IMG/VR virus record: IMGVR_UViG_3300017746_000002 | Coordinates: 59,270-123,269 of that record | Length of the DNA stretch: 64,000 nt | Origin: a virus | Reading direction: 5' to 3' (one strand) | Shown: in pieces, positions 1-64,000 of the stretch | Numbering within the stretch: the first letter of the stretch is position 1 | Layout: each line of letters begins with the position of its first letter | The notes under the pieces: model-generated | The model's database searches: none | Told to the model about the DNA's origin: nothing | What the model saw: the letters and a program-made list of their open reading frames with translations, nothing else | Made by a program: the position numbers and the translations under genes

Positions 1-2640
1 ACCATTCCAATTATCAGTCATTGCAATGCTTCCATCATTTATCTGATCTTTTAGCATAAACTCATTTCTTGCACTAAATGTTGGAAAACCATTACCTGCA
101 ACAGAACTAGTCATCCCTTGATTCATTGCATCATATAGACTATTATATGCTACTGTAGTCTTATCATTCATATTATTATAAGGCCTAGAACCAGCTCCTG
201 GTCTCCAATCTTCACTACTATGTTTCACAACATGGTGTTGTAATCTTACAGGAAACTTTTTTCCACGTCCATCTGTAGCTCTAAAATTATTATAAAAGCT
301 ATTTGACAAATTATCCTCAGAAGAATCAACACCTTTTAGATAATTATCTATACCCTCTTGTCCAAATCTAGTATATTGAGATGATATGTTTTCAACTATT
401 CTTAATTCTGACATATCTACTGCATAATTTTCTTTTAATGCTGATTTAATATCAGAAACACCTAATGTTTTTAAAACATCAGGAGTAAAGATGCCGGATA
501 AGTATTGTTGATATTTTGCATAATCTCCAAAGTCTTCAACACTTTTTAATACTGCTGGTAAATTTGCATTATCAGCGTTAGCTTTAAACTTATCTGCTCC
601 AACTTGCTGATATTCTGATAAATTTAACATTCTAAATGTTCCATTATCATTTTCAATTAATGGTGAACCATATTTATCAAAAAATTCTTTTAATGATGGA
701 TCTGCTTGTGCCATTATCATATCATAAGCAGACTTGTATGTTTTATTTTGTTTTTCAACTATGTTTAATACATCAGCTTTACCATTTTCAATCTGACTTT
801 CTATCTGAGATATTTGTGTATTTAAAGAATTAAACTCAGCTGTACCTAACATAGGTGCAAATGCTCCTTCATCTCCTAAACCTACTTGATGATGATATTT
901 TTGTAATACTTCTAAATAAAGATCTTCAAGATCTGTTTGACTTCTACCTGCTCCGTTAAGTAAATACTCTTTAGCTTCATTCCAGTGTAAAAATTTCTTT
1001 TCCCATTTACCGTCTTTATTAGTAGGGTTAGTATCTTTCATATATCCAGAACCATCAGCATAGGTAAACACTTCAACTTCAATACCTGTTGGATCTACGT
1101 CATAGTCAGCACTACTCCAAATAGAAGCTAACTGAGTATGCATTTGTTCAATAGCAGTAAACATTGGAGCATTAACATTGTCTCTCATTTTTGTATCTAT
1201 GTAAAACTTGTTATCTCCCATAAGATCACCTGTATTTTCATATGAGCTAAGGTTTAATTCTGCATCAGGCATTCCGCTTTGCATACCAGGACCGTCAAGA
1301 TTAAGACCTCCACCACCTTCAAGTGATTTTTTATAGTCAGCTAAAGCTTTAGCATCATTAAACTTTTGTTGTTGTTCAATCATTCTGTATTCATGATCTA
1401 ACTTTTTTGAAACTAAAGGATTAACTTTTCTATCTGTAACTTTCATTGTAGTAGTAGCATACTCATTAGCAGCAGATAATACATCTTTATTAATAGAGTA
1501 ATTCATATATGCTTGATAAGCAATGTTTCTCATTTCTGCAAGATCTTTATATTCTCTAGATATATCTAAAATAGTTTTGTTATCTTTTTGTATACCTTTA
1601 TCTATTGCTGTAATAGCACCAAGAGTTTCTAAATAAGTTTGTTTTGCCTTAGTACCCGCTTTTGGATATTTTTCTAAATACTTTTCCCAACTATTTTTTG
1701 TTTGTGTTAATTTATCTTTTTGACTTGTTTCAGTTTTTATTTCATCTTCTATGCCAGTTTTACTTTGATCAATTATCTGACTTAAAATATATTTTTCAGC
1801 ATTTTCTTTACTACCGTATTTTGTAATATTATTTTCATTTTCATAAAACTTTCTTGCTTTTACATATGCTGCTGTAGCATAACCTCTTGAAATAAGAGGA
1901 TCATCTAGTATAGTTTTAGCAATAATATTTGCAGCAGGATTGTATGTTCCCATTACTCCTGTTTCTTTATCTACTACACCAGTTGGTCTATTAGTAATAA
2001 CAGAGCCATTGGTCATTGTAGACATCCATACTCCATCTTCACTAAACACAACATCAGTCATTTCTAACTTTTTACCTTTACCTTCATAGTTCATTAGGTA
2101 TTCAATACCTCTTTCAATTAAATCAGGGTCTTCAACATATTCAGGTAATCTTTCTGACATAGATTCTTCTAAGGATCCTGCTTTAAAATCTTGCATAGAA
2201 AAATTTAATCTATCTACACCATCTTGCCAATACTTATCTCTTTCTTTTGCATCAGGACTTTTTCTATATCCTTCTGCTTTTTGTGTTTCACCATTAAAAC
2301 GTTTAGTAAAAACAATATCTCTTACTATTGTTTTATCTTCAAAGAATGGTTTAAATAATGCTCTAGCAGCATCAGCATTCTGTTGTAAAGAAAAATCTGT
2401 ACCTGTAAGTTGTTGAATTTTAGGTACAAGAAGATTTGAATACTCATCTCTTTTGTGAATATTATCTTTATGAGATAAGTCAGCATGGACAACTTTACCA
2501 TATAAATCATTTAAATGTTTATAATTGGTATTATATCTGTCTTGTCTTCTACCTAATGTATCTGCTAAAAACTTAAAGTCTGGTGTATATGCTTTAGTTT
2601 TAGCTATGTAGTCATTACTATTTGGAAGGTATGTTGCCAT
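1..2640 (-). CDS. Putative virion cargo/ejection protein, runs off the left edge (at least 880 aa); absent from ORF track
   Basis: ATG at 2640 (MATYLPNSNDYIAKTKAYTPDFKFLADTLGRRQDRY...). Frame read open at both ends, including ...IAMTDNWNG at base 1. Lies downstream of the cargo genes as in crAss-like synteny. Confidence 0.75.
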   Translation of the reverse strand, partial: MATYLPNSNDYIAKTKAYTPDFKFLADTLGRRQDRYNTNYKHLNDLYGKVVHADLSHKDNIHKRDEYSNLLVPKIQQLTGTDFSLQQNADAARALFKPFFEDKTIVRDIVFTKRFNGETQKAEGYRKSPDAKERDKYWQDGVDRLNFSMQDFKAGSLEESMSERLPEYVEDPDLIERGIEYLMNYEGKGKKLEMTDVVFSEDGVWMSTMTNGSVITNRPTGVVDKETGVMGTYNPAANIIAKTILDDPLISRGYATAAYVKARKFYENENNITKYGSKENAEKYILSQIIDQSKTGIEDEIKTETSQKDKLTQTKNSWEKYLEKYPKAGTKAKQTYLETLGAITAIDKGIQKDNKTILDISREYKDLAEMRNIAYQAYMNYSINKDVLSAANEYATTTMKVTDRKVNPLVSKKLDHEYRMIEQQQKFNDAKALADYKKSLEGGGGLNLDGPGMQSGMPDAELNLSSYENTGDLMGDNKFYIDTKMRDNVNAPMFTAIEQMHTQLASIWSSADYDVDPTGIEVEVFTYADGSGYMKDTNPTNKDGKWEKKFLHWNEAKEYLLNGAGRSQTDLEDLYLEVLQKYHHQVGLGDEGAFAPMLGTAEFNSLNTQISQIESQIENGKADVLNIVEKQNKTYKSAYDMIMAQADPSLKEFFDKYGSPLIENDNGTFRMLNLSEYQQVGADKFKANADNANLPAVLKSVEDFGDYAKYQQYLSGIFTPDVLKTLGVSDIKSALKENYAVDMSELRIVENISSQYTRFGQEGIDNYLKGVDSSEDNLSNSFYNNFRATDGRGKKFPVRLQHHVVKHSSEDWRPGAGSRPYNNMNDKTTVAYNSLYDAMNQGMTSSVAGNGFPTFSARNEFMLKDQINDGSIAMTDNWNG

Positions 2641-2644
2641 ATTA

Positions 2645-2652
2645 CAAAATTA
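2645..2652 (-). promoter_or_regulatory. Bacteroidota-type -7 promoter box (TAATTTTG)
   Basis: Matches TAnnTTTG, 4 nt upstream of the ATG at 2640. Confidence 0.5.
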
Positions 2653-2702
2653 CTATATTTTTTTAACTTTTATTCATTTATAGAGTAAATTTTTAAAGTT
2701 TA

Positions 2703-5700
2703 CTAAACTCCAAATATCCAATCTCTTAAAGCTTTCTTACTTCTTGCTAGCTCTTTTTTTCTATCACAGGAAGAACAACCTACTTCATTACCATATTTTA
2801 CTTCTGTAGTATTTTCTATTTCTGTTTCTTCATCCTTATTATTAGTCATATTAGAACGTAACGGTGTAGAAGATGCTGAACCTTGTCCCATATATTGTTT
2901 AATACAATTAAGCATTTGATTTGTATTATCTTTAAAGCCCATATCGTTACATGCTGTTCTTGCATTTTGCATTGTCATTTGTTCTGTAGCTTTATTAGCA
3001 TTAAGATCATCAGGATTATAAAATGTGTTCATATGATTCTGAGCATCATAGTAGTAATTAGGATTCTCCATATTTAATGCATATAACTTATCTGCATTAT
3101 CCATTCTTTCTACTTGTGTATCTACAATGTTTGCATTATCTGCAGCCATTGTATTATCAAAATTATTTAATGCTGTTGCTACTCTTGTGTTATATTCATC
3201 TCTATTAGCTGAATTTGTAGCCATTGCGTTATTTAATATTTGAGACTTTCTTGCTTCACTGTTGTCAAAGATCTTAATGTTTGTATTTGCTACATCAGAA
3301 ATACCTTTATTCATCTTATCACTAATTTGTCCCATATAGAATGAAGCATTTGCAGGATCAGCTTTTGCTAACTGTTGTGCCATAGCTAAGTTAGCTTGTA
3401 TCATAGCTTGAGGATCTTGATATGCTACATCAGGAAGAACAGGATCTACATTTTGCCTAGTAGGCATATATAAATTTCTATCCCACTTTTGACCAATAGC
3501 ATTTTGTAGTCTAAGATCATCCTGTGGGAAAGTCATATAAGGAGGAATTTCTCTATCTTCTGGTGTTTCAGGTTTTGTTTTACAACTACAAGTATCTAAA
3601 TCAAATTCTTGTCCTTTACTTAAACATTCAGCAGCTATTCTTTTTTGTTCTGCTTCATCACATTTTATATCTGTAATAATTTCTTCTTCATGTACTTCAT
3701 TAGTAGCAGAACTATATTGTCCAGCAGATGCCATTCCTATTATACCATCAAGATCTGACATTGGTAAACCAGTTCTTTCATCTATGTGTCTTCCACCTTT
3801 ATGCTTTCCTCCTTTTAAATCTAAAGTAATATTACCAAAAAATGCATCTGCTTGATCTAAATCTGTTTCTGTACCTTTTAGATCTTGCATTGCTGTAAAC
3901 ATTCCTTGGAACATTTTAGCATTTTGTGCATAGGTATCACCTTCACAATCACCCCAACCAAACTCTTCACATATAGCTTTATATCCTCCTGATTTAAAGT
4001 CAGTTGGGTTATAACCTGCATGTTTAGCTTGGAGAAGTTTATCATTCATATCCATATATGCTGTAAACAACTCTTCTTCTGATTTACCTGATACTGGTTG
4101 ATTAGCTACTATTCTTTTTAAATCTTTAACACTAAGATCACCAAGCTTCTTTCCATCTTTAATAGATTTTTTTATTGCCTCTATACCACCTGCATTTAAA
4201 ACAACATCATCCCATTGTTTTTCAAGAGCCCTATAACCTTCAACCCATGCAGTTCTAACATCTGCAAAATCTTCACCCATAACATGATTATAGAATTCTT
4301 GGTGTGCAGCTCTACCTGCTTCTCTACCTTTATATTTATCTGAATCATGTGCATTCTTATGATTACAATCATCACCTGTACATATAGGTTGTCCTTTTTG
4401 CATTTGTGGTAGTTCCATGCCATCTCTTGCCATCATCATACCTGCGCCTTGCATAGCAGGATTAGAACCAGTATACATTGAAGGATCTGCAATCTGCACA
4501 TTTGGCATAGATTGATCTAAGTCCATTATTGAACCTGCTAATACATCTTTTCTTTGAACACTTCTCATTTGAAGCTCAACGTCTCTCATTTGTGCTTGGA
4601 GATTATTTATTTGTTTTTCAAACTCCTCTTGCGCTTTCTTTTCTTTAAACATATGAGGATTTGCTTGATGATACTTTATAGCTGCAGAATGCTCTTGCTG
4701 CATCATTTCTAATTGTGAACCAAGAGATCTATACATAGGGTTACTTGTATATGATGGAGTTAATGGATCTAACTCAATCTCATTTGATCTACCCATAGAT
4801 ATACCCATATTATCTTGTCCCCCATAAACAAATCTTCTTAGTGAACCACCTCTACTCATTCCTGGTAGTCCAAGAGGATTTTGATCTCTTACATATCCTT
4901 CAGGAACTCCCATTGTAGGAACCATTGGTTGACCTGTTTCAACACCCATTTGTCCAAATAGTGGATCTTTAAAGCCAGCCCCTAAATCTCTATCTCCATG
5001 TATTGCATCCCATTCAGCTTTTATATTGTTAGTTGATTCAAACATAGCTTCTGATCTAGCATCTGGTCCACCAGTATTTCCACCTCCTTGCATTTTGGGC
5101 ATATTACCATAAGGCATGTTAGGTAAATTTTCATGACCTGGCATGATTCTTGTGTCTGTATCAGGAGCTTTCATTTTGTCAAGAGCTTTAGTCTTATAGC
5201 TCTCATACATAAATTTAACTTCTTTTATATCTTTTAATCTATATGCAAATCTCCACTCATCATATGTACATAGTTGATTCTTACATTTTGTAGCTAAATC
5301 AAATTCAACCTTAACTTCTGGTTCTTCTTGTAAAGCTTTACCTACTCCTGCACCAGCAACTGCACCAGCTGATTGAGCAGGCACTTCTCCTTGAGTTTGA
5401 TAAGGCATTAAGTCTCCACCATACTTCATACCAGGACCTTTATAATTTTTATTTGTATCAGCTGCATGTTTCATTGCTGCACTAGGTGGAGGATTTCCAT
5501 ATGCTGGACATGGTGGATGATCATCTTCTGCTGAATTATCCTGTGGCGTATTCTCAACTGGAGCAACACTGTAAGTAGATTTTTTAAATCCACCAAATAA
5601 TAACTTATCTAACTTTGTTGGATTGTTTGGCATACCACCCGTTACACCACCAGCTGCCATTTGTGGAGGAACCATCATACCTTGTGCTTGCATATCAGTA

Positions 5701-6383
5701 GGAGGTTGAGGTGGCATCATACCTTGAGGAGGCATTCCTTGAGCCATACCTTGTTGTGGTTGTTGCTCTGGATTCTTTTCAGCATTAATCTGATCTATCT
5801 TTTGTTGAAATTGTTGAGGGTCTACACCTTTAGCCATTAAATATGGAAAAGCAGCTAATGGTAAACCATTCTCAAAATCTTTTTTAGATTCTTGGATAAA
5901 TGCTATCTGAGATAACATTATCTTATTTTTATTAATCATCTGTTCTGCAGTTTCAACTGCAATCTTATCAGATGTTTCATCTTCTAATGTTTCTATATAT
6001 TTATTTAAAGGAAATTTCTTAGCAGCTTTAGCAGGAGTAATTCTTTTCTTTTGTTCAATTCCTAAAGATTTCATTTCATCTTTAGTTAAAAGCATTCCTC
6101 TTGTGTCAGAGTAAATAAAACTTTGGTCTGGTAAACTTAAAGGAGTACCTCCTTCATTATGTCTTTTACCTCCTATGTTATATAATTCAAATACTCCATC
6201 TCCTGACGTGTCAGTTAATGCTACTTCACCTTTTTCTGCTTCTAAATTAGCTGCTTCTCTATCAACAGGCTTTAATGTATTGCTAGAAGTAGCACCACCA
6301 GCAGCATATGTTTTTATAACTTTACCGTTTCTTACAGTAAAACCTTTGGGTAATGAATTTTTATTTATTTTTATTTTTGCCAT
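2703..6383 (-). CDS. Putative virion cargo protein, 1226 aa
   Basis: N-terminal NLEAEKGE...GGKRHNEGG...FIYSD block typical of crAss-like cargo proteins; many xxGG motifs; position after muzzle. Confidence 0.7.
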   Translation of the reverse strand: MAKIKINKNSLPKGFTVRNGKVIKTYAAGGATSSNTLKPVDREAANLEAEKGEVALTDTSGDGVFELYNIGGKRHNEGGTPLSLPDQSFIYSDTRGMLLTKDEMKSLGIEQKKRITPAKAAKKFPLNKYIETLEDETSDKIAVETAEQMINKNKIMLSQIAFIQESKKDFENGLPLAAFPYLMAKGVDPQQFQQKIDQINAEKNPEQQPQQGMAQGMPPQGMMPPQPPTDMQAQGMMVPPQMAAGGVTGGMPNNPTKLDKLLFGGFKKSTYSVAPVENTPQDNSAEDDHPPCPAYGNPPPSAAMKHAADTNKNYKGPGMKYGGDLMPYQTQGEVPAQSAGAVAGAGVGKALQEEPEVKVEFDLATKCKNQLCTYDEWRFAYRLKDIKEVKFMYESYKTKALDKMKAPDTDTRIMPGHENLPNMPYGNMPKMQGGGNTGGPDARSEAMFESTNNIKAEWDAIHGDRDLGAGFKDPLFGQMGVETGQPMVPTMGVPEGYVRDQNPLGLPGMSRGGSLRRFVYGGQDNMGISMGRSNEIELDPLTPSYTSNPMYRSLGSQLEMMQQEHSAAIKYHQANPHMFKEKKAQEEFEKQINNLQAQMRDVELQMRSVQRKDVLAGSIMDLDQSMPNVQIADPSMYTGSNPAMQGAGMMMARDGMELPQMQKGQPICTGDDCNHKNAHDSDKYKGREAGRAAHQEFYNHVMGEDFADVRTAWVEGYRALEKQWDDVVLNAGGIEAIKKSIKDGKKLGDLSVKDLKRIVANQPVSGKSEEELFTAYMDMNDKLLQAKHAGYNPTDFKSGGYKAICEEFGWGDCEGDTYAQNAKMFQGMFTAMQDLKGTETDLDQADAFFGNITLDLKGGKHKGGRHIDERTGLPMSDLDGIIGMASAGQYSSATNEVHEEEIITDIKCDEAEQKRIAAECLSKGQEFDLDTCSCKTKPETPEDREIPPYMTFPQDDLRLQNAIGQKWDRNLYMPTRQNVDPVLPDVAYQDPQAMIQANLAMAQQLAKADPANASFYMGQISDKMNKGISDVANTNIKIFDNSEARKSQILNNAMATNSANRDEYNTRVATALNNFDNTMAADNANIVDTQVERMDNADKLYALNMENPNYYYDAQNHMNTFYNPDDLNANKATEQMTMQNARTACNDMGFKDNTNQMLNCIKQYMGQGSASSTPLRSNMTNNKDEETEIENTTEVKYGNEVGCSSCDRKKELARSKKALRDWIFGV

Positions 6384-6385
6384 AA

Positions 6386-9300
6386 TTATATAATTTCTAT
6401 ATCAGCACCTGCTTTTATTAGTTCTTGTAATAATTCATAATCTATTTCTACTTCAGTTCCATACTTTGCTACCTTATCTATTTTAGGTTCATCTTTTTTC
6501 TTAGCTATAGTAGAAGGTGCAGGTTTTTCTGTTTTTGGTAGAGTAGTTTCTTCTGCTTTAGCAATTAAAGCACTTGGACTTTTACCGTCCTTTTTATCTG
6601 GAGTTACGGCATCAGCAACTTGTGTAGTCATACTTCTACCATCAGTAACACCTGCATATTCAGCGGCATCCTTTGCTACTGAAGCCGCACCTACTGCTAT
6701 TCCAGCTCCAGGTATCATTGAGGCAGCATTAATTGCCATATTTTCTGTATGCTTCATTGCTCCCTCTGTATCTCCTTCATAAGCAGAATAACCAGCTCTA
6801 GCACCAGATGTAGCTGTATTAACAGCATCCACAACATTACCTACAATAGGAACTGTACCTGCTGCTGACATAGCTGTTTGTGCATAATCTAAACCTTTAT
6901 TTATAGGAGTTTTAAAATCAGTTTCTTCATACCAATTTTTTGCTTTATCCCACCATCCGTCTTTTGCCATTGGTAAATGACCACCATAAGCCATTTTAGC
7001 CATTATTTGTTTTTGATATGCAATAACTTCAGGGCTATAACCTATCTCTACATTATAAGGATTAGATCCTGTAAACTCAGCTAGTGCTGCATAGTTAACA
7101 TTATCTACAACCGGTTGTGCCATACCCTGTCCACCCATTTGCATTATTAATGGAGCCTTCATATTATTACCAGAATAGATTTCATCTACTTTCTCATTAG
7201 TAAAGCTATCTCCACTATTAACATCATGTATTCCTTGTGAAGATTCCTGAACCATAAATTGAGATTCAGCATCAGTATTTTCTGTTTCAGCCTTTGTTTG
7301 AGCAGCATCATTTGCCCATCCTTCTAAAACAGCATTACCAAAGTCTGCCCATTTAGTTACAGCTCCTGATACATCACCATATGTATTTATAGCTCTATCT
7401 ACTATACCTGTTTTAGTATTAGCTTTTACTCTATTAGCAATATTACCATAACTTGAGTCAACTACTCCTGAATCAGCAACAGTAGTCTCATCCATTTCAT
7501 TCATTTCTTCTTCAGTCATGTTTGCTTCTTCCTCATCAGTAGTACCGTCACCTTCTGGACTTCCATCTGGTGGTGGAGTTGCATTTGCGTCAGGATTATT
7601 TGCATCATTGTTAGCATTTTCATTTGTTTCATCTACAGGAACTTCTTTCTTTTCTGCATTATTATCTTTTGGAGGATCACTAGGACCATCAGATTTATTT
7701 TTATTATCCTTATCTTTTTCTCCTTCATCTTGATAGAAAGGTAGTGCACCTCCATTTCTGTAAAAGTTTAACTTGTCTGCACGTTCTTGATCATCTTGCA
7801 TTAATAATTTATGTAACCATTCTCTATTTAATTGTAACTTTCCTGCTGGACCTAAATTGCTTTGATGATTTTGATCTTGTCCTATAACGTTTCTGTACAT
7901 CCAACTATTAGCTAAATCATTTTCAATACGTAAACTATCCCTAGTTATTGCATTTTGTAATTCATTAGCAGTAAAATTCCCTGTATATGGAACAACTGAT
8001 GTTCTTGGAAAATTAGGAGTGTACTCTAAAAAGTCATGTACTTTTTCACCTTTATCTTGATATTTGTCAAGTTGTTTTTGACCACCGTATACAAACATTT
8101 CTAATCCCATACTAGCTTCTTCTCTTTCTTTTCTTAATCTATTTTTTCTTTCCTGATTTCCTTCTTGAGTTTTAATAACTTTTGTAGCACCATTAGTATA
8201 TTTAATTGTTGTAGTACCATCACCATTATCAACTCTACTTTCTTCTATTAAGCCACTAGGATTATCATTTCCATCGTCATTATTATTATTATTATCTTCT
8301 TCTCTCTTTTCTCTCTTTATTTCTTCACTTGATTTTTTTATGACTTTCTTATTATCAGTATAATCATTTTCTGGATCATAATCTTCAATTTGTAAATTTG
8401 ACATACCATCATCCATTATAACATTAGGATCTGCTTCAGGTCCTGTTCTTACTAAACTTGTTACATCAGCATCAGGATTAACTAATATATCAGTTACACT
8501 ATAATCTTTAGTTTTATCTCTTGCTTTATCAAACTCTGTTCTATCATTTTCTGAATCAAAAGCTCTAGTTTTTGTTACTGTTTTAGTTACTGTTTTTGGA
8601 TTTTCCTCACTTTCTGGTTCATCAGGATTGAAATTTGGATTATCTTCTGTAACTTCTTCTTCATATTCTACATCATCATAAGTTACATTTCCTGTTACAC
8701 GGTCCATTGTTTGTCTAGAAGCAACATTAGTATTGTCTAAATGACCTTTTTCATTATATTCAGTAATTAAATTATCTCTATGATCTTGGAACTCATTAAA
8801 TCTTCTAGAAGTATGCATTCCTTGTGTGCCTATAACATCAGATAGTTTCATGTCTTTATCACCAGACTCAATAAACTTTTGTAAATTAGCATCATCCCAA
8901 TATAACTGTGCATCATTTGCATTACCAATCTTACTTGTATCAAGAGTGGTTTGTTTAAAGTCTGCTTTTGTATAAGGTTTGCCTGTTTTAGGATTTATTG
9001 ACTGTCTTCCAAATCCTTTTATTGCTTGTCCTGTAGAACCAATTGCATCAGCTAAAAGACCCCATTTAGATGTTGGAGATAATTCATAATCAGGAGTTCC
9101 TTTTTTTGTTCCTTGTCCTAAATTGTGAGAATTAACAACATCCTCCATTTCTTTTTTACTAATCTTACCATTTTGATAATCTTGTATAGCTTTTTGCTTA
9201 TCAGTTTCTGAAGACTCTTCTACTTTTTCTATACATGTACATGTAGCTGGATCTACTTTAAGTCCTTTCTTAGCACATTCAAAATATACAGATTTTTCAC

Positions 9301-9784
9301 AACCTTCACCTTCAGGACTACCATCACCTTCTCCATCATTATCTTCTGCATTCTCACTTATCTGTTCACCACATGTGCTTTTAGTAGGACTACAACTTCC
9401 AGAAGAAAAATATTCTTCTCCTGCTCTTTCCCATCCTTCTGGACATATACATTTATTATCTACAGACTCATCAGTATAGTCTCCACCTCTCGTACCATCA
9501 GTTTCCTCACCTTCAGTGTTCTCTTCACTTGGAGTACCTTTTAAATATTCTTGATATTGTTCTTGTGCATTTGCACCCTTTCTATTTACTGGATCTTGTA
9601 GTACCCATTCTTTAAAGTCTAGTTTCTTATCAACAGTTTCTTCCTCTTCCACTGTTTCTTCAATAGGACCTTCAGTCTGATACCATGGTAATGCACCACC
9701 ATTACGCATAAGATATTGATACTGATCCAAGTATGGATAAACGTCAAAAGTTTGATTTTTTATATTTTTTTTCTTTTTTGCCAT
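6386..9784 (-). CDS. Acidic low-complexity putative cargo protein with xxGG motifs and a pre-toxin-TG-like segment, 1132 aa
   Basis: Long ORF; RNGGALPxYQ twice; C-terminal AAGTVPIVGNVVDAVN...AASMIPGAG. Confidence 0.65.
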   Translation of the reverse strand: MAKKKKNIKNQTFDVYPYLDQYQYLMRNGGALPWYQTEGPIEETVEEEETVDKKLDFKEWVLQDPVNRKGANAQEQYQEYLKGTPSEENTEGEETDGTRGGDYTDESVDNKCICPEGWERAGEEYFSSGSCSPTKSTCGEQISENAEDNDGEGDGSPEGEGCEKSVYFECAKKGLKVDPATCTCIEKVEESSETDKQKAIQDYQNGKISKKEMEDVVNSHNLGQGTKKGTPDYELSPTSKWGLLADAIGSTGQAIKGFGRQSINPKTGKPYTKADFKQTTLDTSKIGNANDAQLYWDDANLQKFIESGDKDMKLSDVIGTQGMHTSRRFNEFQDHRDNLITEYNEKGHLDNTNVASRQTMDRVTGNVTYDDVEYEEEVTEDNPNFNPDEPESEENPKTVTKTVTKTRAFDSENDRTEFDKARDKTKDYSVTDILVNPDADVTSLVRTGPEADPNVIMDDGMSNLQIEDYDPENDYTDNKKVIKKSSEEIKREKREEDNNNNNDDGNDNPSGLIEESRVDNGDGTTTIKYTNGATKVIKTQEGNQERKNRLRKEREEASMGLEMFVYGGQKQLDKYQDKGEKVHDFLEYTPNFPRTSVVPYTGNFTANELQNAITRDSLRIENDLANSWMYRNVIGQDQNHQSNLGPAGKLQLNREWLHKLLMQDDQERADKLNFYRNGGALPFYQDEGEKDKDNKNKSDGPSDPPKDNNAEKKEVPVDETNENANNDANNPDANATPPPDGSPEGDGTTDEEEANMTEEEMNEMDETTVADSGVVDSSYGNIANRVKANTKTGIVDRAINTYGDVSGAVTKWADFGNAVLEGWANDAAQTKAETENTDAESQFMVQESSQGIHDVNSGDSFTNEKVDEIYSGNNMKAPLIMQMGGQGMAQPVVDNVNYAALAEFTGSNPYNVEIGYSPEVIAYQKQIMAKMAYGGHLPMAKDGWWDKAKNWYEETDFKTPINKGLDYAQTAMSAAGTVPIVGNVVDAVNTATSGARAGYSAYEGDTEGAMKHTENMAINAASMIPGAGIAVGAASVAKDAAEYAGVTDGRSMTTQVADAVTPDKKDGKSPSALIAKAEETTLPKTEKPAPSTIAKKKDEPKIDKVAKYGTEVEIDYELLQELIKAGADIEII

Positions 9785-9792
9785 TTTATTTC

Positions 9793-9813
9793 ATTACATA
9801 TATAATATACTAA
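9793..9813 (-). promoter_or_regulatory. Putative late promoter (TTAGTATATTATATATGTAAT)
   Basis: 21-bp exact copy at 40881-40901; core GTATATTAT recurs upstream of other late genes. Confidence 0.65.
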
Positions 9814-9829
9814 AAATCAAGCACATTAA

Positions 9830-11548
9830 CTAACTTTTAGTTAGTGACTTCATGTACTCTACTGTATCTAAACCTGCTTTTTTAGAATCTTGATAATAAA
9901 CTCTATTAAGTTTATCATATATTCTTTTTAACTTTTTTTGATATGGTGTACCTTCTGCAGCACCACTTACGTGTGCCATATACAATGCTATCTGGTCATC
10001 TATAGGAATAACTTTATCATCTCCAAGTGTTACGTTTTTTACATTTGTATTTACATCAAGATCTTCAAATGTTATTTCTGGAGCAGAAGGAGGAGGTGTA
10101 GTTAATGCTTCTACATTAGGATCTGTTACTTCTTCATTAGGTATCATTCCTAGTGCGCTTAGATGTTTTAATCCTGAAGGTGATAATTTATCTCCGTTTC
10201 TATATTTTTTTATAAGTTTCTTTGTTAATTCATGAGCTCTTTGTTGATCATGTATTTGTTGAGCAATATCAATTATTTGAAAATTACCTGATCCATCTGC
10301 ATCATCTTTATCATAATACACTCTATCATCTATATCTTTATGTTTATAGTTTACATAAGGTAAGTTTCTTCCTTTATCAAAGTCTTTTTTAATAGTATAG
10401 TTACCTTGAGGTGTTTCAATCTTTTTTTCAGAACCCATTTGAAACTTAGGTAAGAAAGCACCATTACGCATCATATCTGCAATTACACCATCTTGGTTTT
10501 TAAGAGCAAGCTTTTCTTTATTGTAAGGAGATTGTTTAACAGAGCCACCATACTTAGCCATCATAGTATTACTACCATCATCTATTTCATCATTAGATGT
10601 AAATGTATTCATCATATCAACAACTTGATTATCATCAAACTGCTCTAATAATTGTTTATCTTTTATAAACTTATCTGGATTTTCTTTTATATAATCTATA
10701 TGTGATTGGTCAAACATAAAGTCTTCCTCAAAATTATATAAACCTGCTTTCCATAACTCATACCTTGTTGTATCTATGTCAGATTTAATTTCATAGCTTC
10801 TTGTATCATGAGGTATTTGTAAATTATTATCAGACCAAAGAAAATCACTTCCTTTCTCTCTAGTGATCTCTCTTTCACCCTCAGTCATTAAAAACTCTTG
10901 TGCAACGTTATCTTTAGTATTAGGATGATTAGCACCTAATGCATGAGAATATTCATTAACAAGAATACTATTAAATGGATCATAAGATAATTCATTATCT
11001 TCTGCCATTGTTACAGCTTGTCCTGGGTTTACTTTAACTATAGGATTTATATTACCTTCATCTTTATAATTAGGTCTTTTATAGCTAGATTGTAATCTAT
11101 CAAATTTCTCCTGTAGATTCATCATAGTGAATATATTAGCATCTTCACTATAATCCCTAGCATATATCTCTGCCCATTCTTCTTCTCCACTAAAGTCAAC
11201 TTCTGTATCTTCTAATCTTTTTAGTTTACCATCTCTTACTTTTTTCCATTCTTCTTCACCATGTAAATCTATTGCTCTACGTTTAAATAAATCACTATTT
11301 AAGTAAGCTGTAAAATAATCTTTGACTTCTGAACCTTCCTGAGCCATAGGTATTTCCCTTACCATATTTGTATCAAACTTATGAAGACCTGAGTTAGGAC
11401 CTAGAATAACATTATTAGCAAGTAAAGGCATGCTTACATCTGTCATATCTATAATTCCATCTGGTGTATGAATATCTAAGTATGGTCTATCCTTATAAGG
11501 AGAGTCATCTTTATATCCTTGTTTTGATATATCTTTTTGATCTTCCAT
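9830..11548 (-). CDS. Putative cargo protein with degenerate zincin-like module, 572 aa
   Basis: ILVNEYSHALG...HDTRSYEIKSD; MAQEG, MAKYGG and MRNGAFLPKFQMG motifs. Confidence 0.6.
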   Translation of the reverse strand: MEDQKDISKQGYKDDSPYKDRPYLDIHTPDGIIDMTDVSMPLLANNVILGPNSGLHKFDTNMVREIPMAQEGSEVKDYFTAYLNSDLFKRRAIDLHGEEEWKKVRDGKLKRLEDTEVDFSGEEEWAEIYARDYSEDANIFTMMNLQEKFDRLQSSYKRPNYKDEGNINPIVKVNPGQAVTMAEDNELSYDPFNSILVNEYSHALGANHPNTKDNVAQEFLMTEGEREITREKGSDFLWSDNNLQIPHDTRSYEIKSDIDTTRYELWKAGLYNFEEDFMFDQSHIDYIKENPDKFIKDKQLLEQFDDNQVVDMMNTFTSNDEIDDGSNTMMAKYGGSVKQSPYNKEKLALKNQDGVIADMMRNGAFLPKFQMGSEKKIETPQGNYTIKKDFDKGRNLPYVNYKHKDIDDRVYYDKDDADGSGNFQIIDIAQQIHDQQRAHELTKKLIKKYRNGDKLSPSGLKHLSALGMIPNEEVTDPNVEALTTPPPSAPEITFEDLDVNTNVKNVTLGDDKVIPIDDQIALYMAHVSGAAEGTPYQKKLKRIYDKLNRVYYQDSKKAGLDTVEYMKSLTKS

Positions 11549-14500
11549 TATCTCATTGAAATATTTAACTTAGTATTATTTAATCTTAATAACATTTTTC
11601 TATTTTCAGATTTAACTCTTCTTAGTAAGATGTGATTATAGTAATGTCTAAATTTCTTTCTTTGTGTTTGTGCTTTATTATAATTTAAATTAGCAGCATT
11701 AAGATTTCTTATATATCCATTCCATTGTGTATTAAACACTGTTTGTTGAGCTGCTGAAAATTCTCCTCTATCATTTGTAATATCCCAGAACTGGTTAAAT
11801 CTATATTTTTGTTCTTCTTTACTATATAATATATCTATAAAGCCTCCACCAATTATTGGGAATGTAGATGCTAATACAGGATTATTTTTAGGTGTAATGT
11901 TTAATCTTAATAATCCAGATACTTGTTCTGTATTATATATTATTGCTTCATCAAAATTCCAATCTAAATCATGGAATCTATCTTTACTTTCATTTTGATA
12001 TACATATGATTCTAACTGATATTCTAAACTTCTTATAGTTGTAACACTTTGACCACTATGTTCTATTAAGTCAACTTCCCACGGGTAGTCTATACCATAA
12101 TAATTAGCATATAAATCAGTTCTTGTATTGTGTCTCCATATAGAAGATCCTTGTATTTGAGCTCTACAATTTTTACAACTTGCATTACAAAACCCAGGAT
12201 CAATATATGTTAAACCATTTGGTGATCCATTAGAATCATATTCATAATCAAATAACTCTTGTGCAGTAAGACAAGGTGTACCATCATCCCATGATGTGTA
12301 CGCACCGTTTGATTGTTCACATTGATTTCTAAATGTTCCTAAACTGTTATTACTACCATTACCAGTACAACCACAATTAGATTGACCACATACAGTATAT
12401 TGATAATTACCAAAAGCATTTTGACCACAAGGTAAAACTAAATCATATCCTGTTGAGCAAACTTGACCATTAGTTAAAACTGAATCAACACAAGCAGAAG
12501 TACCTACACCAGCATCTGGAGTCATATTTATAAGAAGCAGATTTGTTAATCTTGGTACTGTAATTTGAATATCTTCACAACACTCTTCTTCAACTGGATC
12601 CCATGTATAGCCAGGAGGACAATTAATTTCTCCTTCTTTAGTTGTTAAAAAATGATTTATACTATTAAATGTTAAATCAGGATGCCAATCATGAAATGAA
12701 ATCCATGCTTTAGATTTAGGATCATAGCTAACAGTCCATGAAGCATCTTCAAAGAAACTAGAATCATTTAATTGTATTGGTGATTTATTAGGAGCTGCTT
12801 TACTACAACCAGGACCGGATATTCCAGATAAACAATCAAGATTTACATAAAAACCTCCTTCACAATCATCAAAACAAATACAATCAGTTGTTGGTTCATA
12901 ATCTTTTTTACTAAAATATATAATATCATTCATAGGATCATATACTGACTGTACACCTATTCCTGTAACTGGATTATCAGCAACTGAAGGACAATCTTCT
13001 ACATTAGGTAATGCAGATATTAATCTTGATGGTAAATATTTATTAAACCACCATTTCATTCCTTGATCAGATATAGCTGATAGACCTTTTGAACCATATT
13101 GAAATATTTTTCCTTGTGCTTGAGATACATAAAATAATCCCATAGGTGTATTAATAACACTTCTTGCGCTTTCACATGAACCATACTCATGTGATAAATC
13201 TGAGTTTGCTACATTTTGAAATGCTTGACTAAATAAACCTCCGTCACCAATAATAAGTTTAGTACCACCTTTGTCCATATTTAATGCGTCTACACCTTGA
13301 AACATTTGTGGAGATATTGTTGGAAATAATATTAATGCACCTGTTTTATTAATAGGTTTAATTGTATTAACTGTAGATTTAAAATCTCTAAAGTTTTTAC
13401 TAAGGAATATTCTCCAAAAGTCTTTATTAGCTTCTTTCTTTTGTTGTTTAAGTTTCTTTAATGTTACACCACCTGTTGGTAAAGAATATATTAATCTCTT
13501 AGGAAACTTTGTTAAACATGTCTCTGAAACATAAGGGTCATACCATCTAGGTTGTATTTCACCAAAAGATGTATTCCAAAATCTTTTTTGATTTAATGAT
13601 TTATCATATTTATAATAATTATCTACATCTTGAATTTTAGCATCAAACATAGTATTTATATCAGTATAATCTAAATAGTCATAATGACGTGTAGTTATAC
13701 TATCAGAGTAATCTCTATGTGCTACATTTATTTCAGATTCAACAAAGAAATCTTGTACACCATTGTTATGTGTATACATATAATGTTCAGTAACAACAAA
13801 CACACCACCACTATTATCTGTATCTGTAGCAGCTTCATAAGGTGGATCAGGAGTTTCATAATCTACATTATCAAAACTTTGAGGAATAGGAGTACCACCT
13901 GATATATTAATTTGAAAATCAGCTCTACTTTGGCCTTCATAACCTGTTGATGTACCATCACCACCAATATATGAAAATAATCCTCCTTTGCTTCCTGAAT
14001 TACCTCCTTGTATTGTGTGTATATTATACTTAAGTGGGAATGTTGAACAAAGAGTTGATGTTCTACTTGTACCGCCATGTACTATTGTTACAGTATCAAA
14101 ATTTTGTTTAGGTAGTAGTTGATTAACATTAGTTGTTGAACCACCACTAGGTATTGGATTAGGAGTTACATTTCCAGGTGGTTTTAACCATGAGTATCTG
14201 TTATCAACTACATATTCAAAACCTCCAGTATTCCAATTATATACTGCAGCTAAACCAAATACAGAAGCTTCTAATGACATAGTTTGATTTACATATCCTG
14301 GTTTTTCAGTACCAGCACTTCCTCCTTCTATACTACTTCCAAAATTTTGGGCATTTGGAGTTCCATCACAACCTCCATTAATTGCATTATTTTGATAATG
14401 TCTATCAGCTTGACCTCCTATTCCATTAACCTTAAAAAAATTTTTATCAGTTAAAGGTCCGCTTATTGCACTACCCGCTCCATTTTGAAGTTCACCTCTT

Positions 14501-17500
14501 TTATATTCTCCACTTATTACACCTTGCACATCTCTAACATCTGTTGGGTCATCTGGATGTGTTATTGTTATAACATCTGTAACACCATTAAAAGAAACTA
14601 CATTCTGAGTTGCAGATTTTATATTAACATTAATATTTACTACTCCCGTTAACTTAAGAACAGAATAATTTTGATGCCATTTATATATAGGATCACCATT
14701 AGCATCTGTAACAGTAGGCATTGTACCATTTGCTTGACCACCTGTTCCTAATACATTTCCTGATTGTGTCCAAGCTTTTGCTTGATCATTACATGTAGTT
14801 GCTTGGAATGTTATATATGAATCTACCCAAGCAGCACCACTAAGAGCTCCTGTATAAACAGCATTTGCATTTGCATAATTATTAAATAGATTACCATTAT
14901 TAAGAGGCGGAAGTGTAGAATCTGGTTGTATACAAGATGGTAAACAAGGATTAGAACCTGTATAACACGGGCCCAGTGTATTCCAACAATCATTACATGT
15001 ACAGGATACTCCATCACCATCTTCAGGAAGTTCCCATGCACCATTTGCCCATGTATTAGCTGTTTCAATTACATGAGGTGTATAAAGTCCTGGACCTCCA
15101 GCACCAGGTGTAGAATTAGTATTTATACTATCAATAAGTAATTCATTTGTAGTATCATAACTTGCTGTTATTCCACCTGTAGGAGAATTATTAGGATCAA
15201 AATTACCTGCTCCTGAAAATGTAGCGCTACTTCCTTCACAAACAATTGCACCAGGTCCATCAAGATGGTATAAATCTCCAGGAGTATGTCCTCTCCAGTC
15301 AAAAGTAAGATCAGTAATAGGTTTAATATACTCATCCATTCTAAACTTATTAGAATCTAACCAGTATCTTGGATAAGGAACATTAGGATAATTCTTATAA
15401 TCCCAAGCAATTCCGTCTGGTTCACCATCTTTTAGAAAGTCCCAGAAAAAAGGCATACTAGTTTTTTCAGTATATCTGTTTATATATACATCTCCACCCC
15501 AATGAACTTCTGACCATCCACCATTAGTAGTAATTGTTGTTCCAGCAACTAAAGAATCATGACTAAAATAATTACAATCACCACCTGCAGGTTGCATTAA
15601 TATATTATCTATTTGTCCATATTGGTTATCTATATTTACTTTTAGTGCTGCATAATTTACTGCAATAGGTTTACATGTTTGTACTCCTGGTGAATACCAT
15701 GTAACTGTTGCACCTGTTCCATCATCACGTGTAGGATTTTGGCAATCATTACATAGACCATCACCAATAGTAAACTTAGAAAAATCATTACCATTAGGAT
15801 CTAAAAGACCACCATAAGTACCATCTATTACTGTTCCACCTGGACCTGTACTTCCAGCTCCAGTTAAATTTTGTGTGCTTAATACTACTGTTGATTGTCT
15901 TCTTAAATTATTAATCATCACATTTCCTGGAAATGCAGAAAACGCTTGTTTTATATATCTTGCATCTTCAACATTTCTTCTCCATGCAGTATCATCCATA
16001 CCAAAAGGTTGCATTATATCATTAGAAACATCTGCACCACTCCATGTAAGAGGAGGTAATATAACTTCTTCATTATAAAAACCGTGAGATATATACTTAT
16101 ATACATGATCTTGATATGATACAAGATTTCTAATGAGATCTAATATTTTATCACCACCCGTAGCAACATAATTAAGGAATGCAAATATACCTGTAATCAT
16201 TGCCATAAGTCTTGGAACACCTGTAAAGTCTGTCCCTCTCATTGTTATTGTCTTTTCACTACCTGATGCAGCACCTGTTAATCCTGTTGCTCCACTTTCA
16301 GCTGCGTTAAATGCTGGTATTGCTATTTGTTTTGCATCACGTCCAAAACCTAAAACAGTAGCACCATCAAGAACCATATCTAAAGCTCCTTTTGCAATAT
16401 ATGTTAAACCCATACCTACTAAGTGAAATACAGAATTGGCAAGAGATAAACCATTACCTACAATAGGAAATGGAGATAAAGCTGTACCAGAACCTAATGC
16501 TTTTACATCAGACATACCAGCAGGGTTTTGTCCTGCACCTGTTATTGATAAATCTTCTGGTCCTCTCATTTGGTTAATTGCATAACCAACACCAATAATA
16601 GCTGCTACAAAAACAGCTCTTTTCTTTATAAGTTTAAATCTAGGATGTTCTTCTGATCTTTTAAAGTTTCCTAATTGTTTTCCTCTTATTGTTTTATATA
16701 ATTTTATTTCACTAGGATTTAAAAACATTCTTGAAAACATTGTATCTGGAGAATGGAATGTAAAATAATCACGTGTTATTTCACCTAGCCCTCTAGTATC
16801 TGTAGATGAATGTTTAGTTGGATCTACTAAGAAGTTATCTTCAATACCATCATACCAGGGTCTGTTTGAAATTAACTCTCCTTGATTTCTATTTAAAAGA
16901 TAAGGATCCGTATGTAAATCATTATATGGATAGTTAGGAAATACACCCCATGATCTATCAGCTTGTCTTGGTCCATCATCACTGTATAATTGACTTGTTG
17001 TAGTATCTCTTTCATAGGTAAACATATTTCTAATAATACCTTTTGCTAGAATAGATTTATTACCACTTCTACTTCCTGTTAATATTTCATAACCAACTAT
17101 CCCTGGAATAAGTGTTCCATTATTATCTACTGGTGGATATATGTTATCAAACTTAGCTCCTAGTATATTTATAAACTCTCCTGTTACACCATTAACTGTT
17201 GGACTTAAAAGTGCTGCATCAGTTCCTAGTAATGTTTCATCAGGAAACTTATGATGTCTAATTGGTTGACCACATAAGTCATGATTAGGTATTCCTGTAG
17301 TTGGATTTACAGTACCATAATTAGACCAAGCATGTTCACTAGAATTCCATCTTATAGGATCATGTGGATATAACTCTGTAGATTGCCAGTAACCCATATG
17401 ACCTTCACCCGTTTTAACACCGCCAAATTTTTCATCTTTTATATCACCAATATCTCCTGCTGCAATTGAGTTAGCTGTATTTATACCTTCAAAATAAAGT

Positions 17501-18774
17501 TCTTGAGAACCATTTGGAGCAATGTTAATTCCAGTTACATTAAGTGGATCATTTGTTTGTAAAGGAGGATTTGGAACATATCCCGGTAAGTTTGAAGCAA
17601 CATCACCCGGTGGTTTACCTGGAATGTGATATGCTTTAGATTTATCACCTGTATTATATATCCATCTTATAAAGAAAGCATACTGTTCATCCCTCATAAA
17701 AGAAGGCTTGTTACCTCCGTTTGTATAATATGTTGAAGGGTATCTCCATGACTCCCAATGAGCATGTATTAAGTTTGCTAATGGTTGATAATTAAAATCA
17801 AACTTTTCTGTAGGTTGTGATCTAATTAAATAATCATTAACAACATACATCCCATCTGATTTTTCATATACAGGATTTCTTACTATTAATGCTAGGTCAG
17901 TTAAAACTTCTAATCTACCATCAATATAATCAATGTTTATTGTTGTTTGTTCAGTGCTATAATATCCAACAATTCTTGTACTAATAGCATTGTGAGTTTT
18001 AAATCTTATTACAAGTTGAAAGTTATCAAAGTCTTTATCAAGATTACTAATATTAATATCTAATGAACCTGAAGGACCACTATGATTCCATAATGATTGT
18101 AAGTTTGATATACCAACATAATCACCTATAACTTGATTATCTAATGTATATGCAATAAAAGCTTGATATGTACCATTAACTAAAGATCCTCCTTCTTCTG
18201 CTTTTGATAATGTTATACAAGGTATATCCATGTAAGGAGCTAGTCTTATAGCATCACAATCTAAATCTGTAGTATATTGTACATCACATGGATCTATAAT
18301 AGGAGTAACAGGTTTATAAGGAACATTATCTAAATTTAAAACTCTTGAAGGGTTTAAAGCATCATCCCAATATACTAACCATTGACAATCATAATTTTCT
18401 TTTGAAACACCAACAATTAAATGATCAGTACTAAAGTTAAGACATCCGTCATTTACAATAGGTTTATACTCACATCTGCTGTCATCAAATCTACCAATTT
18501 CTGAATTTATATTATCAGTAGAAAAAATAGCCCATATATCTCCATATAAATGAATACCGCCTATTATTTTATAAGGTATAGTGACACATTGTAAATTTGC
18601 AGGTTCATTTCCAATAACACCTACATCACCATCAATAGAATTATTTATAGCATTACGTGCATGATTCCAATTTTGTTTGGACATGTAACTTGCATCAGAA
18701 TCTTTTATCATCCCTTTCGGGGTTAAATTAGTTTCTGTTGTAGAAGTTGGTTGATTTTGTTTTTTCTTTGCCAT
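11548..18774 (-). CDS. Tail stabilisation / muzzle protein with large insertions, 2408 aa
   Basis: N-terminal KGMIKD...NHARNAIN...GNE and C-terminal SWTVSYDP..KAWISFHDWHP beta-propeller-type motifs; follows ring genes. Confidence 0.75.
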   Translation of the reverse strand: MAKKKQNQPTSTTETNLTPKGMIKDSDASYMSKQNWNHARNAINNSIDGDVGVIGNEPANLQCVTIPYKIIGGIHLYGDIWAIFSTDNINSEIGRFDDSRCEYKPIVNDGCLNFSTDHLIVGVSKENYDCQWLVYWDDALNPSRVLNLDNVPYKPVTPIIDPCDVQYTTDLDCDAIRLAPYMDIPCITLSKAEEGGSLVNGTYQAFIAYTLDNQVIGDYVGISNLQSLWNHSGPSGSLDINISNLDKDFDNFQLVIRFKTHNAISTRIVGYYSTEQTTINIDYIDGRLEVLTDLALIVRNPVYEKSDGMYVVNDYLIRSQPTEKFDFNYQPLANLIHAHWESWRYPSTYYTNGGNKPSFMRDEQYAFFIRWIYNTGDKSKAYHIPGKPPGDVASNLPGYVPNPPLQTNDPLNVTGINIAPNGSQELYFEGINTANSIAAGDIGDIKDEKFGGVKTGEGHMGYWQSTELYPHDPIRWNSSEHAWSNYGTVNPTTGIPNHDLCGQPIRHHKFPDETLLGTDAALLSPTVNGVTGEFINILGAKFDNIYPPVDNNGTLIPGIVGYEILTGSRSGNKSILAKGIIRNMFTYERDTTTSQLYSDDGPRQADRSWGVFPNYPYNDLHTDPYLLNRNQGELISNRPWYDGIEDNFLVDPTKHSSTDTRGLGEITRDYFTFHSPDTMFSRMFLNPSEIKLYKTIRGKQLGNFKRSEEHPRFKLIKKRAVFVAAIIGVGYAINQMRGPEDLSITGAGQNPAGMSDVKALGSGTALSPFPIVGNGLSLANSVFHLVGMGLTYIAKGALDMVLDGATVLGFGRDAKQIAIPAFNAAESGATGLTGAASGSEKTITMRGTDFTGVPRLMAMITGIFAFLNYVATGGDKILDLIRNLVSYQDHVYKYISHGFYNEEVILPPLTWSGADVSNDIMQPFGMDDTAWRRNVEDARYIKQAFSAFPGNVMINNLRRQSTVVLSTQNLTGAGSTGPGGTVIDGTYGGLLDPNGNDFSKFTIGDGLCNDCQNPTRDDGTGATVTWYSPGVQTCKPIAVNYAALKVNIDNQYGQIDNILMQPAGGDCNYFSHDSLVAGTTITTNGGWSEVHWGGDVYINRYTEKTSMPFFWDFLKDGEPDGIAWDYKNYPNVPYPRYWLDSNKFRMDEYIKPITDLTFDWRGHTPGDLYHLDGPGAIVCEGSSATFSGAGNFDPNNSPTGGITASYDTTNELLIDSINTNSTPGAGGPGLYTPHVIETANTWANGAWELPEDGDGVSCTCNDCWNTLGPCYTGSNPCLPSCIQPDSTLPPLNNGNLFNNYANANAVYTGALSGAAWVDSYITFQATTCNDQAKAWTQSGNVLGTGGQANGTMPTVTDANGDPIYKWHQNYSVLKLTGVVNINVNIKSATQNVVSFNGVTDVITITHPDDPTDVRDVQGVISGEYKRGELQNGAGSAISGPLTDKNFFKVNGIGGQADRHYQNNAINGGCDGTPNAQNFGSSIEGGSAGTEKPGYVNQTMSLEASVFGLAAVYNWNTGGFEYVVDNRYSWLKPPGNVTPNPIPSGGSTTNVNQLLPKQNFDTVTIVHGGTSRTSTLCSTFPLKYNIHTIQGGNSGSKGGLFSYIGGDGTSTGYEGQSRADFQINISGGTPIPQSFDNVDYETPDPPYEAATDTDNSGGVFVVTEHYMYTHNNGVQDFFVESEINVAHRDYSDSITTRHYDYLDYTDINTMFDAKIQDVDNYYKYDKSLNQKRFWNTSFGEIQPRWYDPYVSETCLTKFPKRLIYSLPTGGVTLKKLKQQKKEANKDFWRIFLSKNFRDFKSTVNTIKPINKTGALILFPTISPQMFQGVDALNMDKGGTKLIIGDGGLFSQAFQNVANSDLSHEYGSCESARSVINTPMGLFYVSQAQGKIFQYGSKGLSAISDQGMKWWFNKYLPSRLISALPNVEDCPSVADNPVTGIGVQSVYDPMNDIIYFSKKDYEPTTDCICFDDCEGGFYVNLDCLSGISGPGCSKAAPNKSPIQLNDSSFFEDASWTVSYDPKSKAWISFHDWHPDLTFNSINHFLTTKEGEINCPPGYTWDPVEEECCEDIQITVPRLTNLLLINMTPDAGVGTSACVDSVLTNGQVCSTGYDLVLPCGQNAFGNYQYTVCGQSNCGCTGNGSNNSLGTFRNQCEQSNGAYTSWDDGTPCLTAQELFDYEYDSNGSPNGLTYIDPGFCNASCKNCRAQIQGSSIWRHNTRTDLYANYYGIDYPWEVDLIEHSGQSVTTIRSLEYQLESYVYQNESKDRFHDLDWNFDEAIIYNTEQVSGLLRLNITPKNNPVLASTFPIIGGGFIDILYSKEEQKYRFNQFWDITNDRGEFSAAQQTVFNTQWNGYIRNLNAANLNYNKAQTQRKKFRHYYNHILLRRVKSENRKMLLRLNNTKLNISMR

Positions 18775-18776
18775 GG

Positions 18777-19685
18777 TTATCTATGTGGTGCAGTGCTTCT
18801 AAACATATCATAATAATTATGATACTGCGCTCTTCTGTTAACTTCCCATATTTTTCTATATTCAGCAAAGTTAGGTGTATTTACAAAACCTAATGCTGTA
18901 TTTCTAGCAGCTCTTAATTTCTGCTCAATCATTCCTATTTGATTAACCACATTTTCACCATCAAACATCATGTTTTCTAGTATTCTTTGTTTTAATGCAT
19001 ATTCATAATACTCATTACAATATGGATGATCAAGAGTTAAAAGTTTACCTGAACTATCTTCCATTGTTCCTTGATAATTTATATATACTTTTCCTGAATT
19101 AAAATTAGTTAATAAATAACCATCTTTAATTTCTGCTGTATCAGCAGCTCTTGTAGATAAGTTAGGACAATCACAATGTACACCCTGAAGACTAGATATT
19201 CTTAAAGGAAGAAATACTGAATATTCTCTCCATTGTTCTGGACCTACATATTGTAATACTACATATTGACTATTATATGTTGTTGTTCCCTTAGTTTTTG
19301 TTGGACATGTTTGTATTACACAAACGTCTTTACAGTCTTTAGGGTCAAGACACATATCACCTCCTCCTGGATCAGGAGTATATTTAGGTTGTGTAGTATC
19401 AACATGTGTTCCTGATGGTAATGTATTATTTACTTTATACTTTCCACATATTGATCCAAAATTAAGAACATTAAAGTTTGATGGAAGTTTAGCTTTTTTA
19501 TTTTCTACATCTAGTACTGCATCATTTGTTCTTTGTATTCTAAGACCTAAATCATAATTTACTCTTTGTACAACTTTAATTAATTGTTGAGGTTCAATAT
19601 GACCCTCAAGATTATAAGTTCTAAAATCTATCTTAACGTCTTCAAGAAGTTGGTCAAATGTCCTATATTTATGTGATACGCTCAT
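18777..19685 (-). CDS. Tail ring / tubular (adaptor) protein
   Basis: GYLLTNFNSGKVYINYQG...DHPY; directly upstream of the muzzle gene. Confidence 0.6.
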   Translation of the reverse strand: MSVSHKYRTFDQLLEDVKIDFRTYNLEGHIEPQQLIKVVQRVNYDLGLRIQRTNDAVLDVENKKAKLPSNFNVLNFGSICGKYKVNNTLPSGTHVDTTQPKYTPDPGGGDMCLDPKDCKDVCVIQTCPTKTKGTTTYNSQYVVLQYVGPEQWREYSVFLPLRISSLQGVHCDCPNLSTRAADTAEIKDGYLLTNFNSGKVYINYQGTMEDSSGKLLTLDHPYCNEYYEYALKQRILENMMFDGENVVNQIGMIEQKLRAARNTALGFVNTPNFAEYRKIWEVNRRAQYHNYYDMFRSTAPHR

Positions 19686-20356
19686 TATCTATTTGGGTTT
19701 TGTTTATTATCTGAATCTTCTCCAGGAATTTTCATTGTATTAAATGCAACATTTAAGATCTGACTTTCTATTTCTGAAAATAAAAACTCAGGTATATAAA
19801 TTGTTTTTAAATACATAGGAACACAATCATCTTCTGTATCACATGTCCACTTTGATATATCTCCTTCAAACACACCTTCTAATTTAATAGCATCCCAATC
19901 TACATTTGGTAAATATAAATATTCATTTAAGTACCAAAAATATTTAGTAGTATTATACTTAAAAGATGTACTTCTTGTCATAGAAGCATATGTAGAAGGA
20001 TCAGTAGGTTCTATTTTTATACTACCGTCTATTGATGTTACACTTCTAATTAAAGGTCCCCAATATCCTTCCATAAATGTTGGAAGTTTGTGTTTGGTCC
20101 TCATAATTGTTGAACCACTTTCTATCCCTACACATCCTGCCTCAACCTTATCTATCTCAATAAGCTCAATAAAATTAAGAGATTGCCAAACGCTATTAAA
20201 CTTCATAAGCTTATTAGCATTATCTTGCCTTCTCATTAACAGTTGTGCATACTTTAGTATAAGACTGTAGATATATCTATCAGTCATAAATGCATCCTGA
20301 ACCTCAGCCTTTAATTGACCTCTTATTCTTGAGACGGCTTCTCCTATAGTAGTCAT
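19685..20356 (-). CDS. Tail ring protein
   Basis: TDRYIYSLI...KYFWYLNEYLYLPN...EGVFE; coupled to the next gene. Confidence 0.55.
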   Translation of the reverse strand: MTTIGEAVSRIRGQLKAEVQDAFMTDRYIYSLILKYAQLLMRRQDNANKLMKFNSVWQSLNFIELIEIDKVEAGCVGIESGSTIMRTKHKLPTFMEGYWGPLIRSVTSIDGSIKIEPTDPSTYASMTRSTSFKYNTTKYFWYLNEYLYLPNVDWDAIKLEGVFEGDISKWTCDTEDDCVPMYLKTIYIPEFLFSEIESQILNVAFNTMKIPGEDSDNKQNPNR

Positions 20357-20358
20357 AT

Positions 20359-20877
20359 CTATTTTCTTTTATACATATCAGCCACTCTGATCTTCTTTTT
20401 CATTTTGATGTACTTCTTCCACTGGGTAGGATATATCTTAGCTACAGCACGCTTAAATTGTCTTATAGCAGTAAACTGCCATAATTCTCTAGTTTTGAAT
20501 CTGTACTTAGGAGAGTAGTTAGTATAAAATATCTTTCCTACATTACCATCAGTATCCCAATTCTTATTTTGAATTACTTTACCATACTTCTTAGATAAAG
20601 AATAATCCATATTAACCTTCTTTGCTGCAGGACATGTTCCTATAAATAAATATCCTAGTGAGTCCGGTAATTCTACCCCATCTCTATTATCTATAATATT
20701 TTCCCAAATCAAACCATTGAATGTTTTTATAACATTTTTTAGTTTAGTATCATCAACACTAGAGTACATAGGGTTCTTATCTTTAAACTTATTCAATGTT
20801 TCAGCATTCAATAAACTTAAAACCTTTTCCCTATATCTAGGTTTACTTAAATCCGGTGACTTATAATTGTTAATCAT
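20359..20877 (-). CDS. HU/IHF-like DNA-binding protein
   Basis: Basic; GVELPDSLGYLFI and WQFTAIRQFKRAV resemble the IHF fold; typical crAss-like position. Confidence 0.55.
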   Translation of the reverse strand: MINNYKSPDLSKPRYREKVLSLLNAETLNKFKDKNPMYSSVDDTKLKNVIKTFNGLIWENIIDNRDGVELPDSLGYLFIGTCPAAKKVNMDYSLSKKYGKVIQNKNWDTDGNVGKIFYTNYSPKYRFKTRELWQFTAIRQFKRAVAKIYPTQWKKYIKMKKKIRVADMYKRK

Positions 20878-20888
20878 ATTCCTTACAC

Positions 20889-20898
20889 TATAATTTAC
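20889..20898 (-). promoter_or_regulatory. Putative late promoter variant (GTAAATTATA)
   Basis: 1 mismatch to GTATATTATA; 11 nt upstream of ATG 20877. Confidence 0.45.
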
Positions 20899-20922
20899 AA
20901 AAAATTAGAGAGATATAAAAGT

Positions 20923-22104
20923 TTATTGAGGTGAATATGACAATTCACATATTTCACCTTTATTTGGAGAATGTAAAGAAAGTACTCCAGATCTTCTAGA
21001 TCCTACAAACTTATTATGATAATGGTAGTAATCTGTACGTGAAAGACTTGGAAGAATTTTTAGCATAAAGCCTGTCTTTTCATGCTCAGTAATATATTCT
21101 ATTTTCTTTTTGTGATGGTAATGACCTGTGTATAATGTTCTATATAATGTTTTACCCCATTCTCTTGGATACTCCATAGAGTATACCATTAATGAATTTT
21201 TAGTATTAACATCTCCATGTTCAAAAGCAAAAAAGTTATCACCGTATACATATACCTTTCTTTCAAGATATACAACATCCCATATTATTTTTGGATCATC
21301 ATAACATTTAGATAACCCATGTGCTAAATGAAATGAAGATAACCTATCATGATTACCAGGGATATATACTACTTGTAATTCATCACAAAATTGTTTAATA
21401 TAATTGATACTCCATTGTATAGCATTAAATGCCTGCATGTAAGCCTCTGTAGCAGTCTTACAGTTGTCTAATGGTGTTCCACTAGTGGTAGTACCACTCC
21501 AAGTATCCATGTTGATTAGATCTCCTCCTACTACATAGTATATTTTTTCTAAATGATGAGCACTTGTAGCTCTCTCAACTAGATCAATAATTGTTTCTTC
21601 AAAATCTTTATCTATAGTTTCATTTCCTTCTTTACCAAAATGTATGTCTTGTAATGATAAAACTCCAGCCGTTTTTGTTCTACCTGGAGTTTTAATTCTT
21701 TTTACTTCTTTATATTTTTTTGGTTTAAAACCTTTTAATAACTCAGCAACATTATCTACTTCATTATCTTTTAATCTTGTAACCATTGCTGATACTCTCC
21801 AATGATCACCCATTTGTTTATTCCAATAACTAGATAATTTCCATTGTGTTATATCTATGTTTAATATATCAATTATTTCTTCAGGTGATTTAGGTTCAGA
21901 AGAACTTACTGTCTCCATTTTTGCTTCACCTTTTTCTAAATTGTACTCATATGATGTTGATGAGTTTTCTAATAGTTCTTGTGATCTGACATAATCTTTT
22001 AACTTGTCATAATCATCTACTGTAATTTCTAATTTTTCTGCACAGTATACAGAGTTTTTTTTCCATTTAAATGATGCTTTGATTCTTTCAATTAATGAGT
22101 CCAT
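20923..22104 (-). CDS. Calcineurin-like metallophosphoesterase
   Basis: Complete motif set DIHFG, GGD, PGNHD, HGD, GHYH. Confidence 0.85.
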   Translation of the reverse strand: MDSLIERIKASFKWKKNSVYCAEKLEITVDDYDKLKDYVRSQELLENSSTSYEYNLEKGEAKMETVSSSEPKSPEEIIDILNIDITQWKLSSYWNKQMGDHWRVSAMVTRLKDNEVDNVAELLKGFKPKKYKEVKRIKTPGRTKTAGVLSLQDIHFGKEGNETIDKDFEETIIDLVERATSAHHLEKIYYVVGGDLINMDTWSGTTTSGTPLDNCKTATEAYMQAFNAIQWSINYIKQFCDELQVVYIPGNHDRLSSFHLAHGLSKCYDDPKIIWDVVYLERKVYVYGDNFFAFEHGDVNTKNSLMVYSMEYPREWGKTLYRTLYTGHYHHKKKIEYITEHEKTGFMLKILPSLSRTDYYHYHNKFVGSRRSGVLSLHSPNKGEICELSYSPQ

Positions 22105-22130
22105 AAATTATTTTTAGTTATTTTTTTGGG

Positions 22131-22138
22131 CAAATATA
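22131..22138 (-). promoter_or_regulatory. Bacteroidota-type -7 box (TATATTTG)
   Basis: TAnnTTTG between terminator and ATG 22104. Confidence 0.5.
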
Positions 22139-22156
22139 TAAAAATTTTTTTAATAT

Positions 22157-22193
22157 AAAAAAAAAGAGACCCGGTGTTAACCCCAGGTCTCTG
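22157..22193 (-). terminator. Intrinsic terminator
   Basis: GAGACC...GGTCTC stem followed by a T9 run on the minus strand. Confidence 0.75.
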
Positions 22194-22242
22194 ACAATTA
22201 AGTTTTGGAAAACCAATAAACCATCACTTTCTTGTTTTATTA

Positions 22243-22830
22243 TTAAGGATTTGTAGTAACAAAAATAGATGCTGATGTACAACCTGTTCCTACACCTAAT
22301 ACACTAAACATATATTCTGTATTTGGTAGTAATCCTGTTACTGTATATGATGTTGACGTAGTAGGTAATGTTGGAGTTATGTTTCCCCAACCAGCTGCTG
22401 TTGGTATTTTAACTCTTATTTGTAATGCTGAAGCTGAATTACTTGTTCCAACTAAATCCCATGTTATTTGAACACTTGTACTATCCACAGTTCCTGGCAT
22501 GATATTTAGTATTTCATTATTTGATGTAACACATGCCGGATTAATAACATATTGAACTAATTTTTGTAATGTTGCAGATAATCTTTCTCCTTTTTCAATT
22601 GTAAAACTTGTAGTACTTGATATTTCAAATTCTAATTTGCTTTCACAATTAGCTATACAATTTTCACAATATACTTCTTCACATTTTTCGTGACTACCAT
22701 CTTTACAATCTCTTCCTGTATAACCACAAGGAGTACTTAAAGAATGATCAGCACATCCACATGTTAAGTTATTGCAGTTTGTTTGCCCACAAGATGAGCA
22801 ACAGTTTCCGTTAGATGTTTTTGTAGCCAT
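22243..22830 (-). CDS. Cys-rich protein with C-terminal fibronectin type III domain (virion appendage)
   Basis: TSVQITWD...YTVTGLLPNTEYMFSV; Cys-rich N-terminus. Confidence 0.7.
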   Translation of the reverse strand: MATKTSNGNCCSSCGQTNCNNLTCGCADHSLSTPCGYTGRDCKDGSHEKCEEVYCENCIANCESKLEFEISSTTSFTIEKGERLSATLQKLVQYVINPACVTSNNEILNIMPGTVDSTSVQITWDLVGTSNSASALQIRVKIPTAAGWGNITPTLPTTSTSYTVTGLLPNTEYMFSVLGVGTGCTSASIFVTTNP

Positions 22831-22846
22831 TTTTTTTTAATTTATT

Positions 22847-23992
22847 TTAACCTGCGCATGAACTAATTGGTGCACTCCAAAAAGGAGCTGTATCTGCTCC
22901 AGTTGTTCCACCTAAATATTGTGCAACTAATCCTGTACCTGGGCATACTGCATGCCAACTATTTGTTGTAAGTTCATAAGTAGTTTCAGCTACAGGTGCA
23001 CTGTATGCTCTAACAGTATTATCAAACTCAACTCCTGTTTCATTCCATAAATCAACACAGTTTGAAGATGTTGCTGCATTTGTAACTGCTTGAACACAAC
23101 CTGAACCAAGTGCATAAAATGTATTTATACTAACCATTCTTTTAAGTATACCGCTTGCTCCAGAATCTATTTGTAATTTTTCTACAGCACTCCTTAAATC
23201 AGAAATTAATCTCATTGCTGTTTCAAGAGATTGAGCTAGACTTGTTGGATTTTGATCTAAAGCTGGAATAAAACCAGTTCTTTTTGTAAGTGGTTGATCT
23301 AATGGTAAAGCATTAGTTGGTGTAACAGCTAATGCGCTTGCTATATTTACATCAGTACCTACAGCATCTGCAGTATGTCCATATGCTACTTCTACTTTAT
23401 TTAATACAACCGCAACAGGTTGTTGAGCAGTATTACCTTTATCAACATACACTGATTGTAATGTTGGATTTGGATCACCTTTTGGTTGTGCTTTTACAGC
23501 AGCTACATCAGTAACTGCTTGCTGTATTGAATTAGTTAATGCTCTACTTTGTTGTGTATTTCCACATTCTTGATTCATCAAGTAAGTAAGAATTGATTCA
23601 AGAGTATCAGGATTAGTTAAATCATTTGTTATACTTGTTAAACATTCTGGAACACCTAAAGTACACTCATATGTATCTTTACAAGACCATATTCTACCAC
23701 CTCCTGAACCTGATCCTCCTGAATTATTTATATTATTTATTATTAATTGAATTAACTCTGTTTCTGTAGTTGCAGGACCTCCATTTAAAGTTGTTTGGTT
23801 AATCTGATCTATGTGTATTCCACCTCCACTCCCATTTTGTAGAATTACAAGTTGATCACATAATCCTGCTATAACAGCACTAATGCTGTCTCCATTACAT
23901 ATATCTACACATGGTAGATCTGGACCTTGCCAAATTACACAGTTAGAAGATATTGGGTCACAAGGACCATTTTTCTTATTTATAGGAAGCAT
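22847..23992 (-). CDS. Putative tail fibre/appendage protein
   Basis: N-terminal PISSNCVIWQGPDLPC motif and coiled-coil segments. Confidence 0.5.
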   Translation of the reverse strand: MLPINKKNGPCDPISSNCVIWQGPDLPCVDICNGDSISAVIAGLCDQLVILQNGSGGGIHIDQINQTTLNGGPATTETELIQLIINNINNSGGSGSGGGRIWSCKDTYECTLGVPECLTSITNDLTNPDTLESILTYLMNQECGNTQQSRALTNSIQQAVTDVAAVKAQPKGDPNPTLQSVYVDKGNTAQQPVAVVLNKVEVAYGHTADAVGTDVNIASALAVTPTNALPLDQPLTKRTGFIPALDQNPTSLAQSLETAMRLISDLRSAVEKLQIDSGASGILKRMVSINTFYALGSGCVQAVTNAATSSNCVDLWNETGVEFDNTVRAYSAPVAETTYELTTNSWHAVCPGTGLVAQYLGGTTGADTAPFWSAPISSCAG

Positions 23993-24010
23993 AAACTTTA
24001 TTCTTTATAG

Positions 24011-24020
24011 TATAATATAC
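24011..24020 (-). promoter_or_regulatory. Putative late promoter (GTATATTATA)
   Basis: Exact core motif 18 nt upstream of ATG 23992. Confidence 0.55.
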
Positions 24021-24064
24021 AAAAGATTTATATCTTATACAATTATTTACTTTATTATTCTTTA

Positions 24065-27000
24065 CTAACATCCACCACAAGCACATCCAGTACCAGATTC
24101 ACAAGCTGCACATGATGAATACATTGTACCAATAGGGGAAGGTAGACAAACATTATGAACATCTAACGTACATGCTGCACTACAAAACCCAACCCAAATT
24201 TGTTCCCAATTAGTACTATTTGCACTTAGTAAATCTTCTACCTGTCTTGCATCTAAACCAGTAATATTTGGTTTTCCACCTGTCCCATCAAAACCATAAG
24301 TATTTATCAGTTCAGATCTTAGTTCTCCCCAACTTAGTGTAGAAGTATTATAATCTCTATACCATAATTGTCCTTGACCATTACTATCTGAGTCGTATAT
24401 TGCCATTGCTGAAATTATCATTGGTTTGGCATGTGATTCTTGAACCATACTTCCTGATGAACCACTACCAATATTAAAACCACTTGTGCCAGCTGGTGAC
24501 TGATAATTCATATTAGTATACACTGTATTTATTTGAGCACTACTCCACGCACATCCAAAAGAACTATTTGTTGCACTCCAGAAAAACCAATCATTAGCAT
24601 ACTCTTCAAGACTTCCACTTATAGCATTTGACCAAGCATATACAGCACTTTGATTATCATTCCAATCTGTCATAGCATAACTCATAGTTTGGCATGAGTT
24701 AGTAAATTGAGTTAACTGATAAGATCTACTTAACTCATGTCTACTAGAAAAATCACCTCCATTTCCACTAGAATTAGTAAGTGCATGACCTATTGCCCCA
24801 GATCCATCAAAACATGGATTACTAAATGGGATTGCTGTACATTCAAAATAAGCAGGTGGTGCTGCACAACAGCTAGTACAACTTGCTACTATATCTGTAG
24901 AATTATAATAGTATCCTGGATTTCCACCCCATTCATATGATACTAAACCATTAACTTCAAAAGACATAAAATTAGAAGCATTTGAATCCATACAACCTGC
25001 ATATGTACATGCATCCGGTTGATGTGTATCAGCATTAACATCATATGTTAAAGCAGCTGGATCCATACATCCTAACATCTGACCCCCTCCTGATCCACCA
25101 CATAAATCTGGATTATCAAAACATGCACTAAATTCATAATTCACATCTGTAGCGTCCATACAACCAGTACAATAACAACATGATCCATCATCATAAGTAG
25201 CATTCGGATCATAGTTTAATGCTGGTATACCATATTGATAAAAATTTGGTACTCCAGTACCAACTGTTCCTGAACCACCATTAATAACTAGTTCATGAGC
25301 TACTATACCATTTTCACATGGAACTTGTTGACTATAAGATATGCCGGCTGCATTTGCTGCATTTATCCACCAATTGTCTACTGTTACTGCACCATATGTT
25401 CCAAAATCAGGATGTTGATCTACATATCCATCATCAATACAACCACCTATTTCTACTGGTTGTTCTCCACAACAATTAATAGCATCTTCACAATCTTGTT
25501 CAGTTGGATGAGTTCCTGGTTGTCCACCATTATCTGATGCAGTAAGTACTCTATTACATTCACAATCAGTATATCCTGTACATTGAGGTTCATGACCTTT
25601 ATAATATACAAAATTATCTTCTGGATCAGGATTATACATGTTAGCTGACCCATTTATATTATAGTGAAATTGAACAACATAACTATAGTCTTGACCAGAT
25701 AGTATTATAGGAATTTGACTTCCTGCACAAGTTTGGTTAGGACCACCTGCTCCATTATGCCAATTAACATATGCATCCCAAGTAGGAAATACATAACCTG
25801 CTCCATATTGTGCAATTTGTAATTGTGCATAACAACTAGCACTTCCTGTAGGTCCATAAGGATTCTCTGTAGTAAAACCTTCTATAGTTAACAGTGGATA
25901 ATCTGATGCTTGAGGAAAACCAGGCATAAGTTCTGTTAACGGACATGCGGTCATACTTGAAAATGAGCCAAAATTACTAGTACCTGTAGTGTTTGCTACA
26001 GCAGTTACTTCTAGATTAGGTGTTAAACCTGTATTACCTACTGCAGAATAATAATCAGCAAGTGTAAAATAAAAACCATCTATATCACAAAATCCACCTG
26101 GACATGTTGTATCTACATAAATACCTGTATTATTAAGATTAGAAAGTGTATAGTTGTATTGTGTTATTTCATTTATATCATAACCAGCTTCATCACAATC
26201 CCAATAGTATATACAAGAATTATCATCACATGTTGCATTAGGATCATAGTTACCGGCTATAGGATCCATACAACCATTTTCACATAAATCACAACATGAA
26301 TCCCATCCTGCATTATTTGTACCTATTGGTTCCATATTACAATCATGTGTACATGATGCACAATATCCTTGCGGACCTGTTACAGCATTAGGATCTGTAC
26401 AACCTGCTTCACAACATGTGTCAGGATCTGTTGCATCAGGATTATAACAGAAATATTTATAACCTTCTGGTGTACCTGTTAATGTTCCATCGCTTGTACA
26501 AGGATAAGTACATACTGCACCACTTTGATTTAGACCGTTAATATTAGGCCATATTCCAGCTGCACTATCCATACAACCATATATTAAAGGTGGTTGATCT
26601 AAATTAATTGTTATTGTAGCAGTACAATTTCTTGCATCTGTTACTGTTAAAGTATATATTCCACCGGCTAAACTTGTAATTGCAGCAGTAGTTGCTGTAT
26701 AACCACTTGGTCCTGTCCAAGAATAAGTATAAGGTATAGTACCATTAGATGCAATTGCTGTAATATTTCCATCATTTACACCAGCCGCACTTGCATTAAT
26801 ATGTGCTTCAGCAATAATAATTGCTGGATCACAATATAAACAAGTTCCATCATCTACTGTAGCCATAGAGTTATAGTTACTTGAATTTGGATCTGTACAT
26901 CCTTCAATCACCTGAGTAGGTGATACATATGTTTCACAAGATACTCCTGTTGGATCTACACAACATTCAGGAGCACATTCTTCATTTACTACTATTTTTA

Positions 27001-30000
27001 TTTGTTGTTGTCTACAGTTACCTTTTGTTTCAAGACATAAACAGAAATTAATTATATGATTTGTTTTTATAGCAGCATTTTCTATTTGGAATTTTAATCT
27101 ACCAAACTCATCTGTTTTACCTTCAAAACCTCCGTCAACATAAATAGCATAATCAGGAATTGCTACATTATTTTGATTTACTACATTAACTACAATACAT
27201 TCTGAACCATCACATTTTAACTTATTAGGATCCCAATATTTTTCAAGATCAGCTTTAAATAAACTAGAATTAAATGTTCCTGATCCCACATTAGCACGCC
27301 AACCATAATTATCTAATCCCCCATACCCATATGTATGAGAAGATGGTTGATTTGGATTAGTAGCATCCCAATATGGATTACCCGTTTCAATATTTACTAA
27401 GTTAACAAGTGAATTAGTAGGGGCAGTACCTGCAGCATATCTACCATCCTGTGGATCATTATTACCACTATCTACTGCAGCTAATGCATGTAATGGAAAT
27501 GCACGATGTGAAGGCGCTGGTGTTACTAATGGTTTAGCAGGATAAATCACCATTGTTGCTTTATGTAATGGACCTTTTGCTAAATGTTCTTTATATTTTT
27601 CTATATATTTATCATAATCAGCTTTATAACATGCTGTTAATACTGAGTCAGTAGCATTAGTACCTGTACCATCAGTAGCCATAGGCCATGTTGTTGTACA
27701 TGCGTTAACAGCACATCCTTCTACATGATAAGGTTGTGCATCAGAACCAGTTCCATCTAGAGTAGCTGATTCATCAGCAAAGAATACTCCTAATACTTCT
27801 CTTTTTGTAAGAGCTGGTGGATAACCAAAATGTGTTATAGTACCATTGTCATATCCTAAAGGTGCAGAAGAATACCAAGTTTTATTATTTATATTACCCC
27901 AAGCCATTGGAGCCCAAAATTTACTAGTAACACTCATATCTGTTGGAGCCACAGCATCTGCTCTACCAGAATTAATACAAGCTCCATGATCAGCAGCAAC
28001 ACTATTTACTACACAAAATGAATCTTTACCTCCACATGTTCCAGCATTATTCCAATTTCCTGTAAATATTGTTGTTGCCCAATCTACCCATCTTTCTCCA
28101 CATACTAGGACATGATATACTTCACCTGCAAAAGGTATTGCAAATCCATTAATCCAATCATCTGCAGCATTTCTTTGTTGTTGAATTGCAGCAATACCCA
28201 TTGATGTACAATCATACATAAAGTAAATATCTATATCTACATCTGATATTAAACCACAGTTTTTGGATGTCCAAGCCGGTCTAGTTGGATCTAACCAATC
28301 AGGTTCACCTTCTACAATAGGATATTCATATGTAGCTAAGACTTCTATTGTTGAACTTAAATAAGCAGGTCGTTTAGTATCTTCCCAATCACATAATTGT
28401 TTTTCATGAAGATGATCTGGTAAATCAGAACCACAATAGTTTGATAAACCGTATCTTTCTTTTCTGTATTCTTTGTATACATCACTTGCAAATTCACATT
28501 CAATGTTTAATTTTTTAGTAGGATCAGATCCAAACTCTCTTGGAGCTCTTTTACATTGATCTAAATATTTACAAGGGTCTGTTGGATCTGTAGCAGATGT
28601 TGCATTTATTGTTGCAGTTGGATCAAAGTTAATTGCATTTATATCTGTACATCCATAAACTGTATAATCACAACAACTTGCACATGCTGTATTAGCTGTA
28701 GGGTCATAATTATTTGCTGTAGAATCCATACATCCTTCTTTAACTGCTTCACAAGGTCCTTCACAACAACATGTAGCACAATAATTAAATGCTTGTGGAT
28801 CTAAACAACCTGTTTCATTACAACAAGAACCATCATCACAAGTTGCAGAGGCATCGTAGTTACACATTGTAGGATCTGTGCATCCATAGATACAAACACA
28901 TGATGCGCAATTAGTATTCCATATTTCATTAAACTCCCATATACTCATTTGTGGCATAGGAAAACCTGGAGCAGATACAGTTGCGGCAGAAGTCCCTTTG
29001 TATTCATAACATATTCGTCCAGCTCCATCTACAGTATTTATTGTTTGTCCTATAGCAGGAGAGCCTACATTTATCCAAAAATCATGTTGTGCAAAAATAT
29101 CTGTATTTGTAGCACCAGGTGCAACTAATGTAAATTCACCCGCTGGATCTCCACTACATGCAGACCATTTATGAAACTCAGGTTTTTCACATGTTCCATC
29201 ATCACAAGTTACACATGGATTATAATTACTATTTAAATAACCAGCAGTACAAGGATATGGACATAAATTACCTATTGTTGGTACTGTAGTTGACACAGCA
29301 CAATTATAAATAGCAGTATTATCATAACCGTTTATATCAGGAAAACCATTAGTTAATGTGGTACTATCCATACAACCATATACACAATATGTACAACAAC
29401 CATCATCAAATGTTGGAGAGACTGTAGCACCAGCACAATTTTTATTAAAGTTAAGTGCATTTGGATCAGTACATCCTCCAACACCAAAACAGAATTGACA
29501 TTGTGCATCTGAATTAACAGTAGGATTATTAGGTGTATATACAAAGTTACCTGCAGTTGATGCTAGAGTTGGAAAAAATTGTGCTGTTGGATTAGGTCCA
29601 TTAAGTGCTAACCAATCTTGGTAGTATTGAATACTAGTATCTACCCATTGTACACAGTAAACATATGTTACTCCATCATGAACATAATTAACACCTACAA
29701 TATCCCAGAAATTCTGTAATCCCCATGCAGTTATTAATGCTTGTGAGTTTGCACATGTTTGAGGATCACCCGGATCACCAAGATATGCCCTATAATACAT
29801 TTCATTACCCATAGCCATATCACTACAGAACCTAATTACAAAAGGATCACAATTTTGACAACTACCATCATCACAAGATGCTAACGGATCATAATTGTTT
29901 GCTGTTGGATCTGTGCAACCATATACACATGCACAACAGTTAGAATCACCATTAGTTGGATTTGTTAATGTAGTTTGACATTCTATCTGAGTAGAATATG

Positions 30001-33000
30001 AACCTGATGGATCTTCATAACATAAACAATCACCTGTTGCTTGAACCATCCATTGAATATCTTCACTTGCAAATTCTGGAGCTGCTTTATGTCCATGACC
30101 AATTAATCCTGGAGCTTTTTCTACCTCTTCAATTACCCATTTAGAAACTGATTCCCATGTAGTAGCTGAGGTAGGTAAGTTGTAGTTTAATAATTCTTTA
30201 TAAAATGATTTCCATGTATTAAATTTTATACCGGCTATTGTAGGAAATACACTTTTAAATTGCTTTGGTATTGTAATAGCTCCAGCTGGTATAATATAGT
30301 AATATAATCCAGTTTCTGAAGTTCCTCCTGGTATAGTGGTTGTTATAACCTTAGCTTTTTTATTAAGAAAGTTTCCTTCTAAACTAATCATATTAGTTTT
30401 TACTTTATAGTAAGCTTGACTAAGATCTATAGTATTACCATTAGTAATTGTTCCATCTGTTATAGCCTGCATAAAACTATATGCAAAACTCCATTCTTCA
30501 GGATACTTATTAGTATACGTTAATTTAGGTTGTTTACCACCTGCCCATCCTTGACTACCATCATTATTATTAAAGTGTAATCCTAAATTTCTAAAATTAC
30601 TAAGTCTTAATGGTACATTTAAATATGCTAAACCTGGAAATATATAACCGGTATCATCAATGTGGTTAAATGTAGATTCTGGTCGTGGATTTATATTAGT
30701 AATATGTAAACCAAATTTCTTATTATATTGAGTTTTTACATTACTTTGTATAGATTTTGAATCTTGTATTGGCCAATTAAGTCCAAATTCAGGAAGTTCT
30801 CTTGAGCATTCCCAATTATATGTACAACATTCATTGTTTTGTGCATAAGTTGCATATGTACATTGACAAAATACATTTGTAGGTGGTGTAATTTCTACAG
30901 GTATACCAGCACCATTAGGGTTCCATGCTGTTAAAAGAATATTTAATTCATCAAATGTTGTTTGTGTAGTTACTCCTGTAACACCAATAGTTATACATTG
31001 AGTTATTAAATCATCCCATTGCTGATATATTTTACCTGGATCACCAGGGTTTATACTTGCTTGAATTGAAGAATGAGGTACATATCCGTCACCTAAAGCA
31101 AATGATGTCATATATCCACCATTAGGTCCTACACATGTGCCTGGAGGTGTTGGTACACCAAACCAAACAGAATCCATATTTTCATATTGAATAGTATCTA
31201 CAGTTATGGATGTTAAACTATTTGCTTGTGTACTTAAATATTGATGAAAACTTGCTGTTGAATATTGACCTGCAACAATAGTATCTGAATTATCACAGTT
31301 TCCTGCTATATTTTTATCAATAGGTGTTCCTATACCTAAACCTAATCCACAACATCCTGTTGCATTTGGATCATAATTATTTGCTAGTGGATCATTACAT
31401 AACCCATCACAAGGATTTTCATCACAACAACTATTCCATCCAGCAGCTTGATTAGATGGTAAAGAATTTCCATTACAATCACATGCGTTTAATGGATATG
31501 GTCCAGGAAAATAATTAGGTGAACTAGGATCTGTACAAAATGGTGTACAAGGATCTATAACAACAATATTACAGTCATTACAGTTATCCCATATATTTTG
31601 AAGATCTAAAGGATCTTGTGGATCAACTTTAATAAAATTATCCGTTCCTGGACCTATACCTTCTACCCAGCCTCCAGCATCTGCTCCTCTTGGATTAGTA
31701 CTAGCACCAGAATATTCTAAACAATATTTTACTCCAGAAAATGTAACTTCTAATGTTTCTCCAAGTAACATCCAACTAACACCATTTTGACAAGTTGTAC
31801 AACTCATGTTTGGTTTTACTAAACCAATCTCATTAGCAAATGTCCAAAGATTTGGATTGCCAGGGTTATTGTTTAAAAAATGATCAACAGGATCAGTTGC
31901 CCAACTATTTATAACATTTATAATTTCACCAGCATGAGGACCATCACAGACTGTATATTCTCTATAACTAGGATTAGCTTGACCAGGATTAGTGCAAGAA
32001 AAACAATCAGGATCCATTAGTAGATCCAGAGTACCTGTTGTAGCAGGAGGAGTATTCCACCAATCATGAGATCTCCAATGTTGAGAACTATTTGTTCCTG
32101 TACCACCTGCTAAATTATCATAGAAGGCTGCATTGTTAGGTTGAGGACCTTTATATTCTAAACACCACCAATCACTAACCATACCCATACTTCTCATCTG
32201 TATTCTATCACCAATCGCTAAACCTCCCACAGGAGCACCTTGAAAAGCTTCAACATAATCCAAAAACTCTTGATTAGTAGCAGGACTATTTACTTGGGAT
32301 ATATTCCCTGAGTTAGAATTGTTACCTGTAAGATTAAATAAAACAGGATAAGGAGGATTTGCTATTGCACCTGCAAAACCATTAATTCCGCTATTAAATG
32401 CTGGAATATAATTACCATGTGCTCCACATATTTCCCACATATGATAATACTCACAACATGATGTATCTGAACCAGCTGTTACATCAAGACAATCTTCAGT
32501 ACAAACAGGACAGAAATTTGCAGCATTAATATCCATACAACCACATCTTGGATTTTCTGGTTTACAACCGCCTCCTGAACCTGAACCATTTTCTATTTTA
32601 TATAAACAGCAATTATTATCTTTTGGTTCATAATTCCAAATAGTACTAGGACCATCTGGTGTTGATATTATTGATTCATAAGGAAATTGACCAGCTCCAA
32701 CACAATCTCTTTGAGGACTCCCAAAATTTTGTTCAATAGCTTGAAACAAGCTAGTACTAGCATTACCAGGTGGAGGGACAGAAAAAGTTGGATCCCAAAC
32801 AGGTGATGTTGACTTGTCATAATTTAACGCATAAGGATCCCTACATGTTAAACATGCTCGTTGACAAATAGTAAATAAACTTCCTAAATACCATCCAGGG
32901 GTCATACCATATGAAACATTAGCATGCGTTGAATTAATAGTGGGTGATGCACCTGCAGTAGGAACACCTAATACTGTAAAAGGATAACTAAAAGGAACAC

Positions 33001-33808
33001 TAAGTGGATCATTAATTGTATTAATAGAAATATTTGCACTTGGACCTGAAGGTATATAAGGACCAGTTTGTGTTAAAAAATACCCTGGATTGCTATTAAT
33101 TGGTTCATTTTGTCTTGTTGTTACACCAATGTTATAATATAAATCTGTACAGCCATTACAATTAGGATCTCCTGGCATAGCCGTAATGGTACCTACAGGA
33201 ATATCTCCATATGTAGCTTGAGTAATAAAAGGACCTGTTGGAACTCCAGCACCATTATTATATGTTGCTTCATCTACAACTTCAATAATTTCAAAAGTAA
33301 AATAAAAAGATGCTCTAGCTGCTCCATTTACTATTGGTAACCAAGTTACATCTTCTGAATCAAAAACATAAGTCATTTGTTTTCCTACTTCCCACATTTG
33401 CGGATTAGGAGCACTTGCAGCCATGTCAGAATTAAGATAATCATTCTGACTAAAAAATGCAGTATATGAAGCAGAAGTAGGCTGACCGCCACCTAGAGCT
33501 CCGTCACATTGGAATAATGGAGATGACCAACCAGAACCACCACTATCTTCCATTGGAACACCTGATCCTGCTAGATAATTAGTAAAACCTACAGGTCCAA
33601 CATTAAGTTCATTTATATTAAAAAGAGGTGTCCAACTAGTTCCAACTTGACCAGGATTATCTGGTGTCCATCTCGCAGACCCAACAGTAACTAATCTAAC
33701 TATAACAGCATAACCGTTACCTGTAGTAACAGTATTACCTAATCCATTTAAATATGTTTGGCTAACACTATGTGGATTTCTTAAACTATTAAATGGAGTG
33801 ATTGGCAT
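24065..33808 (-). CDS. Giant Cys-rich repeat virion surface protein (GCxD repeats, SprB repeat, vWA-like domain), 3247 aa
   Basis: About 19 GC[TM]DPxAxNY...DDGSC repeats; GTIPYTYSW...GIYTLTVTDARNC SprB repeat; IYFMYDCTSM. Confidence 0.75.
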   Translation of the reverse strand: MPITPFNSLRNPHSVSQTYLNGLGNTVTTGNGYAVIVRLVTVGSARWTPDNPGQVGTSWTPLFNINELNVGPVGFTNYLAGSGVPMEDSGGSGWSSPLFQCDGALGGGQPTSASYTAFFSQNDYLNSDMAASAPNPQMWEVGKQMTYVFDSEDVTWLPIVNGAARASFYFTFEIIEVVDEATYNNGAGVPTGPFITQATYGDIPVGTITAMPGDPNCNGCTDLYYNIGVTTRQNEPINSNPGYFLTQTGPYIPSGPSANISINTINDPLSVPFSYPFTVLGVPTAGASPTINSTHANVSYGMTPGWYLGSLFTICQRACLTCRDPYALNYDKSTSPVWDPTFSVPPPGNASTSLFQAIEQNFGSPQRDCVGAGQFPYESIISTPDGPSTIWNYEPKDNNCCLYKIENGSGSGGGCKPENPRCGCMDINAANFCPVCTEDCLDVTAGSDTSCCEYYHMWEICGAHGNYIPAFNSGINGFAGAIANPPYPVLFNLTGNNSNSGNISQVNSPATNQEFLDYVEAFQGAPVGGLAIGDRIQMRSMGMVSDWWCLEYKGPQPNNAAFYDNLAGGTGTNSSQHWRSHDWWNTPPATTGTLDLLMDPDCFSCTNPGQANPSYREYTVCDGPHAGEIINVINSWATDPVDHFLNNNPGNPNLWTFANEIGLVKPNMSCTTCQNGVSWMLLGETLEVTFSGVKYCLEYSGASTNPRGADAGGWVEGIGPGTDNFIKVDPQDPLDLQNIWDNCNDCNIVVIDPCTPFCTDPSSPNYFPGPYPLNACDCNGNSLPSNQAAGWNSCCDENPCDGLCNDPLANNYDPNATGCCGLGLGIGTPIDKNIAGNCDNSDTIVAGQYSTASFHQYLSTQANSLTSITVDTIQYENMDSVWFGVPTPPGTCVGPNGGYMTSFALGDGYVPHSSIQASINPGDPGKIYQQWDDLITQCITIGVTGVTTQTTFDELNILLTAWNPNGAGIPVEITPPTNVFCQCTYATYAQNNECCTYNWECSRELPEFGLNWPIQDSKSIQSNVKTQYNKKFGLHITNINPRPESTFNHIDDTGYIFPGLAYLNVPLRLSNFRNLGLHFNNNDGSQGWAGGKQPKLTYTNKYPEEWSFAYSFMQAITDGTITNGNTIDLSQAYYKVKTNMISLEGNFLNKKAKVITTTIPGGTSETGLYYYIIPAGAITIPKQFKSVFPTIAGIKFNTWKSFYKELLNYNLPTSATTWESVSKWVIEEVEKAPGLIGHGHKAAPEFASEDIQWMVQATGDCLCYEDPSGSYSTQIECQTTLTNPTNGDSNCCACVYGCTDPTANNYDPLASCDDGSCQNCDPFVIRFCSDMAMGNEMYYRAYLGDPGDPQTCANSQALITAWGLQNFWDIVGVNYVHDGVTYVYCVQWVDTSIQYYQDWLALNGPNPTAQFFPTLASTAGNFVYTPNNPTVNSDAQCQFCFGVGGCTDPNALNFNKNCAGATVSPTFDDGCCTYCVYGCMDSTTLTNGFPDINGYDNTAIYNCAVSTTVPTIGNLCPYPCTAGYLNSNYNPCVTCDDGTCEKPEFHKWSACSGDPAGEFTLVAPGATNTDIFAQHDFWINVGSPAIGQTINTVDGAGRICYEYKGTSAATVSAPGFPMPQMSIWEFNEIWNTNCASCVCIYGCTDPTMCNYDASATCDDGSCCNETGCLDPQAFNYCATCCCEGPCEAVKEGCMDSTANNYDPTANTACASCCDYTVYGCTDINAINFDPTATINATSATDPTDPCKYLDQCKRAPREFGSDPTKKLNIECEFASDVYKEYRKERYGLSNYCGSDLPDHLHEKQLCDWEDTKRPAYLSSTIEVLATYEYPIVEGEPDWLDPTRPAWTSKNCGLISDVDIDIYFMYDCTSMGIAAIQQQRNAADDWINGFAIPFAGEVYHVLVCGERWVDWATTIFTGNWNNAGTCGGKDSFCVVNSVAADHGACINSGRADAVAPTDMSVTSKFWAPMAWGNINNKTWYSSAPLGYDNGTITHFGYPPALTKREVLGVFFADESATLDGTGSDAQPYHVEGCAVNACTTTWPMATDGTGTNATDSVLTACYKADYDKYIEKYKEHLAKGPLHKATMVIYPAKPLVTPAPSHRAFPLHALAAVDSGNNDPQDGRYAAGTAPTNSLVNLVNIETGNPYWDATNPNQPSSHTYGYGGLDNYGWRANVGSGTFNSSLFKADLEKYWDPNKLKCDGSECIVVNVVNQNNVAIPDYAIYVDGGFEGKTDEFGRLKFQIENAAIKTNHIINFCLCLETKGNCRQQQIKIVVNEECAPECCVDPTGVSCETYVSPTQVIEGCTDPNSSNYNSMATVDDGTCLYCDPAIIIAEAHINASAAGVNDGNITAIASNGTIPYTYSWTGPSGYTATTAAITSLAGGIYTLTVTDARNCTATITINLDQPPLIYGCMDSAAGIWPNINGLNQSGAVCTYPCTSDGTLTGTPEGYKYFCYNPDATDPDTCCEAGCTDPNAVTGPQGYCASCTHDCNMEPIGTNNAGWDSCCDLCENGCMDPIAGNYDPNATCDDNSCIYYWDCDEAGYDINEITQYNYTLSNLNNTGIYVDTTCPGGFCDIDGFYFTLADYYSAVGNTGLTPNLEVTAVANTTGTSNFGSFSSMTACPLTELMPGFPQASDYPLLTIEGFTTENPYGPTGSASCYAQLQIAQYGAGYVFPTWDAYVNWHNGAGGPNQTCAGSQIPIILSGQDYSYVVQFHYNINGSANMYNPDPEDNFVYYKGHEPQCTGYTDCECNRVLTASDNGGQPGTHPTEQDCEDAINCCGEQPVEIGGCIDDGYVDQHPDFGTYGAVTVDNWWINAANAAGISYSQQVPCENGIVAHELVINGGSGTVGTGVPNFYQYGIPALNYDPNATYDDGSCCYCTGCMDATDVNYEFSACFDNPDLCGGSGGGQMLGCMDPAALTYDVNADTHQPDACTYAGCMDSNASNFMSFEVNGLVSYEWGGNPGYYYNSTDIVASCTSCCAAPPAYFECTAIPFSNPCFDGSGAIGHALTNSSGNGGDFSSRHELSRSYQLTQFTNSCQTMSYAMTDWNDNQSAVYAWSNAISGSLEEYANDWFFWSATNSSFGCAWSSAQINTVYTNMNYQSPAGTSGFNIGSGSSGSMVQESHAKPMIISAMAIYDSDSNGQGQLWYRDYNTSTLSWGELRSELINTYGFDGTGGKPNITGLDARQVEDLLSANSTNWEQIWVGFCSAACTLDVHNVCLPSPIGTMYSSCAACESGTGCACGGC

Positions 33809-33811
33809 TTT

Positions 33812-33958
33812 TTACTTTTTATCCTTTGTTGTAATTTTTATATCATAATCTGCCTTACATGTTTTATGAACCATTTTTCCATCAATACCAGCTATCTTTT
33901 GACAGCCGCATGAAAAAGCAGTTCCACAATGTGCACAGATATTTGTTTGATTACTCAT
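33812..33958 (-). CDS. 48-aa Cys/His micro-protein (not in ORF track)
   Basis: MSNQTNICAHCGTAFSCGCQKIAGIDGKMVHKTCKADYDIKITTKDKK fills the gap exactly. Confidence 0.7.
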   Translation of the reverse strand: MSNQTNICAHCGTAFSCGCQKIAGIDGKMVHKTCKADYDIKITTKDKK

Positions 33959-33978
33959 AATCTTTTGGTTTTATTGGT

Positions 33979-34524
33979 TTAACAAATATTGCAATTAATC
34001 TTTTCTAACTTTCTTTTAGCATAATTATATAGCTCCATTCCTTTTACAGGGCTACCACAATATTCAACTTGTGATTTTGCTGCGTCAATAAGAGTTCTAA
34101 TATCATACATTTGTCTAAGCACACCATCTCTATCAGATGATGGACTGCACTTATCTATATCTAGTTTACATAATTTTTCATAATATAACTTCATTATAGC
34201 TGTAGTTCTTAAGTGATTATATTCTACATATACTTTATCACTAGGTGCTATACCATATCTAATAATATATACTCCATCTTGTAAATTAGTTCTTTCTGAA
34301 TTACATGTTGTTGTTTGTAATTTTAATGCACATCCAGTTATTGATAAATCAAAACCTGGCTTAACTTCTATTTGTGAAGGTGCATTCCATCCTGGAGGGG
34401 TTATTGCTAAATCACCACAATCTGTTCCAAGGTTATCTGAGTACTGACTTGTATCTTTTATTACTAGAATTTCAGAGTTGGCTACATCTAGTACTTCAAG
34501 ACTTAATATGTGTTTGGCCGCCAT
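33979..34524 (-). CDS. Structural protein (possible tail hub)
   Basis: NLQDGVYIIRY Ig-like strand motif; position in the structural module. Confidence 0.5.
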   Translation of the reverse strand: MAAKHILSLEVLDVANSEILVIKDTSQYSDNLGTDCGDLAITPPGWNAPSQIEVKPGFDLSITGCALKLQTTTCNSERTNLQDGVYIIRYGIAPSDKVYVEYNHLRTTAIMKLYYEKLCKLDIDKCSPSSDRDGVLRQMYDIRTLIDAAKSQVEYCGSPVKGMELYNYAKRKLEKINCNIC

Positions 34525-34551
34525 GTTATATTATTAGATTACTATGTATTA

Positions 34552-34560
34552 ATAATATAC
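34552..34560 (-). promoter_or_regulatory. Putative late promoter (GTATATTAT)
   Basis: Core motif just after the terminator, upstream of ATG 34524. Confidence 0.5.
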
Positions 34561-34583
34561 AAAATAAAATAGATATAAAAAAC

Positions 34584-34621
34584 AAAAAAGGAGGAGAACT
34601 TAATGTCTCCCCCCTTTTTTT
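34584..34621. terminator. Intrinsic terminator, potentially bidirectional
   Basis: A-run, GGAGA...TCTCC stem, T-run. Confidence 0.7.
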
Positions 34622-34646
34622 GAATGTTAGCTATATACTAAGACTA

Positions 34647-35906
34647 CTAGCTTTGCGTACAACCTGCAGCACCTCCTTGACCAGAGCCATTACAAGTGTA
34701 TGCGTAATCATCTTTAGAAAGATTAGTTGCAGTTAATGCAAGATTATCCCAAATAACTTCAGTAGCTGTAATTAAAGCAGCATTACCACATGGAACAGCA
34801 ACAGCAACTACGTATTGATCATTATCAAATACTCCAGTTGGGTTGTTGAATCTAGGCACAGTGTGCTGAATATAGAACCATCTGTATGTTGCACGTCTTC
34901 CTTTTCCTGCTGTAGTAGTAACTGGGAATTCAGCAGATAATAAAGCTCCACCTTCAATTTCTCTAAATCTTGCAGAGTCTTTGTTACCTTGATTCCATCC
35001 ACCATCTTGTCTGTAACGTCCATCTAAAATGATTTCTCTTAATACTGACTCTCCTAATGTTTCAGCAGGAGTTCTTGTAATAAAAGCAGTAACGTTAGGA
35101 AATGCAGTACCAGCAGCAACTCCTACAGTAGTTCCGTCAGTAGTAGTACCGTAAGTAACACAAGTACTAGCACAAGGATCTCCTTCAGCAGATAATAATG
35201 ATACACCTAAGTCAAGAGTTTCATGACCATAAGCATCTCTAGTATCAAATGAACAGTTATCAAATACAGTTTCAGAAGGACATAAAGTAATCTTTAATGT
35301 ATTAGTTGTTGCTACAGCAGTAATAAAGTCAGCCATATTAGAAGCATCTCTATTAATTGCGGCAGCCCAAGCTCCTGCAACATTAGCTCCAGTGTAGTAT
35401 CCACCAGCTGGACAACATCCAGTCATGTCTGCTACAAAGTAAGCATTTCTATTTAAAGCTTTCATTACTTCAGAACCTTTAATATCTATACGAATTTGAG
35501 GATGTCCTGTTCCATCAGTACCTGCAACTAATGCATTTGAAGGATCACAATCATAACAATCATCTGGAATTGTTAATGTAATTGTTGGACATTTTGCCGC
35601 ATTACAGCATGAAGACCAAAGCTTAGTAATGTATTGAGGCTTAATAATTTTAGATTTGATACTTTCAGAATAACCACCATGAAGAGGGTTATTACCTAAT
35701 GTATCAGTTTGATTGTAATTACCTTGAACAATCATAATGTCTCCAGCGTAAGTTGTTGCTGCAGCAGGGTTTAATGTTTGATACGTACATGCATCAACAA
35801 TACCCATTTGACCAGCAGTCAATGTAGCTGTAGACGCAGCTGCTTGTTTCCAGCCGTCACCTTGCGCAAGCATGGCTTTTTTGTAAGCGTGGTTAAAATA
35901 ACTCAT
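34647..35906 (-). CDS. Abundant structural protein (auxiliary capsid protein-like)
   Basis: Own promoter and terminator; Ala/Thr-rich; position after MCP cluster. Confidence 0.5.
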   Translation of the reverse strand: MSYFNHAYKKAMLAQGDGWKQAAASTATLTAGQMGIVDACTYQTLNPAAATTYAGDIMIVQGNYNQTDTLGNNPLHGGYSESIKSKIIKPQYITKLWSSCCNAAKCPTITLTIPDDCYDCDPSNALVAGTDGTGHPQIRIDIKGSEVMKALNRNAYFVADMTGCCPAGGYYTGANVAGAWAAAINRDASNMADFITAVATTNTLKITLCPSETVFDNCSFDTRDAYGHETLDLGVSLLSAEGDPCASTCVTYGTTTDGTTVGVAAGTAFPNVTAFITRTPAETLGESVLREIILDGRYRQDGGWNQGNKDSARFREIEGGALLSAEFPVTTTAGKGRRATYRWFYIQHTVPRFNNPTGVFDNDQYVVAVAVPCGNAALITATEVIWDNLALTATNLSKDDYAYTCNGSGQGGAAGCTQS

Positions 35907-36018
35907 TTTTTTATGCCCCTTTATTTATTCAGAGGACTTTTTTTAATTAACATACAATGCGTACCTTCGTGGTACACCCAATTATAATATAAGACTTTTA
36001 TTTAAATTAAACAAGTCT

Positions 36019-36720
36019 TTAATTATTTTTTTCTGCAGATTGTGCTCCTCTAATTGCTTGATTTACAGCATCAATGTCACCTGCAACAATTGAAACAGCA
36101 TCATCAATAATTACTTCAACAATATCATCTTTAAATTCTGGAGCAACATCTGCTAAAGATGTGGTTTCCGTATATGGATCAACACATCCTATTATTTCTA
36201 TATTTCTTGGCTTTCTATAAAAAGTAAGAGAAGGATTGATTACATTAAAATCTCTTCTAAATATTTTTACTGAATCATTAGTAAGAGTGCAATAAGTTTC
36301 ACCCCAATCAAAGTCAGGTCTTTTTAACTCATCTCTCATTAATAAATCAATATTAGCTTCCTCTGCTAAATAGACTGTCATTGATCTTGGATCTTCACAA
36401 CATTCATTTGTAGCTTCAGTACTAACTCTCTTATATTCTAAATAATTAGTAGGCCAATTATTTGATTGGAAATGATCATTAAATGCAGTACCAACTAATG
36501 TTTGCGTTGTAAGAAGGATCTGAAGATCATCAATACGTCTCTTTGACATCTCATCTCCTTCTTTCATTGCATTAGTACCATGTAATTGTCTTCTACACCA
36601 TTCAATTTGTGCTTTATTAAAAGCTTCAACAATTTGCCAGCATTCTATATTATCATAGTCATTACTAGCTAATTTATTTAACCTTTGTCTAAATTTTATT
36701 TGAATAGTGCCTACATTCAT
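36019..36720 (-). CDS. Head-tail ring/adaptor protein
   Basis: FNKAQIEW...KRRIDDLQIL...TFYRKPR...IIDDAV. Confidence 0.6.
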   Translation of the reverse strand: MNVGTIQIKFRQRLNKLASNDYDNIECWQIVEAFNKAQIEWCRRQLHGTNAMKEGDEMSKRRIDDLQILLTTQTLVGTAFNDHFQSNNWPTNYLEYKRVSTEATNECCEDPRSMTVYLAEEANIDLLMRDELKRPDFDWGETYCTLTNDSVKIFRRDFNVINPSLTFYRKPRNIEIIGCVDPYTETTSLADVAPEFKDDIVEVIIDDAVSIVAGDIDAVNQAIRGAQSAEKNN

Positions 36721-36722
36721 AA

Positions 36723-37775
36723 TTACTCATTCCAAAATTCCTCTATCCTATTAAGGTAGTGGGTTAATGTTTCATCATTTACAGGGTTCTTCATAAACTC
36801 TAAAATTTCCCCTGGTCTTTTACCTATTTTAACTTTTGCAAAATCATCATAGAAGAATCCATCAGCTTTTGACTGAATATAGTTATGACTAATAGAATCT
36901 TTTATCATAGCTCTTATTTTAAGATCTTGCATACTTTCATTAGATACATTTAAAAAATGCTCTGCAGCTTTCTTTTTTGATTTCTCTATACCATTACCAT
37001 TTATGTATTTATCCATATTTTCATATAATACATCTATTGGTGTACCTTTTGTATACTGTGTACTATTACCATCAACTACTTTAGTTGTAAATAATAACTT
37101 TGTTGTATCAGTATCATATAAATTTTGCAATGATGCTAAAGCTCTATTTCTTACTTTTGATACTTTTGTACGTGTATCAACACTATCTTTTACTCTATCT
37201 AAATAAAATCTTACATTTTGATTTACTTTACATGCTTCAAGATCTTTTGCTACTATTGAAAAACCTCCTGCCTCAATTGAATATATTTTAATTAAATCAT
37301 AAGGATCTACAGCTGGATCAAGAAATAATGGTTCATTACCTACTTTAATTGAGATCTTATCCCAAAACTCTCCATTATCTGGTCTTAATACTTGTACCTT
37401 ATTCCAAAAATCTGCATCTTCTGGATCAATAACATTAGTTGCTAATTCTGCTTCTAATTGTGCAACTACTTTTCTAATTTCTTTAACTTTTGCAGCTCTT
37501 TTGTCTGCTGGTAGTTTTTTTACAGATGGAGCAAACTCATTTAGTCCAGTCACATATCTTTTTATACCATTTTGTTCTAAACATGCTAAACTTTCATGAT
37601 GGAATACACCATCAAATAATGTCATGTTATATTTTTCTAATCCCATATTTTCATTTTGATCATCAAAATAAGGACGTATTGCAACAGATTGATTTTTATC
37701 CTGTTGATATTTTTCTACTATAGTTAGATCCTTATTGAATCCTCTACTATTACTTTTTGTTTCTGTAGTGCTCAT
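36723..37775 (-). CDS. Conserved crAss-like protein downstream of MCP
   Basis: KRYVTGL, FWDK...LFLDP...DLIK motifs; synteny. Confidence 0.6.
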   Translation of the reverse strand: MSTTETKSNSRGFNKDLTIVEKYQQDKNQSVAIRPYFDDQNENMGLEKYNMTLFDGVFHHESLACLEQNGIKRYVTGLNEFAPSVKKLPADKRAAKVKEIRKVVAQLEAELATNVIDPEDADFWNKVQVLRPDNGEFWDKISIKVGNEPLFLDPAVDPYDLIKIYSIEAGGFSIVAKDLEACKVNQNVRFYLDRVKDSVDTRTKVSKVRNRALASLQNLYDTDTTKLLFTTKVVDGNSTQYTKGTPIDVLYENMDKYINGNGIEKSKKKAAEHFLNVSNESMQDLKIRAMIKDSISHNYIQSKADGFFYDDFAKVKIGKRPGEILEFMKNPVNDETLTHYLNRIEEFWNE

Positions 37776-37812
37776 ACTTTAAATTTATTGGTTTAATAAT
37801 TATTAATTGGTT

Positions 37813-37848
37813 TAAAAGAAATAGGGAGGAGCACTAGGCTCCTCCTTC
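37813..37848 (-). terminator. Intrinsic terminator after MCP
   Basis: GGAGGAGC-ACTAG-GCTCCTCC 8-bp stem with T-rich tail on the minus strand. Confidence 0.75.
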
Positions 37849-37861
37849 TCTCATGTTGTTA

Positions 37862-39493
37862 TTAGAATGAACCTCCTGTTACTGGATTCTTCATTACAAT
37901 TTTAAGAACCTTAGTTGGATCTTTCACCCATACAGCTGGCATTGTTTGAGTCATCATTACTCGGTACCCGTTAAAGTGACCTGATGAAGCAAAACCTTGA
38001 GTTCTTCCCATATAGTCCATTGTACCATTTTGGTAGAACCATTTTAATTGGTTATCCCAAGATAGTTTCAATAAGTGGATGTTATCATTACCCTCGTCAG
38101 TTACATCAAAAATGATGAAGCTGTAAGAAGATAAAGGTCTACCATCTACTAAAGGATTCTCAATATCATTAGTATGTAAGTTATCAAATGCTGGGTTTAA
38201 TACAAACTTAACATTAGCTAAGAATGGAATTATATAGCTTGTGTAAGCAAATCCAAATCCTAGATCCATTCCTGAACCTGTAATAGCTCCAATGTTATCA
38301 GCGTTTGTAATCATACCGTTAGCACCATTAGCTTCTGCAGCAATTGCAGCATTAACTAATTGCATACCTCCAATACCTGTTTGTACAACTAATTGACGTT
38401 TTGGATCTGGTCCATCAAAGTCAACTTTTCCTACATAGAAGTTATATAGTTCATTTTTGAACATATCTAAACTAAATGCAGTCTTGTTGTATACACGCTT
38501 ATATGAGTTGTCTAATTGTTTCCAAAGACCAACAGAAAGTCTGATGTCATCTGGACCGTCTTGTCTAACTCTACCACCGTGACCCCACATTAAGTAAGTT
38601 TCAATGTCACTTGCAATTTTTGATAAGTGAGCTGCTTCCATAGAAGTTAAGAACGTTCTAGAAAGAGTACCATTATCAAATGCACGTTTAACATAGTCTT
38701 TACCCATGATTGATGCAATGTCTTCAATAGAAGAAATTGACGGATCAACGTTAGTATCAAAGTTTCTCCAAATCTCAGTTACAGGAACTGTACCGTCAGC
38801 ATTCATTCCTCCTTTAAGCATTAAGTCTGCTCTAGAAGATATAGAATAGTGAACGTGTGCTTCAGCTCCACCTACAAAGTTGTAGAATTCACGGAAACCA
38901 TTTCCTACTTGAATGTCAGAGAATCTTTCTCCATACTCACCTCTTGCAGAACCTTTTCTAAAGAATTTAGTACCCATTTTAAGGTATACATCTTTAAGTC
39001 CTGTTCCTGATGCGTTGTTTACAAGTTGAACAGAGTAAACCCATCCGTCACCAATCTGAATAATATCATCAGCAGTAACGTAAAGTTCTAATCCATTGTA
39101 CTTGTCATAGGTTATGATGTCTCCATGACCAAACTCTCTACGAGATAATTTAATCTTGAAAATTGCTCCATCAACCCCTCTTGAATCACCTAATGTATCG
39201 GTTATAGCATCTTGCTTACCCATAGATACAGGTAGTTCTTGTGATACAGGTGTTTGCCACTTGTATTCTCCTCTTGCATTGTCAACCATTATAGTATTCT
39301 TACCACCAAAAGATGCCATTTGATACAAAGGCATTTCTACCTTTTGCGTCATTGCCCACAAATCCACTGGACCCATGTCCATTGGCTCTGCGTTACCAAG
39401 CATATTAGTTAAGTGGTACGAATCTATATGGGAACTAGCTTCATAATTTGTGTCTCTGAGGAAGAGACCGTTGTTTAAAACTGGTGTTGCCAT
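37862..39493 (-). CDS. Major capsid protein
   Basis: 543 aa after portal and scaffold; ETYLMWG, GLWKQL, TGIGG, NPAFDN, KDPTK motifs; terminator follows. Confidence 0.85.
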   Translation of the reverse strand: MATPVLNNGLFLRDTNYEASSHIDSYHLTNMLGNAEPMDMGPVDLWAMTQKVEMPLYQMASFGGKNTIMVDNARGEYKWQTPVSQELPVSMGKQDAITDTLGDSRGVDGAIFKIKLSRREFGHGDIITYDKYNGLELYVTADDIIQIGDGWVYSVQLVNNASGTGLKDVYLKMGTKFFRKGSARGEYGERFSDIQVGNGFREFYNFVGGAEAHVHYSISSRADLMLKGGMNADGTVPVTEIWRNFDTNVDPSISSIEDIASIMGKDYVKRAFDNGTLSRTFLTSMEAAHLSKIASDIETYLMWGHGGRVRQDGPDDIRLSVGLWKQLDNSYKRVYNKTAFSLDMFKNELYNFYVGKVDFDGPDPKRQLVVQTGIGGMQLVNAAIAAEANGANGMITNADNIGAITGSGMDLGFGFAYTSYIIPFLANVKFVLNPAFDNLHTNDIENPLVDGRPLSSYSFIIFDVTDEGNDNIHLLKLSWDNQLKWFYQNGTMDYMGRTQGFASSGHFNGYRVMMTQTMPAVWVKDPTKVLKIVMKNPVTGGSF

Positions 39494-39541
39494 TTTTTCA
39501 CTTTTTTTAGTTAATTAATAATTATTGTTGTTGTTCTACTT

Positions 39542-40855
39542 TTAAAATCTTTTAAATATATTATTACCTCTAGGTAATGTTCTTCTCTTAGTGGTTTTTG
39601 TTTCTTTTGGTTCTAAACCTGTAGAAGATGCATTTCTACTAGATTGTGCTGATTTGAGTTTTCTTACAGTTTTCTCAACAGCTTTGTTTTCACCCTTTGT
39701 CATTATTTGATCTTTATAACCTTTTGGATCAGCTAGTAACCATAATGCTTCAGATACTAAATTATAATTAGGTTCAACAAATTGATATTTTTCTAGTAAA
39801 TGACCTAGCAAGTTTGTGTTTTGTCCTGATATAGATGGATATGATGGATTAACTAAACCATTATATAATAATGATTGAGTTTTTTTATTAACTTTCATAT
39901 CACCTAATGTTCCTCCTTTAAGTGTATTATATACATTTTGCATATAATCCTCAGATGCTTTACGCTGTTGTGCTTGCTTCATTTCTTGTTCTTGAAGTTT
40001 TCTAGCAACAACTGCTTCTGACATCTTATCTAACTTTGGCTTAAACTTAGAAGCTTGTTTCTTAAGCTTACCTAAATCTTTCCAAATTTCTATTTCTTCT
40101 TGAATATCTTCTGCAGATCCATAACCTGTTGCAGATAAATATTCTCTTATGATATGTGATTGACCTTGTTCACTGTTTAGATCTAACTCTCTTGTTTCTT
40201 CAACAGATGCTAATGCAGAAAATAATCCTTTTAGATCTTGACCTCCATCAGCAACATATTTTGCTGCAGTTTGTAATTCATTTGGTAAACTATCAAAAAA
40301 CTGTTTTGGAGTTTCTCTTCTTACTTTATTACCTCTTTCATCCATATTAGCTTTAATAAGCTCTTTCCAATCTTTAGCAGTGTAATCATCTAAATCTTTG
40401 TCATCATCAAAAGGAATGATTTCTTCATTATCAATCATCTTTTTAAAGACATCTGACATTCCTTCAATTCTTTTTCTTCCTTTAGCAGTTGATTTTTCAT
40501 CTTCTGATTCTGCTAATTCTAATCCATCATTAAGAATATCATCTATTTCATCTTTGGTCACCTTTTCTTTAGCCTCTGGAATAGTTCCTCCTTCTGCTAC
40601 TACCGGTGTTTCAGGTTCCTTAATTTCTTCAGTATTTGTAGTATCTGTAGTCTCTTCCTTAACTTCTTCTTTAGGTTCATCTACAAATGATAAATCAACA
40701 TTTTCTGGTCTTGAGAACATACTAGGTTTTTTGGAACTGTTCTCTTCAGGTAATGTAATAGAATCAGCACCTGGAGCTCCATTAAAGATCTCATCCAAGT
40801 TAACGTCTACATTCTTTTTTACCTCTGTTTGTTCCATATTTTTTTCTTCTGACAT
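39542..40855 (-). CDS. Putative capsid scaffolding protein
   Basis: Acidic N-terminus, helical; between portal and MCP. Confidence 0.6.
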   Translation of the reverse strand: MSEEKNMEQTEVKKNVDVNLDEIFNGAPGADSITLPEENSSKKPSMFSRPENVDLSFVDEPKEEVKEETTDTTNTEEIKEPETPVVAEGGTIPEAKEKVTKDEIDDILNDGLELAESEDEKSTAKGRKRIEGMSDVFKKMIDNEEIIPFDDDKDLDDYTAKDWKELIKANMDERGNKVRRETPKQFFDSLPNELQTAAKYVADGGQDLKGLFSALASVEETRELDLNSEQGQSHIIREYLSATGYGSAEDIQEEIEIWKDLGKLKKQASKFKPKLDKMSEAVVARKLQEQEMKQAQQRKASEDYMQNVYNTLKGGTLGDMKVNKKTQSLLYNGLVNPSYPSISGQNTNLLGHLLEKYQFVEPNYNLVSEALWLLADPKGYKDQIMTKGENKAVEKTVRKLKSAQSSRNASSTGLEPKETKTTKRRTLPRGNNIFKRF

Positions 40856-40880
40856 GTCTTTTGGTTTTAAATTATTGGTT

Positions 40881-40901
40881 ATTACATATATAATATACTA
40901 A
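40881..40901 (-). promoter_or_regulatory. Putative late promoter
   Basis: 21-bp identity with 9793-9813. Confidence 0.65.
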
Positions 40902-40967
40902 GATTTTTAGAATAAACCTTATAAATTTGATAGTTACTTGTAAATATTCTGCAGTATATAGCTAAGA

Positions 40968-43739
40968 TTACTTTTTCTTCTTATCTTCTTTCTTTTTTGC
41001 ATTACTTTTTACATCATACTGGTTTTTATTTTCCCTAGCTATCTGTAGATTTGTATCTGCTATTTGTCTCTGATTAGATAATTTTTCTCTTTCTATTTCA
41101 AGTTTAGATTGATTATTAGCATTGTCTGTTGCAGACTGTTCTCTTTTAAGATTCATTTGCTCTCTATACTGATCTCTTTCACGTATATCTTGCATTGCAT
41201 CTTGGAAATCATTTTGTTGATTTTGGTTAATATCAACCCCAGCTCCATAACTAGCTGATCTTATCTCAGCAACAGTAATGTCTTTTTGAATTTCTTGCTC
41301 TGTTTTTTCTTTCTCAAATGCTCTTTGTTTTTCAGCTTCTTGAGCTTGTGCTTGAATTTGTTGTTCTTGCATTTGTTGTTGCTGTTGCATTTGTTCTTGT
41401 TTTTCTTTTTCTGTTCTACTTTGAGCATCTTTAAGAATATCAGTAACCTCTGCAATTGAATCTGCTTTTATAACATTTCCAAGATCATAAATTGTAGCAC
41501 CAGTAGTATTATTTGTAAGTGCCATTTGTTTTAACTGCTCTAATGTATTTCTATGATTAGTTTTAGTTGTGCAAAAAATATTAAAATCTCTCATTAATAA
41601 ATCTGTACCATTTATTGTAAAGTTAACTTTTTCAGCTTCAGAAGACATGTATGATAACCTTAATGATGGTTTGGTAGAATTATAATATTGAGCTAAATCA
41701 GTTCTCATTGAATGAACTCTTGGCATTAAGTAATCTGAATGATTAACAAAGTATTGTTCAGTTTGAGCATATGATTGTTGCATAGCTTGTGTAATACCTG
41801 TAGCAGTTGCATGTTGATCAATAGGTGATCCCATTCTTTGTTGATTAATACCTAATGCTTCAAATGCTTGTTGTTTAAAATGATTAGCTAATTGAATTCT
41901 AGACATTAATCTATTTGTTTGTTCTAAGTTTAATGTTTGATAATGGTTAAAGTTAGTAGCATTTTCTGTATTAGTAATAGAAGTATCTAATGGCATCATG
42001 CCAAAATCTTTCATTGCTACATAAGCTTTAGCTAAATTATTCTTACCCCAATCTTCACCCATTGAGTGACGTGGTAATGCATTTTGATCAAACATAATAA
42101 CAGTACCTAGCTCATCTACTAGAATATCTGCTATTTGATTATTAACCATATTATATCCAATTTGATATGGTTTCATTAAATCTACAAGTGAAGTAGATCT
42201 TGTATTTCTGTCAGAGAATACTCTTCCTTCTACCGGAAGTTTACATCCATATAAAGAATTATCACCTTTAAACTGGTACTGTACTCTACCAACTTCACGT
42301 TGATTAATACCTAAATATAAAGGATTTAATTCATCAGATGTTTCTGTTCTCCATGATGTAGGTGCATTTGGTCCAATTTTTACACCACCCCAAACTTCAT
42401 TAATCCATATCCAGTCAATATGCTCTCCTTCTATAAGATTATCTTTTGTTTTTTCTTTAAATAATTTAGTATTATAAATTGGCTTTTCTGTTACTTTATA
42501 ACCTTCATCAATTATTTCTTGTATAATATCACCTTCTAAAGTAATTCTTGTTAAGTGACCTATTTTTCTTTGTGTTTTCCAATATGCTGTTGTAACTCTT
42601 AACATATCCCCGTCACCCCAAGTATTTATATCATCACCTTCACCTAAGATCCAATTTACTATATCTCCACCACCTCCAGGATTAGCATCCCAGTTACTCA
42701 TAAACTGTCTATATGCTAAACTAGGTTGTTCTGTATTCCAAGCATGTGATTTTGTTGAATCATAATAAGAGCCATCATTCTGCATTCCTCTTACCATATA
42801 TCTAGCATTTGCAGCAGGATGTATTTGGTTCATAGAATAAAGCTGATCTTCATTCATAAGATAACCATATTTATCAATTACATCTGCTACAGTCATCATA
42901 TCACATTTACCAACAAAGTTTGAATCAGCAATATATCTTGAGTCAGGGGATTTTTGATAAAATGTTAAAGCTGGATTCCATAATTCAACATCATAATCAT
43001 CTTCCATCATTCTAAAATGCCAAAATTCTCTATCACAAATAAGCATATCACGGAAACCTCTTTCCTCTAACTCATTCATTTTAAATCTTTCTTCATCAAC
43101 ATTTAACTGATGGGATGCCCATTCTTCAACTAAGCTTCTATAATCTTTAGAAAAGAAATCTTCTATTTCAGGAAGTGTTTTTAAATTTTCTGTAGATAAT
43201 TGTTCTTGTACTTCTTCTGATTCAGGATCTGCACCTTGATTGATCATTTCTATCATCAAGTTGTTATATGCATCTGTCAATAAATTTTCTTCTATTAATG
43301 ATCTTTTTTCTTCAAGCATTTCATTATAAGAAGTATCATCAACTGCTCTAAACTGTACTTTATGAAACCTTTTAGTAAACTCACCCGTAAGTACATTAAC
43401 AACATTTGGTATAATAGGATAAAACTTTAACTCTAATGCAGAATCATCTTCTTGTGTAAGTACCTCAAGTAAGTCTCTATATTCATTATTTTCTTCAACT
43501 ATATAATCTGTTTTATCAATTATACCTTTTGCTAACTTATAATTCTTTAATACTTTACGTGCATTTTTTCTAAGAAAATCTAAACCTCTTACTTCTAACC
43601 AGTCCATATTCCACTGAGTCCAGTTTTCATCTTTTTCTTTTGATGAAACAAATTGTATCGGCTGTGTTAAAGATGCGTGTACAGAAGGGCCTTTAGTTTT
43701 AGCACCTTTCTTTAATTGCATTGCATTAAGTACTTTCAT
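40968..43739 (-). CDS. Portal protein
   Basis: FYPIIPNVVNVLTGE, WINEVWGG, SLVDLMKPYQ, GINQQRMG; Q-rich coiled C-terminus; after TerL. Confidence 0.9.
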   Translation of the reverse strand: MKVLNAMQLKKGAKTKGPSVHASLTQPIQFVSSKEKDENWTQWNMDWLEVRGLDFLRKNARKVLKNYKLAKGIIDKTDYIVEENNEYRDLLEVLTQEDDSALELKFYPIIPNVVNVLTGEFTKRFHKVQFRAVDDTSYNEMLEEKRSLIEENLLTDAYNNLMIEMINQGADPESEEVQEQLSTENLKTLPEIEDFFSKDYRSLVEEWASHQLNVDEERFKMNELEERGFRDMLICDREFWHFRMMEDDYDVELWNPALTFYQKSPDSRYIADSNFVGKCDMMTVADVIDKYGYLMNEDQLYSMNQIHPAANARYMVRGMQNDGSYYDSTKSHAWNTEQPSLAYRQFMSNWDANPGGGGDIVNWILGEGDDINTWGDGDMLRVTTAYWKTQRKIGHLTRITLEGDIIQEIIDEGYKVTEKPIYNTKLFKEKTKDNLIEGEHIDWIWINEVWGGVKIGPNAPTSWRTETSDELNPLYLGINQREVGRVQYQFKGDNSLYGCKLPVEGRVFSDRNTRSTSLVDLMKPYQIGYNMVNNQIADILVDELGTVIMFDQNALPRHSMGEDWGKNNLAKAYVAMKDFGMMPLDTSITNTENATNFNHYQTLNLEQTNRLMSRIQLANHFKQQAFEALGINQQRMGSPIDQHATATGITQAMQQSYAQTEQYFVNHSDYLMPRVHSMRTDLAQYYNSTKPSLRLSYMSSEAEKVNFTINGTDLLMRDFNIFCTTKTNHRNTLEQLKQMALTNNTTGATIYDLGNVIKADSIAEVTDILKDAQSRTEKEKQEQMQQQQQMQEQQIQAQAQEAEKQRAFEKEKTEQEIQKDITVAEIRSASYGAGVDINQNQQNDFQDAMQDIRERDQYREQMNLKREQSATDNANNQSKLEIEREKLSNQRQIADTNLQIARENKNQYDVKSNAKKKEDKKKK

Positions 43740-43742
43740 ATT

Positions 43743-43856
43743 CTAGTTATCTTTTGTTATTGATTCTTCATAAATAAATTTACTAATATATATGTACTCA
43801 ATAAAAGAGAATTCTCCTGTTCCGTCTACTGTTGTTGTTGTTACCCAATCATACAT
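43743..43856 (-). CDS. 37-aa micro-ORF between TerL and portal (not in ORF track)
   Basis: TAATG overlap with the TerL stop; MYDWVTTTTVDGTGEFSFIEYIYISKFIYEESITKDN. Confidence 0.5.
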   Translation of the reverse strand: MYDWVTTTTVDGTGEFSFIEYIYISKFIYEESITKDN

Positions 43857-46042
43857 TATTTCAAGTTTTTATATGGAGATCTCTTTTTACGTTTTCCTGA
43901 TAATTTATTTCTACCTATGTTTCTAAAAGGTCCTATACTTAATTTACTAAATTTCTTTGAGTTATCCAAAGGTTCAAGAGACTTATCTCTTTCTTTTCTC
44001 TTTGCATAGCCTCTATTTGCTTGTTGTATCTTAACAAAAGCAACTAACGCTGCAAATGCCACAAGTCTATCCACGTTTAATCCTGGGTAATATTGAAGCA
44101 TTTCTGTTAGTAACATTTTGTCAGGAATCCTTTCTACTCCATATGTTACATTCATTACTTCACCATTATCATCTAGCTCTTCATCCGTTGCTTCTCTTAT
44201 AAACTCAATAGCATAAGATATTAAATGACTCTTAAATAAATTACCTGTATTTTTCCAGCCATATTCTTGAAATACATTATTATTAGAACCAAGATCTTTT
44301 AAGAATACAATCTGTTGTTTAGGTACTAACCATTTTTGTTTTCTCCTAGCAATCATATGTTGTATAAATAATGATATATTATTTTCTACTAGTGTCCAAG
44401 CTCTATACCATTCAATAATTAATTCTAATTGCTCATGTGTTTTATTAATGTCATCATATCTTCCACACCATGATGCAACAATTTTATCACCTTCTATAAA
44501 AACTTCTAAACCATCTTGTGTTTCTTTTGTTACTTCAACAGCATTTTTATACACAAATATTGAACATAATGAATCTGATGTTGTAGTTTTTCCTTCTGAG
44601 ACAGGGTCAATAGAAGCATAGTAAGTTCCAAACTCAGGATTTTCAATAGGTCTTTCCCATACAACTAAACATCCAGTTTTATCTTCTCTTTTTTTATTTA
44701 CTGGAAATTCATTTATAGGTAATTTTTTACTTGTACTTGCTTTTATACCATCTTGGTCTCTTTCTAATTTTATAAGTTCATATGAGTATTCTTTATCTTC
44801 AATTCTTTTAATTTGTTTTGACAAAAAACTTTGTGGAAATATTGATTCTTTTCTATATGCAAATGCTTCAGCAATGTCAATTGGTTTTTGTGAAATCCTT
44901 AATTGAAAAGCTTCTGCTTCAAGATCTCTTTTCCATTCTATCCTTTCTTGTCTAATTGATTCAAGTGCTTCCTCAATTAAAGAATTACCATAGTCATCTA
45001 TAAAAGGTGGCATTGACCATTGCTCTGGTATAAATAAACCAGCTATACCAATTGTTCCTTTATCATCCATTAGATCTGTTTCAACACCTAATATACCATT
45101 TGCTTCAGGATTAAGTATAAAATTCTTAAGTGGTTTACAATGATCTAAATCACCCACAGATCCAGCTGCAATAAACTGTCCTGTTGTCATCATACCAGAA
45201 GACATTGCAGGACGTAGGTATTCATATGTTAATCCCATCTTTGGTGCAATACCTGCTTCTTCATGAAAGAAATAAGTACATGGTCCCCCTACTCCAGCTG
45301 TTGCATTCTTTTCAAAAGAAGAACCTTGTATTTTAGATCTAAGCCCTTTTTGTGTTTTTCTGTTGTTTATTCTTACCTCAATTTTCTGTTCCCATAAAAG
45401 AACCTTACCAGGATTAGATGGTCTATACCAAGCTGTATGTTCATTTAGAAATGTCTGATACTCATCTAAGAACTTCCAGGATCCTTTATCATTTATATAA
45501 TCTTTTAATGATGATCCAATCTTTAACACGGCACCTTCTTCAAACCAATACATATTTATTAGTTTACCCATATGAAAATAAGATGATGCTATCTGTCTTT
45601 TTTTAAGTATTGCAACATGTTTATAATTAATTTCAGCCATTATTTCATATAAGGCCATATGATATTGTGCATCTCTTACTTTAGCAAAACCATATGCCTT
45701 TTCCTCCTTATCATATATAGGAAGGAAATTTAACCACATATAATAATCTCTAGTTAAATACCAAGTATTTTTTTTATTCTTGTATATAACCCCTTGTCTA
45801 CATTTATTCTTTTGGTCTTCCCAATACTTCATAAAGTCTTTTGACCTCATTGGTTTATCACAATAAAAACCTTGAGAATTAAATAAGACTGCTTGTTCAT
45901 TAAATAACAACGCAGTCTCATCAAATTCATATTTACCAGGTTCAAAAAATATTGAATCAATAAATTCCCTAAAAGATTCTATTGATTCAAATTCTGAAGT
46001 TGTCCAAGTTCCATTATCATATGTAGGTATAACTTTATACAC
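43856..46042 (-). CDS. terL: Terminase large subunit
   Basis: LKKRQIASS Walker A variant, FFHEEAG Walker B, ASIDP and NVDRL nuclease motifs. Confidence 0.92.
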   Translation of the reverse strand: MYKVIPTYDNGTWTTSEFESIESFREFIDSIFFEPGKYEFDETALLFNEQAVLFNSQGFYCDKPMRSKDFMKYWEDQKNKCRQGVIYKNKKNTWYLTRDYYMWLNFLPIYDKEEKAYGFAKVRDAQYHMALYEIMAEINYKHVAILKKRQIASSYFHMGKLINMYWFEEGAVLKIGSSLKDYINDKGSWKFLDEYQTFLNEHTAWYRPSNPGKVLLWEQKIEVRINNRKTQKGLRSKIQGSSFEKNATAGVGGPCTYFFHEEAGIAPKMGLTYEYLRPAMSSGMMTTGQFIAAGSVGDLDHCKPLKNFILNPEANGILGVETDLMDDKGTIGIAGLFIPEQWSMPPFIDDYGNSLIEEALESIRQERIEWKRDLEAEAFQLRISQKPIDIAEAFAYRKESIFPQSFLSKQIKRIEDKEYSYELIKLERDQDGIKASTSKKLPINEFPVNKKREDKTGCLVVWERPIENPEFGTYYASIDPVSEGKTTTSDSLCSIFVYKNAVEVTKETQDGLEVFIEGDKIVASWCGRYDDINKTHEQLELIIEWYRAWTLVENNISLFIQHMIARRKQKWLVPKQQIVFLKDLGSNNNVFQEYGWKNTGNLFKSHLISYAIEFIREATDEELDDNGEVMNVTYGVERIPDKMLLTEMLQYYPGLNVDRLVAFAALVAFVKIQQANRGYAKRKERDKSLEPLDNSKKFSKLSIGPFRNIGRNKLSGKRKKRSPYKNLK

Positions 46043-46313
46043 TTACAATAATAGCTAATATATCATGTTGCTCTATGAGTAAATGTGTTTCTCCATCATG
46101 TTTCATAGGTACTGGGTTAGCATGCTCACTGTACTGTACACAATCACCTTCTTGGATTCCTTGTACAGCTTCTCCAACACATATAACAATTGCTTTATTT
46201 TGTTGTGTTTGTTGATTCTCAGGAATAAATATACCTGTATCACCATATGTTTCTGCTGCCTTTTGTTGTTTAATTAGGACTCTATGTCCAATTGGAATTA
46301 CCTTGTCTGTCAT
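46035..46313 (-). CDS. groES: Co-chaperonin GroES (Cpn10)
   Basis: PIGHRVLIK...GIFIP...VICVG...EGDCV...LLIEQHDILAI. Confidence 0.9.
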   Translation of the reverse strand: MTDKVIPIGHRVLIKQQKAAETYGDTGIFIPENQQTQQNKAIVICVGEAVQGIQEGDCVQYSEHANPVPMKHDGETHLLIEQHDILAIIVSV

Positions 46314-46335
46314 TTTATTGATTTTAAATTAGTTA

Positions 46336-46854
46336 TTATAGTTGATCATATGCAAGTCCTTGCCCACCACGAACAGAACTTTTTTGTTCATCTTTCATAT
46401 CATTATATGCTCCCTTAAAAGATTGTCTAATTGAGTCAAAGTTTTTAGCAGCACTTACTAGAGAATTTATATTACCATCTCTACCGTGCTCAATTGAAGT
46501 GCTTTCCATATACTTTGCTAATTTATCAATCATAGATTTAATACCTTTATAAGCTCTAAAGGTTGGAGTCTCATATAATTCAGCACATTTATCTAGTGCG
46601 TATCTTATCTTAGAACATTCTAGTGACTCTTCCATTACTATTTCATCTAAGATTATTTCTTCTTTATCTACCTCTGGTACATTAAAAAATGGATTAAGAT
46701 CTGGATCAGGACATGTCATGTAAAATAAGTATTGATACACTGATAGATGTGTATCAGGATATTTATCCATAATTGCTTTTAAAAACTTTAAAGTATAACA
46801 ATGTTCTGTTGGTATAACCTTACCGTTTGATATATCAAATAATTTTACTAACAT
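46336..46854 (-). CDS. Conserved hypothetical protein (terminase small subunit candidate); likely start MLVKLF
   Basis: Helical 172 aa near terL; start shifted to reduce overlap. Confidence 0.45.
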   Translation of the reverse strand: MLVKLFDISNGKVIPTEHCYTLKFLKAIMDKYPDTHLSVYQYLFYMTCPDPDLNPFFNVPEVDKEEIILDEIVMEESLECSKIRYALDKCAELYETPTFRAYKGIKSMIDKLAKYMESTSIEHGRDGNINSLVSAAKNFDSIRQSFKGAYNDMKDEQKSSVRGGQGLAYDQL

Positions 46855-47678
46855 AATGAATTTTCTTTTAACCACATTATTAATGATCTTACTTCATCCT
46901 TTAAATATGGAAGATCATACATTTTTAATTCTTTTAGTACAGGTTCATCATTTACATACTTTGTAATAGGATACCCATACTTATCTTTACTTGTTTCTTC
47001 AAACTTAACATGTTGTATAATAAGTTTGCCTGGTTTTAATTTAGGATTATGTTTTAGTATTATATACATATATAAACTTAATTGTATATTATAATGACTC
47101 AAATGACAATCATCTAAATGTGATAATGGTTTAAACATTTTAGATGTTACACCTTCCCAGTTTGTAAAACCTTTCTCCTTTATTTCTTTATTAGTTTTAT
47201 AATCAGTAATGTTTACCTTTCCATTAACAATTGTTACTAAATCAGCTTGACCACATATACATGCTGATTTTAAGTACGCAAAGTGTTCTGGATATACACC
47301 ATCAGTTAATTTTTGATCTGGAGCTATTTTAACACCGCTTTTATCAACTATAGGTCTTATGATAGGTACTTCTATCCCTTCACGTTCTATTGTCTTAAAA
47401 TCAAGCAATCCTTGTTCTCTTTCATCATGATACCAATTACCTAATTCAATAGCACGTTCACTTTCTTTTTTCCAAATATCTCTAACTTCTTTTGGTTTAA
47501 GACCAAACCATTTAGAACGTTTATTCTTACATGATTTTTCTGATATTGCTTTAGCATCAAATTTAGGTTTAAACTTACTAATAAATGAAGTTACACTTGT
47601 CCATTTAATTTGATCTTTTTTTAAGTCTTCATCTAAACTTTCATATATGTGCCCATCTTCTTTAAATATTACAGCCAT
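46848..47678 (-). CDS. PD-(D/E)XK (Cas4/RecB-like) nuclease
   Basis: SVT, GNWYH, CGQADL, ITDYKT, YNIQLSLY. Confidence 0.8.
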   Translation of the reverse strand: MAVIFKEDGHIYESLDEDLKKDQIKWTSVTSFISKFKPKFDAKAISEKSCKNKRSKWFGLKPKEVRDIWKKESERAIELGNWYHDEREQGLLDFKTIEREGIEVPIIRPIVDKSGVKIAPDQKLTDGVYPEHFAYLKSACICGQADLVTIVNGKVNITDYKTNKEIKEKGFTNWEGVTSKMFKPLSHLDDCHLSHYNIQLSLYMYIILKHNPKLKPGKLIIQHVKFEETSKDKYGYPITKYVNDEPVLKELKMYDLPYLKDEVRSLIMWLKENSLC

Positions 47679-47686
47679 TTTATTTA

Positions 47687-48007
47687 TTATTGATTATCAT
47701 TCATTTTTCTAATAATTTCAGCTTCTTGCTCTGCAGTTACATGTGCTTTCCATTTATTTTTTGGACATGATGCAGATAATGCTCTTGTCTTAAAGCCTAA
47801 ACTACAGCCACAATCAGCACAACATGGTTGAGTTCCAGGTGCCGCACATTGACCACCTATAGTATCTAGGTGCTCACATCCTTTACATATCTGCCATCTG
47901 TGATTTGCAATTTCTTCTATCCACGGTTTTTTAAAAGTTTTATTTTTAATTCCTTCAACAATATGGTCAATGTTCTTTAGACCTTGAAATAGTTTATTTA
48001 GTTTCAT
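47687..48007 (-). CDS. Small Cys-rich zinc-binding protein
   Basis: RWQICKGC...CCADCGC...CPKNKW. Confidence 0.65.
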   Translation of the reverse strand: MKLNKLFQGLKNIDHIVEGIKNKTFKKPWIEEIANHRWQICKGCEHLDTIGGQCAAPGTQPCCADCGCSLGFKTRALSASCPKNKWKAHVTAEQEAEIIRKMNDNQ

Positions 48008-48392
48008 CTTTCCATTTTTTTTTATTGGTTATTTCTTGTTCAACTCTTTTTATTGCTTTTTCCATTTTAATTAACTTAGCTTTTACAGGTAAATGATTAC
48101 CATATCCTGTATAAGTTGTTTTTTCTATATTACCAAGCATATCCTTATGTCTTTTAATTGCTCTATCTAATCTACCTTTTCTTAATGTAAAAGTACCTAG
48201 ATTAGGAAGTAATATACGTGTATGTTCTAATTCTTCTAAATTTTTTCTAACCTCATTATAAAAAAATCTTACTAATTCTTCTACTAAGTCTTCATGAACC
48301 TGACATTCTTTAGCTATTGTACTAAAAAACTCCTTATAGGATTTTGGATTTAGGTGGTCATTTTTATCTTCCAATCTCATCAGCTGTACCAA
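47994..48392 (-). CDS. HU/IHF-like DNA-binding protein
   Basis: IAKE...VEELV...ILLPNLGTFTL. Confidence 0.65.
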   Translation of the reverse strand: MVQLMRLEDKNDHLNPKSYKEFFSTIAKECQVHEDLVEELVRFFYNEVRKNLEELEHTRILLPNLGTFTLRKGRLDRAIKRHKDMLGNIEKTTYTGYGNHLPVKAKLIKMEKAIKRVEQEITNKKKWKDETK

Positions 48393-48729
48393 GTATCTTA
48401 AAGTCTAATAATATTTGACCATCAACTTGTATTTTCATATCTGGATTTAATATTATATTTTTCCCATCCATTATAATAAGATTTTTCTTTTTAGCTTTTT
48501 GTACAGCATTTCTGCATGATTGAGGGCTTTTAAATATATTAAGACTAGATATATGTTTACAAAAATCAGTAACATTAATAGAACCCTTCTTGGCTAGTTC
48601 TAGAAGACATTCTAAATCTGATTTACTTAATTGTAAATCCTTAAGAAAGCAGAAAGTGATGATCTGATATTTAATCACACCATCCTTCTGCATCTTAATT
48701 CTTTTTTCTACTGTATTTACGAGAGCCAT
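48364..48729 (-). CDS. Winged helix-turn-helix protein
   Basis: LSKSDLECLLEL...SPQSCRNAVQKAKKKNLI...ILNP. Confidence 0.55.
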   Translation of the reverse strand: MALVNTVEKRIKMQKDGVIKYQIITFCFLKDLQLSKSDLECLLELAKKGSINVTDFCKHISSLNIFKSPQSCRNAVQKAKKKNLIIMDGKNIILNPDMKIQVDGQILLDFKILGTADEIGR

Positions 48730-49358
48730 GATGAAGGAATATCTTTACTTTCTAACAATGTATATGTAAAGTTATTACTCCATGTATCTCTAGCCTTTCT
48801 ACATATTTTCATAAACTTTGTCCAATCATCATTACTAGCAATTACTTGACATCCTGCTGACCATTTATCTACTTGTGTAGATTTTTTTCCTGCATGTTTT
48901 GTAGCTCTATGTATATTAATACCAAACAAACCTGTATCAGTAGTTTCTGTATTTAAATTATAAACATCATCTCTGTTGTTATCTCTATATACAGTTACTG
49001 GGTTTTGTTGACCTAATGCTTCATACCTACCTTGATGTTTCCTAATCTTATGTGATTTAGGATACTGACCTGGTTTAAGTATTGCAACACCTTTTTCATC
49101 ATTAATACAATTTTCAACCCAATGTGTACCTGGGTCTGTAGTACAACTCATTTCATGATATATCCAATTACCTTTTTCATCTTTATAAGATATAGTAATT
49201 ATATCATCAAATCTATTAGTTACTTGATTTGCAGTAGCAGAATTTCTAATTCCAATAATGTTTACATTATAAGCTCCGTTCTCAAAAAACTTGTAGCTTC
49301 TTAAGTCCATTGCTCTCTTTAGTTTCTCTATGCTATATTTATTGTCCATTAGCTTCAA
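48717..49358 (-). CDS. L,D-transpeptidase (YkuD)-fold cell wall enzyme, candidate lysin
   Basis: GINIHRA-x14-SAGCQV His/Cys catalytic motif. Confidence 0.65.
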   Translation of the reverse strand: MKLMDNKYSIEKLKRAMDLRSYKFFENGAYNVNIIGIRNSATANQVTNRFDDIITISYKDEKGNWIYHEMSCTTDPGTHWVENCINDEKGVAILKPGQYPKSHKIRKHQGRYEALGQQNPVTVYRDNNRDDVYNLNTETTDTGLFGINIHRATKHAGKKSTQVDKWSAGCQVIASNDDWTKFMKICRKARDTWSNNFTYTLLESKDIPSSWLS

Positions 49359-49683
49359 CCTTTTTCAACTTCCTAGCAGGTGCTGCAGGATTAGGAGGTG
49401 CTGTATCCATAGTAGGGTTCCACTCTTGTCCAGCTTGACTTTTCTTAGCTTGTTCTTCAGCTTGTTTAGTAGCCATTGTCTGTGCAATAAATTGTTGTGC
49501 TTGTAATCTTTCAGCACGTAACTTTTCAATATCTCTTAAAAGCTCTTCATACTCTTTTTGAGTTTTAAGGTGTTTGATATTGTCTTTGTACCAAGCAGTA
49601 ATTTCAGCTTTTTTAGCTTGCATTTCTTTTTCACTTAGTTCATCATTTGAAGGAGTTGAATTCTCCGTAGTTGATTTTGCCAT
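49339..49683 (-). CDS. Hypothetical coiled-coil protein (likely start MAKSTT)
   Basis: ORF; TATCTTTG box at 49714-49721 argues for the downstream ATG. Confidence 0.6.
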   Translation of the reverse strand: MAKSTTENSTPSNDELSEKEMQAKKAEITAWYKDNIKHLKTQKEYEELLRDIEKLRAERLQAQQFIAQTMATKQAEEQAKKSQAGQEWNPTMDTAPPNPAAPARKLKKVEANGQ

Positions 49684-49769
49684 CTTTATGGTTTTTAAAT
49701 TAATATTATAATACAAAGATACAAAAAAAAACTTTATAAATTTAAATAAATGCTAAAAATTTAAAAATA

Positions 49770-50435
49770 TTAATGATAACCATTTAATAATTCTAGTAAA
49801 TCATCTATTGCAGCATGTCTATGGGAATCTTCTAATTGAGCTTTAAAAACATACTTTGAATTAATTAATTTAGCCATATCATGATATGCTGACCAGTTTT
49901 TATCTTTAAGATCTATTTGATATGAGTCACCACAAAATATTATCTTAGAATCTTTACCTAATCTACCTATAGCCATAGCTAACTGACCTCTAGTTAAGTT
50001 TTGAAACTCATCTACTATAACAACAGCATTATCAAATGTACGTCCTCTAAAGTGCGCCAAAGATACTAATTCTACAGATTCATCCTTTTCCATTTTATCT
50101 AATAGATCCGGCTTATTATATACTTTACGCATATTAGAACGTATAGGAACAAGCCACGGTTCCATTTTTTCACGTTCAGAACCTGGAAGAAAACCATTAT
50201 CTTCTGTAGATATAGTTGGTCTTGTAATAATAATCTTATTATACTGTCTTTTGAAAAATTGATCTAATGCTACTTGTACTGCTAATAGTGTTTTTCCACT
50301 ACCTGCTTTTCCAACTAAAAAGTTAAATGGGTGTTTTAATATTTCTGTTTTAGCTTTTTTTTGTTCATCAGATAAGCTAATTGAAAATCTAATTGATCCT
50401 TTAGGAGGATTTTTCTTTATGTTCTGTGTTGGCAT
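49770..50435 (-). CDS. phoH: PhoH-family ATPase
   Basis: GKAGSGKT, GFLPG, RGRTF, VDEFQN, GDSYQID, HRH. Confidence 0.93.
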   Translation of the reverse strand: MPTQNIKKNPPKGSIRFSISLSDEQKKAKTEILKHPFNFLVGKAGSGKTLLAVQVALDQFFKRQYNKIIITRPTISTEDNGFLPGSEREKMEPWLVPIRSNMRKVYNKPDLLDKMEKDESVELVSLAHFRGRTFDNAVVIVDEFQNLTRGQLAMAIGRLGKDSKIIFCGDSYQIDLKDKNWSAYHDMAKLINSKYVFKAQLEDSHRHAAIDDLLELLNGYH

Positions 50436-50736
50436 CTTTAATGAATAAGTTCATAATATCTCTAATTTTTGCACACTTTTCATATTCTTCTTCTTCAATG
50501 AAGTAATCCATCATGTTTTGCATGCTGTCCAAATTTCTTCCTGTATCTAATGGTGATTCAGGATCATGTGCTAATATAACACCAGCATCCTCTTTTAAAA
50601 TGAATTTTAAAGTAGTTTTACCTATTATTATATCAAAGGAATTTCTAAAAGCTTTGTCTAAAAGAAGGTACTCCGCTTCTAGTCTTTGTGATTCTGATAA
50701 ACCATTGTACTCATCTAACGGATCTAATTCTGACAT
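50401..50736 (-). CDS. UvrB/UvrC-motif protein
   Basis: MDYFIEEEEYEKCAKIRD; TAACTTTG box at 50756-50763. Confidence 0.6.
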   Translation of the reverse strand: MSELDPLDEYNGLSESQRLEAEYLLLDKAFRNSFDIIIGKTTLKFILKEDAGVILAHDPESPLDTGRNLDSMQNMMDYFIEEEEYEKCAKIRDIMNLFIKDANTEHKEKSS

Positions 50737-50807
50737 AGTATTATGTTTTTGGTTGCAAAGTTATAAACTATTTTATATAACTTCCTAATTATTATTCAAT
50801 TATTTTT

Positions 50808-53800
50808 TTAGTAGTCTAAGTAAAAAGGTTTTTTATAAGGTCCTTCTATATTAAACGGATGTTTAGGTGTATCAAAAAATCTTTTGAATATGTTTCTATC
50901 ATCCCATTTATAATCTCCTACTATTCTATCTAAATCTAATTTTTCTGCTGCCTCAAGTTCTTTATTTAACTTTTTTATAATATCATCATTACCTGATTTC
51001 AATGTTGGTCCTTCATATTTGGGTCTTGAATAATCAGGCACCATTCCAAATGGTCCATCACCTGGTTTTGTATGTGTATAAGTTGGAGGAACATTATTTA
51101 GCATGTTATCATAAGCATCTAATTGGCTGTTTATCACATTATCAACTTTTGTTAAATCCTTTGGTACTGTTTTTCCTGGATTATTAATCTTAAATTGTTT
51201 AATTTCTTCAGTAATTTTTATTTTACCTTGTTGTAGTTTAGTTATTTTATTTGTAAGATAATCTTGTTTAACTATGTATTCTATATTATTTTGTAAAATC
51301 TTTTGCTGTACTTTAGGTGCATTATTTTCTACCCAAGATTTAGTTGCTGGATTATATGTATGAGTTTTTGATTGACCTACTACTCCTTGCACACCATCAT
51401 CCCACCAATTTTTAATTGGATTAAGAATATGTTTTTTAGTTGCACTTACTAGTGGTCCAGCAGTAAAAGGTAAAATTCCGTACAGTCCGTATAAAGTTGC
51501 ATCAGTATACTCTCCTTTATTATAATGGTGTCCAGCATTAACAAAATCCGCACCAGGGTGTACTATAGCAGTTGCGTCTAATGCCATATCTGTTCCTTCA
51601 TCTTTACCATAACCAAAATGTTTACCAATAGTTCCTGCAATTCCTTGGTCCATACCAAACATTCTCTCAAAGCCTCTTGCATCTACAAACCTACCAACAT
51701 CAGATTTTTTAAAGCTATTCCACAAACCATCATTATTTTTTTCACCTTTTGATTGATACTTAGGTAACATTTTTTTATACTTAGCAGCACTTTGTGAATA
51801 TCTATCATTAGAATATATATCATCAGATTTTATTTCTTTTCCTGCTTTTGCTTTTGTAGATCTTAAATCAAGTCCCCACATATATTGACCGCCATACTTT
51901 ACCTGTGGTATAGTTGTTTCTTCACTTAAATCAGATATGGTATTACTTAATGCTAAATTATCATTTATTGTAAGATCATTATTAAGAGAAGGCATTGGAT
52001 CCATTGCAGATCTACTCATAGTTGCATTTTCAGCTGCTGAACCATCTGGTATATCTGTTGCTGATGATGAACTACTTCCTCTAGCATTTATAGGTGCACC
52101 ATCCATAAACCAAGGTAATTCTAATTCATCTGGCATCCATCCTTCTTCACCTTTCCACCAACTTGTTTTCTTTTTTTGCGGTTCAGTCATATCTACAGGA
52201 TATGTACCAATAGGTAAAGGCATATTTTTTAATGGAGGTGCTATAGTTGTTTTTTCTTCTTGAATATCCATCCATGGTTTAAGATATGTATTCATAAAAA
52301 TTTCATTTCTTTCACCTAATGCTCTTTTATATTCTTTCTTTGCTGATTTAAAATCTTTATCATGTATTGCTTTAGCAAAGTTTTTAAATGTTTTATGAAA
52401 ACCACCTCTTACATTAAATGTATAATCATTTAACATAAATTGCTCTGACTCTGTTAAATCATCCCATTTATTGTCCCCAAATCTTTGATTATAATATATT
52501 TCACTTAATCTAAGTTTTTCATCTATATCTTCACCTAATAAATCTAGTGCTTGAGTTTCATCAATACCATCTTTGTACTCATCTAGTATATCCCTATCTA
52601 CTGGAGCATGACCGTGTCCTATTGTTGCACGTTTTTCATCTCCTACATAGTGAGGATAATATTTACCGTCTTCATAGATCTTATAATATGTTTTACCATC
52701 CCATTTACCATCTGATCCTAATTTTTTTACTGCTGAGTCTTTATTTCTTATGTAATGATAACCACTTTCAGTATCTAATGCAAACTGAATGTATTTTTGT
52801 CTTTCAGTTTCAGTACCATTCTGAGCTTTTTGTAATTGACCACCATATTTTTTAAAGTTTGTCATATCAACTGACTCCTTAAACTCTTTATATGATTTAA
52901 ACCCATTCATTTCTGCCATCTCTCTACTAATTTTAAGAGCTTCAGATTTATTTTTCATAGTTCTTAATACTTTGTCCATTTCATTTACCTGTATAGTTTT
53001 TGGATAACGAATTAAATCATCTAAAGTACTTGTACCATATTTGTCCCACGTAGAAATTCCATGGTTACCTTCCCAGGGAATACCATCTAATGTTTCAATA
53101 GTCTCTAAAGAACTAACACCATGTGCTCTACTATGACCTGCTCCATGAACATCTCTTAACTTTTTCCAAGAAAAATCAAAATCTGGATGCATTGGTGTAA
53201 TTCCATCTGTTTTACCAGTTAAAGGGTTTATAAAATTGTGATCCCATCCTTGAAAAGATGGTGTATAATACGAACCATCATTAGCCTTTTGATTAATAGC
53301 AACATTTTTTCCAGCATCATAGTTCTTTATTAAATGATCTCTAAAAACTGCATCACCTTCAGAGTTATTACCAAAACTACGATACCTATCTATAGGATTT
53401 ATCATTTCTTCGGTTGGTTTACCATACATTCCTTTCCCTCCCTTTGTACTATATGAATTTATAATAGCCTCAAATGCATCATCTGTAGTATTTTCAAATA
53501 GTTTTATATTTGTAATACCTGTTTCTTTTTTTATTCTATTATATAATTTTTTATCTCTAGTTAGGATTAATGAATTACTTGGTATTTCAAAATCACCTTT
53601 TGTATAAAAGTATGTATCTGTTGGATCAAAATTTACAGCAACTCCAGATTTTTTTAAATTATCAAAATCATTAACAACAGCTGTAGATTTACCACCCCAC
53701 TTACCATGTCCAGGATTTCCTATGTGACCATAAGACCAATGTGTAGTATTTCTATTTAGAGTATAATCATTCTTATCCCCAGCCTTCTTTGATCTTGCGT

Positions 53801-56066
53801 ATGTATGAGGTTCTGTTTTACTGTATAATTTACCATCCTTTATTTTCAACCCTTTGCTAGATAATGCTCTTGTTAATGGTATTTTACTTTTAAATTTATT
53901 TGCTTGATTAACAAATGCTTCATTATCTAAAGATTCTTTAATTTGTTTGGTTGATAATTTTATATCCTTACCTTCTAAATACTTTTTACTTTCAACTGGT
54001 ATAATTTTTTTATCAACTTTACTTGTAGTATTACGTAATGTTGCAGCATCTAAAGTTTCACTAAGTTCTTTAGCAATTTTAGCATTTTTTCCTAAAGGGT
54101 TTGTATTCTTAAGATAGTTAAAAGCCTTTTTAGTTCCTTTTACTAAAGGACCTGCAGAAAATGGTAGTATACCAAACATTGCATACAAGGCTGCATCAGT
54201 GTGCTTACCTTGTTGAGCATGGTCATATGCATTAATAAAGTCTGGTAAAGGATTAACCATAGCAGAAGCATCAAGCCCCATTCTTCTAGCATCTTCTGCA
54301 GTATTTTCATAACCGAAGTAGTCACCAATAGTATTCATCATATGCTCACCATCTCTTCTTAATCCTTTTGCATCTACAAATTTTCCTATTTTAGATTCTT
54401 CAAAATCATTCCATCCAAATTGAGCTTTTGGTAATGAACCACCATCTTGTAGTTTATATTTTTCTCTTAACTGATTTTCAAAACTATCAGGTGCATTATG
54501 AGTTTTATATTCATAATGGTCTTTATCATGGTATCTAGAATGATCCATTTCTTTACCTTGTATAAAACGCATTGCGTCATTCATAAAACTTTTTGGAATA
54601 TTATAAAAACTTTCACTTCTCCAAAATTCTGGAATATGTGCAAATTCTGCAATTATATCACTAAAGTATGTTGATCTATAAACATCCTCTACTGAATCAT
54701 TTAATTCCTTAATCTTTTGTAATCTTTCTTCTTCAGTCATCTGTTTTACCCAATAGGACTCACCTAATTTAATAGTTTCTATTAAGTCATTGTGCCAATT
54801 ACGATATTCAACATCACCTGGTTCTATCATCTTAGGTACATGTATATTTTTTAATATTGGATTAGCATGTGGTCTAAAATCATTCTTGTCTCTATAAGAA
54901 AACGATTTTGGAAACATCTGCCCTAAAAGATTAGGTTCATTAGAAATATTCCTTACACCTAAATCATCTGTCATTCTTAAAGCATCTTTCCAATGCATTT
55001 GACGTTTGTCTTCATAAGAATTTCCAATATCTACGGTTTGTGCAATACCATCTGGAGTTACAAATGCATCATATAAATTTTGTTGAGGTTGACTTAATGT
55101 ATTATATGTTTGATCTGTTAAAGCTGATACTTCAACTTCAGGCAACATTCCTCCCTGAATAATTTCTTCTCCATCTTGTCTAATAGGTAATCCAAATCCT
55201 ATAGTAGCTTCTGCACCTGTATTTGGATTATACCCTACCTTACCAGACAATAATCCTACATTTCCATATAAACCAGCAGTAGTCCCAGTACCTCCAACTA
55301 AATCATGTCTTCCATAAATACCAGCACCATATTTCCACGGTTCTCTCCAATTATACGAATTACCACCAAATTCTCCTTCTATCCCAACAGATCCGGTTGC
55401 GTCAAGTATAGGATCAAACTGAGTAGTTTCATCCATCTTAAATCTAGTTCCTCCACTTAATCCTAAATGACCAGTTAGAGGTTTATAAGGAACATGTGTA
55501 CTATATCCTAAACCTGCTCTAACAGATCCAGACATTCCCTTACTACTTATATCACCTAGAGTCATAGCTCCAGATCCATATAGATTATGCGCTGAGTCTC
55601 TATACCCACACCCAGTCTTAACAGATTCTCCATTCCATTCTCCATTACTACACATAGATAATTCTGTTCCTCCTTGTGCTTTCCATGAACCTTCACCATA
55701 TTTTAAAGCATCTTCTTTATTAGGACCGAAGTGGATTAATTCACCACGTCTCTTAGCTTCTAACATTGCAGGTCTCCAATTATCTGGATCTTTTTCTAAC
55801 ATTAACTCATATGTATTATTCCAACTTCCATCTTCATTTTGAAATAACGTAGGAAAAGAAACCCAATTAATACCATCAATTGTTTCTGTCTTCATTATAT
55901 GTGTAGACACACCCCCATTAGGATTAATTCTTTCACCATCTCTTTTTGGTGCTTTAAACTCTATTCCTGTTTGTGCTATCTCTCCGTTAACAGAAGGATT
56001 TACGTCTTGATCCGGATTTTCTACCATCCCCAACCAATCCACTGATGCGTTAAAAGTTTTTCCCAT
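50808..56066 (-). CDS. Modular putative virion polyprotein (lysozyme, zincin-like, beta-barrel-like, two pre-toxin-like modules), likely 1752 aa from MGKTF
   Basis: Long ORF; late promoter motif immediately upstream of ATG 56066; ATIGHGH...YTFN lysozyme motifs; internal duplication. Confidence 0.75.
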   Translation of the reverse strand: MGKTFNASVDWLGMVENPDQDVNPSVNGEIAQTGIEFKAPKRDGERINPNGGVSTHIMKTETIDGINWVSFPTLFQNEDGSWNNTYELMLEKDPDNWRPAMLEAKRRGELIHFGPNKEDALKYGEGSWKAQGGTELSMCSNGEWNGESVKTGCGYRDSAHNLYGSGAMTLGDISSKGMSGSVRAGLGYSTHVPYKPLTGHLGLSGGTRFKMDETTQFDPILDATGSVGIEGEFGGNSYNWREPWKYGAGIYGRHDLVGGTGTTAGLYGNVGLLSGKVGYNPNTGAEATIGFGLPIRQDGEEIIQGGMLPEVEVSALTDQTYNTLSQPQQNLYDAFVTPDGIAQTVDIGNSYEDKRQMHWKDALRMTDDLGVRNISNEPNLLGQMFPKSFSYRDKNDFRPHANPILKNIHVPKMIEPGDVEYRNWHNDLIETIKLGESYWVKQMTEEERLQKIKELNDSVEDVYRSTYFSDIIAEFAHIPEFWRSESFYNIPKSFMNDAMRFIQGKEMDHSRYHDKDHYEYKTHNAPDSFENQLREKYKLQDGGSLPKAQFGWNDFEESKIGKFVDAKGLRRDGEHMMNTIGDYFGYENTAEDARRMGLDASAMVNPLPDFINAYDHAQQGKHTDAALYAMFGILPFSAGPLVKGTKKAFNYLKNTNPLGKNAKIAKELSETLDAATLRNTTSKVDKKIIPVESKKYLEGKDIKLSTKQIKESLDNEAFVNQANKFKSKIPLTRALSSKGLKIKDGKLYSKTEPHTYARSKKAGDKNDYTLNRNTTHWSYGHIGNPGHGKWGGKSTAVVNDFDNLKKSGVAVNFDPTDTYFYTKGDFEIPSNSLILTRDKKLYNRIKKETGITNIKLFENTTDDAFEAIINSYSTKGGKGMYGKPTEEMINPIDRYRSFGNNSEGDAVFRDHLIKNYDAGKNVAINQKANDGSYYTPSFQGWDHNFINPLTGKTDGITPMHPDFDFSWKKLRDVHGAGHSRAHGVSSLETIETLDGIPWEGNHGISTWDKYGTSTLDDLIRYPKTIQVNEMDKVLRTMKNKSEALKISREMAEMNGFKSYKEFKESVDMTNFKKYGGQLQKAQNGTETERQKYIQFALDTESGYHYIRNKDSAVKKLGSDGKWDGKTYYKIYEDGKYYPHYVGDEKRATIGHGHAPVDRDILDEYKDGIDETQALDLLGEDIDEKLRLSEIYYNQRFGDNKWDDLTESEQFMLNDYTFNVRGGFHKTFKNFAKAIHDKDFKSAKKEYKRALGERNEIFMNTYLKPWMDIQEEKTTIAPPLKNMPLPIGTYPVDMTEPQKKKTSWWKGEEGWMPDELELPWFMDGAPINARGSSSSSATDIPDGSAAENATMSRSAMDPMPSLNNDLTINDNLALSNTISDLSEETTIPQVKYGGQYMWGLDLRSTKAKAGKEIKSDDIYSNDRYSQSAAKYKKMLPKYQSKGEKNNDGLWNSFKKSDVGRFVDARGFERMFGMDQGIAGTIGKHFGYGKDEGTDMALDATAIVHPGADFVNAGHHYNKGEYTDATLYGLYGILPFTAGPLVSATKKHILNPIKNWWDDGVQGVVGQSKTHTYNPATKSWVENNAPKVQQKILQNNIEYIVKQDYLTNKITKLQQGKIKITEEIKQFKINNPGKTVPKDLTKVDNVINSQLDAYDNMLNNVPPTYTHTKPGDGPFGMVPDYSRPKYEGPTLKSGNDDIIKKLNKELEAAEKLDLDRIVGDYKWDDRNIFKRFFDTPKHPFNIEGPYKKPFYLDY

Positions 56067-56068
56067 AC

Positions 56069-56078
56069 TATAATATAC
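56069..56078 (-). promoter_or_regulatory. Putative late promoter (GTATATTATA)
   Basis: Exact core motif 2 nt upstream of the in-frame ATG. Confidence 0.6.
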
Positions 56079-56287
56079 TAAAATTATAAGACCTATCCAA
56101 AGTATCCCCCACCGTTTTACAAACCGGGAGACACCCCTGGGTCCATACCCCATGGCTTTTAAAAAAGTTGTGAGCATGGCATTGTAGAAGGGTCCTAGTG
56201 AAACAGCTCCCTCACTTTTTCCTGTCTTACTGTACCCCCGGGTCTTAAGTCACTTAAACTATTTTATTAATTTCAAAAACAAAAAAC

Positions 56288-56617
56288 ATGTCAAAAACAA
56301 CAGTTTATTTCAAAAAAATCACCCAATCAAAGAAGGGTGTAGTCTTCTGCGTTAACAAGCCAACTGCTTCACAAGTGAAGTCAGCAGGTCAGTCAACAAG
56401 CGTAGACTTCAAGATGGGCAATGCCACAGTAACTGGCCGTAAGGCTTTCCACAACTTTGGTCAACAGTACTTCGTACAGCTTGACTGTTCAAAGTTAACT
56501 AAAACTCAGGTACCAAAGGTCGGTACTGAGTTCCAGATTGTTACTACTGACAAGCCAGTAATCAACAATTCTACAGGTGAGGCAATGCCTAACCTGAACT
56601 GGGGCTACGCAGGGTAG
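56288..56617 (+). CDS. First early gene; small basic beta-rich protein
   Basis: A-rich leader, C-ending codons, downstream hairpin. Confidence 0.7.
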   Translation: MSKTTVYFKKITQSKKGVVFCVNKPTASQVKSAGQSTSVDFKMGNATVTGRKAFHNFGQQYFVQLDCSKLTKTQVPKVGTEFQIVTTDKPVINNSTGEAMPNLNWGYAG

Positions 56618-56622
56618 CCAAC

Positions 56623-56653
56623 AGGGAGAGAATGTTACAGTTCTCTCTCTTCT
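56623..56653 (+). terminator. Hairpin/terminator
   Basis: GGGAGAGAA...TTCTCTCTC stem. Confidence 0.5.
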
Positions 56654-57039
56654 AGTGTGGATCACTATCATATTCACACTGATATTAAACCAACTCACTC
56701 AGGATTGAAGGTCACTCAGCACATTTTTAATTAAATAGTGCTCAAACCTTCTTCTGTCTTGGTTTTTTTGTGCATTGTGGACAGCATAATCACAGTGGGT
56801 GGCACTATTACCCACTTTTCTCCACATTATACCACGTGTAGAGTTAACAACAGTATATAAAGGATATAGCTATAATAAGAGTTTAGAGTAGTGGATGGAA
56901 GGGGTGGGGCACTGATCAGCCTGTAAAGGGATCCTCATGGAATAATGGAGACAAACTACTCTCTTCTCTTATGTATAGTTCTTATACTCTCTCTATAGAG
57001 AATGAGCATATTAGTAACCCAAATCTTAAAAATAATATT

Positions 57040-57273
57040 ATGTCACATTTAGAAACTAAGGAACAAGAACTAAAAGAATTAAGAGTACAATTCCCTGATC
57101 TGGGAGAGTCTGGAATAGAGTATTTATACTTCATGCATCACAAAGAAGAGATACAGGCAGAGAATAGAAAGAAGGATAAACTTACTGGTATTGATCGTAA
57201 GTTTAAGGAGGCAGAGTTAGAGGCTGATTACAATGCTATGTCTGACTACTATGAAGCTAATCCAGAGTGGTAA
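57040..57273 (+). CDS. Hypothetical protein (likely start MSHLE)
   Basis: In-frame ATG with A-rich leader. Confidence 0.6.
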   Translation: MSHLETKEQELKELRVQFPDLGESGIEYLYFMHHKEEIQAENRKKDKLTGIDRKFKEAELEADYNAMSDYYEANPEW

Positions 57274-57291
57274 TAACTTATAATTAACTAA

Positions 57292-57432
57292 ATGAAAGAA
57301 ATAGACGAAATGCTCAACAAATGGATACATAGTAGTATCATAAGAGAGAAATTAAGAGAATTAATAGTAAAGTATGCTACAAGCGCCTTTGAAGATGGTC
57401 AAGGAGTGGATGGGTATGGTCGTTATAACTAA
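57292..57432 (+). CDS. 46-aa hypothetical protein (not in track)
   Basis: MKEIDEMLNKWIHSSIIREKLRELIVKYATSAFEDGQGVDGYGRYN. Confidence 0.55.
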   Translation: MKEIDEMLNKWIHSSIIREKLRELIVKYATSAFEDGQGVDGYGRYN

Positions 57433-57442
57433 ACATTAACTC

Positions 57443-57598
57443 ATGACTAAACTAAACAGAAAGCAAAAGAGAAGTATACGTAGACAGGTAGACATTGACC
57501 TTGGTGTTAATGCACCTTCTAGTAGTATACATAAGAATAAGACTAAGTATAACCGTAAGGTTAAACATAAAAATAAAAAAGATGAAGATATTAAATAG
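57443..57598 (+). CDS. 51-aa basic ArfA-like micro-protein (not in track)
   Basis: MTKLNRKQKRSIRRQVDIDLGVNAPSSSIHKNKTKYNRKVKHKNKKDEDIK. Confidence 0.6.
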   Translation: MTKLNRKQKRSIRRQVDIDLGVNAPSSSIHKNKTKYNRKVKHKNKKDEDIK

Positions 57599-57794
57599 TA
57601 GTATGAATATAATAACAATAGTAGCATTAGTATTATTTAGTATAATGCTTATAACTACGTGTTATCGTTCAGTTCCATGTTCAACTACTGAATGTTGTAT
57701 ACCAACAAACGGATGGCACATGGATACTATAACTATGGGTGACACAACAAAAGTTACATTACATTACTATGATGAAATAACTATTAGGCCATGA
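57582..57794 (+). CDS. Small membrane-anchored protein (start MKILNS)
   Basis: Hydrophobic IITIVALVLFSIMLI followed by a Cys-containing tail. Confidence 0.5.
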   Translation: MKILNSSMNIITIVALVLFSIMLITTCYRSVPCSTTECCIPTNGWHMDTITMGDTTKVTLHYYDEITIRP

Positions 57795-58027
57795 ATAAAT
57801 ATCAACATGTTATAGACACTCTATTAGATAAAGATAAAATACATACAGTTGGTAGGCCAAAGTCTACATGGTATAATAAGATATACCCAAAACCATGCAT
57901 ATGGGTAGACATGAGTACAATTAAGCAAGCAAAGAAATATAATAAATTAAAGAAAAAAGAAAATGAGAATAGTAATAGAAAGAGTACCAATGTTTGGATT
58001 AACAATCATATGGGACAAAGATCATGA
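57791..58027 (+). CDS. Hypothetical protein
   Basis: ATGA overlap with upstream ORF. Confidence 0.5.
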   Translation: MNKYQHVIDTLLDKDKIHTVGRPKSTWYNKIYPKPCIWVDMSTIKQAKKYNKLKKKENENSNRKSTNVWINNHMGQRS

Positions 58028-58094
58028 AGGTCTCTTAATAGGAATAGCACTACCATTCTACCTAGTTGGTATTATATTTAAGAGTAAAAGATGA
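57963..58094 (+). CDS. 43-aa hydrophobic micro-protein (not in track)
   Basis: MRIVIERVPMFGLTIIWDKDHEGLLIGIALPFYLVGIIFKSKR; ATGA overlap with 58091. Confidence 0.5.
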   Translation: MRIVIERVPMFGLTIIWDKDHEGLLIGIALPFYLVGIIFKSKR

Positions 58095-58669
58095 AAAGGA
58101 ATGAACATTATTGGAAAGAAGTAAAGAGTAGAGCTGATAATCTATCACAAACTACTACTATTATTACAGGTAAGTCACAGTTTAGAGGTAACACTGTAAA
58201 CATGTGGACATGTAATAAAAACAATGAGATAGTTGTATCTAATAGTTATTATACAGGACATGTAATGCAAACCTATTTAATAAATGATGATATAACTAGA
58301 ATTGAATACTCAAACAATACACCTGCACCTAAGTGGATGAATAAGATGTTCACTAATAATAAAGCAATTCGTATTCAAATGAAAGATATGCATTTACTTT
58401 TTTCAGAATGGCATTATTTATTAGGTTGTACAACTGAAAAGAAAGGGCTTATGTTTATGGGTAACATTGATAGCATAAGTACTATGAAAGAATTAAAGCG
58501 TATACTTAGTAGTGTTAGAAACATTATTAAAAGATATGCTTATGAAGATGTAGCTGAGTTAGCTGCACCTGAAATAGTAGAAGGTGAGTTACATTATGGT
58601 GACACACTTATAATTAACTATGATAAGTTATTACAGTTTGACAGAAGAATGAGTGATCGTTCTGAGTGA
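58091..58669 (+). CDS. Hypothetical protein
   Basis: 192-aa ORF followed by terminator. Confidence 0.7.
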   Translation: MKRNEHYWKEVKSRADNLSQTTTIITGKSQFRGNTVNMWTCNKNNEIVVSNSYYTGHVMQTYLINDDITRIEYSNNTPAPKWMNKMFTNNKAIRIQMKDMHLLFSEWHYLLGCTTEKKGLMFMGNIDSISTMKELKRILSSVRNIIKRYAYEDVAELAAPEIVEGELHYGDTLIINYDKLLQFDRRMSDRSE

Positions 58670-58677
58670 GTGGATGA

Positions 58678-58712
58678 GGGAGAGGACTACGGTTCTCTCC
58701 TTTATTCTTTTT
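58678..58712 (+). terminator. Intrinsic terminator with cUACGg tetraloop
   Basis: GGAGAGGAC-TACG-GTTCTCTCC then T-rich tail. Confidence 0.75.
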
Positions 58713-58731
58713 ATAAATTAAAACAAGTATT

Positions 58732-59061
58732 ATGACAAAAGATTTTGAACTGTTGGATGACCATAAGGTACCTCCAACCATTAAACCTATGATTAAACTA
58801 CATGATATGTTAGTCAGAGGATGGAGACAAAGTAAAGAAGTAAGACTACCTAAACTTATATCTAAGATGGAGAAAGGTATAAGTGAACAAGTTGAAGAGA
58901 TGGTTAAGTTAGAAGATCAAACACAATTTGTTAGTATAAGGTTAGTAGAAACACTGAATGGTATTAGAAAGATAATAGATGAACCATGTGATGATTTAAG
59001 AGAGTCATTAATTCACCTATTAGATAAGAGTTGTAATAAAATAGAAAAAAGATATAAGTAA
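58732..59061 (+). CDS. Hypothetical protein
   Basis: ORF; TAATG coupling to next gene. Confidence 0.65.
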   Translation: MTKDFELLDDHKVPPTIKPMIKLHDMLVRGWRQSKEVRLPKLISKMEKGISEQVEEMVKLEDQTQFVSIRLVETLNGIRKIIDEPCDDLRESLIHLLDKSCNKIEKRYK

Positions 59062-59543
59062 TGGCAATAGAACTATCAGATAATATATTATTAAATATAA
59101 TGCGTAACTATATCAAGGAGAATATAAACAAAGAGTATGTAATTGATTTAATCACTAGTAAATTAAGTGATGCAGACAAAGGTATACTGTTAGAGTTATT
59201 ATTAACTGAAGAAGAGCATGAACCTTTTGATATTAATGATATAGTATGGATTAAGATGGATAAGTATGGTGACTATGGTGAGATACAATCATTGAGAGAC
59301 ATTAATTTAATCCAAGATAACTATATGTTAGCTAAGGTAACAGGATCTGATAACTATGGTACTGATTTTGATAAATGGCATTACAAGTTTAAGGTTGAAT
59401 GTATTATACTTAAGGATAAAGATAATTGGGAAATATCTGAACAAACAGTTGATAGAAAAGATGTTAAACATATCGTTGGATCTAATATGAACCAGCAAAT
59501 AGTACAAGCATACAAGGATAAATATGCAGAGATAGCTATATAA
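59061..59543 (+). CDS. Hypothetical protein (possible SH3-like C-terminus)
   Basis: FDINDIVWI...AKVTG pattern. Confidence 0.65.
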   Translation: MAIELSDNILLNIMRNYIKENINKEYVIDLITSKLSDADKGILLELLLTEEEHEPFDINDIVWIKMDKYGDYGEIQSLRDINLIQDNYMLAKVTGSDNYGTDFDKWHYKFKVECIILKDKDNWEISEQTVDRKDVKHIVGSNMNQQIVQAYKDKYAEIAI

Positions 59544-59611
59544 CTCCTATTTATCTTGACTCAGTACTAATATAATTCTATAATTACTACTGCTGTAATA
59601 GTTGAAACATA

Positions 59612-59619
59612 TATATTTG
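59612..59619 (+). promoter_or_regulatory. Bacteroidota-type -7 box (TATATTTG)
   Basis: TAnnTTTG in the intergenic gap before ATG 59643. Confidence 0.45.
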
Positions 59620-59642
59620 TACCTTTAATAAGGAACAAGACT

Positions 59643-59900
59643 ATGTTATATCAACTAAGAAGCGGAAGAACTATAGAAATATCTATTGAACAATATCTTG
59701 ACATGACTGATCTAGAACTTGAAGAGTTAGAAGGACTTGGTAGCATGAATACTATGGAGATTAATAATCCATGGTATAACTCATACCAAAAGAAAACAAG
59801 AGAAAGATCAGAAGACTTAACAGATGAGAAAGAGTTAGGTAAGATACATGAGAAGGTAAGAAGGGATGATACATATTTTCATAACAAAGATGATGAGTAG
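59643..59900 (+). CDS. Hypothetical acidic protein
   Basis: MLYQLRSGRTIEISIEQYLDMTD. Confidence 0.7.
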   Translation: MLYQLRSGRTIEISIEQYLDMTDLELEELEGLGSMNTMEINNPWYNSYQKKTRERSEDLTDEKELGKIHEKVRRDDTYFHNKDDE

Positions 59901-59925
59901 GTAAACTATTCATCAGTATACACAT

Positions 59926-59981
59926 AAGGACGTATTATAGTAGTGATCACTATCACGCATCTATAGTATGTCCTTTTTTTT
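59926..59981 (+). terminator. Long-stem intrinsic terminator
   Basis: AAGGACGTATTATAG...CTATAGTATGTCCTT plus T-run. Confidence 0.7.
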
Positions 59982-60025
59982 ATTCAAATTCAATTCAAAT
60001 TAATTAACCGCTTAAAACTAAAACA

Positions 60026-60703
60026 ATGGCAAAAGCAAATGACCAGGTAGAGATTGTACCTAATGAGCATGGAGCAAAAATCCGTGTATCAGCAAACAAT
60101 CCAGAGTATGCACATGTACTATTAGTACAAAACAAAACATGGATAGCACCATCAGGGTGGGTACGTCAAAGACGTATGAGCACACTGTTAAATGGTAAAA
60201 CAGAAGTAATCAAAGAATTAGGATTAGGTAAGAAGAAGTATTTACCTGGACAAATAGTTATTAAAGAGCAACTTGAGCCATTTCAGTCTAATGATCCAGA
60301 TAGAGATATAAAATATGCAGGTGATACAGGAGTTATATGTTGTAAGGAAGGTGAGATTATATATAGAAAATGTTTCTATGACTCAAGTGGTCTTGACACA
60401 GATGTATTAATAGCACACACTAATGGTGACGCTATTAGAGAAGCTAACGCTGCAAAAGCTGAAGGCACTGATGAAGTATCTGTAGATGACAATACATCAA
60501 TGGTAAGTGGTGAGGAATTCTTCACTAAAGGTAATGATGATGAGGAGAAAGAAGAAGTAGATCCTAATCAAATCAACCTTATGGATGCTATTGATGAAAT
60601 TACTAATGAAGTTGAAGGAGAAACAGAAGAAATAACTGTTGAAGACTCAAATGAAGAAGTAGAAGAGGAAGTAGAAGAAGAAGTACATACATTTGATATA
60701 TAA
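60026..60703 (+). CDS. Putative single-stranded DNA-binding protein
   Basis: Beta-rich N-domain plus long acidic tail ending TFDI; flanked by terminators. Confidence 0.45.
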   Translation: MAKANDQVEIVPNEHGAKIRVSANNPEYAHVLLVQNKTWIAPSGWVRQRRMSTLLNGKTEVIKELGLGKKKYLPGQIVIKEQLEPFQSNDPDRDIKYAGDTGVICCKEGEIIYRKCFYDSSGLDTDVLIAHTNGDAIREANAAKAEGTDEVSVDDNTSMVSGEEFFTKGNDDEEKEEVDPNQINLMDAIDEITNEVEGETEEITVEDSNEEVEEEVEEEVHTFDI

Positions 60704-60720
60704 TCAGATGTAAATAGATT

Positions 60721-60762
60721 GAGAGTAGTTAGTTGTCATAACCTAGCTACTCTCTTTCTTTT
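60721..60762 (+). terminator. Intrinsic terminator
   Basis: GAGAGTAGTTAG...CTAGCTACTCTC plus T-rich tail. Confidence 0.75.
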
Positions 60763-60799
60763 ATATAAATAAATTAATAACTCACTTAGAAAATAAATT

Positions 60800-61288
60800 A
60801 TGCTTAATAAGGAACAAATCCAAAAAATAGAAAGAGAAAGAAGACTCAACAAACTAGAATACCTTGGTATACTGAATGATTACCAAACAATTAGAAAAGG
60901 TTTAGTACAAACTGTAGTATACAGTGAACTAAGTCAACATCAACACTTCTTATTTAAGAGAGTGTTACATGGTTTAAATGTATATAAACCAGAAGAGTTA
61001 GAAAAAATGCACTGGGATAAGAAAAGAAGAGTGAAGAAAGTATGGAGACGTGCACAAAATGTTATAAACAGTTGGAAACAAATGGTATGTAATAAAAGGT
61101 CTAATGAAATATTTAGTATCTTTAAACACAGTGAATTAGCTAAACATATAGTTAATACACCTGTTAATGAAACTGATCATAAATTTATTAATGATATGAA
61201 GCTTAAAACATTAGGTATAACATATGAAGATCTTATAATTAAATTTATAAGTGAAGGGTTATTACCTCGTAACTATTACAGCTTGTGA
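60800..61288 (+). CDS. Conserved hypothetical protein
   Basis: 162-aa ORF, GTGA overlap with next gene. Confidence 0.7.
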   Translation: MLNKEQIQKIERERRLNKLEYLGILNDYQTIRKGLVQTVVYSELSQHQHFLFKRVLHGLNVYKPEELEKMHWDKKRRVKKVWRRAQNVINSWKQMVCNKRSNEIFSIFKHSELAKHIVNTPVNETDHKFINDMKLKTLGITYEDLIIKFISEGLLPRNYYSL

Positions 61289-61701
61289 AAGCTAAACGCA
61301 AACTGTGTGTTGGCTGTGGAAAAGAGCAATTCATCTGGAAGTCTGAAGGTAGGTATAAATACTGTAAGAACTGTTGGCTAACTAAGGTCCCAACTAAATC
61401 ACTCAGTAGATCACCAATTAAACCATCTAAAAAACCAATTAGACATAAGTCTTCTAAGATGAATGCTCTTGACACAGTTTATTCTAAGTTAAGAAAGCAT
61501 TACTTACAACAGTATCCATTGTGTTGTGCATCATTGCCGGGCTGCACTAAACACTCTACTGATATACATCATAAAAAAGGTAGAGGTAAGTATCACAATG
61601 ATCCAACAACATGGTTATCTGTATGTAGAACATGTCATGATTGGATAGAGACACACCCAATTGAGGCACAAGAACTAGGATTTTCAATTAAAAGAAATTA
61701 G
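61285..61701 (+). CDS. HNH endonuclease with N-terminal zinc finger
   Basis: CVGC/CKNC; STDIHHKKGR...WLSVCRTCHDWIE. Confidence 0.8.
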   Translation: MKAKRKLCVGCGKEQFIWKSEGRYKYCKNCWLTKVPTKSLSRSPIKPSKKPIRHKSSKMNALDTVYSKLRKHYLQQYPLCCASLPGCTKHSTDIHHKKGRGKYHNDPTTWLSVCRTCHDWIETHPIEAQELGFSIKRN

Positions 61702-61702
61702 A

Positions 61703-61897
61703 ATGGAAAAAGCATTAGAGATTTGTAGAAATCTTAAACATACTATTGATAAAATGAATCACCAAAATCAAACATTAGGTAATTCTACATTGCATGACAA
61801 TAACATATTCAATAGTTACAAAGCAAGTAAGAGTATACTTGAAAGACAGTTAAAAGAATTATTAAAGAAACATAATATAAAAAAGAATCAATTATAA
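61703..61897 (+). CDS. Hypothetical protein
   Basis: Tightly packed ORF. Confidence 0.6.
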   Translation: MEKALEICRNLKHTIDKMNHQNQTLGNSTLHDNNIFNSYKASKSILERQLKELLKKHNIKKNQL

Positions 61898-62193
61898 TGG
61901 AAATACCAAAAGATATGTTAAAGAAATTAAAACTACGTGATGAACCTAAGTTAGATAATGCAGCACAGGCTCATGTAGATCAGATAGAGTACAAAGAAGT
62001 ACTTAACAAAGAGATAGCTGAAGCTAGAGAGTACACTAATGTAGATAAGTATACTAGTGTAGATGCACATCAACTAGTGAAAATGGATAAGCAGCATATC
62101 ATTGAAGTATTAGTACATGCTATGGGAACTATAAGATTCTTAAGAGATTGGGACGCTGATACTTTAGGTCCGGATGGAAAAGTAAGCTTATGA
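61897..62193 (+). CDS. Hypothetical protein
   Basis: Coupled at both ends. Confidence 0.6.
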   Translation: MEIPKDMLKKLKLRDEPKLDNAAQAHVDQIEYKEVLNKEIAEAREYTNVDKYTSVDAHQLVKMDKQHIIEVLVHAMGTIRFLRDWDADTLGPDGKVSL

Positions 62194-63290
62194 GCAGAGA
62201 TGATGTACAACAAGAAGCATTAGACATTGCTACTAGCAACAGGAGATGTGGTCTAGGTATATCTATGGGTGTGGGCAAGACAAGAATAGGATTAAAACAT
62301 ATGGTACATAACTATAATCCTATGGTTCAATATCTTGTGGTAGCACCTAAGAAATCTATATTTAAATCATGGGATGATGAGATGGTTAAGTCTCAGATGG
62401 AAGGTATGGGTAAACATATTACTTATACTACCTACCTCAGCATTAATAAGCATAACCCAAATGACTATGATGTAGTATACTTAGACGAGTGTCATAGTTT
62501 ACTAGACAATCATGAGAATTTTTTAGGCTCTTACACGGGGAAGATACTGGGACTAACTGGTACACCTCCTCAAAGAAAGGGCACTGAGAAATATAGAATG
62601 GTACAGAAGTATTGTCCTATGAAGTATGAGTTTAGTGTTGACCAAGCATCTGATACTAAGATACTTAACCAATATAAAATTATCATACATCACCTGCGCC
62701 TATCAGGCGTGAAGTCTTTAGAAAAGAATAACAAGAAGACAGGTGGTAAATGGTATACATCTGAGATAGATGATTATAATTATAGTACCAATAGATTAGA
62801 AGAAGCAGATACTATGCAGAAGAAGAAGTTCTTTGGTATACTGCGTATGAAATCTATGATGAGCTATTCTACTAAAGAGAACTATGCTAAAGGTATGTTA
62901 AAACATATGGGTCAGAAATGTATTGTGTTTGCTAACACTCAGAAGCAAGCTGATCTAATGTGTAAGCATAGTTACCATTCAAAGAATAAGAACTCAGATG
63001 AGAATCTTGAGTTGTTCAGTGATGGTAGGATTGACCAGCTATCATGTGTATTACAATTAAGTGAGGGTGTAAGTATACCCAATCTTAAGCAAGGTATTAT
63101 AATGCATGCATATGGTAATGAAAGAAAGACAGCACAACGTATAGGTAGACTACTACGTCTTAATCCAACTGAAACAGCAACATGTCATGTGTTATGTTAC
63201 AAGGATACTGTAGATGAGAAGTGGGTAACCAATGCATTGTCTGGCTTTGATCAGAGTAAAATAGAATTTTATAACCCTTTAAATAATTAA
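62190..63290 (+). CDS. Superfamily 2 DExH helicase
   Basis: GVGKT, DECH, TGT, EGVSIP, QRIGRLLR. Confidence 0.9.
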   Translation: MSRDDVQQEALDIATSNRRCGLGISMGVGKTRIGLKHMVHNYNPMVQYLVVAPKKSIFKSWDDEMVKSQMEGMGKHITYTTYLSINKHNPNDYDVVYLDECHSLLDNHENFLGSYTGKILGLTGTPPQRKGTEKYRMVQKYCPMKYEFSVDQASDTKILNQYKIIIHHLRLSGVKSLEKNNKKTGGKWYTSEIDDYNYSTNRLEEADTMQKKKFFGILRMKSMMSYSTKENYAKGMLKHMGQKCIVFANTQKQADLMCKHSYHSKNKNSDENLELFSDGRIDQLSCVLQLSEGVSIPNLKQGIIMHAYGNERKTAQRIGRLLRLNPTETATCHVLCYKDTVDEKWVTNALSGFDQSKIEFYNPLNN

Positions 63291-63292
63291 TA

Positions 63293-63406
63293 ATGGAATC
63301 ATTATATATAATAGCAGGTGTAGTAATATATATGCTTGGAATAATAACAGGAATTTACTGGTCTTCTCAGATAGAGAAAGATATAGATAAAAGAATTAAA
63401 AAATGA
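63293..63406 (+). CDS. 37-aa single-TM micro-protein (not in track)
   Basis: MESLYIIAGVVIYMLGIITGIYWSSQIEKDIDKRIKK; ATGA overlap. Confidence 0.55.
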   Translation: MESLYIIAGVVIYMLGIITGIYWSSQIEKDIDKRIKK

Positions 63407-63636
63407 TAATAGAGATTATAGTTACATTAGGAATGGGTATCTTTGCAGGTACTACATTCTTAATGTCACATAAACATTCAAAAACAAAATACAGTTATGG
63501 GAAAAATGAAAGAGTTATATATGAAAATGTTAGAAGAACAAATGCATCAAACATTACAAGAACACATACCTACAGAACCATCCCCAACAGATATATTATG
63601 TCCAAATTGCATGAAGACAAGACTTACTTATCATAG
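63403..63636 (+). CDS. Small membrane protein
   Basis: Hydrophobic N-terminus; long overlap with the next ORF lowers confidence. Confidence 0.4.
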   Translation: MIIEIIVTLGMGIFAGTTFLMSHKHSKTKYSYGKNERVIYENVRRTNASNITRTHTYRTIPNRYIMSKLHEDKTYLS

Positions 63637-63715
63637 CACATCAGACATTAAATGTGATAAAGGTTGTGGTCAAGAGTTTGTTCTTGTGGATGCTAAAACA
63701 GTAAGATACAAATGA
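63497..63715 (+). CDS. Zinc-ribbon protein
   Basis: CPNC...CDKGCG. Confidence 0.65.
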   Translation: MGKMKELYMKMLEEQMHQTLQEHIPTEPSPTDILCPNCMKTRLTYHSTSDIKCDKGCGQEFVLVDAKTVRYK

Positions 63716-63819
63716 TGGTAGAAACTATAGCATCATACTTTGGTATTGCTTTTGTATCTATTATATTTATGTGTATGTGCCATTGTATATACACAATAAT
63801 TAGAGATAATAGGTCATGA
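63712..63819 (+). CDS. 35-aa hydrophobic micro-protein
   Basis: MMVETIASYFGIAFVSIIFMCMCHCIYTIIRDNRS; ATGA overlap. Confidence 0.4.
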   Translation: MMVETIASYFGIAFVSIIFMCMCHCIYTIIRDNRS

Positions 63820-63879
63820 TCACTATCATCGTTTCAGATCCTGGTGATGAACAACCTGGTACTCACATAATAAAAACAC

Positions 63880-64000
63880 ATGAAGATAATATACAACACA
63901 ACACTAATTAAACGTAATGGGAAATTAGAACACACAATAAAAGCTAAGGAAGGTATACTTAATGATATAATTAAAGATCTTCCTGAAGGTGCAAAGATAG
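63880..64000 (+). CDS. Hypothetical protein, truncated at right edge
   Basis: MKIIYNTTLIKRNGKLEHTIKAKEGILNDIIKDLPEGAKI... open to the end. Confidence 0.5.
   Translation, partial: MKIIYNTTLIKRNGKLEHTIKAKEGILNDIIKDLPEGAKI

Follow-up and report, generated by a model that had tools for sequence, protein, structure and literature searches.

Genome context and the four motif proteins

The window analysed here is a stretch of 64,000 nucleotides and forms part of a 123-kb Crassvirales genome. The virion module is of the Crassvirales type, with a crass-type major capsid protein, rings 1 and 2, portal and terminase in conserved order; the capsid and ring genes were matched by Pfam (PF23898, 8.3e-32; PF25702, 5.2e-18; PF24228, 1.5e-07), and portal and TerL were matched by PHROGs. 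CrAss_Ring_2 (19685-20356) and CrAss_Ring_1 (18777-19685) lie ahead of the gene at the muzzle position (11548..18774, minus strand), which encodes a motif-free virion protein of 2408 aa (PHROG virion structural protein) with 275 relatives in IMG/VR and was used as synteny anchor.

Four open reading frames, all on the minus strand and with 4,758 aa combined, carry copies of a short peptide motif. Three of them occupy the cargo gene position: 9830..11548 (572 aa), the first gene past the muzzle gene, 6386..9784 (1132 aa) and 2703..6383 (1226 aa), in an arrangement common to 80 loci. The fourth, 50808..56177 (1789 aa), lies outside this cluster and carries a TM segment at its N-terminus (aa 16-42). 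No Pfam match was found in any of the four, and blastp showed that they have modules in common with the polyvalent-type proteins of relatives. The motif proteins are mosaics, in which the same modules recur in other orders and in other genes.

Form and statistics of the motif

The motif is a two-part linear peptide of about 15 residues with the consensus [KR]-Y-G-G-S-L-P-K-A-Q-x-G-x-E. Among 125 unique copies it carries about 30 bits over 11-14 positions (G 100%, Q 88%, L 86%, K 85%, G 85% and A 80%), and its flanks, which are slightly M/K/Q/E-rich, carry less than 0.4 bit per position. About 19-20 distinct sites of at least 6 bits are present in the window, about 10 being full doublets and about 10 half-motifs, all of them in the four proteins. 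The initial annotation, which listed 16 strings in three ORFs, had therefore put the number too high at about 30 repeats; its strings were all found in the ORFs that it named (16/16), far above chance. It had also proposed that the motif recurs in the fourth protein, where we find two strong sites together with one strong C-half and a number of weak sites.

We then measured the restriction of the motif to these proteins. Of 161 six-frame ORFs of at least 60 aa, the four were the only ones matched by core regular expressions. An HMM built from 75 instances in relatives, with the window copies not used, gave 7 matches of at least 8 bits and 8 of at least 3 bits in the four proteins, while 200 shuffles gave a mean of 0.01 match at 3 bits and none at 5 bits. 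In the remaining ORFs of the 123-kb genome (61,940 aa), the same HMM produced a single 7.6-bit match, in a 59-aa ORF outside the window, and beyond it the best score was 1.0 bit. PSSMs for the two halves, likewise derived from relatives only, gave the same picture at a cut-off of 8 bits: the N-half was found 14 times in the four proteins (2.94/1000 aa) against 9 times elsewhere (0.28/1000 aa; shuffles: mean 1.15, maximum 4), and the C-half 12 times (2.52/1000 aa) against once elsewhere (0.03/1000 aa; shuffles: mean 0.87, maximum 3). As had been suggested earlier for capsid, portal, ring and tail proteins, the capsid, portal, ring and muzzle proteins lack the sequence at motif level, the sole exception being a look-alike in reversed order at about residue 191 of the muzzle protein.

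The copies are encoded by differing codons; therefore selection acts at the peptide level, and the motif does not serve as a recombination site in the DNA. Nor do motifs fall at gene borders: of 95 copies, 3 are found within 45 aa of the N-terminus and none within 45 aa of the C-terminus, with 4.3 expected for each. The copies lie at module borders, in flanks modelled as disordered (pLDDT <50 in both modelled contexts). The description of these flanks as low-complexity linkers is thus only partly right: they are disordered in the models and poorly conserved, with only a mild bias in composition. We found no description of this motif in print.

Positions of the motif in the four proteins

In the 572-aa protein, the full motif ..MMRNGAFLPKFQMGSE.. 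(aa 358-377; 10418..10477) scored 26.4 bits with the relatives-only HMM, and an N-half, MAKYGG (aa 330-335; 10544..10561), scored 16.9 bits. The C-half MAQEGSE (aa 68-74; 11327..11347; 13.2 bits) is a decayed full motif, since a homologue with 59% identity (L063) has YQQGGSLPKAQDGKEVKDYF in the same context, which bears out its selection from the letters alone. This protein also contains a zincin-like site at 10943-10957, where NEYSH stands in place of HExxH; the replacement, NEY[SA]H, is shared by 2 homologues.

The 1132-aa protein carries a full motif close to its N-terminus, MRNGGALPWYQTEG (aa 24-42; 9659..9715; HMM m2 8.2 bits, HMM m1 21.8 bits), a full motif interrupted by an insertion, FVYGGQKQLDKYQDKGE (aa 561-581; 8042..8104; 8.2 bits, C-half 13.6 bits), and YRNGGALPFYQDEGE (aa 672-691; 7712..7771; 8.8 bits). 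The last full motif, MAYGGHLPMAKDG (aa 927-943; 6956..7006; HMM 2.7, N-half 12.5 and C-half 10.1 bits), has a W-rich and Gly-zipper module behind it; the protein has a hydrophobic Gly-zipper segment at 6677-6739.

Of the cargo modules, the N-terminal domain of the 1226-aa protein (aa 36-215; 5739-6278) is conserved best: it has 55 related ORFs at 39-63% identity, and its AF2 model has a mean pLDDT of 77.5. Upstream of this domain lies the N-half TYAAGG (aa 25-30; 6294..6311), whose GG is invariant across the alignment (33/33 sequences); M[KR]xGG stands at this position in relatives, and the pLDDT is below 50 at residues 27-33. Further along the chain are a full motif, MKYGGDLMPYQTQGE (aa 315-336; 5376..5441; 11.5 bits), a weak site, MPKMQGGG (aa 428-435; 5079..5102; C-half 8.4 bits), paired N-halves, MSRGGSLRRFVYGG (aa 507-525; 4809..4865; N-half PSSM 10.2 and 8.7 bits), and a variant full motif, MARDGMELPQMQKG (aa 651-664; 4392..4433; N-half 8.6 and C-half 11.7 bits), which matches the form MA[RK]YG.E[LM]PKAQ of relatives. 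TYAAGG is thus backed by orthologues, as is MAAGG, which is aligned with motif variants of relatives; MQMGG, AKYGTE and VKYGNE, which the initial annotation had also listed, are not distinguishable from chance when taken singly.

The 1789-aa protein has modules in common with the first post-muzzle protein of relatives. Its residues 91-227 (in stop-to-stop ORF numbering, which is ATG numbering plus 24) match residues 94-229 of about 20 post-muzzle ORFs of relatives by blastp. The conserved module at aa 93-163, about 70 aa long, is bordered on its N-terminal edge by the C-half EIAQTGIE (aa 66-73; 55959..55982; pLDDT <50), aligned with PMAQxGxE|VPKR of relatives, and on its C-terminal edge by a degenerate motif, KYGEGSWKAQGGTE (aa 159-172; 55662..55703), aligned with full motifs or C-halves of 14 relatives. 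The pLDDT is below 50 from aa 164 onward, including the KAQGGTE part. Two full motifs, LQDGGSLPKAQFG (aa 573-588; 54414..54461; 19.7 bits), which again has a W-rich and Gly-zipper module behind it, and KKYGGQLQKAQNGTE (aa 1105-1125; 52803..52865; 22.3 bits), are the strong sites, and the C-half MLPKYQSKGE (aa 1470-1482; 51732..51770; HMM 4.8, C-half PSSM 16.0 bits) precedes a second Gly-zipper module.

Distribution among relatives and in databases

Across the 80 related loci and the 3 complete relatives, motif copies fall in post-muzzle genes only, which is the position of the cargo genes in crAss001; in the genome analysed here they are confined to the four proteins, apart from the 7.6-bit match mentioned above. 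The number of copies per related locus ranges from 0 to 6, and the half-motifs of the weaker loci mostly carry Q-x-G-x-E. An exhaustive search of 1.84 billion proteins gave 125 motif carriers; in 120 database proteins, one copy was present in 66, two in 33, three in 17 and four in 3. Enrichment in cargo-position proteins, which the initial annotation had proposed to examine across Crassvirales, was found in these loci, but the motif is no general feature of the order: the full motif is absent from crAss001 (49 kb scanned; best 1.7 bits) and from phi14:2.

The motif proteins of relatives contain SLT, LysM, YkuD and ADP-ribosyltransferase domains, as in ejected polyvalent proteins. A Pfam scan of 38 relatives assigned SLT, LysM, YkuD, PG_binding_1, ART-PolyVal or ADPrib_exo_Tox to 12 of them and gave no match for 26. 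The string HExxH is present in 57 of 246 database proteins, which is above chance by a rough, informal estimate, and one protein, P0151, combines HEIEH with four motifs. Moreover, the block of virion genes includes a SET-domain gene (L082:17987-18322), SET is fused to the motif proteins P0064 and P0069, and the N-terminus of P0151, judged by eye, is SET-like with the motif immediately after it.

Comparison with the cargo proteins of crAss001

The closest comparison is with the cargo proteins C1 (gp45) and C2 (gp46) of crAss001 (Bayfield et al. 2023, PMC10172136). As in crAss001, the genes here directly follow the ring and muzzle genes and encode large, partly disordered proteins with Gly-zipper or TM segments. 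Together with the cell-wall-degrading and ADP-ribosyltransferase domains of the relatives, typical of ejected polyvalent proteins, this makes the cargo status assigned by the initial annotation plausible, and the motif proteins are most likely particle-borne and injected into the host.

The two systems differ in that the full motif GG.LPKAQ is not present in crAss001, so the parallel with gp45 rests on the N-half. Four of the seven Phi-[YF]-G-G strings of crAss001 (49 kb) are in gp45, against 0.44 in shuffles (P = 0.0006). According to the parts of PMC10172136 considered here, the pieces of gp45 ordered in cryo-EM are residues 425-552, bound to the portal, and residues 214-245, bound to the tail barrel; the former starts exactly at AFGGWLNTQGG and the latter just after SAYGGPLE. 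The same parts treat gp45 as a single chain spanning the portal, which argues against cutting at the N-half elements in crAss001, and make no mention of a motif of this kind.

We also searched for similarity between the proteins themselves. No similarity of the motif proteins to the crAss001 cargo proteins was found at E <=0.01 (blastp, phmmer). A protein-language-model lead (atlas feature score) gave crAss_CARG1 at 0.89 for the N-terminal domain of the 1226-aa protein. Homology by sequence to crAss_CARG1 is unsupported by the Pfam HMM and hhalign: PF25725 had no match at E <=10 in a six-frame search of the genome, it matched 0 of 33 aligned homologues of the domain, and the hhalign probability was below 1%. 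Structural comparison with the portal-bound domain of gp45 (7qog_M) was weak (Z 4.9, rmsd 4.3, 96/126 residues, 19% identity) and ranked 37, amid generic helical structures; Foldseek gave no matches with this domain.

Possible functions of the motif

The motif is real, occurs in these proteins only and shows conservation at the protein level; it lies at module boundaries in disordered flanks and is lineage-specific. A peptide with about 30 bits on so few positions between unconserved flanks points to recognition by a folded domain. We prefer, with a probability of roughly 0.38, to regard it as a short linear docking tag of the cargo (ejected, polyvalent) proteins of the phage. The tag, disordered by itself and placed at the N-terminal edge of successive modules, would be bound by a repeated component of the assembling particle, with the portal wing, the inner wall of the tail barrel and the scaffold-like protein 39542-40855 as candidate partners. 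Several low-affinity copies per chain would draw these long proteins into the procapsid and keep them in register for extrusion from N to C. We infer the presence of the four proteins in the virion, the binding of the motif by a partner, and which partner this would be. In favour of docking are the multivalence of the motif and its variability in copy number and place, its confinement to post-muzzle genes and the N-half parallel with gp45. The same genome encodes giant proteins of 3247, 1124, ~5258 and ~1810 aa that are motif-free; therefore the motif is not the general loading route.

Cargo-loading peptides of encapsulins are short, contain Gly and Leu, bind the shell protein and guide cargo inside an HK97-fold shell, sometimes in several copies. 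They are terminal and of another consensus, whereas the motif here is mostly internal. In T4, a short, single N-terminal peptide on internal head proteins that are injected, the capsid-targeting sequence, serves in targeting and is cut after Glu. The motif is comparable as a short peptide on proteins presumed here to be packed in the head and injected, but it is repeated, and mostly away from the N-terminus. The known protease rules are S/A/G-X-E for phiKZ and L/I-X-E for T4. PMC10052503, which cites the T4 capsid-targeting sequence, gives A-X-E for the sites of the SPN3US prohead protease gp245, and the C-half, with its frequent G-x-E ending, resembles such sites.

It is possible, and only somewhat less probable than docking, that the polyproteins are cleaved by a phage protease next to the motif or within it, likeliest after the Glu of Q-x-G-x-E, so that the modules are freed; the enzyme would be the zincin module of some motif proteins or an unrecognised prohead protease, and the motif might first serve in targeting, as in T4. 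C-halves do bracket modules: in 14 of 15 aligned sequences the conserved part starts right after the Glu of ...PMAQxGxE|VPKR..., conserved sequence follows directly in MAQEGSE|VKDYF of the 572-aa protein, and some genes have a leader of 25-30 aa ahead of the motif. Small-x-Glu sites in giant phages are found in ejected proteins and virion RNA polymerase subunits; they have about 3 informative positions against 11-14 here, so that 30 bits far exceeds their needs, and the cuts mostly remove N-terminal propeptides, while the motif here is mostly internal. Of the 114 copies in register, just 29 end in Q-x-G-x-E, in contrast to the almost invariant GG.LPKAQ. Neither Pfam nor PHROGs identified a prohead protease or any other virion protease in the 123-kb genome, and PF03420 (gp21 family, Peptidase_S77), the type that T4 uses, had no match at E <=10, which leaves room for a divergent protease. 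Polyvalent proteins as described by Iyer et al. (2017, PMC5512222) are likewise giant, multi-domain and injected, with ART-PolyVal, SLT, LysM and zincin modules, and processing by zincin peptidases has been proposed for them; the portions of that paper considered here describe no conserved inter-domain peptide motif, and the word 'crAss' is absent from the paper. Several effector domains per polypeptide occur in the relatives and, in the four window proteins, only by way of common modules; HExxH, frequent among the database proteins, is present in 0 of these four. The docking tag is preferred to a protease site.

The cell-wall domains of the carriers bring the host envelope into view, and YkuD enzymes are able to join Lys to peptidoglycan. 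After ejection the motif, with its nearly invariant Lys, would bind a periplasmic or outer-membrane component of the host or anchor to peptidoglycan, and so hold or pull in the extruded chain. SLT, LysM, YkuD or PG_binding_1, which act in the periplasm, were found in 9 of the 38 relatives scanned and again among database carriers, and hydrophobic Gly-zipper modules often come after the motif; the four window proteins have no Pfam cell-wall domain, however, and the motif also stands ahead of presumably cytoplasmic domains such as ADP-ribosyltransferase and SET, and we consider this role quite unlikely. A Gly- and Pro-rich peptide at the borders of shuffled modules might also be a passive hinge or linker cap, kept with the junctions and having no partner of its own, but such a joint would not call for invariant L, P, K, A and Q across 125 diverged copies whose flanks lack conservation, and this reading is less probable still. 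The association with SET, in the virion block and in the fusions, brings up modification of the motif, e.g. methylation of the conserved Lys by a phage SET-domain methyltransferase; SET is more simply another injected effector, like the ADP-ribosyltransferases, and a modification site seems the most improbable of these readings.

A bolder form of the docking tag, which we put forward as speculative and rather unlikely in full, is a modular address label with one copy per cargo module, bound by a 12-fold component of the portal-tail channel, such that the chains would enter the particle and be kept there pre-threaded, in a set order; on this view, the N-half (Phi-Y-G-G) would be an ancient, Crassvirales-wide core visible in the crAss001 structure.

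Significance

The loading, ordering and tail passage of about 5 MDa of crassvirus cargo are described as an open question in the crAss001 atlas paper. The motif may be the handle by which cargo is loaded, ordered or cut, and a sharply defined peptide restricted to these proteins opens the loading question to test. It also offers a simple means of recognising ejected polyvalent proteins by sequence in uncultured phages, where such proteins are mostly family-less. If the address-label reading is true, the peptide could bring foreign proteins into crassvirus particles, and if the N-half parallel with gp45 of crAss001 is true, the finding would reach the abundant crassviruses of the gut.

Copies of the motif in the genome

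All 16 strings listed in the initial annotation were found in the ORFs it named, and comparison with orthologues identifies three short ones as decayed copies. Its figure of about 30 copies is too high: there are about 19–20 sites in total, including about 10 full doublets, in which an N-half (Phi-Y-G-G type) is joined to a C-half (LPKAQxGxE type). Among 161 six-frame ORFs, the core regexes match only four, all on the minus strand: 2703-6383 (1226 aa), 6386-9784 (1132 aa), 9830-11548 (572 aa) and 50808-56177 (1789 aa). When five copies were used to seed a profile, its next-ranked matches were six more copies from the same four proteins. Against circularity, we rebuilt a second profile from 75 copies of related phages only. 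It gave 7 matches of at least 8 bits in the four proteins. The remaining six-frame ORFs of the genome (61,940 residues) contained a single match of 7.6 bits, all others scoring 1.0 bit or lower. In 200 shuffles the mean number of matches to this profile was 0.01 at the 3-bit and 0 at the 5-bit threshold. With half-motif PSSMs derived from relatives, N-halves of at least 8 bits numbered 14 in the four proteins vs 9 elsewhere (roughly 10-fold per residue), and C-halves 12 vs 1 (roughly 80-fold).

Across copies the same codon is used at 60% of identical residues. Since the copies differ in codons, the constraint acts on the peptide, and a DNA-level repeat is ruled out. The protein at the muzzle position contains, near residue 191 (window about 18170-18210), the string LSKAEEGGSLV, a C-half followed by an N-half in reversed order (12.1 and 14.5 bits), which is probably a chance look-alike.

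Structure and placement of the motif

The core obtained from 125 unique copies is [KFAL]-[KR]-Y-G-G-[SD]-L-P-K-A-Q-x-G-x-E and carries about 30 bits of information, with less than 0.4 bit per position on either flank. The halves also stand alone: PKAQxGxE is present in loci without the full form, and M[KR]xGG lies at residues 25-30 in every homologue of the 2703-6383 protein. Some relatives have a zinc ribbon, CxxC...CxxC, between the two halves; a CxxC...CHKC insert occurs there in many first post-muzzle proteins, among them database proteins P0006 and P0067 and those of loci L020, L021, L028 and L040 (alignment A4).

Copies of the motif lie at the borders between modules. One conserved module, about 70 aa long, is flanked by ...PMAQxGxE|VPKR... 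and by ...GEGSWKPK with a motif after it; elsewhere the motif lies immediately N-terminal to W-rich and Gly-zipper modules, and it immediately precedes the conserved domain of the 572-aa protein and the SLT domains of relatives. Both AF2 models show a confidently predicted folded module, with pLDDT below 50 in the flanks that bear the motif. Full motifs are found within 45 aa of the N-terminus in 3 of 95 cases and of the C-terminus in 0 of 95, with 4.3 expected for each, which rules out genes split at motifs.

Carrier proteins and their genomic setting

The source record is a 123,269-bp phage, of which the window is bases 59270-123269. Pfam matches place a Crass-type major capsid protein at 37862-39493 and ring proteins 2 and 1 at 19685-20356 and 18777-19685, respectively; the portal (40968-43739) and large terminase (43856-46042) were recognised through PHROGs. 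All five genes are on the minus strand. Next after the ring genes, in the place of the muzzle protein gp44 of crAss001, comes a virion protein of 2408 aa (11548-18774, minus strand), followed by the genes of 572, 1132 and 1226 aa. In crAss001, gp44 is followed by cargo proteins C1 (gp45) and C2 (gp46), which are found in virions (text of PMC10172136), and the phi14:2 genes at the post-muzzle position are annotated as structural by MS/MS. The initial annotation called all four proteins putative cargo. The label rests on this synteny; blastp and phmmer detected no similarity between the window's motif proteins and those of crAss001 or phi14:2.

Neither Pfam nor PHROGs assigned a family to any of the four proteins. 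They are mosaics of modules also found in relatives' post-muzzle proteins, the distant gene 50808-56177 included. SLT, LysM, YkuD, PG_binding_1, ART-PolyVal or ADPrib_exo_Tox domains occur in 12 of 38 motif-bearing relatives, and database carriers add SET and further LysM-type domains. Motif carriers among relatives and database matches have the same multi-domain architecture as the injected polyvalent proteins of Iyer et al., for which processing by zincin peptidases is proposed in a passage of PMC5512222.

In the 1789-aa protein, a TM segment lies near the N-terminus (aa 16-42). This protein also contains two copies of the W-rich plus Gly-zipper module and a stretch, ...ATIGHGH... (window 52608-52628), of a type typical of GH24 lysozymes of phages, although Pfam found no match. 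Some relatives have motif-bearing cargo proteins with a fused SET domain (P0064, P0069, P0151), and within the virion gene block there is a stand-alone SET-domain gene (L082:17987-18322, minus strand). The 437-aa protein encoded between the portal and capsid genes (39542-40855, minus strand) matches no family. Its N-terminal third is acidic and of low complexity and its C-terminus is basic, which makes it resemble a scaffolding protein. Three giant minus-strand ORFs (window 24065-33808, genome 42756-58529 and 37325-42754; 3247, about 5258 and about 1810 aa) lack the motif and match nothing in Pfam or PHROGs, and a sequence search of the PDB with the 3247-aa protein gave no match; the three may include the virion RNA polymerase. 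Inside the tail gene block lies a DNA-repair exonuclease/metallophosphatase-like gene (20923-22104, minus strand; PHROG 704, 7.5e-45), and phi14:2 has a calcineurin-like phosphoesterase at the equivalent position. The sole peptidase-like Pfam match in the genome is a DUF2201_N putative metallopeptidase plus VWA-like protein of the replication module (L081:6318-7478, plus strand).

Distribution among related phages and in databases

IMG/VR contains 275 relatives of the muzzle-position protein, from which 80 loci were kept for survey. Matches of at least 10 bits (101) and of 6-10 bits (33) lie without exception on the gene strand, and in the 40 loci mapped every match lies in ORFs downstream of the muzzle homologue. 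At least one strong copy was found in 56 of the 80 loci; the others have half-motifs or nothing above 2 bits. Whole-record HMM scans of three complete relatives placed all matches of at least 7.8 bits (4, 4 and 3) in two or three post-muzzle ORFs, and all remaining matches scored 4.0 bits or lower. The strict DNA pattern GG.LPKAQ gave 0 matches in five complete relatives, because the relatives' copies vary.

In 2.9 million viral contigs, the DNA pattern for YGGxLPKAQ hit 65 stretches, 64 of them in frame in long ORFs and 60 with neighbours similar to the motif-protein family; a Crass-type capsid protein is encoded by four of five such records checked. A word-indexed search returned 131 proteins at E <=10. 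Among the 120 matches listed, at least 64 had E <=0.001, none had an informative name and the longest contigs were at most 123 kb. When 1.84 billion representatives were searched exhaustively with the profile, 125 proteins reached E <=0.001 (25 of them <=1e-10), most being 1000-3300 aa long with 2-5 matched stretches. The full motif was not found in the 49 kb scanned of crAss001 or the 100 kb of phi14:2 (top 1.7 bits), and with a single natural motif segment as tblastn query, cultured phages gave chance matches only (Pseudomonas phages, E = 3).

Outside the window, a very basic ORF of 59 aa (L081:19212-19391, minus strand) consists largely of three N-half-like repeats, MSYGNGG, MASYGHGGG and MYKRGGSL; the gene immediately downstream is holin-like, with 3 TM segments (PF11351, E 4e-4). 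Relative G009 has a similar ORF of 61 aa (6328-6537, minus strand), with four repeats of this kind, beside a membrane-like ORF. The 59-aa ORF might encode a small basic peptide that is packaged or processed.

Docking and cleavage as possible roles

The high information content, the multivalency and the disorder around the motif are consistent with binding of the peptide by a folded partner, and we tentatively favour such docking (probability about 0.38) over proteolytic processing. A parallel is seen in gp45 of crAss001 (L150:21988-24516), which has four Phi-[YF]-G-G strings vs 0.44 in shuffles (P = 0.0006), with GG at residues 209, 332, 427 and 562; wherever the 34 gp45 homologues can be aligned, these strings are conserved. 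Taking the residue ranges from the text of PMC10172136, the portal-bound ordered piece in cryo-EM (425-552) starts exactly at AFGGWLNTQGG, and the tail-barrel piece (214-245) starts right after SAYGGPLE. The conserved domain that follows the N-half in the 2703-6383 protein bears a weak likeness to the portal-bound domain (Z 4.9; Atlas 0.89), but sequence profiles gave no support for homology.

That the motif is a protease processing site, as the initial annotation also suggested, is the competing reading and only slightly less probable. C-halves that end in G-x-E, with modules starting right after the Glu, resemble the A-X-E rule of the SPN3US prohead protease (a passage of PMC10052503), and HExxH modules occur in 57 of 246 database proteins. 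Only 29 of 114 copies have the G-x-E ending, however, and the invariant stretch GG.LPKAQ is far longer than sites of the prohead-protease type need. The window's four proteins lack HExxH, the zincin-like site of the 572-aa protein reading NEYSH, and Pfam, PHROGs and a dedicated search gave no protease in this genome beyond the DUF2201_N match. In fold searches, a protease fold was seen neither in the N-domain of the 2703-6383 protein (no Foldseek match at E <=0.001; all VIA Z <6) nor in the 70-aa module of 50808-56177 (best Z 2.5), a result that does not speak against the presence of a protease. Docking and cleavage could also coexist, by analogy with the T4 capsid-targeting sequence. Adenovirus-type cleavage sites have the form (M/L/I)-X-G-G; this type was rejected, as the hydrophobic residue of the motif is shifted by one position and no clan CE protease was found with Pfam or PHROGs.

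Literature searches covering crAss/crassvirus cargo, marine Crassvirales and polyvalent proteins turned up no account of the motif, and "LPKAQ" with "phage" retrieved one irrelevant paper. The main text of PMC10172136 contains no word starting in cleav-, proteoly-, protease or scaffold; supplements might include peptide-level evidence of gp45 processing. Short tags on packaged and injected phage proteins are of a known kind, as in T4 and encapsulins. What is new here is the sequence of the motif, its repetition at module borders and the lineage in which it occurs.

Follow-up and report, generated by a model that had tools for sequence, protein, structure and literature searches.

Within the window, meaning the whole 64,000-nucleotide stretch of viral DNA that was analysed, one open reading frame on the minus strand (P0001) extends from position 56177 to a stop codon at 50808-50810, and is numbered here over its full 1789 amino acids (aa). 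The preliminary description placed the polyprotein at 50808 to 56066, and the latter coordinate coincides with Met38 and probably marks the true start, giving a protein of 1752 aa. Met38 is preferred to Met1 because, in an alignment of the window with the related loci L004 and L005, 1-nt indels break the frame upstream of Met38 within DNA that is otherwise 83% identical, and L004 carries an in-frame stop upstream of its MGKTF start. The conserved, G+C-rich DNA of about 185 nt preceding Met38 is thus probably an untranslated leader, in which neither an Rfam family nor a tRNA was found; a structured RNA was considered and rejected, given a folding z-score of -0.47 and compensatory change in 0 of 47 predicted pairs among three sequences. 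An apparent N-terminal transmembrane helix (aa 23-36 are hydrophobic if the frame is read from Met1) was likewise rejected, this region being probably untranslated. Downstream of Met38, the protein comprises a short leader and six exchangeable modules, separated by short peptides that we call junction tags:

56067..56250, minus strand: G+C-rich, conserved leader DNA upstream of Met38 (three-sequence alignment)
50808..56177, minus strand: whole open frame of P0001
55965..56066, minus strand: N-terminal protein leader, aa 38-71 (MGKTFNASVDWLGMVENPDQD.NPSVNG.[KIM]AQTG), ending in the first tag
55671..55964, minus strand: module 1, aa 72-169, autonomous alpha/beta domain (alignment A1)
55170..55670, minus strand: module 2, aa 170-336, Gly/aromatic-rich, between KAQGG and IRQDG
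54453..55169, minus strand: module 3, aa 337-575, mostly helical, with an IAE.AHIPEFWR motif
54414..54452, minus strand: full junction tag LQDGGSLPKAQFG, aa 576-588
54087..54413, minus strand: adaptor copy 1, aa 589-697, directly after that tag
52854..54086, minus strand: module-4 tail, aa 698-1108 (alignment of 11 stretches)
52815..52853, minus strand: full junction tag KKYGGQLQKAQNG, aa 1109-1121
52188..52814, minus strand: module 5, aa 1122-1330, predicted T4-type (GH24-like) lysozyme with an insertion
51723..52187, minus strand: segment aa 1331-1485, with tags VKYGG, KAKAG and LPKYQSKG
51390..51722, minus strand: adaptor copy 2, aa 1486-1596
50811..51389, minus strand: module-6 tail, aa 1597-1789, long predicted helices

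Searches with the whole protein found nothing in Pfam, PHROGs or PDB sequences; a Pfam scan extended to E up to 1 gave a sole match, to DUF3945, at 12.5 bits and below cut-off, and megablast with tblastn found no match among 50,697 phage records. Its N-terminal leader, aligned in 11 proteins, is 63-94% identical to the N-termini of about 20 relatives that carry it.

The eight tags listed in the preliminary description are all present in P0001 and form one peptide family, with the consensus K-[KQ]-Y-G-G-S-L-P-K-A-Q-x-G. Besides the two full forms, they comprise IAQTG (aa 67), KAQGG (166) and RQDG (333) in the N-terminal part, and VKYGG (1426-1430), KAKAG (1442) and LPKYQSKG (1471-1478) in the C-terminal part. 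Fuller forms occur in relatives at the same positions (KAQTG or MAQTG, IRQ[DQ]GGSLPKAQxG, KAQAG, and LPK[YF]Q..G), and the weaker tags are therefore best read as degenerate members of the family. For 93 proteins totalling 156,590 aa, shuffling predicts 2.95 occurrences of [KR]AQxG, 13 of Q[DNKE]GG and 6.8 of [KR]YGG, and the numbers observed are 152, 118 and 78. Synonymous codons at the tags match gene-wide usage (GCT 29 / GCA 23; CAA 42 / CAG 11), which indicates selection on the peptide and not on the DNA; a role for the tags as DNA-level recombination signals was accordingly discarded, codon choice being as free there as elsewhere. The genome, of 123 kb, holds eight matches to a composite tag pattern where 0.08 would be expected, with two in P0001, five in three open reading frames (ORFs) of the putative cargo slot discussed below, and one in a 437-aa ORF between the portal and capsid genes; within this genome the tag is limited to these genes. 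Judged by titles and abstract starts, full-text matches to the peptide LPKAQ included no phage paper, and no paper retrieved for polyvalent proteins together with crAss described the tag.

The preliminary description proposed that the modules are swapped among relatives with breakpoints at the tags, and this is what the relatives display: 92 of them match between 4 and 65% of P0001, with modules shuffled, lost and reordered. The order in P0008, for example, is leader, module 3, module 2, module 5, then adaptor with module-6 tail, and that in P0003 is leader, module 3, adaptor with module-4 tail, then module 5. Of 300 internal ends of high-scoring BLAST segments, 195 come no farther than 10 aa from a tag, a zone that covers 9.1% of positions; the count derives from related, non-independent proteins, and conserved tags may themselves end or extend BLAST segments. 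The module borders drawn in the preliminary description coincide with these homology breakpoints. Even the syntenic loci L004 and L005 differ in their module sets, and the large terminase subunit (TerL) of L004 is 94.6% identical over the part available. Elsewhere among the relatives we detected LysM, YkuD, SLT, PG_binding_1, glucosaminidase, CHAP, ART-PolyVal (45.5 bits in P0040), kinase and SET modules. An attempt to cluster tag-cut segments was discarded, as they collapsed into one single-linkage cluster.

What the tag does may be approached through its position. Five of the eight tags lie wholly inside segments with pLDDT below 50, and KAQGG, LQDGGSLPKAQFG and KKYGGQLQKAQNG straddle the edges of such segments, where low pLDDT may stem from shallow alignments rather than from disorder. 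If P0001 is a true polyprotein, then a phage or host protease would cut the junction peptide, after Gly-Gly and/or within KAQ-x-G, and free the modules as separate effectors in the capsid or after injection. Tags placed between independently shuffled modules, in or bordering low-confidence stretches and conserved as peptides, are what such processing would be expected to leave, and clan CE viral proteases use Gly-Gly-X sites. Module 1 also exists as standalone proteins of 95-137 aa that mostly lack tags, which fits modules working alone after release and favours cleavage. Further, Iyer et al. (2017; PMC5512222), in the part of the text available, suggest that polyvalent proteins are processed by peptidases contained in them, with P1 DarA and DdrB cited as proteins that are cleaved. 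Against cleavage, a tag ends 2-3 residues before the C-terminus in 7 of 117 relatives (GG tags), and the single-module relative P0094 carries one on each flank, where cutting would free only a stub; more broadly, tags fall within the last 60 aa of 31 of the 117 and the first 60 aa of 22. Module 3 lacks the HExxH motif and is missing from many tag-bearing relatives, and the available text of Bayfield et al. (2023; PMC10172136) holds no word in cleav-, proteoly- or protease. A Pfam scan of 74 ORFs from this genome, which would miss a novel protease, revealed no head-protease family, and the sole protease-like match was a putative metallopeptidase of the DUF2201_N family. The gene for this metallopeptidase lies in the replication block. 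We consider the polyprotein less likely than not, and it is not the reading we favour. As tags so close to a C-terminus suit a handle no worse than they suit a cut site, we rank an uncut handle by which each module is loaded, docked or threaded, itself a little short of even odds, as somewhat likelier than a protease site.

Module 5 is, by its sequence profile and predicted fold, a T4-type lysozyme, for which muralytic activity is predicted. With a profile of eight sequences searched against the PDB at E up to 10, all 32 matches were chains of T4 lysozyme, endolysin or gp5 tail lysozyme, the best at E 0.01, a marginal sequence similarity. Using the AlphaFold2 model (pLDDT 56-94), Foldseek likewise reached T4 lysozyme: all 49 rows listed were T4 lysozyme, what we take to be T4-lysozyme fusion constructs, or the endolysin of phage 21 (R21), with a best E of 1.4e-2 and a TMt of 0.63 for 3hdf_B. 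The lysozyme named in the preliminary description is thus borne out by two routes. The glutamate of LDTESG and the threonine of ATIGHGH occur in the expected order, and we take them, by motif and order and not by residue-by-residue alignment, as presumed counterparts within the T4 lysozyme triad E11/D20/T26. Pfam Phage_lysozyme had no match in P0001, including below cut-off, and in relative P0021 reached 20.3 bits against a threshold of 22.3. The segment that follows (aa 1331-1485) is 80-92% identical in the closest relatives, and disorder is predicted from about aa 1325 onward, with pLDDT below 50.

The lysozyme is the one identified, and predicted, activity among the six modules. Module 1 is recognised by the pattern P.R.G.R.N..G..STH.M..E...W.SFPTLFQ...W...EA..RGE..FG...A..FGEGSWK and is encoded by 143 IMG/VR stretches, the standalone proteins among them, a number that depends on querying with an alignment; a single sequence retrieved two loci and whole P0001 none. 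Its AlphaFold2 model is confident (pLDDT 89-96), and Foldseek returned no PDB match at E up to 0.001; matching BFVD structures were all uncharacterised phage proteins. A match of the module-1 profile to the C-terminal tail of mycobacterial ribosomal protein S1 (E 1.5e-4) was treated as a short-motif resemblance. Module 2 recurs as a unit (residues 166 to 336 or 338 of P0001) at 70-87% identity in P0010, P0024, P0029, P0030 and P0032, and is matched over 149-338 in P0008; described as a Gly-rich beta module, it is indeed Gly-rich, and the beta assignment was not borne out, AlphaFold2 giving no confident model from an alignment with one homologue row. The label "zincin-like" for module 3 found no support: HExxH is absent, and 10 homologous stretches from nine relatives conserve IAE-x-AH-IPE, with Ala replacing the first His. 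Its model (pLDDT 55-82) had no Foldseek match at E up to 0.001 and a best VIA-align Z of 4.9, to generic helical proteins only; because the helices of module 3 took up the rows of that comparison, it barely probed module 1. The module-4 tail has the conserved motifs SRNT[TS]HW.YG, KSTA..DF and PTDT[YF]FY, mostly falls below pLDDT 50, and makes up the tag-flanked module of P0094, where it has no adaptor. An ADP-ribosyltransferase was considered for it and rejected, as its hhalign comparison with ART-PolyVal modules from relatives yielded a probability of 0.56%; atlas matches, among them a Tox-ART-HYD1 row at 0.79, score no higher than 0.82, which is what chance would give.

Modules 4 and 6 open with copies of a domain of about 110 aa, here termed the adaptor, and the duplication reported close to these coordinates is real, with 55 of 129 residues identical (43%, E 9e-31) between aa 589-717 and 1486-1612. 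As had been noticed, unrelated sequence follows the two copies. The module-6 tail, with helices at pLDDT 54-89, is shared at 52-72% identity with P0006, P0008, P0010, P0016, P0022 and P0035. Among 181 sequences, 24 hold 31 adaptor copies, which by inspection precede at least six different continuations, in keeping with the proposal that a conserved domain precedes differing tails. This arrangement, in which the preliminary description saw the hallmark of polymorphic toxin architecture, invites the interpretation that P0001 is a polymorphic toxin in which a pre-toxin domain presents swappable toxic tips with immunity encoded nearby, and the ART-PolyVal, kinase and SET modules of relatives could be cited in its favour. 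However, P0001 has no secretion or trafficking domain and matches no Pfam pre-toxin or toxin family, so that the name "pre-toxin-like" is not sustained, and Pfam found no toxin family in 41 proteins, 35 of them from the adaptor match list. The adaptor is confined to 52 clusters among 1.84 billion proteins, mostly large multi-module proteins of the same kind, most without a Pfam family; two non-phage-looking rows appear spurious, and on these searches we regard it as a rare, phage-only domain. The sole PDB row retrieved with the adaptor, YjbJ (CsbD-like), was set aside as not significant at E 1.1. It was correctly observed that no immunity gene is evident, and none co-varies with the adaptor tails: the 111-aa gene downstream is constant (77-83% identity) in the window, L004 and L005, while the C-terminal module of L004 differs. 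Variable modules are also internal, and not just C-terminal. Membership of the polymorphic toxins is hence, in our view, very unlikely indeed.

Pfam matches to Crass_capsid, CrAss_Ring_1 and CrAss_Ring_2, together with PHROG matches to portal, TerL and the major capsid protein (MCP), identify the genome by its gene content as that of a crAss-like phage (crassvirus). The nearest TerL in the phage collection is 25.5% identical, and no cultured relative was found there. The ring 2 and ring 1 genes are followed by a 2408-aa gene in the position of the muzzle gene, and in 12 of 22 loci examined the orthologue of that gene has the gene for a large protein with module 1 immediately behind it. In PhicrAss001, according to the available text of Bayfield et al. 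(2023; PMC10172136), ring 1 (R1, gp43), the muzzle (gp44) and cargo protein C1 (gp45) succeed one another, and from this matching order we take the slot after the muzzle to be that of cargo protein 1. It is filled in the window by a shorter gene:

9830..11548, minus strand: 572-aa ORF in the slot after the 2408-aa muzzle-slot gene

The ends of this ORF (N-terminal to PMAQEG, and C-terminal YDKLNRVYY...) are common to the slot proteins of relatives that carry module 1. P0001 has neither end domain and lies about 39 kb from the slot, as the first gene of a strand that runs through PhoH into the terminase, portal and capsid genes; relatives of P0001 are located inside the tail and cargo block. 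No Pfam cargo family was found in P0001, the 572-aa ORF or 27 relatives at E up to 0.001, and the 572-aa ORF, like P0001, is without a match to any other Pfam or PHROG family.

Just downstream of P0001 lie a candidate endolysin-like gene and phoH. Together with the lysozyme module, the frame open from 56177 and the hydrophobic stretch after Met1, they would suit an unpackaged late protein, anchored in the membrane or secreted by a signal-anchor, that serves lysis or remodels the envelope from within. The frame-breaking indels and the L004 stop argue against translation of that anchor, and the sharing of the tag with cargo-slot genes, as well as the occupation of the cargo slot by relatives, points away from a protein that stays in the cell; we judge this account improbable. 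Delivery in the virion is plausible from the context, given the post-muzzle position of relatives and the tag common to the cargo-slot genes.

Our preferred interpretation, to which we assign a probability of about 0.6, is that P0001 is a cargo-type protein of polyvalent character that a marine crAss-like phage injects. It would be produced late and enter the particle alongside the cargo-slot proteins sharing its peptide, its modules strung on flexible-looking linkers bearing a sequence close to K-Y-G-G-S-L-P-K-A-Q-x-G. At infection it may be extruded through the tail, whereupon the T4-type lysozyme module could open the peptidoglycan, and the two adaptor-plus-variable-tail units, together with modules 1-3, might work at the envelope or within the host. 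The anatomy itself, the tag, the shuffling at tags, the placement of the genome among the crassviruses and the occurrence of relatives in the cargo slot are observed, as is the lysozyme fold in the model; packaging, ejection and the roles of the tag and of the five unnamed modules we infer from them. More tentatively, crassviruses may have a cargo system, so far undescribed, in which the junction peptide is an address label: a phage component would recognise tag-flanked modules for loading into the capsid and for their release or positioning at ejection. Delivery at a second level would fall to the adaptor, which would bring the variable tail behind it to a host membrane or compartment.

Crassviruses rank with the most abundant phages, and P0001 bears on the question of how their large protein cargo is selected, packaged and ejected, as it extends the tag and modules beyond the cargo gene block. 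With it come three domains specific to phages, namely module 1, the adaptor and the tail of module 4, which are candidates for new ways of breaching the envelope or taking over the host. If the address-label reading is true, then effector modules would be freely swappable, even between distant genes as seen here. A peptide marking every joint between freely shuffled cargo modules would be a direct experimental handle on loading and release.

Several known systems invite comparison. MuF-type phage toxins and bacterial polymorphic toxins fuse a conserved N-terminal domain to alternative C-terminal domains, much as the adaptor of P0001 is followed by alternative continuations; they differ in that P0001 has no MuF or pre-toxin family and no immunity partner, and carries several variable units in place of a single tip. 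The tail lysozyme gp5 of T4 (PDB 1K28, 1PDL) similarly places a T4-type lysozyme domain on a structural or injected phage protein, whereas the lysozyme of P0001 is one bead in a shuffled string and not part of a spike. In genomic terms P0001 can be compared with C1 (gp45) of PhicrAss001, which is kept partly unfolded inside the virion and leaves it N-terminus first (PMC10172136, available text). P0001 is set apart from C1 by its location elsewhere in the genome, twice the length, enzyme modules and lack of detectable similarity to any Pfam cargo family, and the description of C1, as far as available, mentions neither tag nor processing; in common with C1, relatives bearing module 1 occupy the same slot (ring 1, muzzle, C1), and the tag is shared by slot genes. 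A parallel in architecture is offered by the polyvalent proteins, whose genes adjoin those of the virion; they are predicted to accompany the DNA and often include a lysozyme (Iyer et al., 2017; PMC5512222, available text). P0001 itself lacks their signature ART-PolyVal, MPTase and LPD domains (Pfam, E up to 1), module 3 being no recognisable zincin MPTase, and the available main text describes no conserved junction peptide and uses no word starting with "linker". P0001 resembles them in its very large size, its string of unrelated modules, one of them with an assigned activity, and mosaic rearrangement, in adjoining late and virion genes, and in having relatives that bear the ART-PolyVal domain proper to that family (PMC5512222, same text).

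Mapping of every BLAST segment between P0001, the protein under study, and its relatives (92 proteins of 983-3131 aa from a search of 5.8 billion proteins, each, with the window's own protein left out, covering 4% to 65% of the query) shows that modules are retained, dropped, duplicated and reordered as units. Three relatives illustrate this.

P0008: leader, M3, M2, M5, adaptor plus M6
P0012: leader, M1, M3, M5
P0003: leader, M3, adaptor plus M4, M5, then a foreign tail

Internal segment ends lay within 10 aa of a tag, the short conserved peptide between modules, in 195 of 300 cases, such positions making up 9.1% of the protein; this figure is descriptive, as the ends do not represent separate events and a conserved tag may of itself stop or extend a BLAST segment. 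The two syntenic relatives, L004 and L005, have the same neighbouring genes as the window at 77-95% identity (TerL 94.6% in L004), yet their module sets differ, in proteins of 1234 and 2386 aa. The tag-bounded modules proposed in the preliminary description are therefore borne out among relatives, in which order varies and breakpoints gather near tags.

All eight tags originally reported were found in P0001. Across 93 proteins, [KR]AQxG occurred 152 times where about 3 were expected, Q[DNKE]GG 118 times (13 expected) and [KR]YGG 78 times (7 expected). The consensus from 135 distinct KAQxG sites is K-[KQ]-Y-G-G-S-L-P-K-A-Q-x-G, with GG just upstream in 76 and LP immediately before the lysine in 67. 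The irregular joints IAQTG, RQDG, KAKAG and LPKYQSKG are supported as degenerate members of this family by relatives, which read KAQTG, IRQ[DQ]GGSLPKAQxG, KAQAG and LPK[YF]Q..G, respectively, at these sites. Choice among synonymous codons is no more constrained at the tag than elsewhere in the genes, so that selection acts on the peptide rather than on a DNA recombination signal.

The gene, its leader and two of its internal regions are located as follows.

50808-56177, minus strand: P0001 gene, one open frame, 1789 aa
56067-56250, minus strand: G+C-rich leader, about 185 nt, between the gene and a divergent ORF at 56288
55170-55670: module 2, rich in Gly and aromatic residues
51723-52187 (aa 1331-1485): post-lysozyme segment, 155 aa, with three degenerate tags

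Although open from Met1, the 37 codons preceding Met38 are probably untranslated, because the window, L004 and L005 DNAs are 83% identical there yet differ by single-base indels, and in L004 the frame is interrupted by a stop 17 codons ahead of the MGKTF start. The start previously placed at 56066 (Met38) is thus the better choice, and an N-terminal transmembrane helix, which depends on the upstream stretch, is likely an artefact. The leader is unusually G+C-rich for a genome of 31% G+C, and carries frame-breaking indels among the three related phages at 83% identity. It returned no Rfam family, tRNA or excess folding energy, and could be a promoter, a regulatory region, or an RNA element sampled too thinly for covariation.

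Module 1 (aa 72-169), the most widespread, lies near the N-terminus of phage proteins of 1200-3400 aa, many of which lack any KAQxG tag. It is modelled at pLDDT 89-96 (AlphaFold2), and Foldseek matched the model to nothing in the PDB at E up to 0.001; its BFVD matches are uncharacterised phage proteins only, among them one of 147 aa from Pseudomonas phage 98PfluR60PP and one from crAss-like phage cr108_1 that is named 'Morphogenesis protein'. Its profile also shows a resemblance to mycobacterial ribosomal protein S1, in the C-terminal tail (PDB 4NNH, E 1.5e-4). Standalone module 1 genes of 95-137 aa, mostly tagless and ending ...GEGSWK, occur in other phage contigs (loci L033, L036, L039, L040, L055, L060, L061, L064, L066, L075, L078-L080 and L083). 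Module 2 gave no confident structure model; read by eye, its roughly eight stretches of alternating hydrophobic residues are reminiscent of a small outer-membrane beta-barrel. Module 3, once termed zincin-like, gains no support for that name: its conserved motif is IAE-x-AH-IPEFWR, there is no HExxH, and its helical model (pLDDT 55-82) matches generic helical proteins only, with Z below 5. Nor can it be a general processing enzyme, since it is missing from many tag-bearing relatives.

Module 5, originally proposed to be a lysozyme, is by profile and predicted fold one of the T4 type. A profile of eight sequences gave 32 PDB matches at E up to 10, all of them T4 lysozyme, endolysin or gp5 tail lysozyme; the best E value, 0.01, is marginal by itself. 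Among the Foldseek matches listed for the model (pLDDT 56-94), all are T4 lysozyme, its fusion constructs or phage 21 endolysin. The segment that follows (aa 1331-1485) keeps 80-92% identity in the closest relatives, although disorder is predicted for it, and may be an extended piece whose binding partner is encountered only within the particle or envelope. Its motifs include PLPIGT.P.D, SWW.GEEGW.PDELELPWFMDGA and MDPMPSLNNDLT.NDNLAL.

The duplicated domain of about 110 aa, here called the adaptor, is real: its two copies align over 129 residues at 43% identity (E 9e-31). A profile recovered 31 copies in 24 of 181 sequences, 16 of which start within 5 residues of a tag, with at least six unrelated continuations up to the next tag or protein end. 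P0094, a relative, carries the module-4 tail without an adaptor, flanked by tags on both sides. Neither the module-4 nor the module-6 tail gained an identity from the models or comparisons run. Of 1.84 billion cluster representatives, all searched with HMMER, just 52 carry the adaptor at E up to 0.001; 35 of these, scanned with six earlier relatives, yielded no Pfam family in 34 of 41, and the two hits that bear bacterial repeat or secretion domains appear to be spurious. The label 'pre-toxin-like' is not borne out: no Pfam pre-toxin family matches. The proposed polymorphic toxin architecture survives as a likeness in form, the pairing of a conserved domain with a variable tail being real; however, the adaptor is rare, sits mostly within large multi-module proteins of the P0001 kind, and has no immunity partner. 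The absence of an immunity gene was rightly noted, the downstream 111-aa gene being unchanged when the C-terminal module changes.

In this genome (123,269 bp, IMG/VR, rated complete by CheckV), of which the window is the final 64 kb, Pfam recognised the capsid protein of crassviruses as well as their tail ring proteins 1 and 2, and PHROGs the portal, terminase and capsid; the nearest cultured terminases, of Flavobacterium phages, share only 25.5% identity. The P0001 gene heads a long minus-strand block; after it come the 111-aa ORF, PhoH, a gene that is a candidate for an endolysin-like function, and those of the terminase, portal and capsid. With the module 1 alignment as query, 143 IMG/VR stretches were retrieved, 80 kept and 22 of these loci compared with the window. 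The large module-1 protein directly follows an orthologue of the window's 2408-aa ORF, itself located after ring 2 and ring 1, in 12 loci; it holds the window's own position in two (L004, L005), and the remaining eight are other phage types. PhicrAss001 has the order R1 (gp43), muzzle (gp44), C1 (gp45) and C2 (gp46), where cargo protein C1 is virion-internal and was observed in capsid and tail alike (Bayfield et al., 2023, PMC10172136); module-1-bearing relatives of P0001 occupy the slot matching C1, after the muzzle gene. In the window, this slot is filled by a 572-aa ORF, the N-terminal (ending PMAQEG) and C-terminal (YDKLNRVYY...) ends of which match large slot proteins. Other ORFs pertinent here are listed below.

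2703-6383, minus strand: 1226-aa cargo-slot ORF
6386-9784, minus strand: 1132-aa cargo-slot ORF
39542-40855, minus strand: 437-aa ORF, with portal and capsid genes on either side
G000 C1:36987-37322 (outside the window): standalone 111-aa SET-domain protein

Across the genome, a composite tag pattern has eight occurrences where 0.08 would be expected: twice in P0001, five times in the 572-, 1132- and 1226-aa slot ORFs, and once in the 437-aa ORF. We class P0001 with the cargo proteins mainly because it shares the tag with the slot ORFs, though it lies, as first described, away from them, at about 39 kb. The 1226- and 1132-aa ORFs carry a variant with Tyr-Gln replacing Ala-Gln (GGALPWYQ, GGALPFYQ, GGDLMPYQ), one copy lying 26 residues in from the N-terminal end of the 1132-aa product. 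The 437-aa ORF, with GGTIPEAK as the sole tag-like peptide beyond the P0001 and slot genes, has no family match and could be a further internal protein, or a scaffold employing the same peptide. A SET domain lies within the L076 slot protein (Pfam), and the L029, L034 and L074 N-termini contain a stretch that, by eye, looks related. A tagless 5257-aa ORF of the same operon (G000 C1:42756-58529) lies just past the window's left edge.

We regard as established a modular P0001 with a selected peptide at its joints, module exchange there, a lysozyme module, a crassvirus genome, relatives in the C1 slot, and a tag shared, the 437-aa ORF apart, with slot genes only. On this footing, P0001 would be packed into the particle and leave it by extrusion when a cell is infected, whereupon the lysozyme module would open the wall and other modules would work at the envelope or inside the host; comparable proposals exist for polyvalent proteins in general (Iyer et al., 2017, PMC5512222) and for the cargo of crassviruses (Bayfield et al., 2023, PMC10172136). 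The tag might stay uncut and act as a handle for loading, docking or threading, or it might be a cleavage site, the latter a serious rival given that tags fall within, or border on, low-confidence linkers that join units able to work alone. We lean slightly towards the handle, because 7 of 117 relatives end 2-3 residues past a GG tag, tags fall in the last 60 residues of 31 and the first 60 of 22, P0094 has its flanking tags, and Pfam recognised no head protease among the genome's 74 ORFs; against this, terminal stubs could be trimmed off as propeptides, and Pfam would miss a novel protease.

No description of the junction peptide, adaptor or module 1 came up in the papers searched, with hits judged by title and abstract start. 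The main text of Iyer et al. (2017, PMC5512222) contains no word beginning 'linker', and the text of Bayfield et al. (2023, PMC10172136) none beginning cleav-, proteoly- or protease; the supplementary tables of both could hold virion peptide maps relevant to processing. The class to which P0001 belongs, that of polyvalent phage proteins and crassvirus cargo, is known already; to it this locus adds a protein that bears the tag yet is encoded away from the cargo block, together with units composed of an adaptor and a variable tail.
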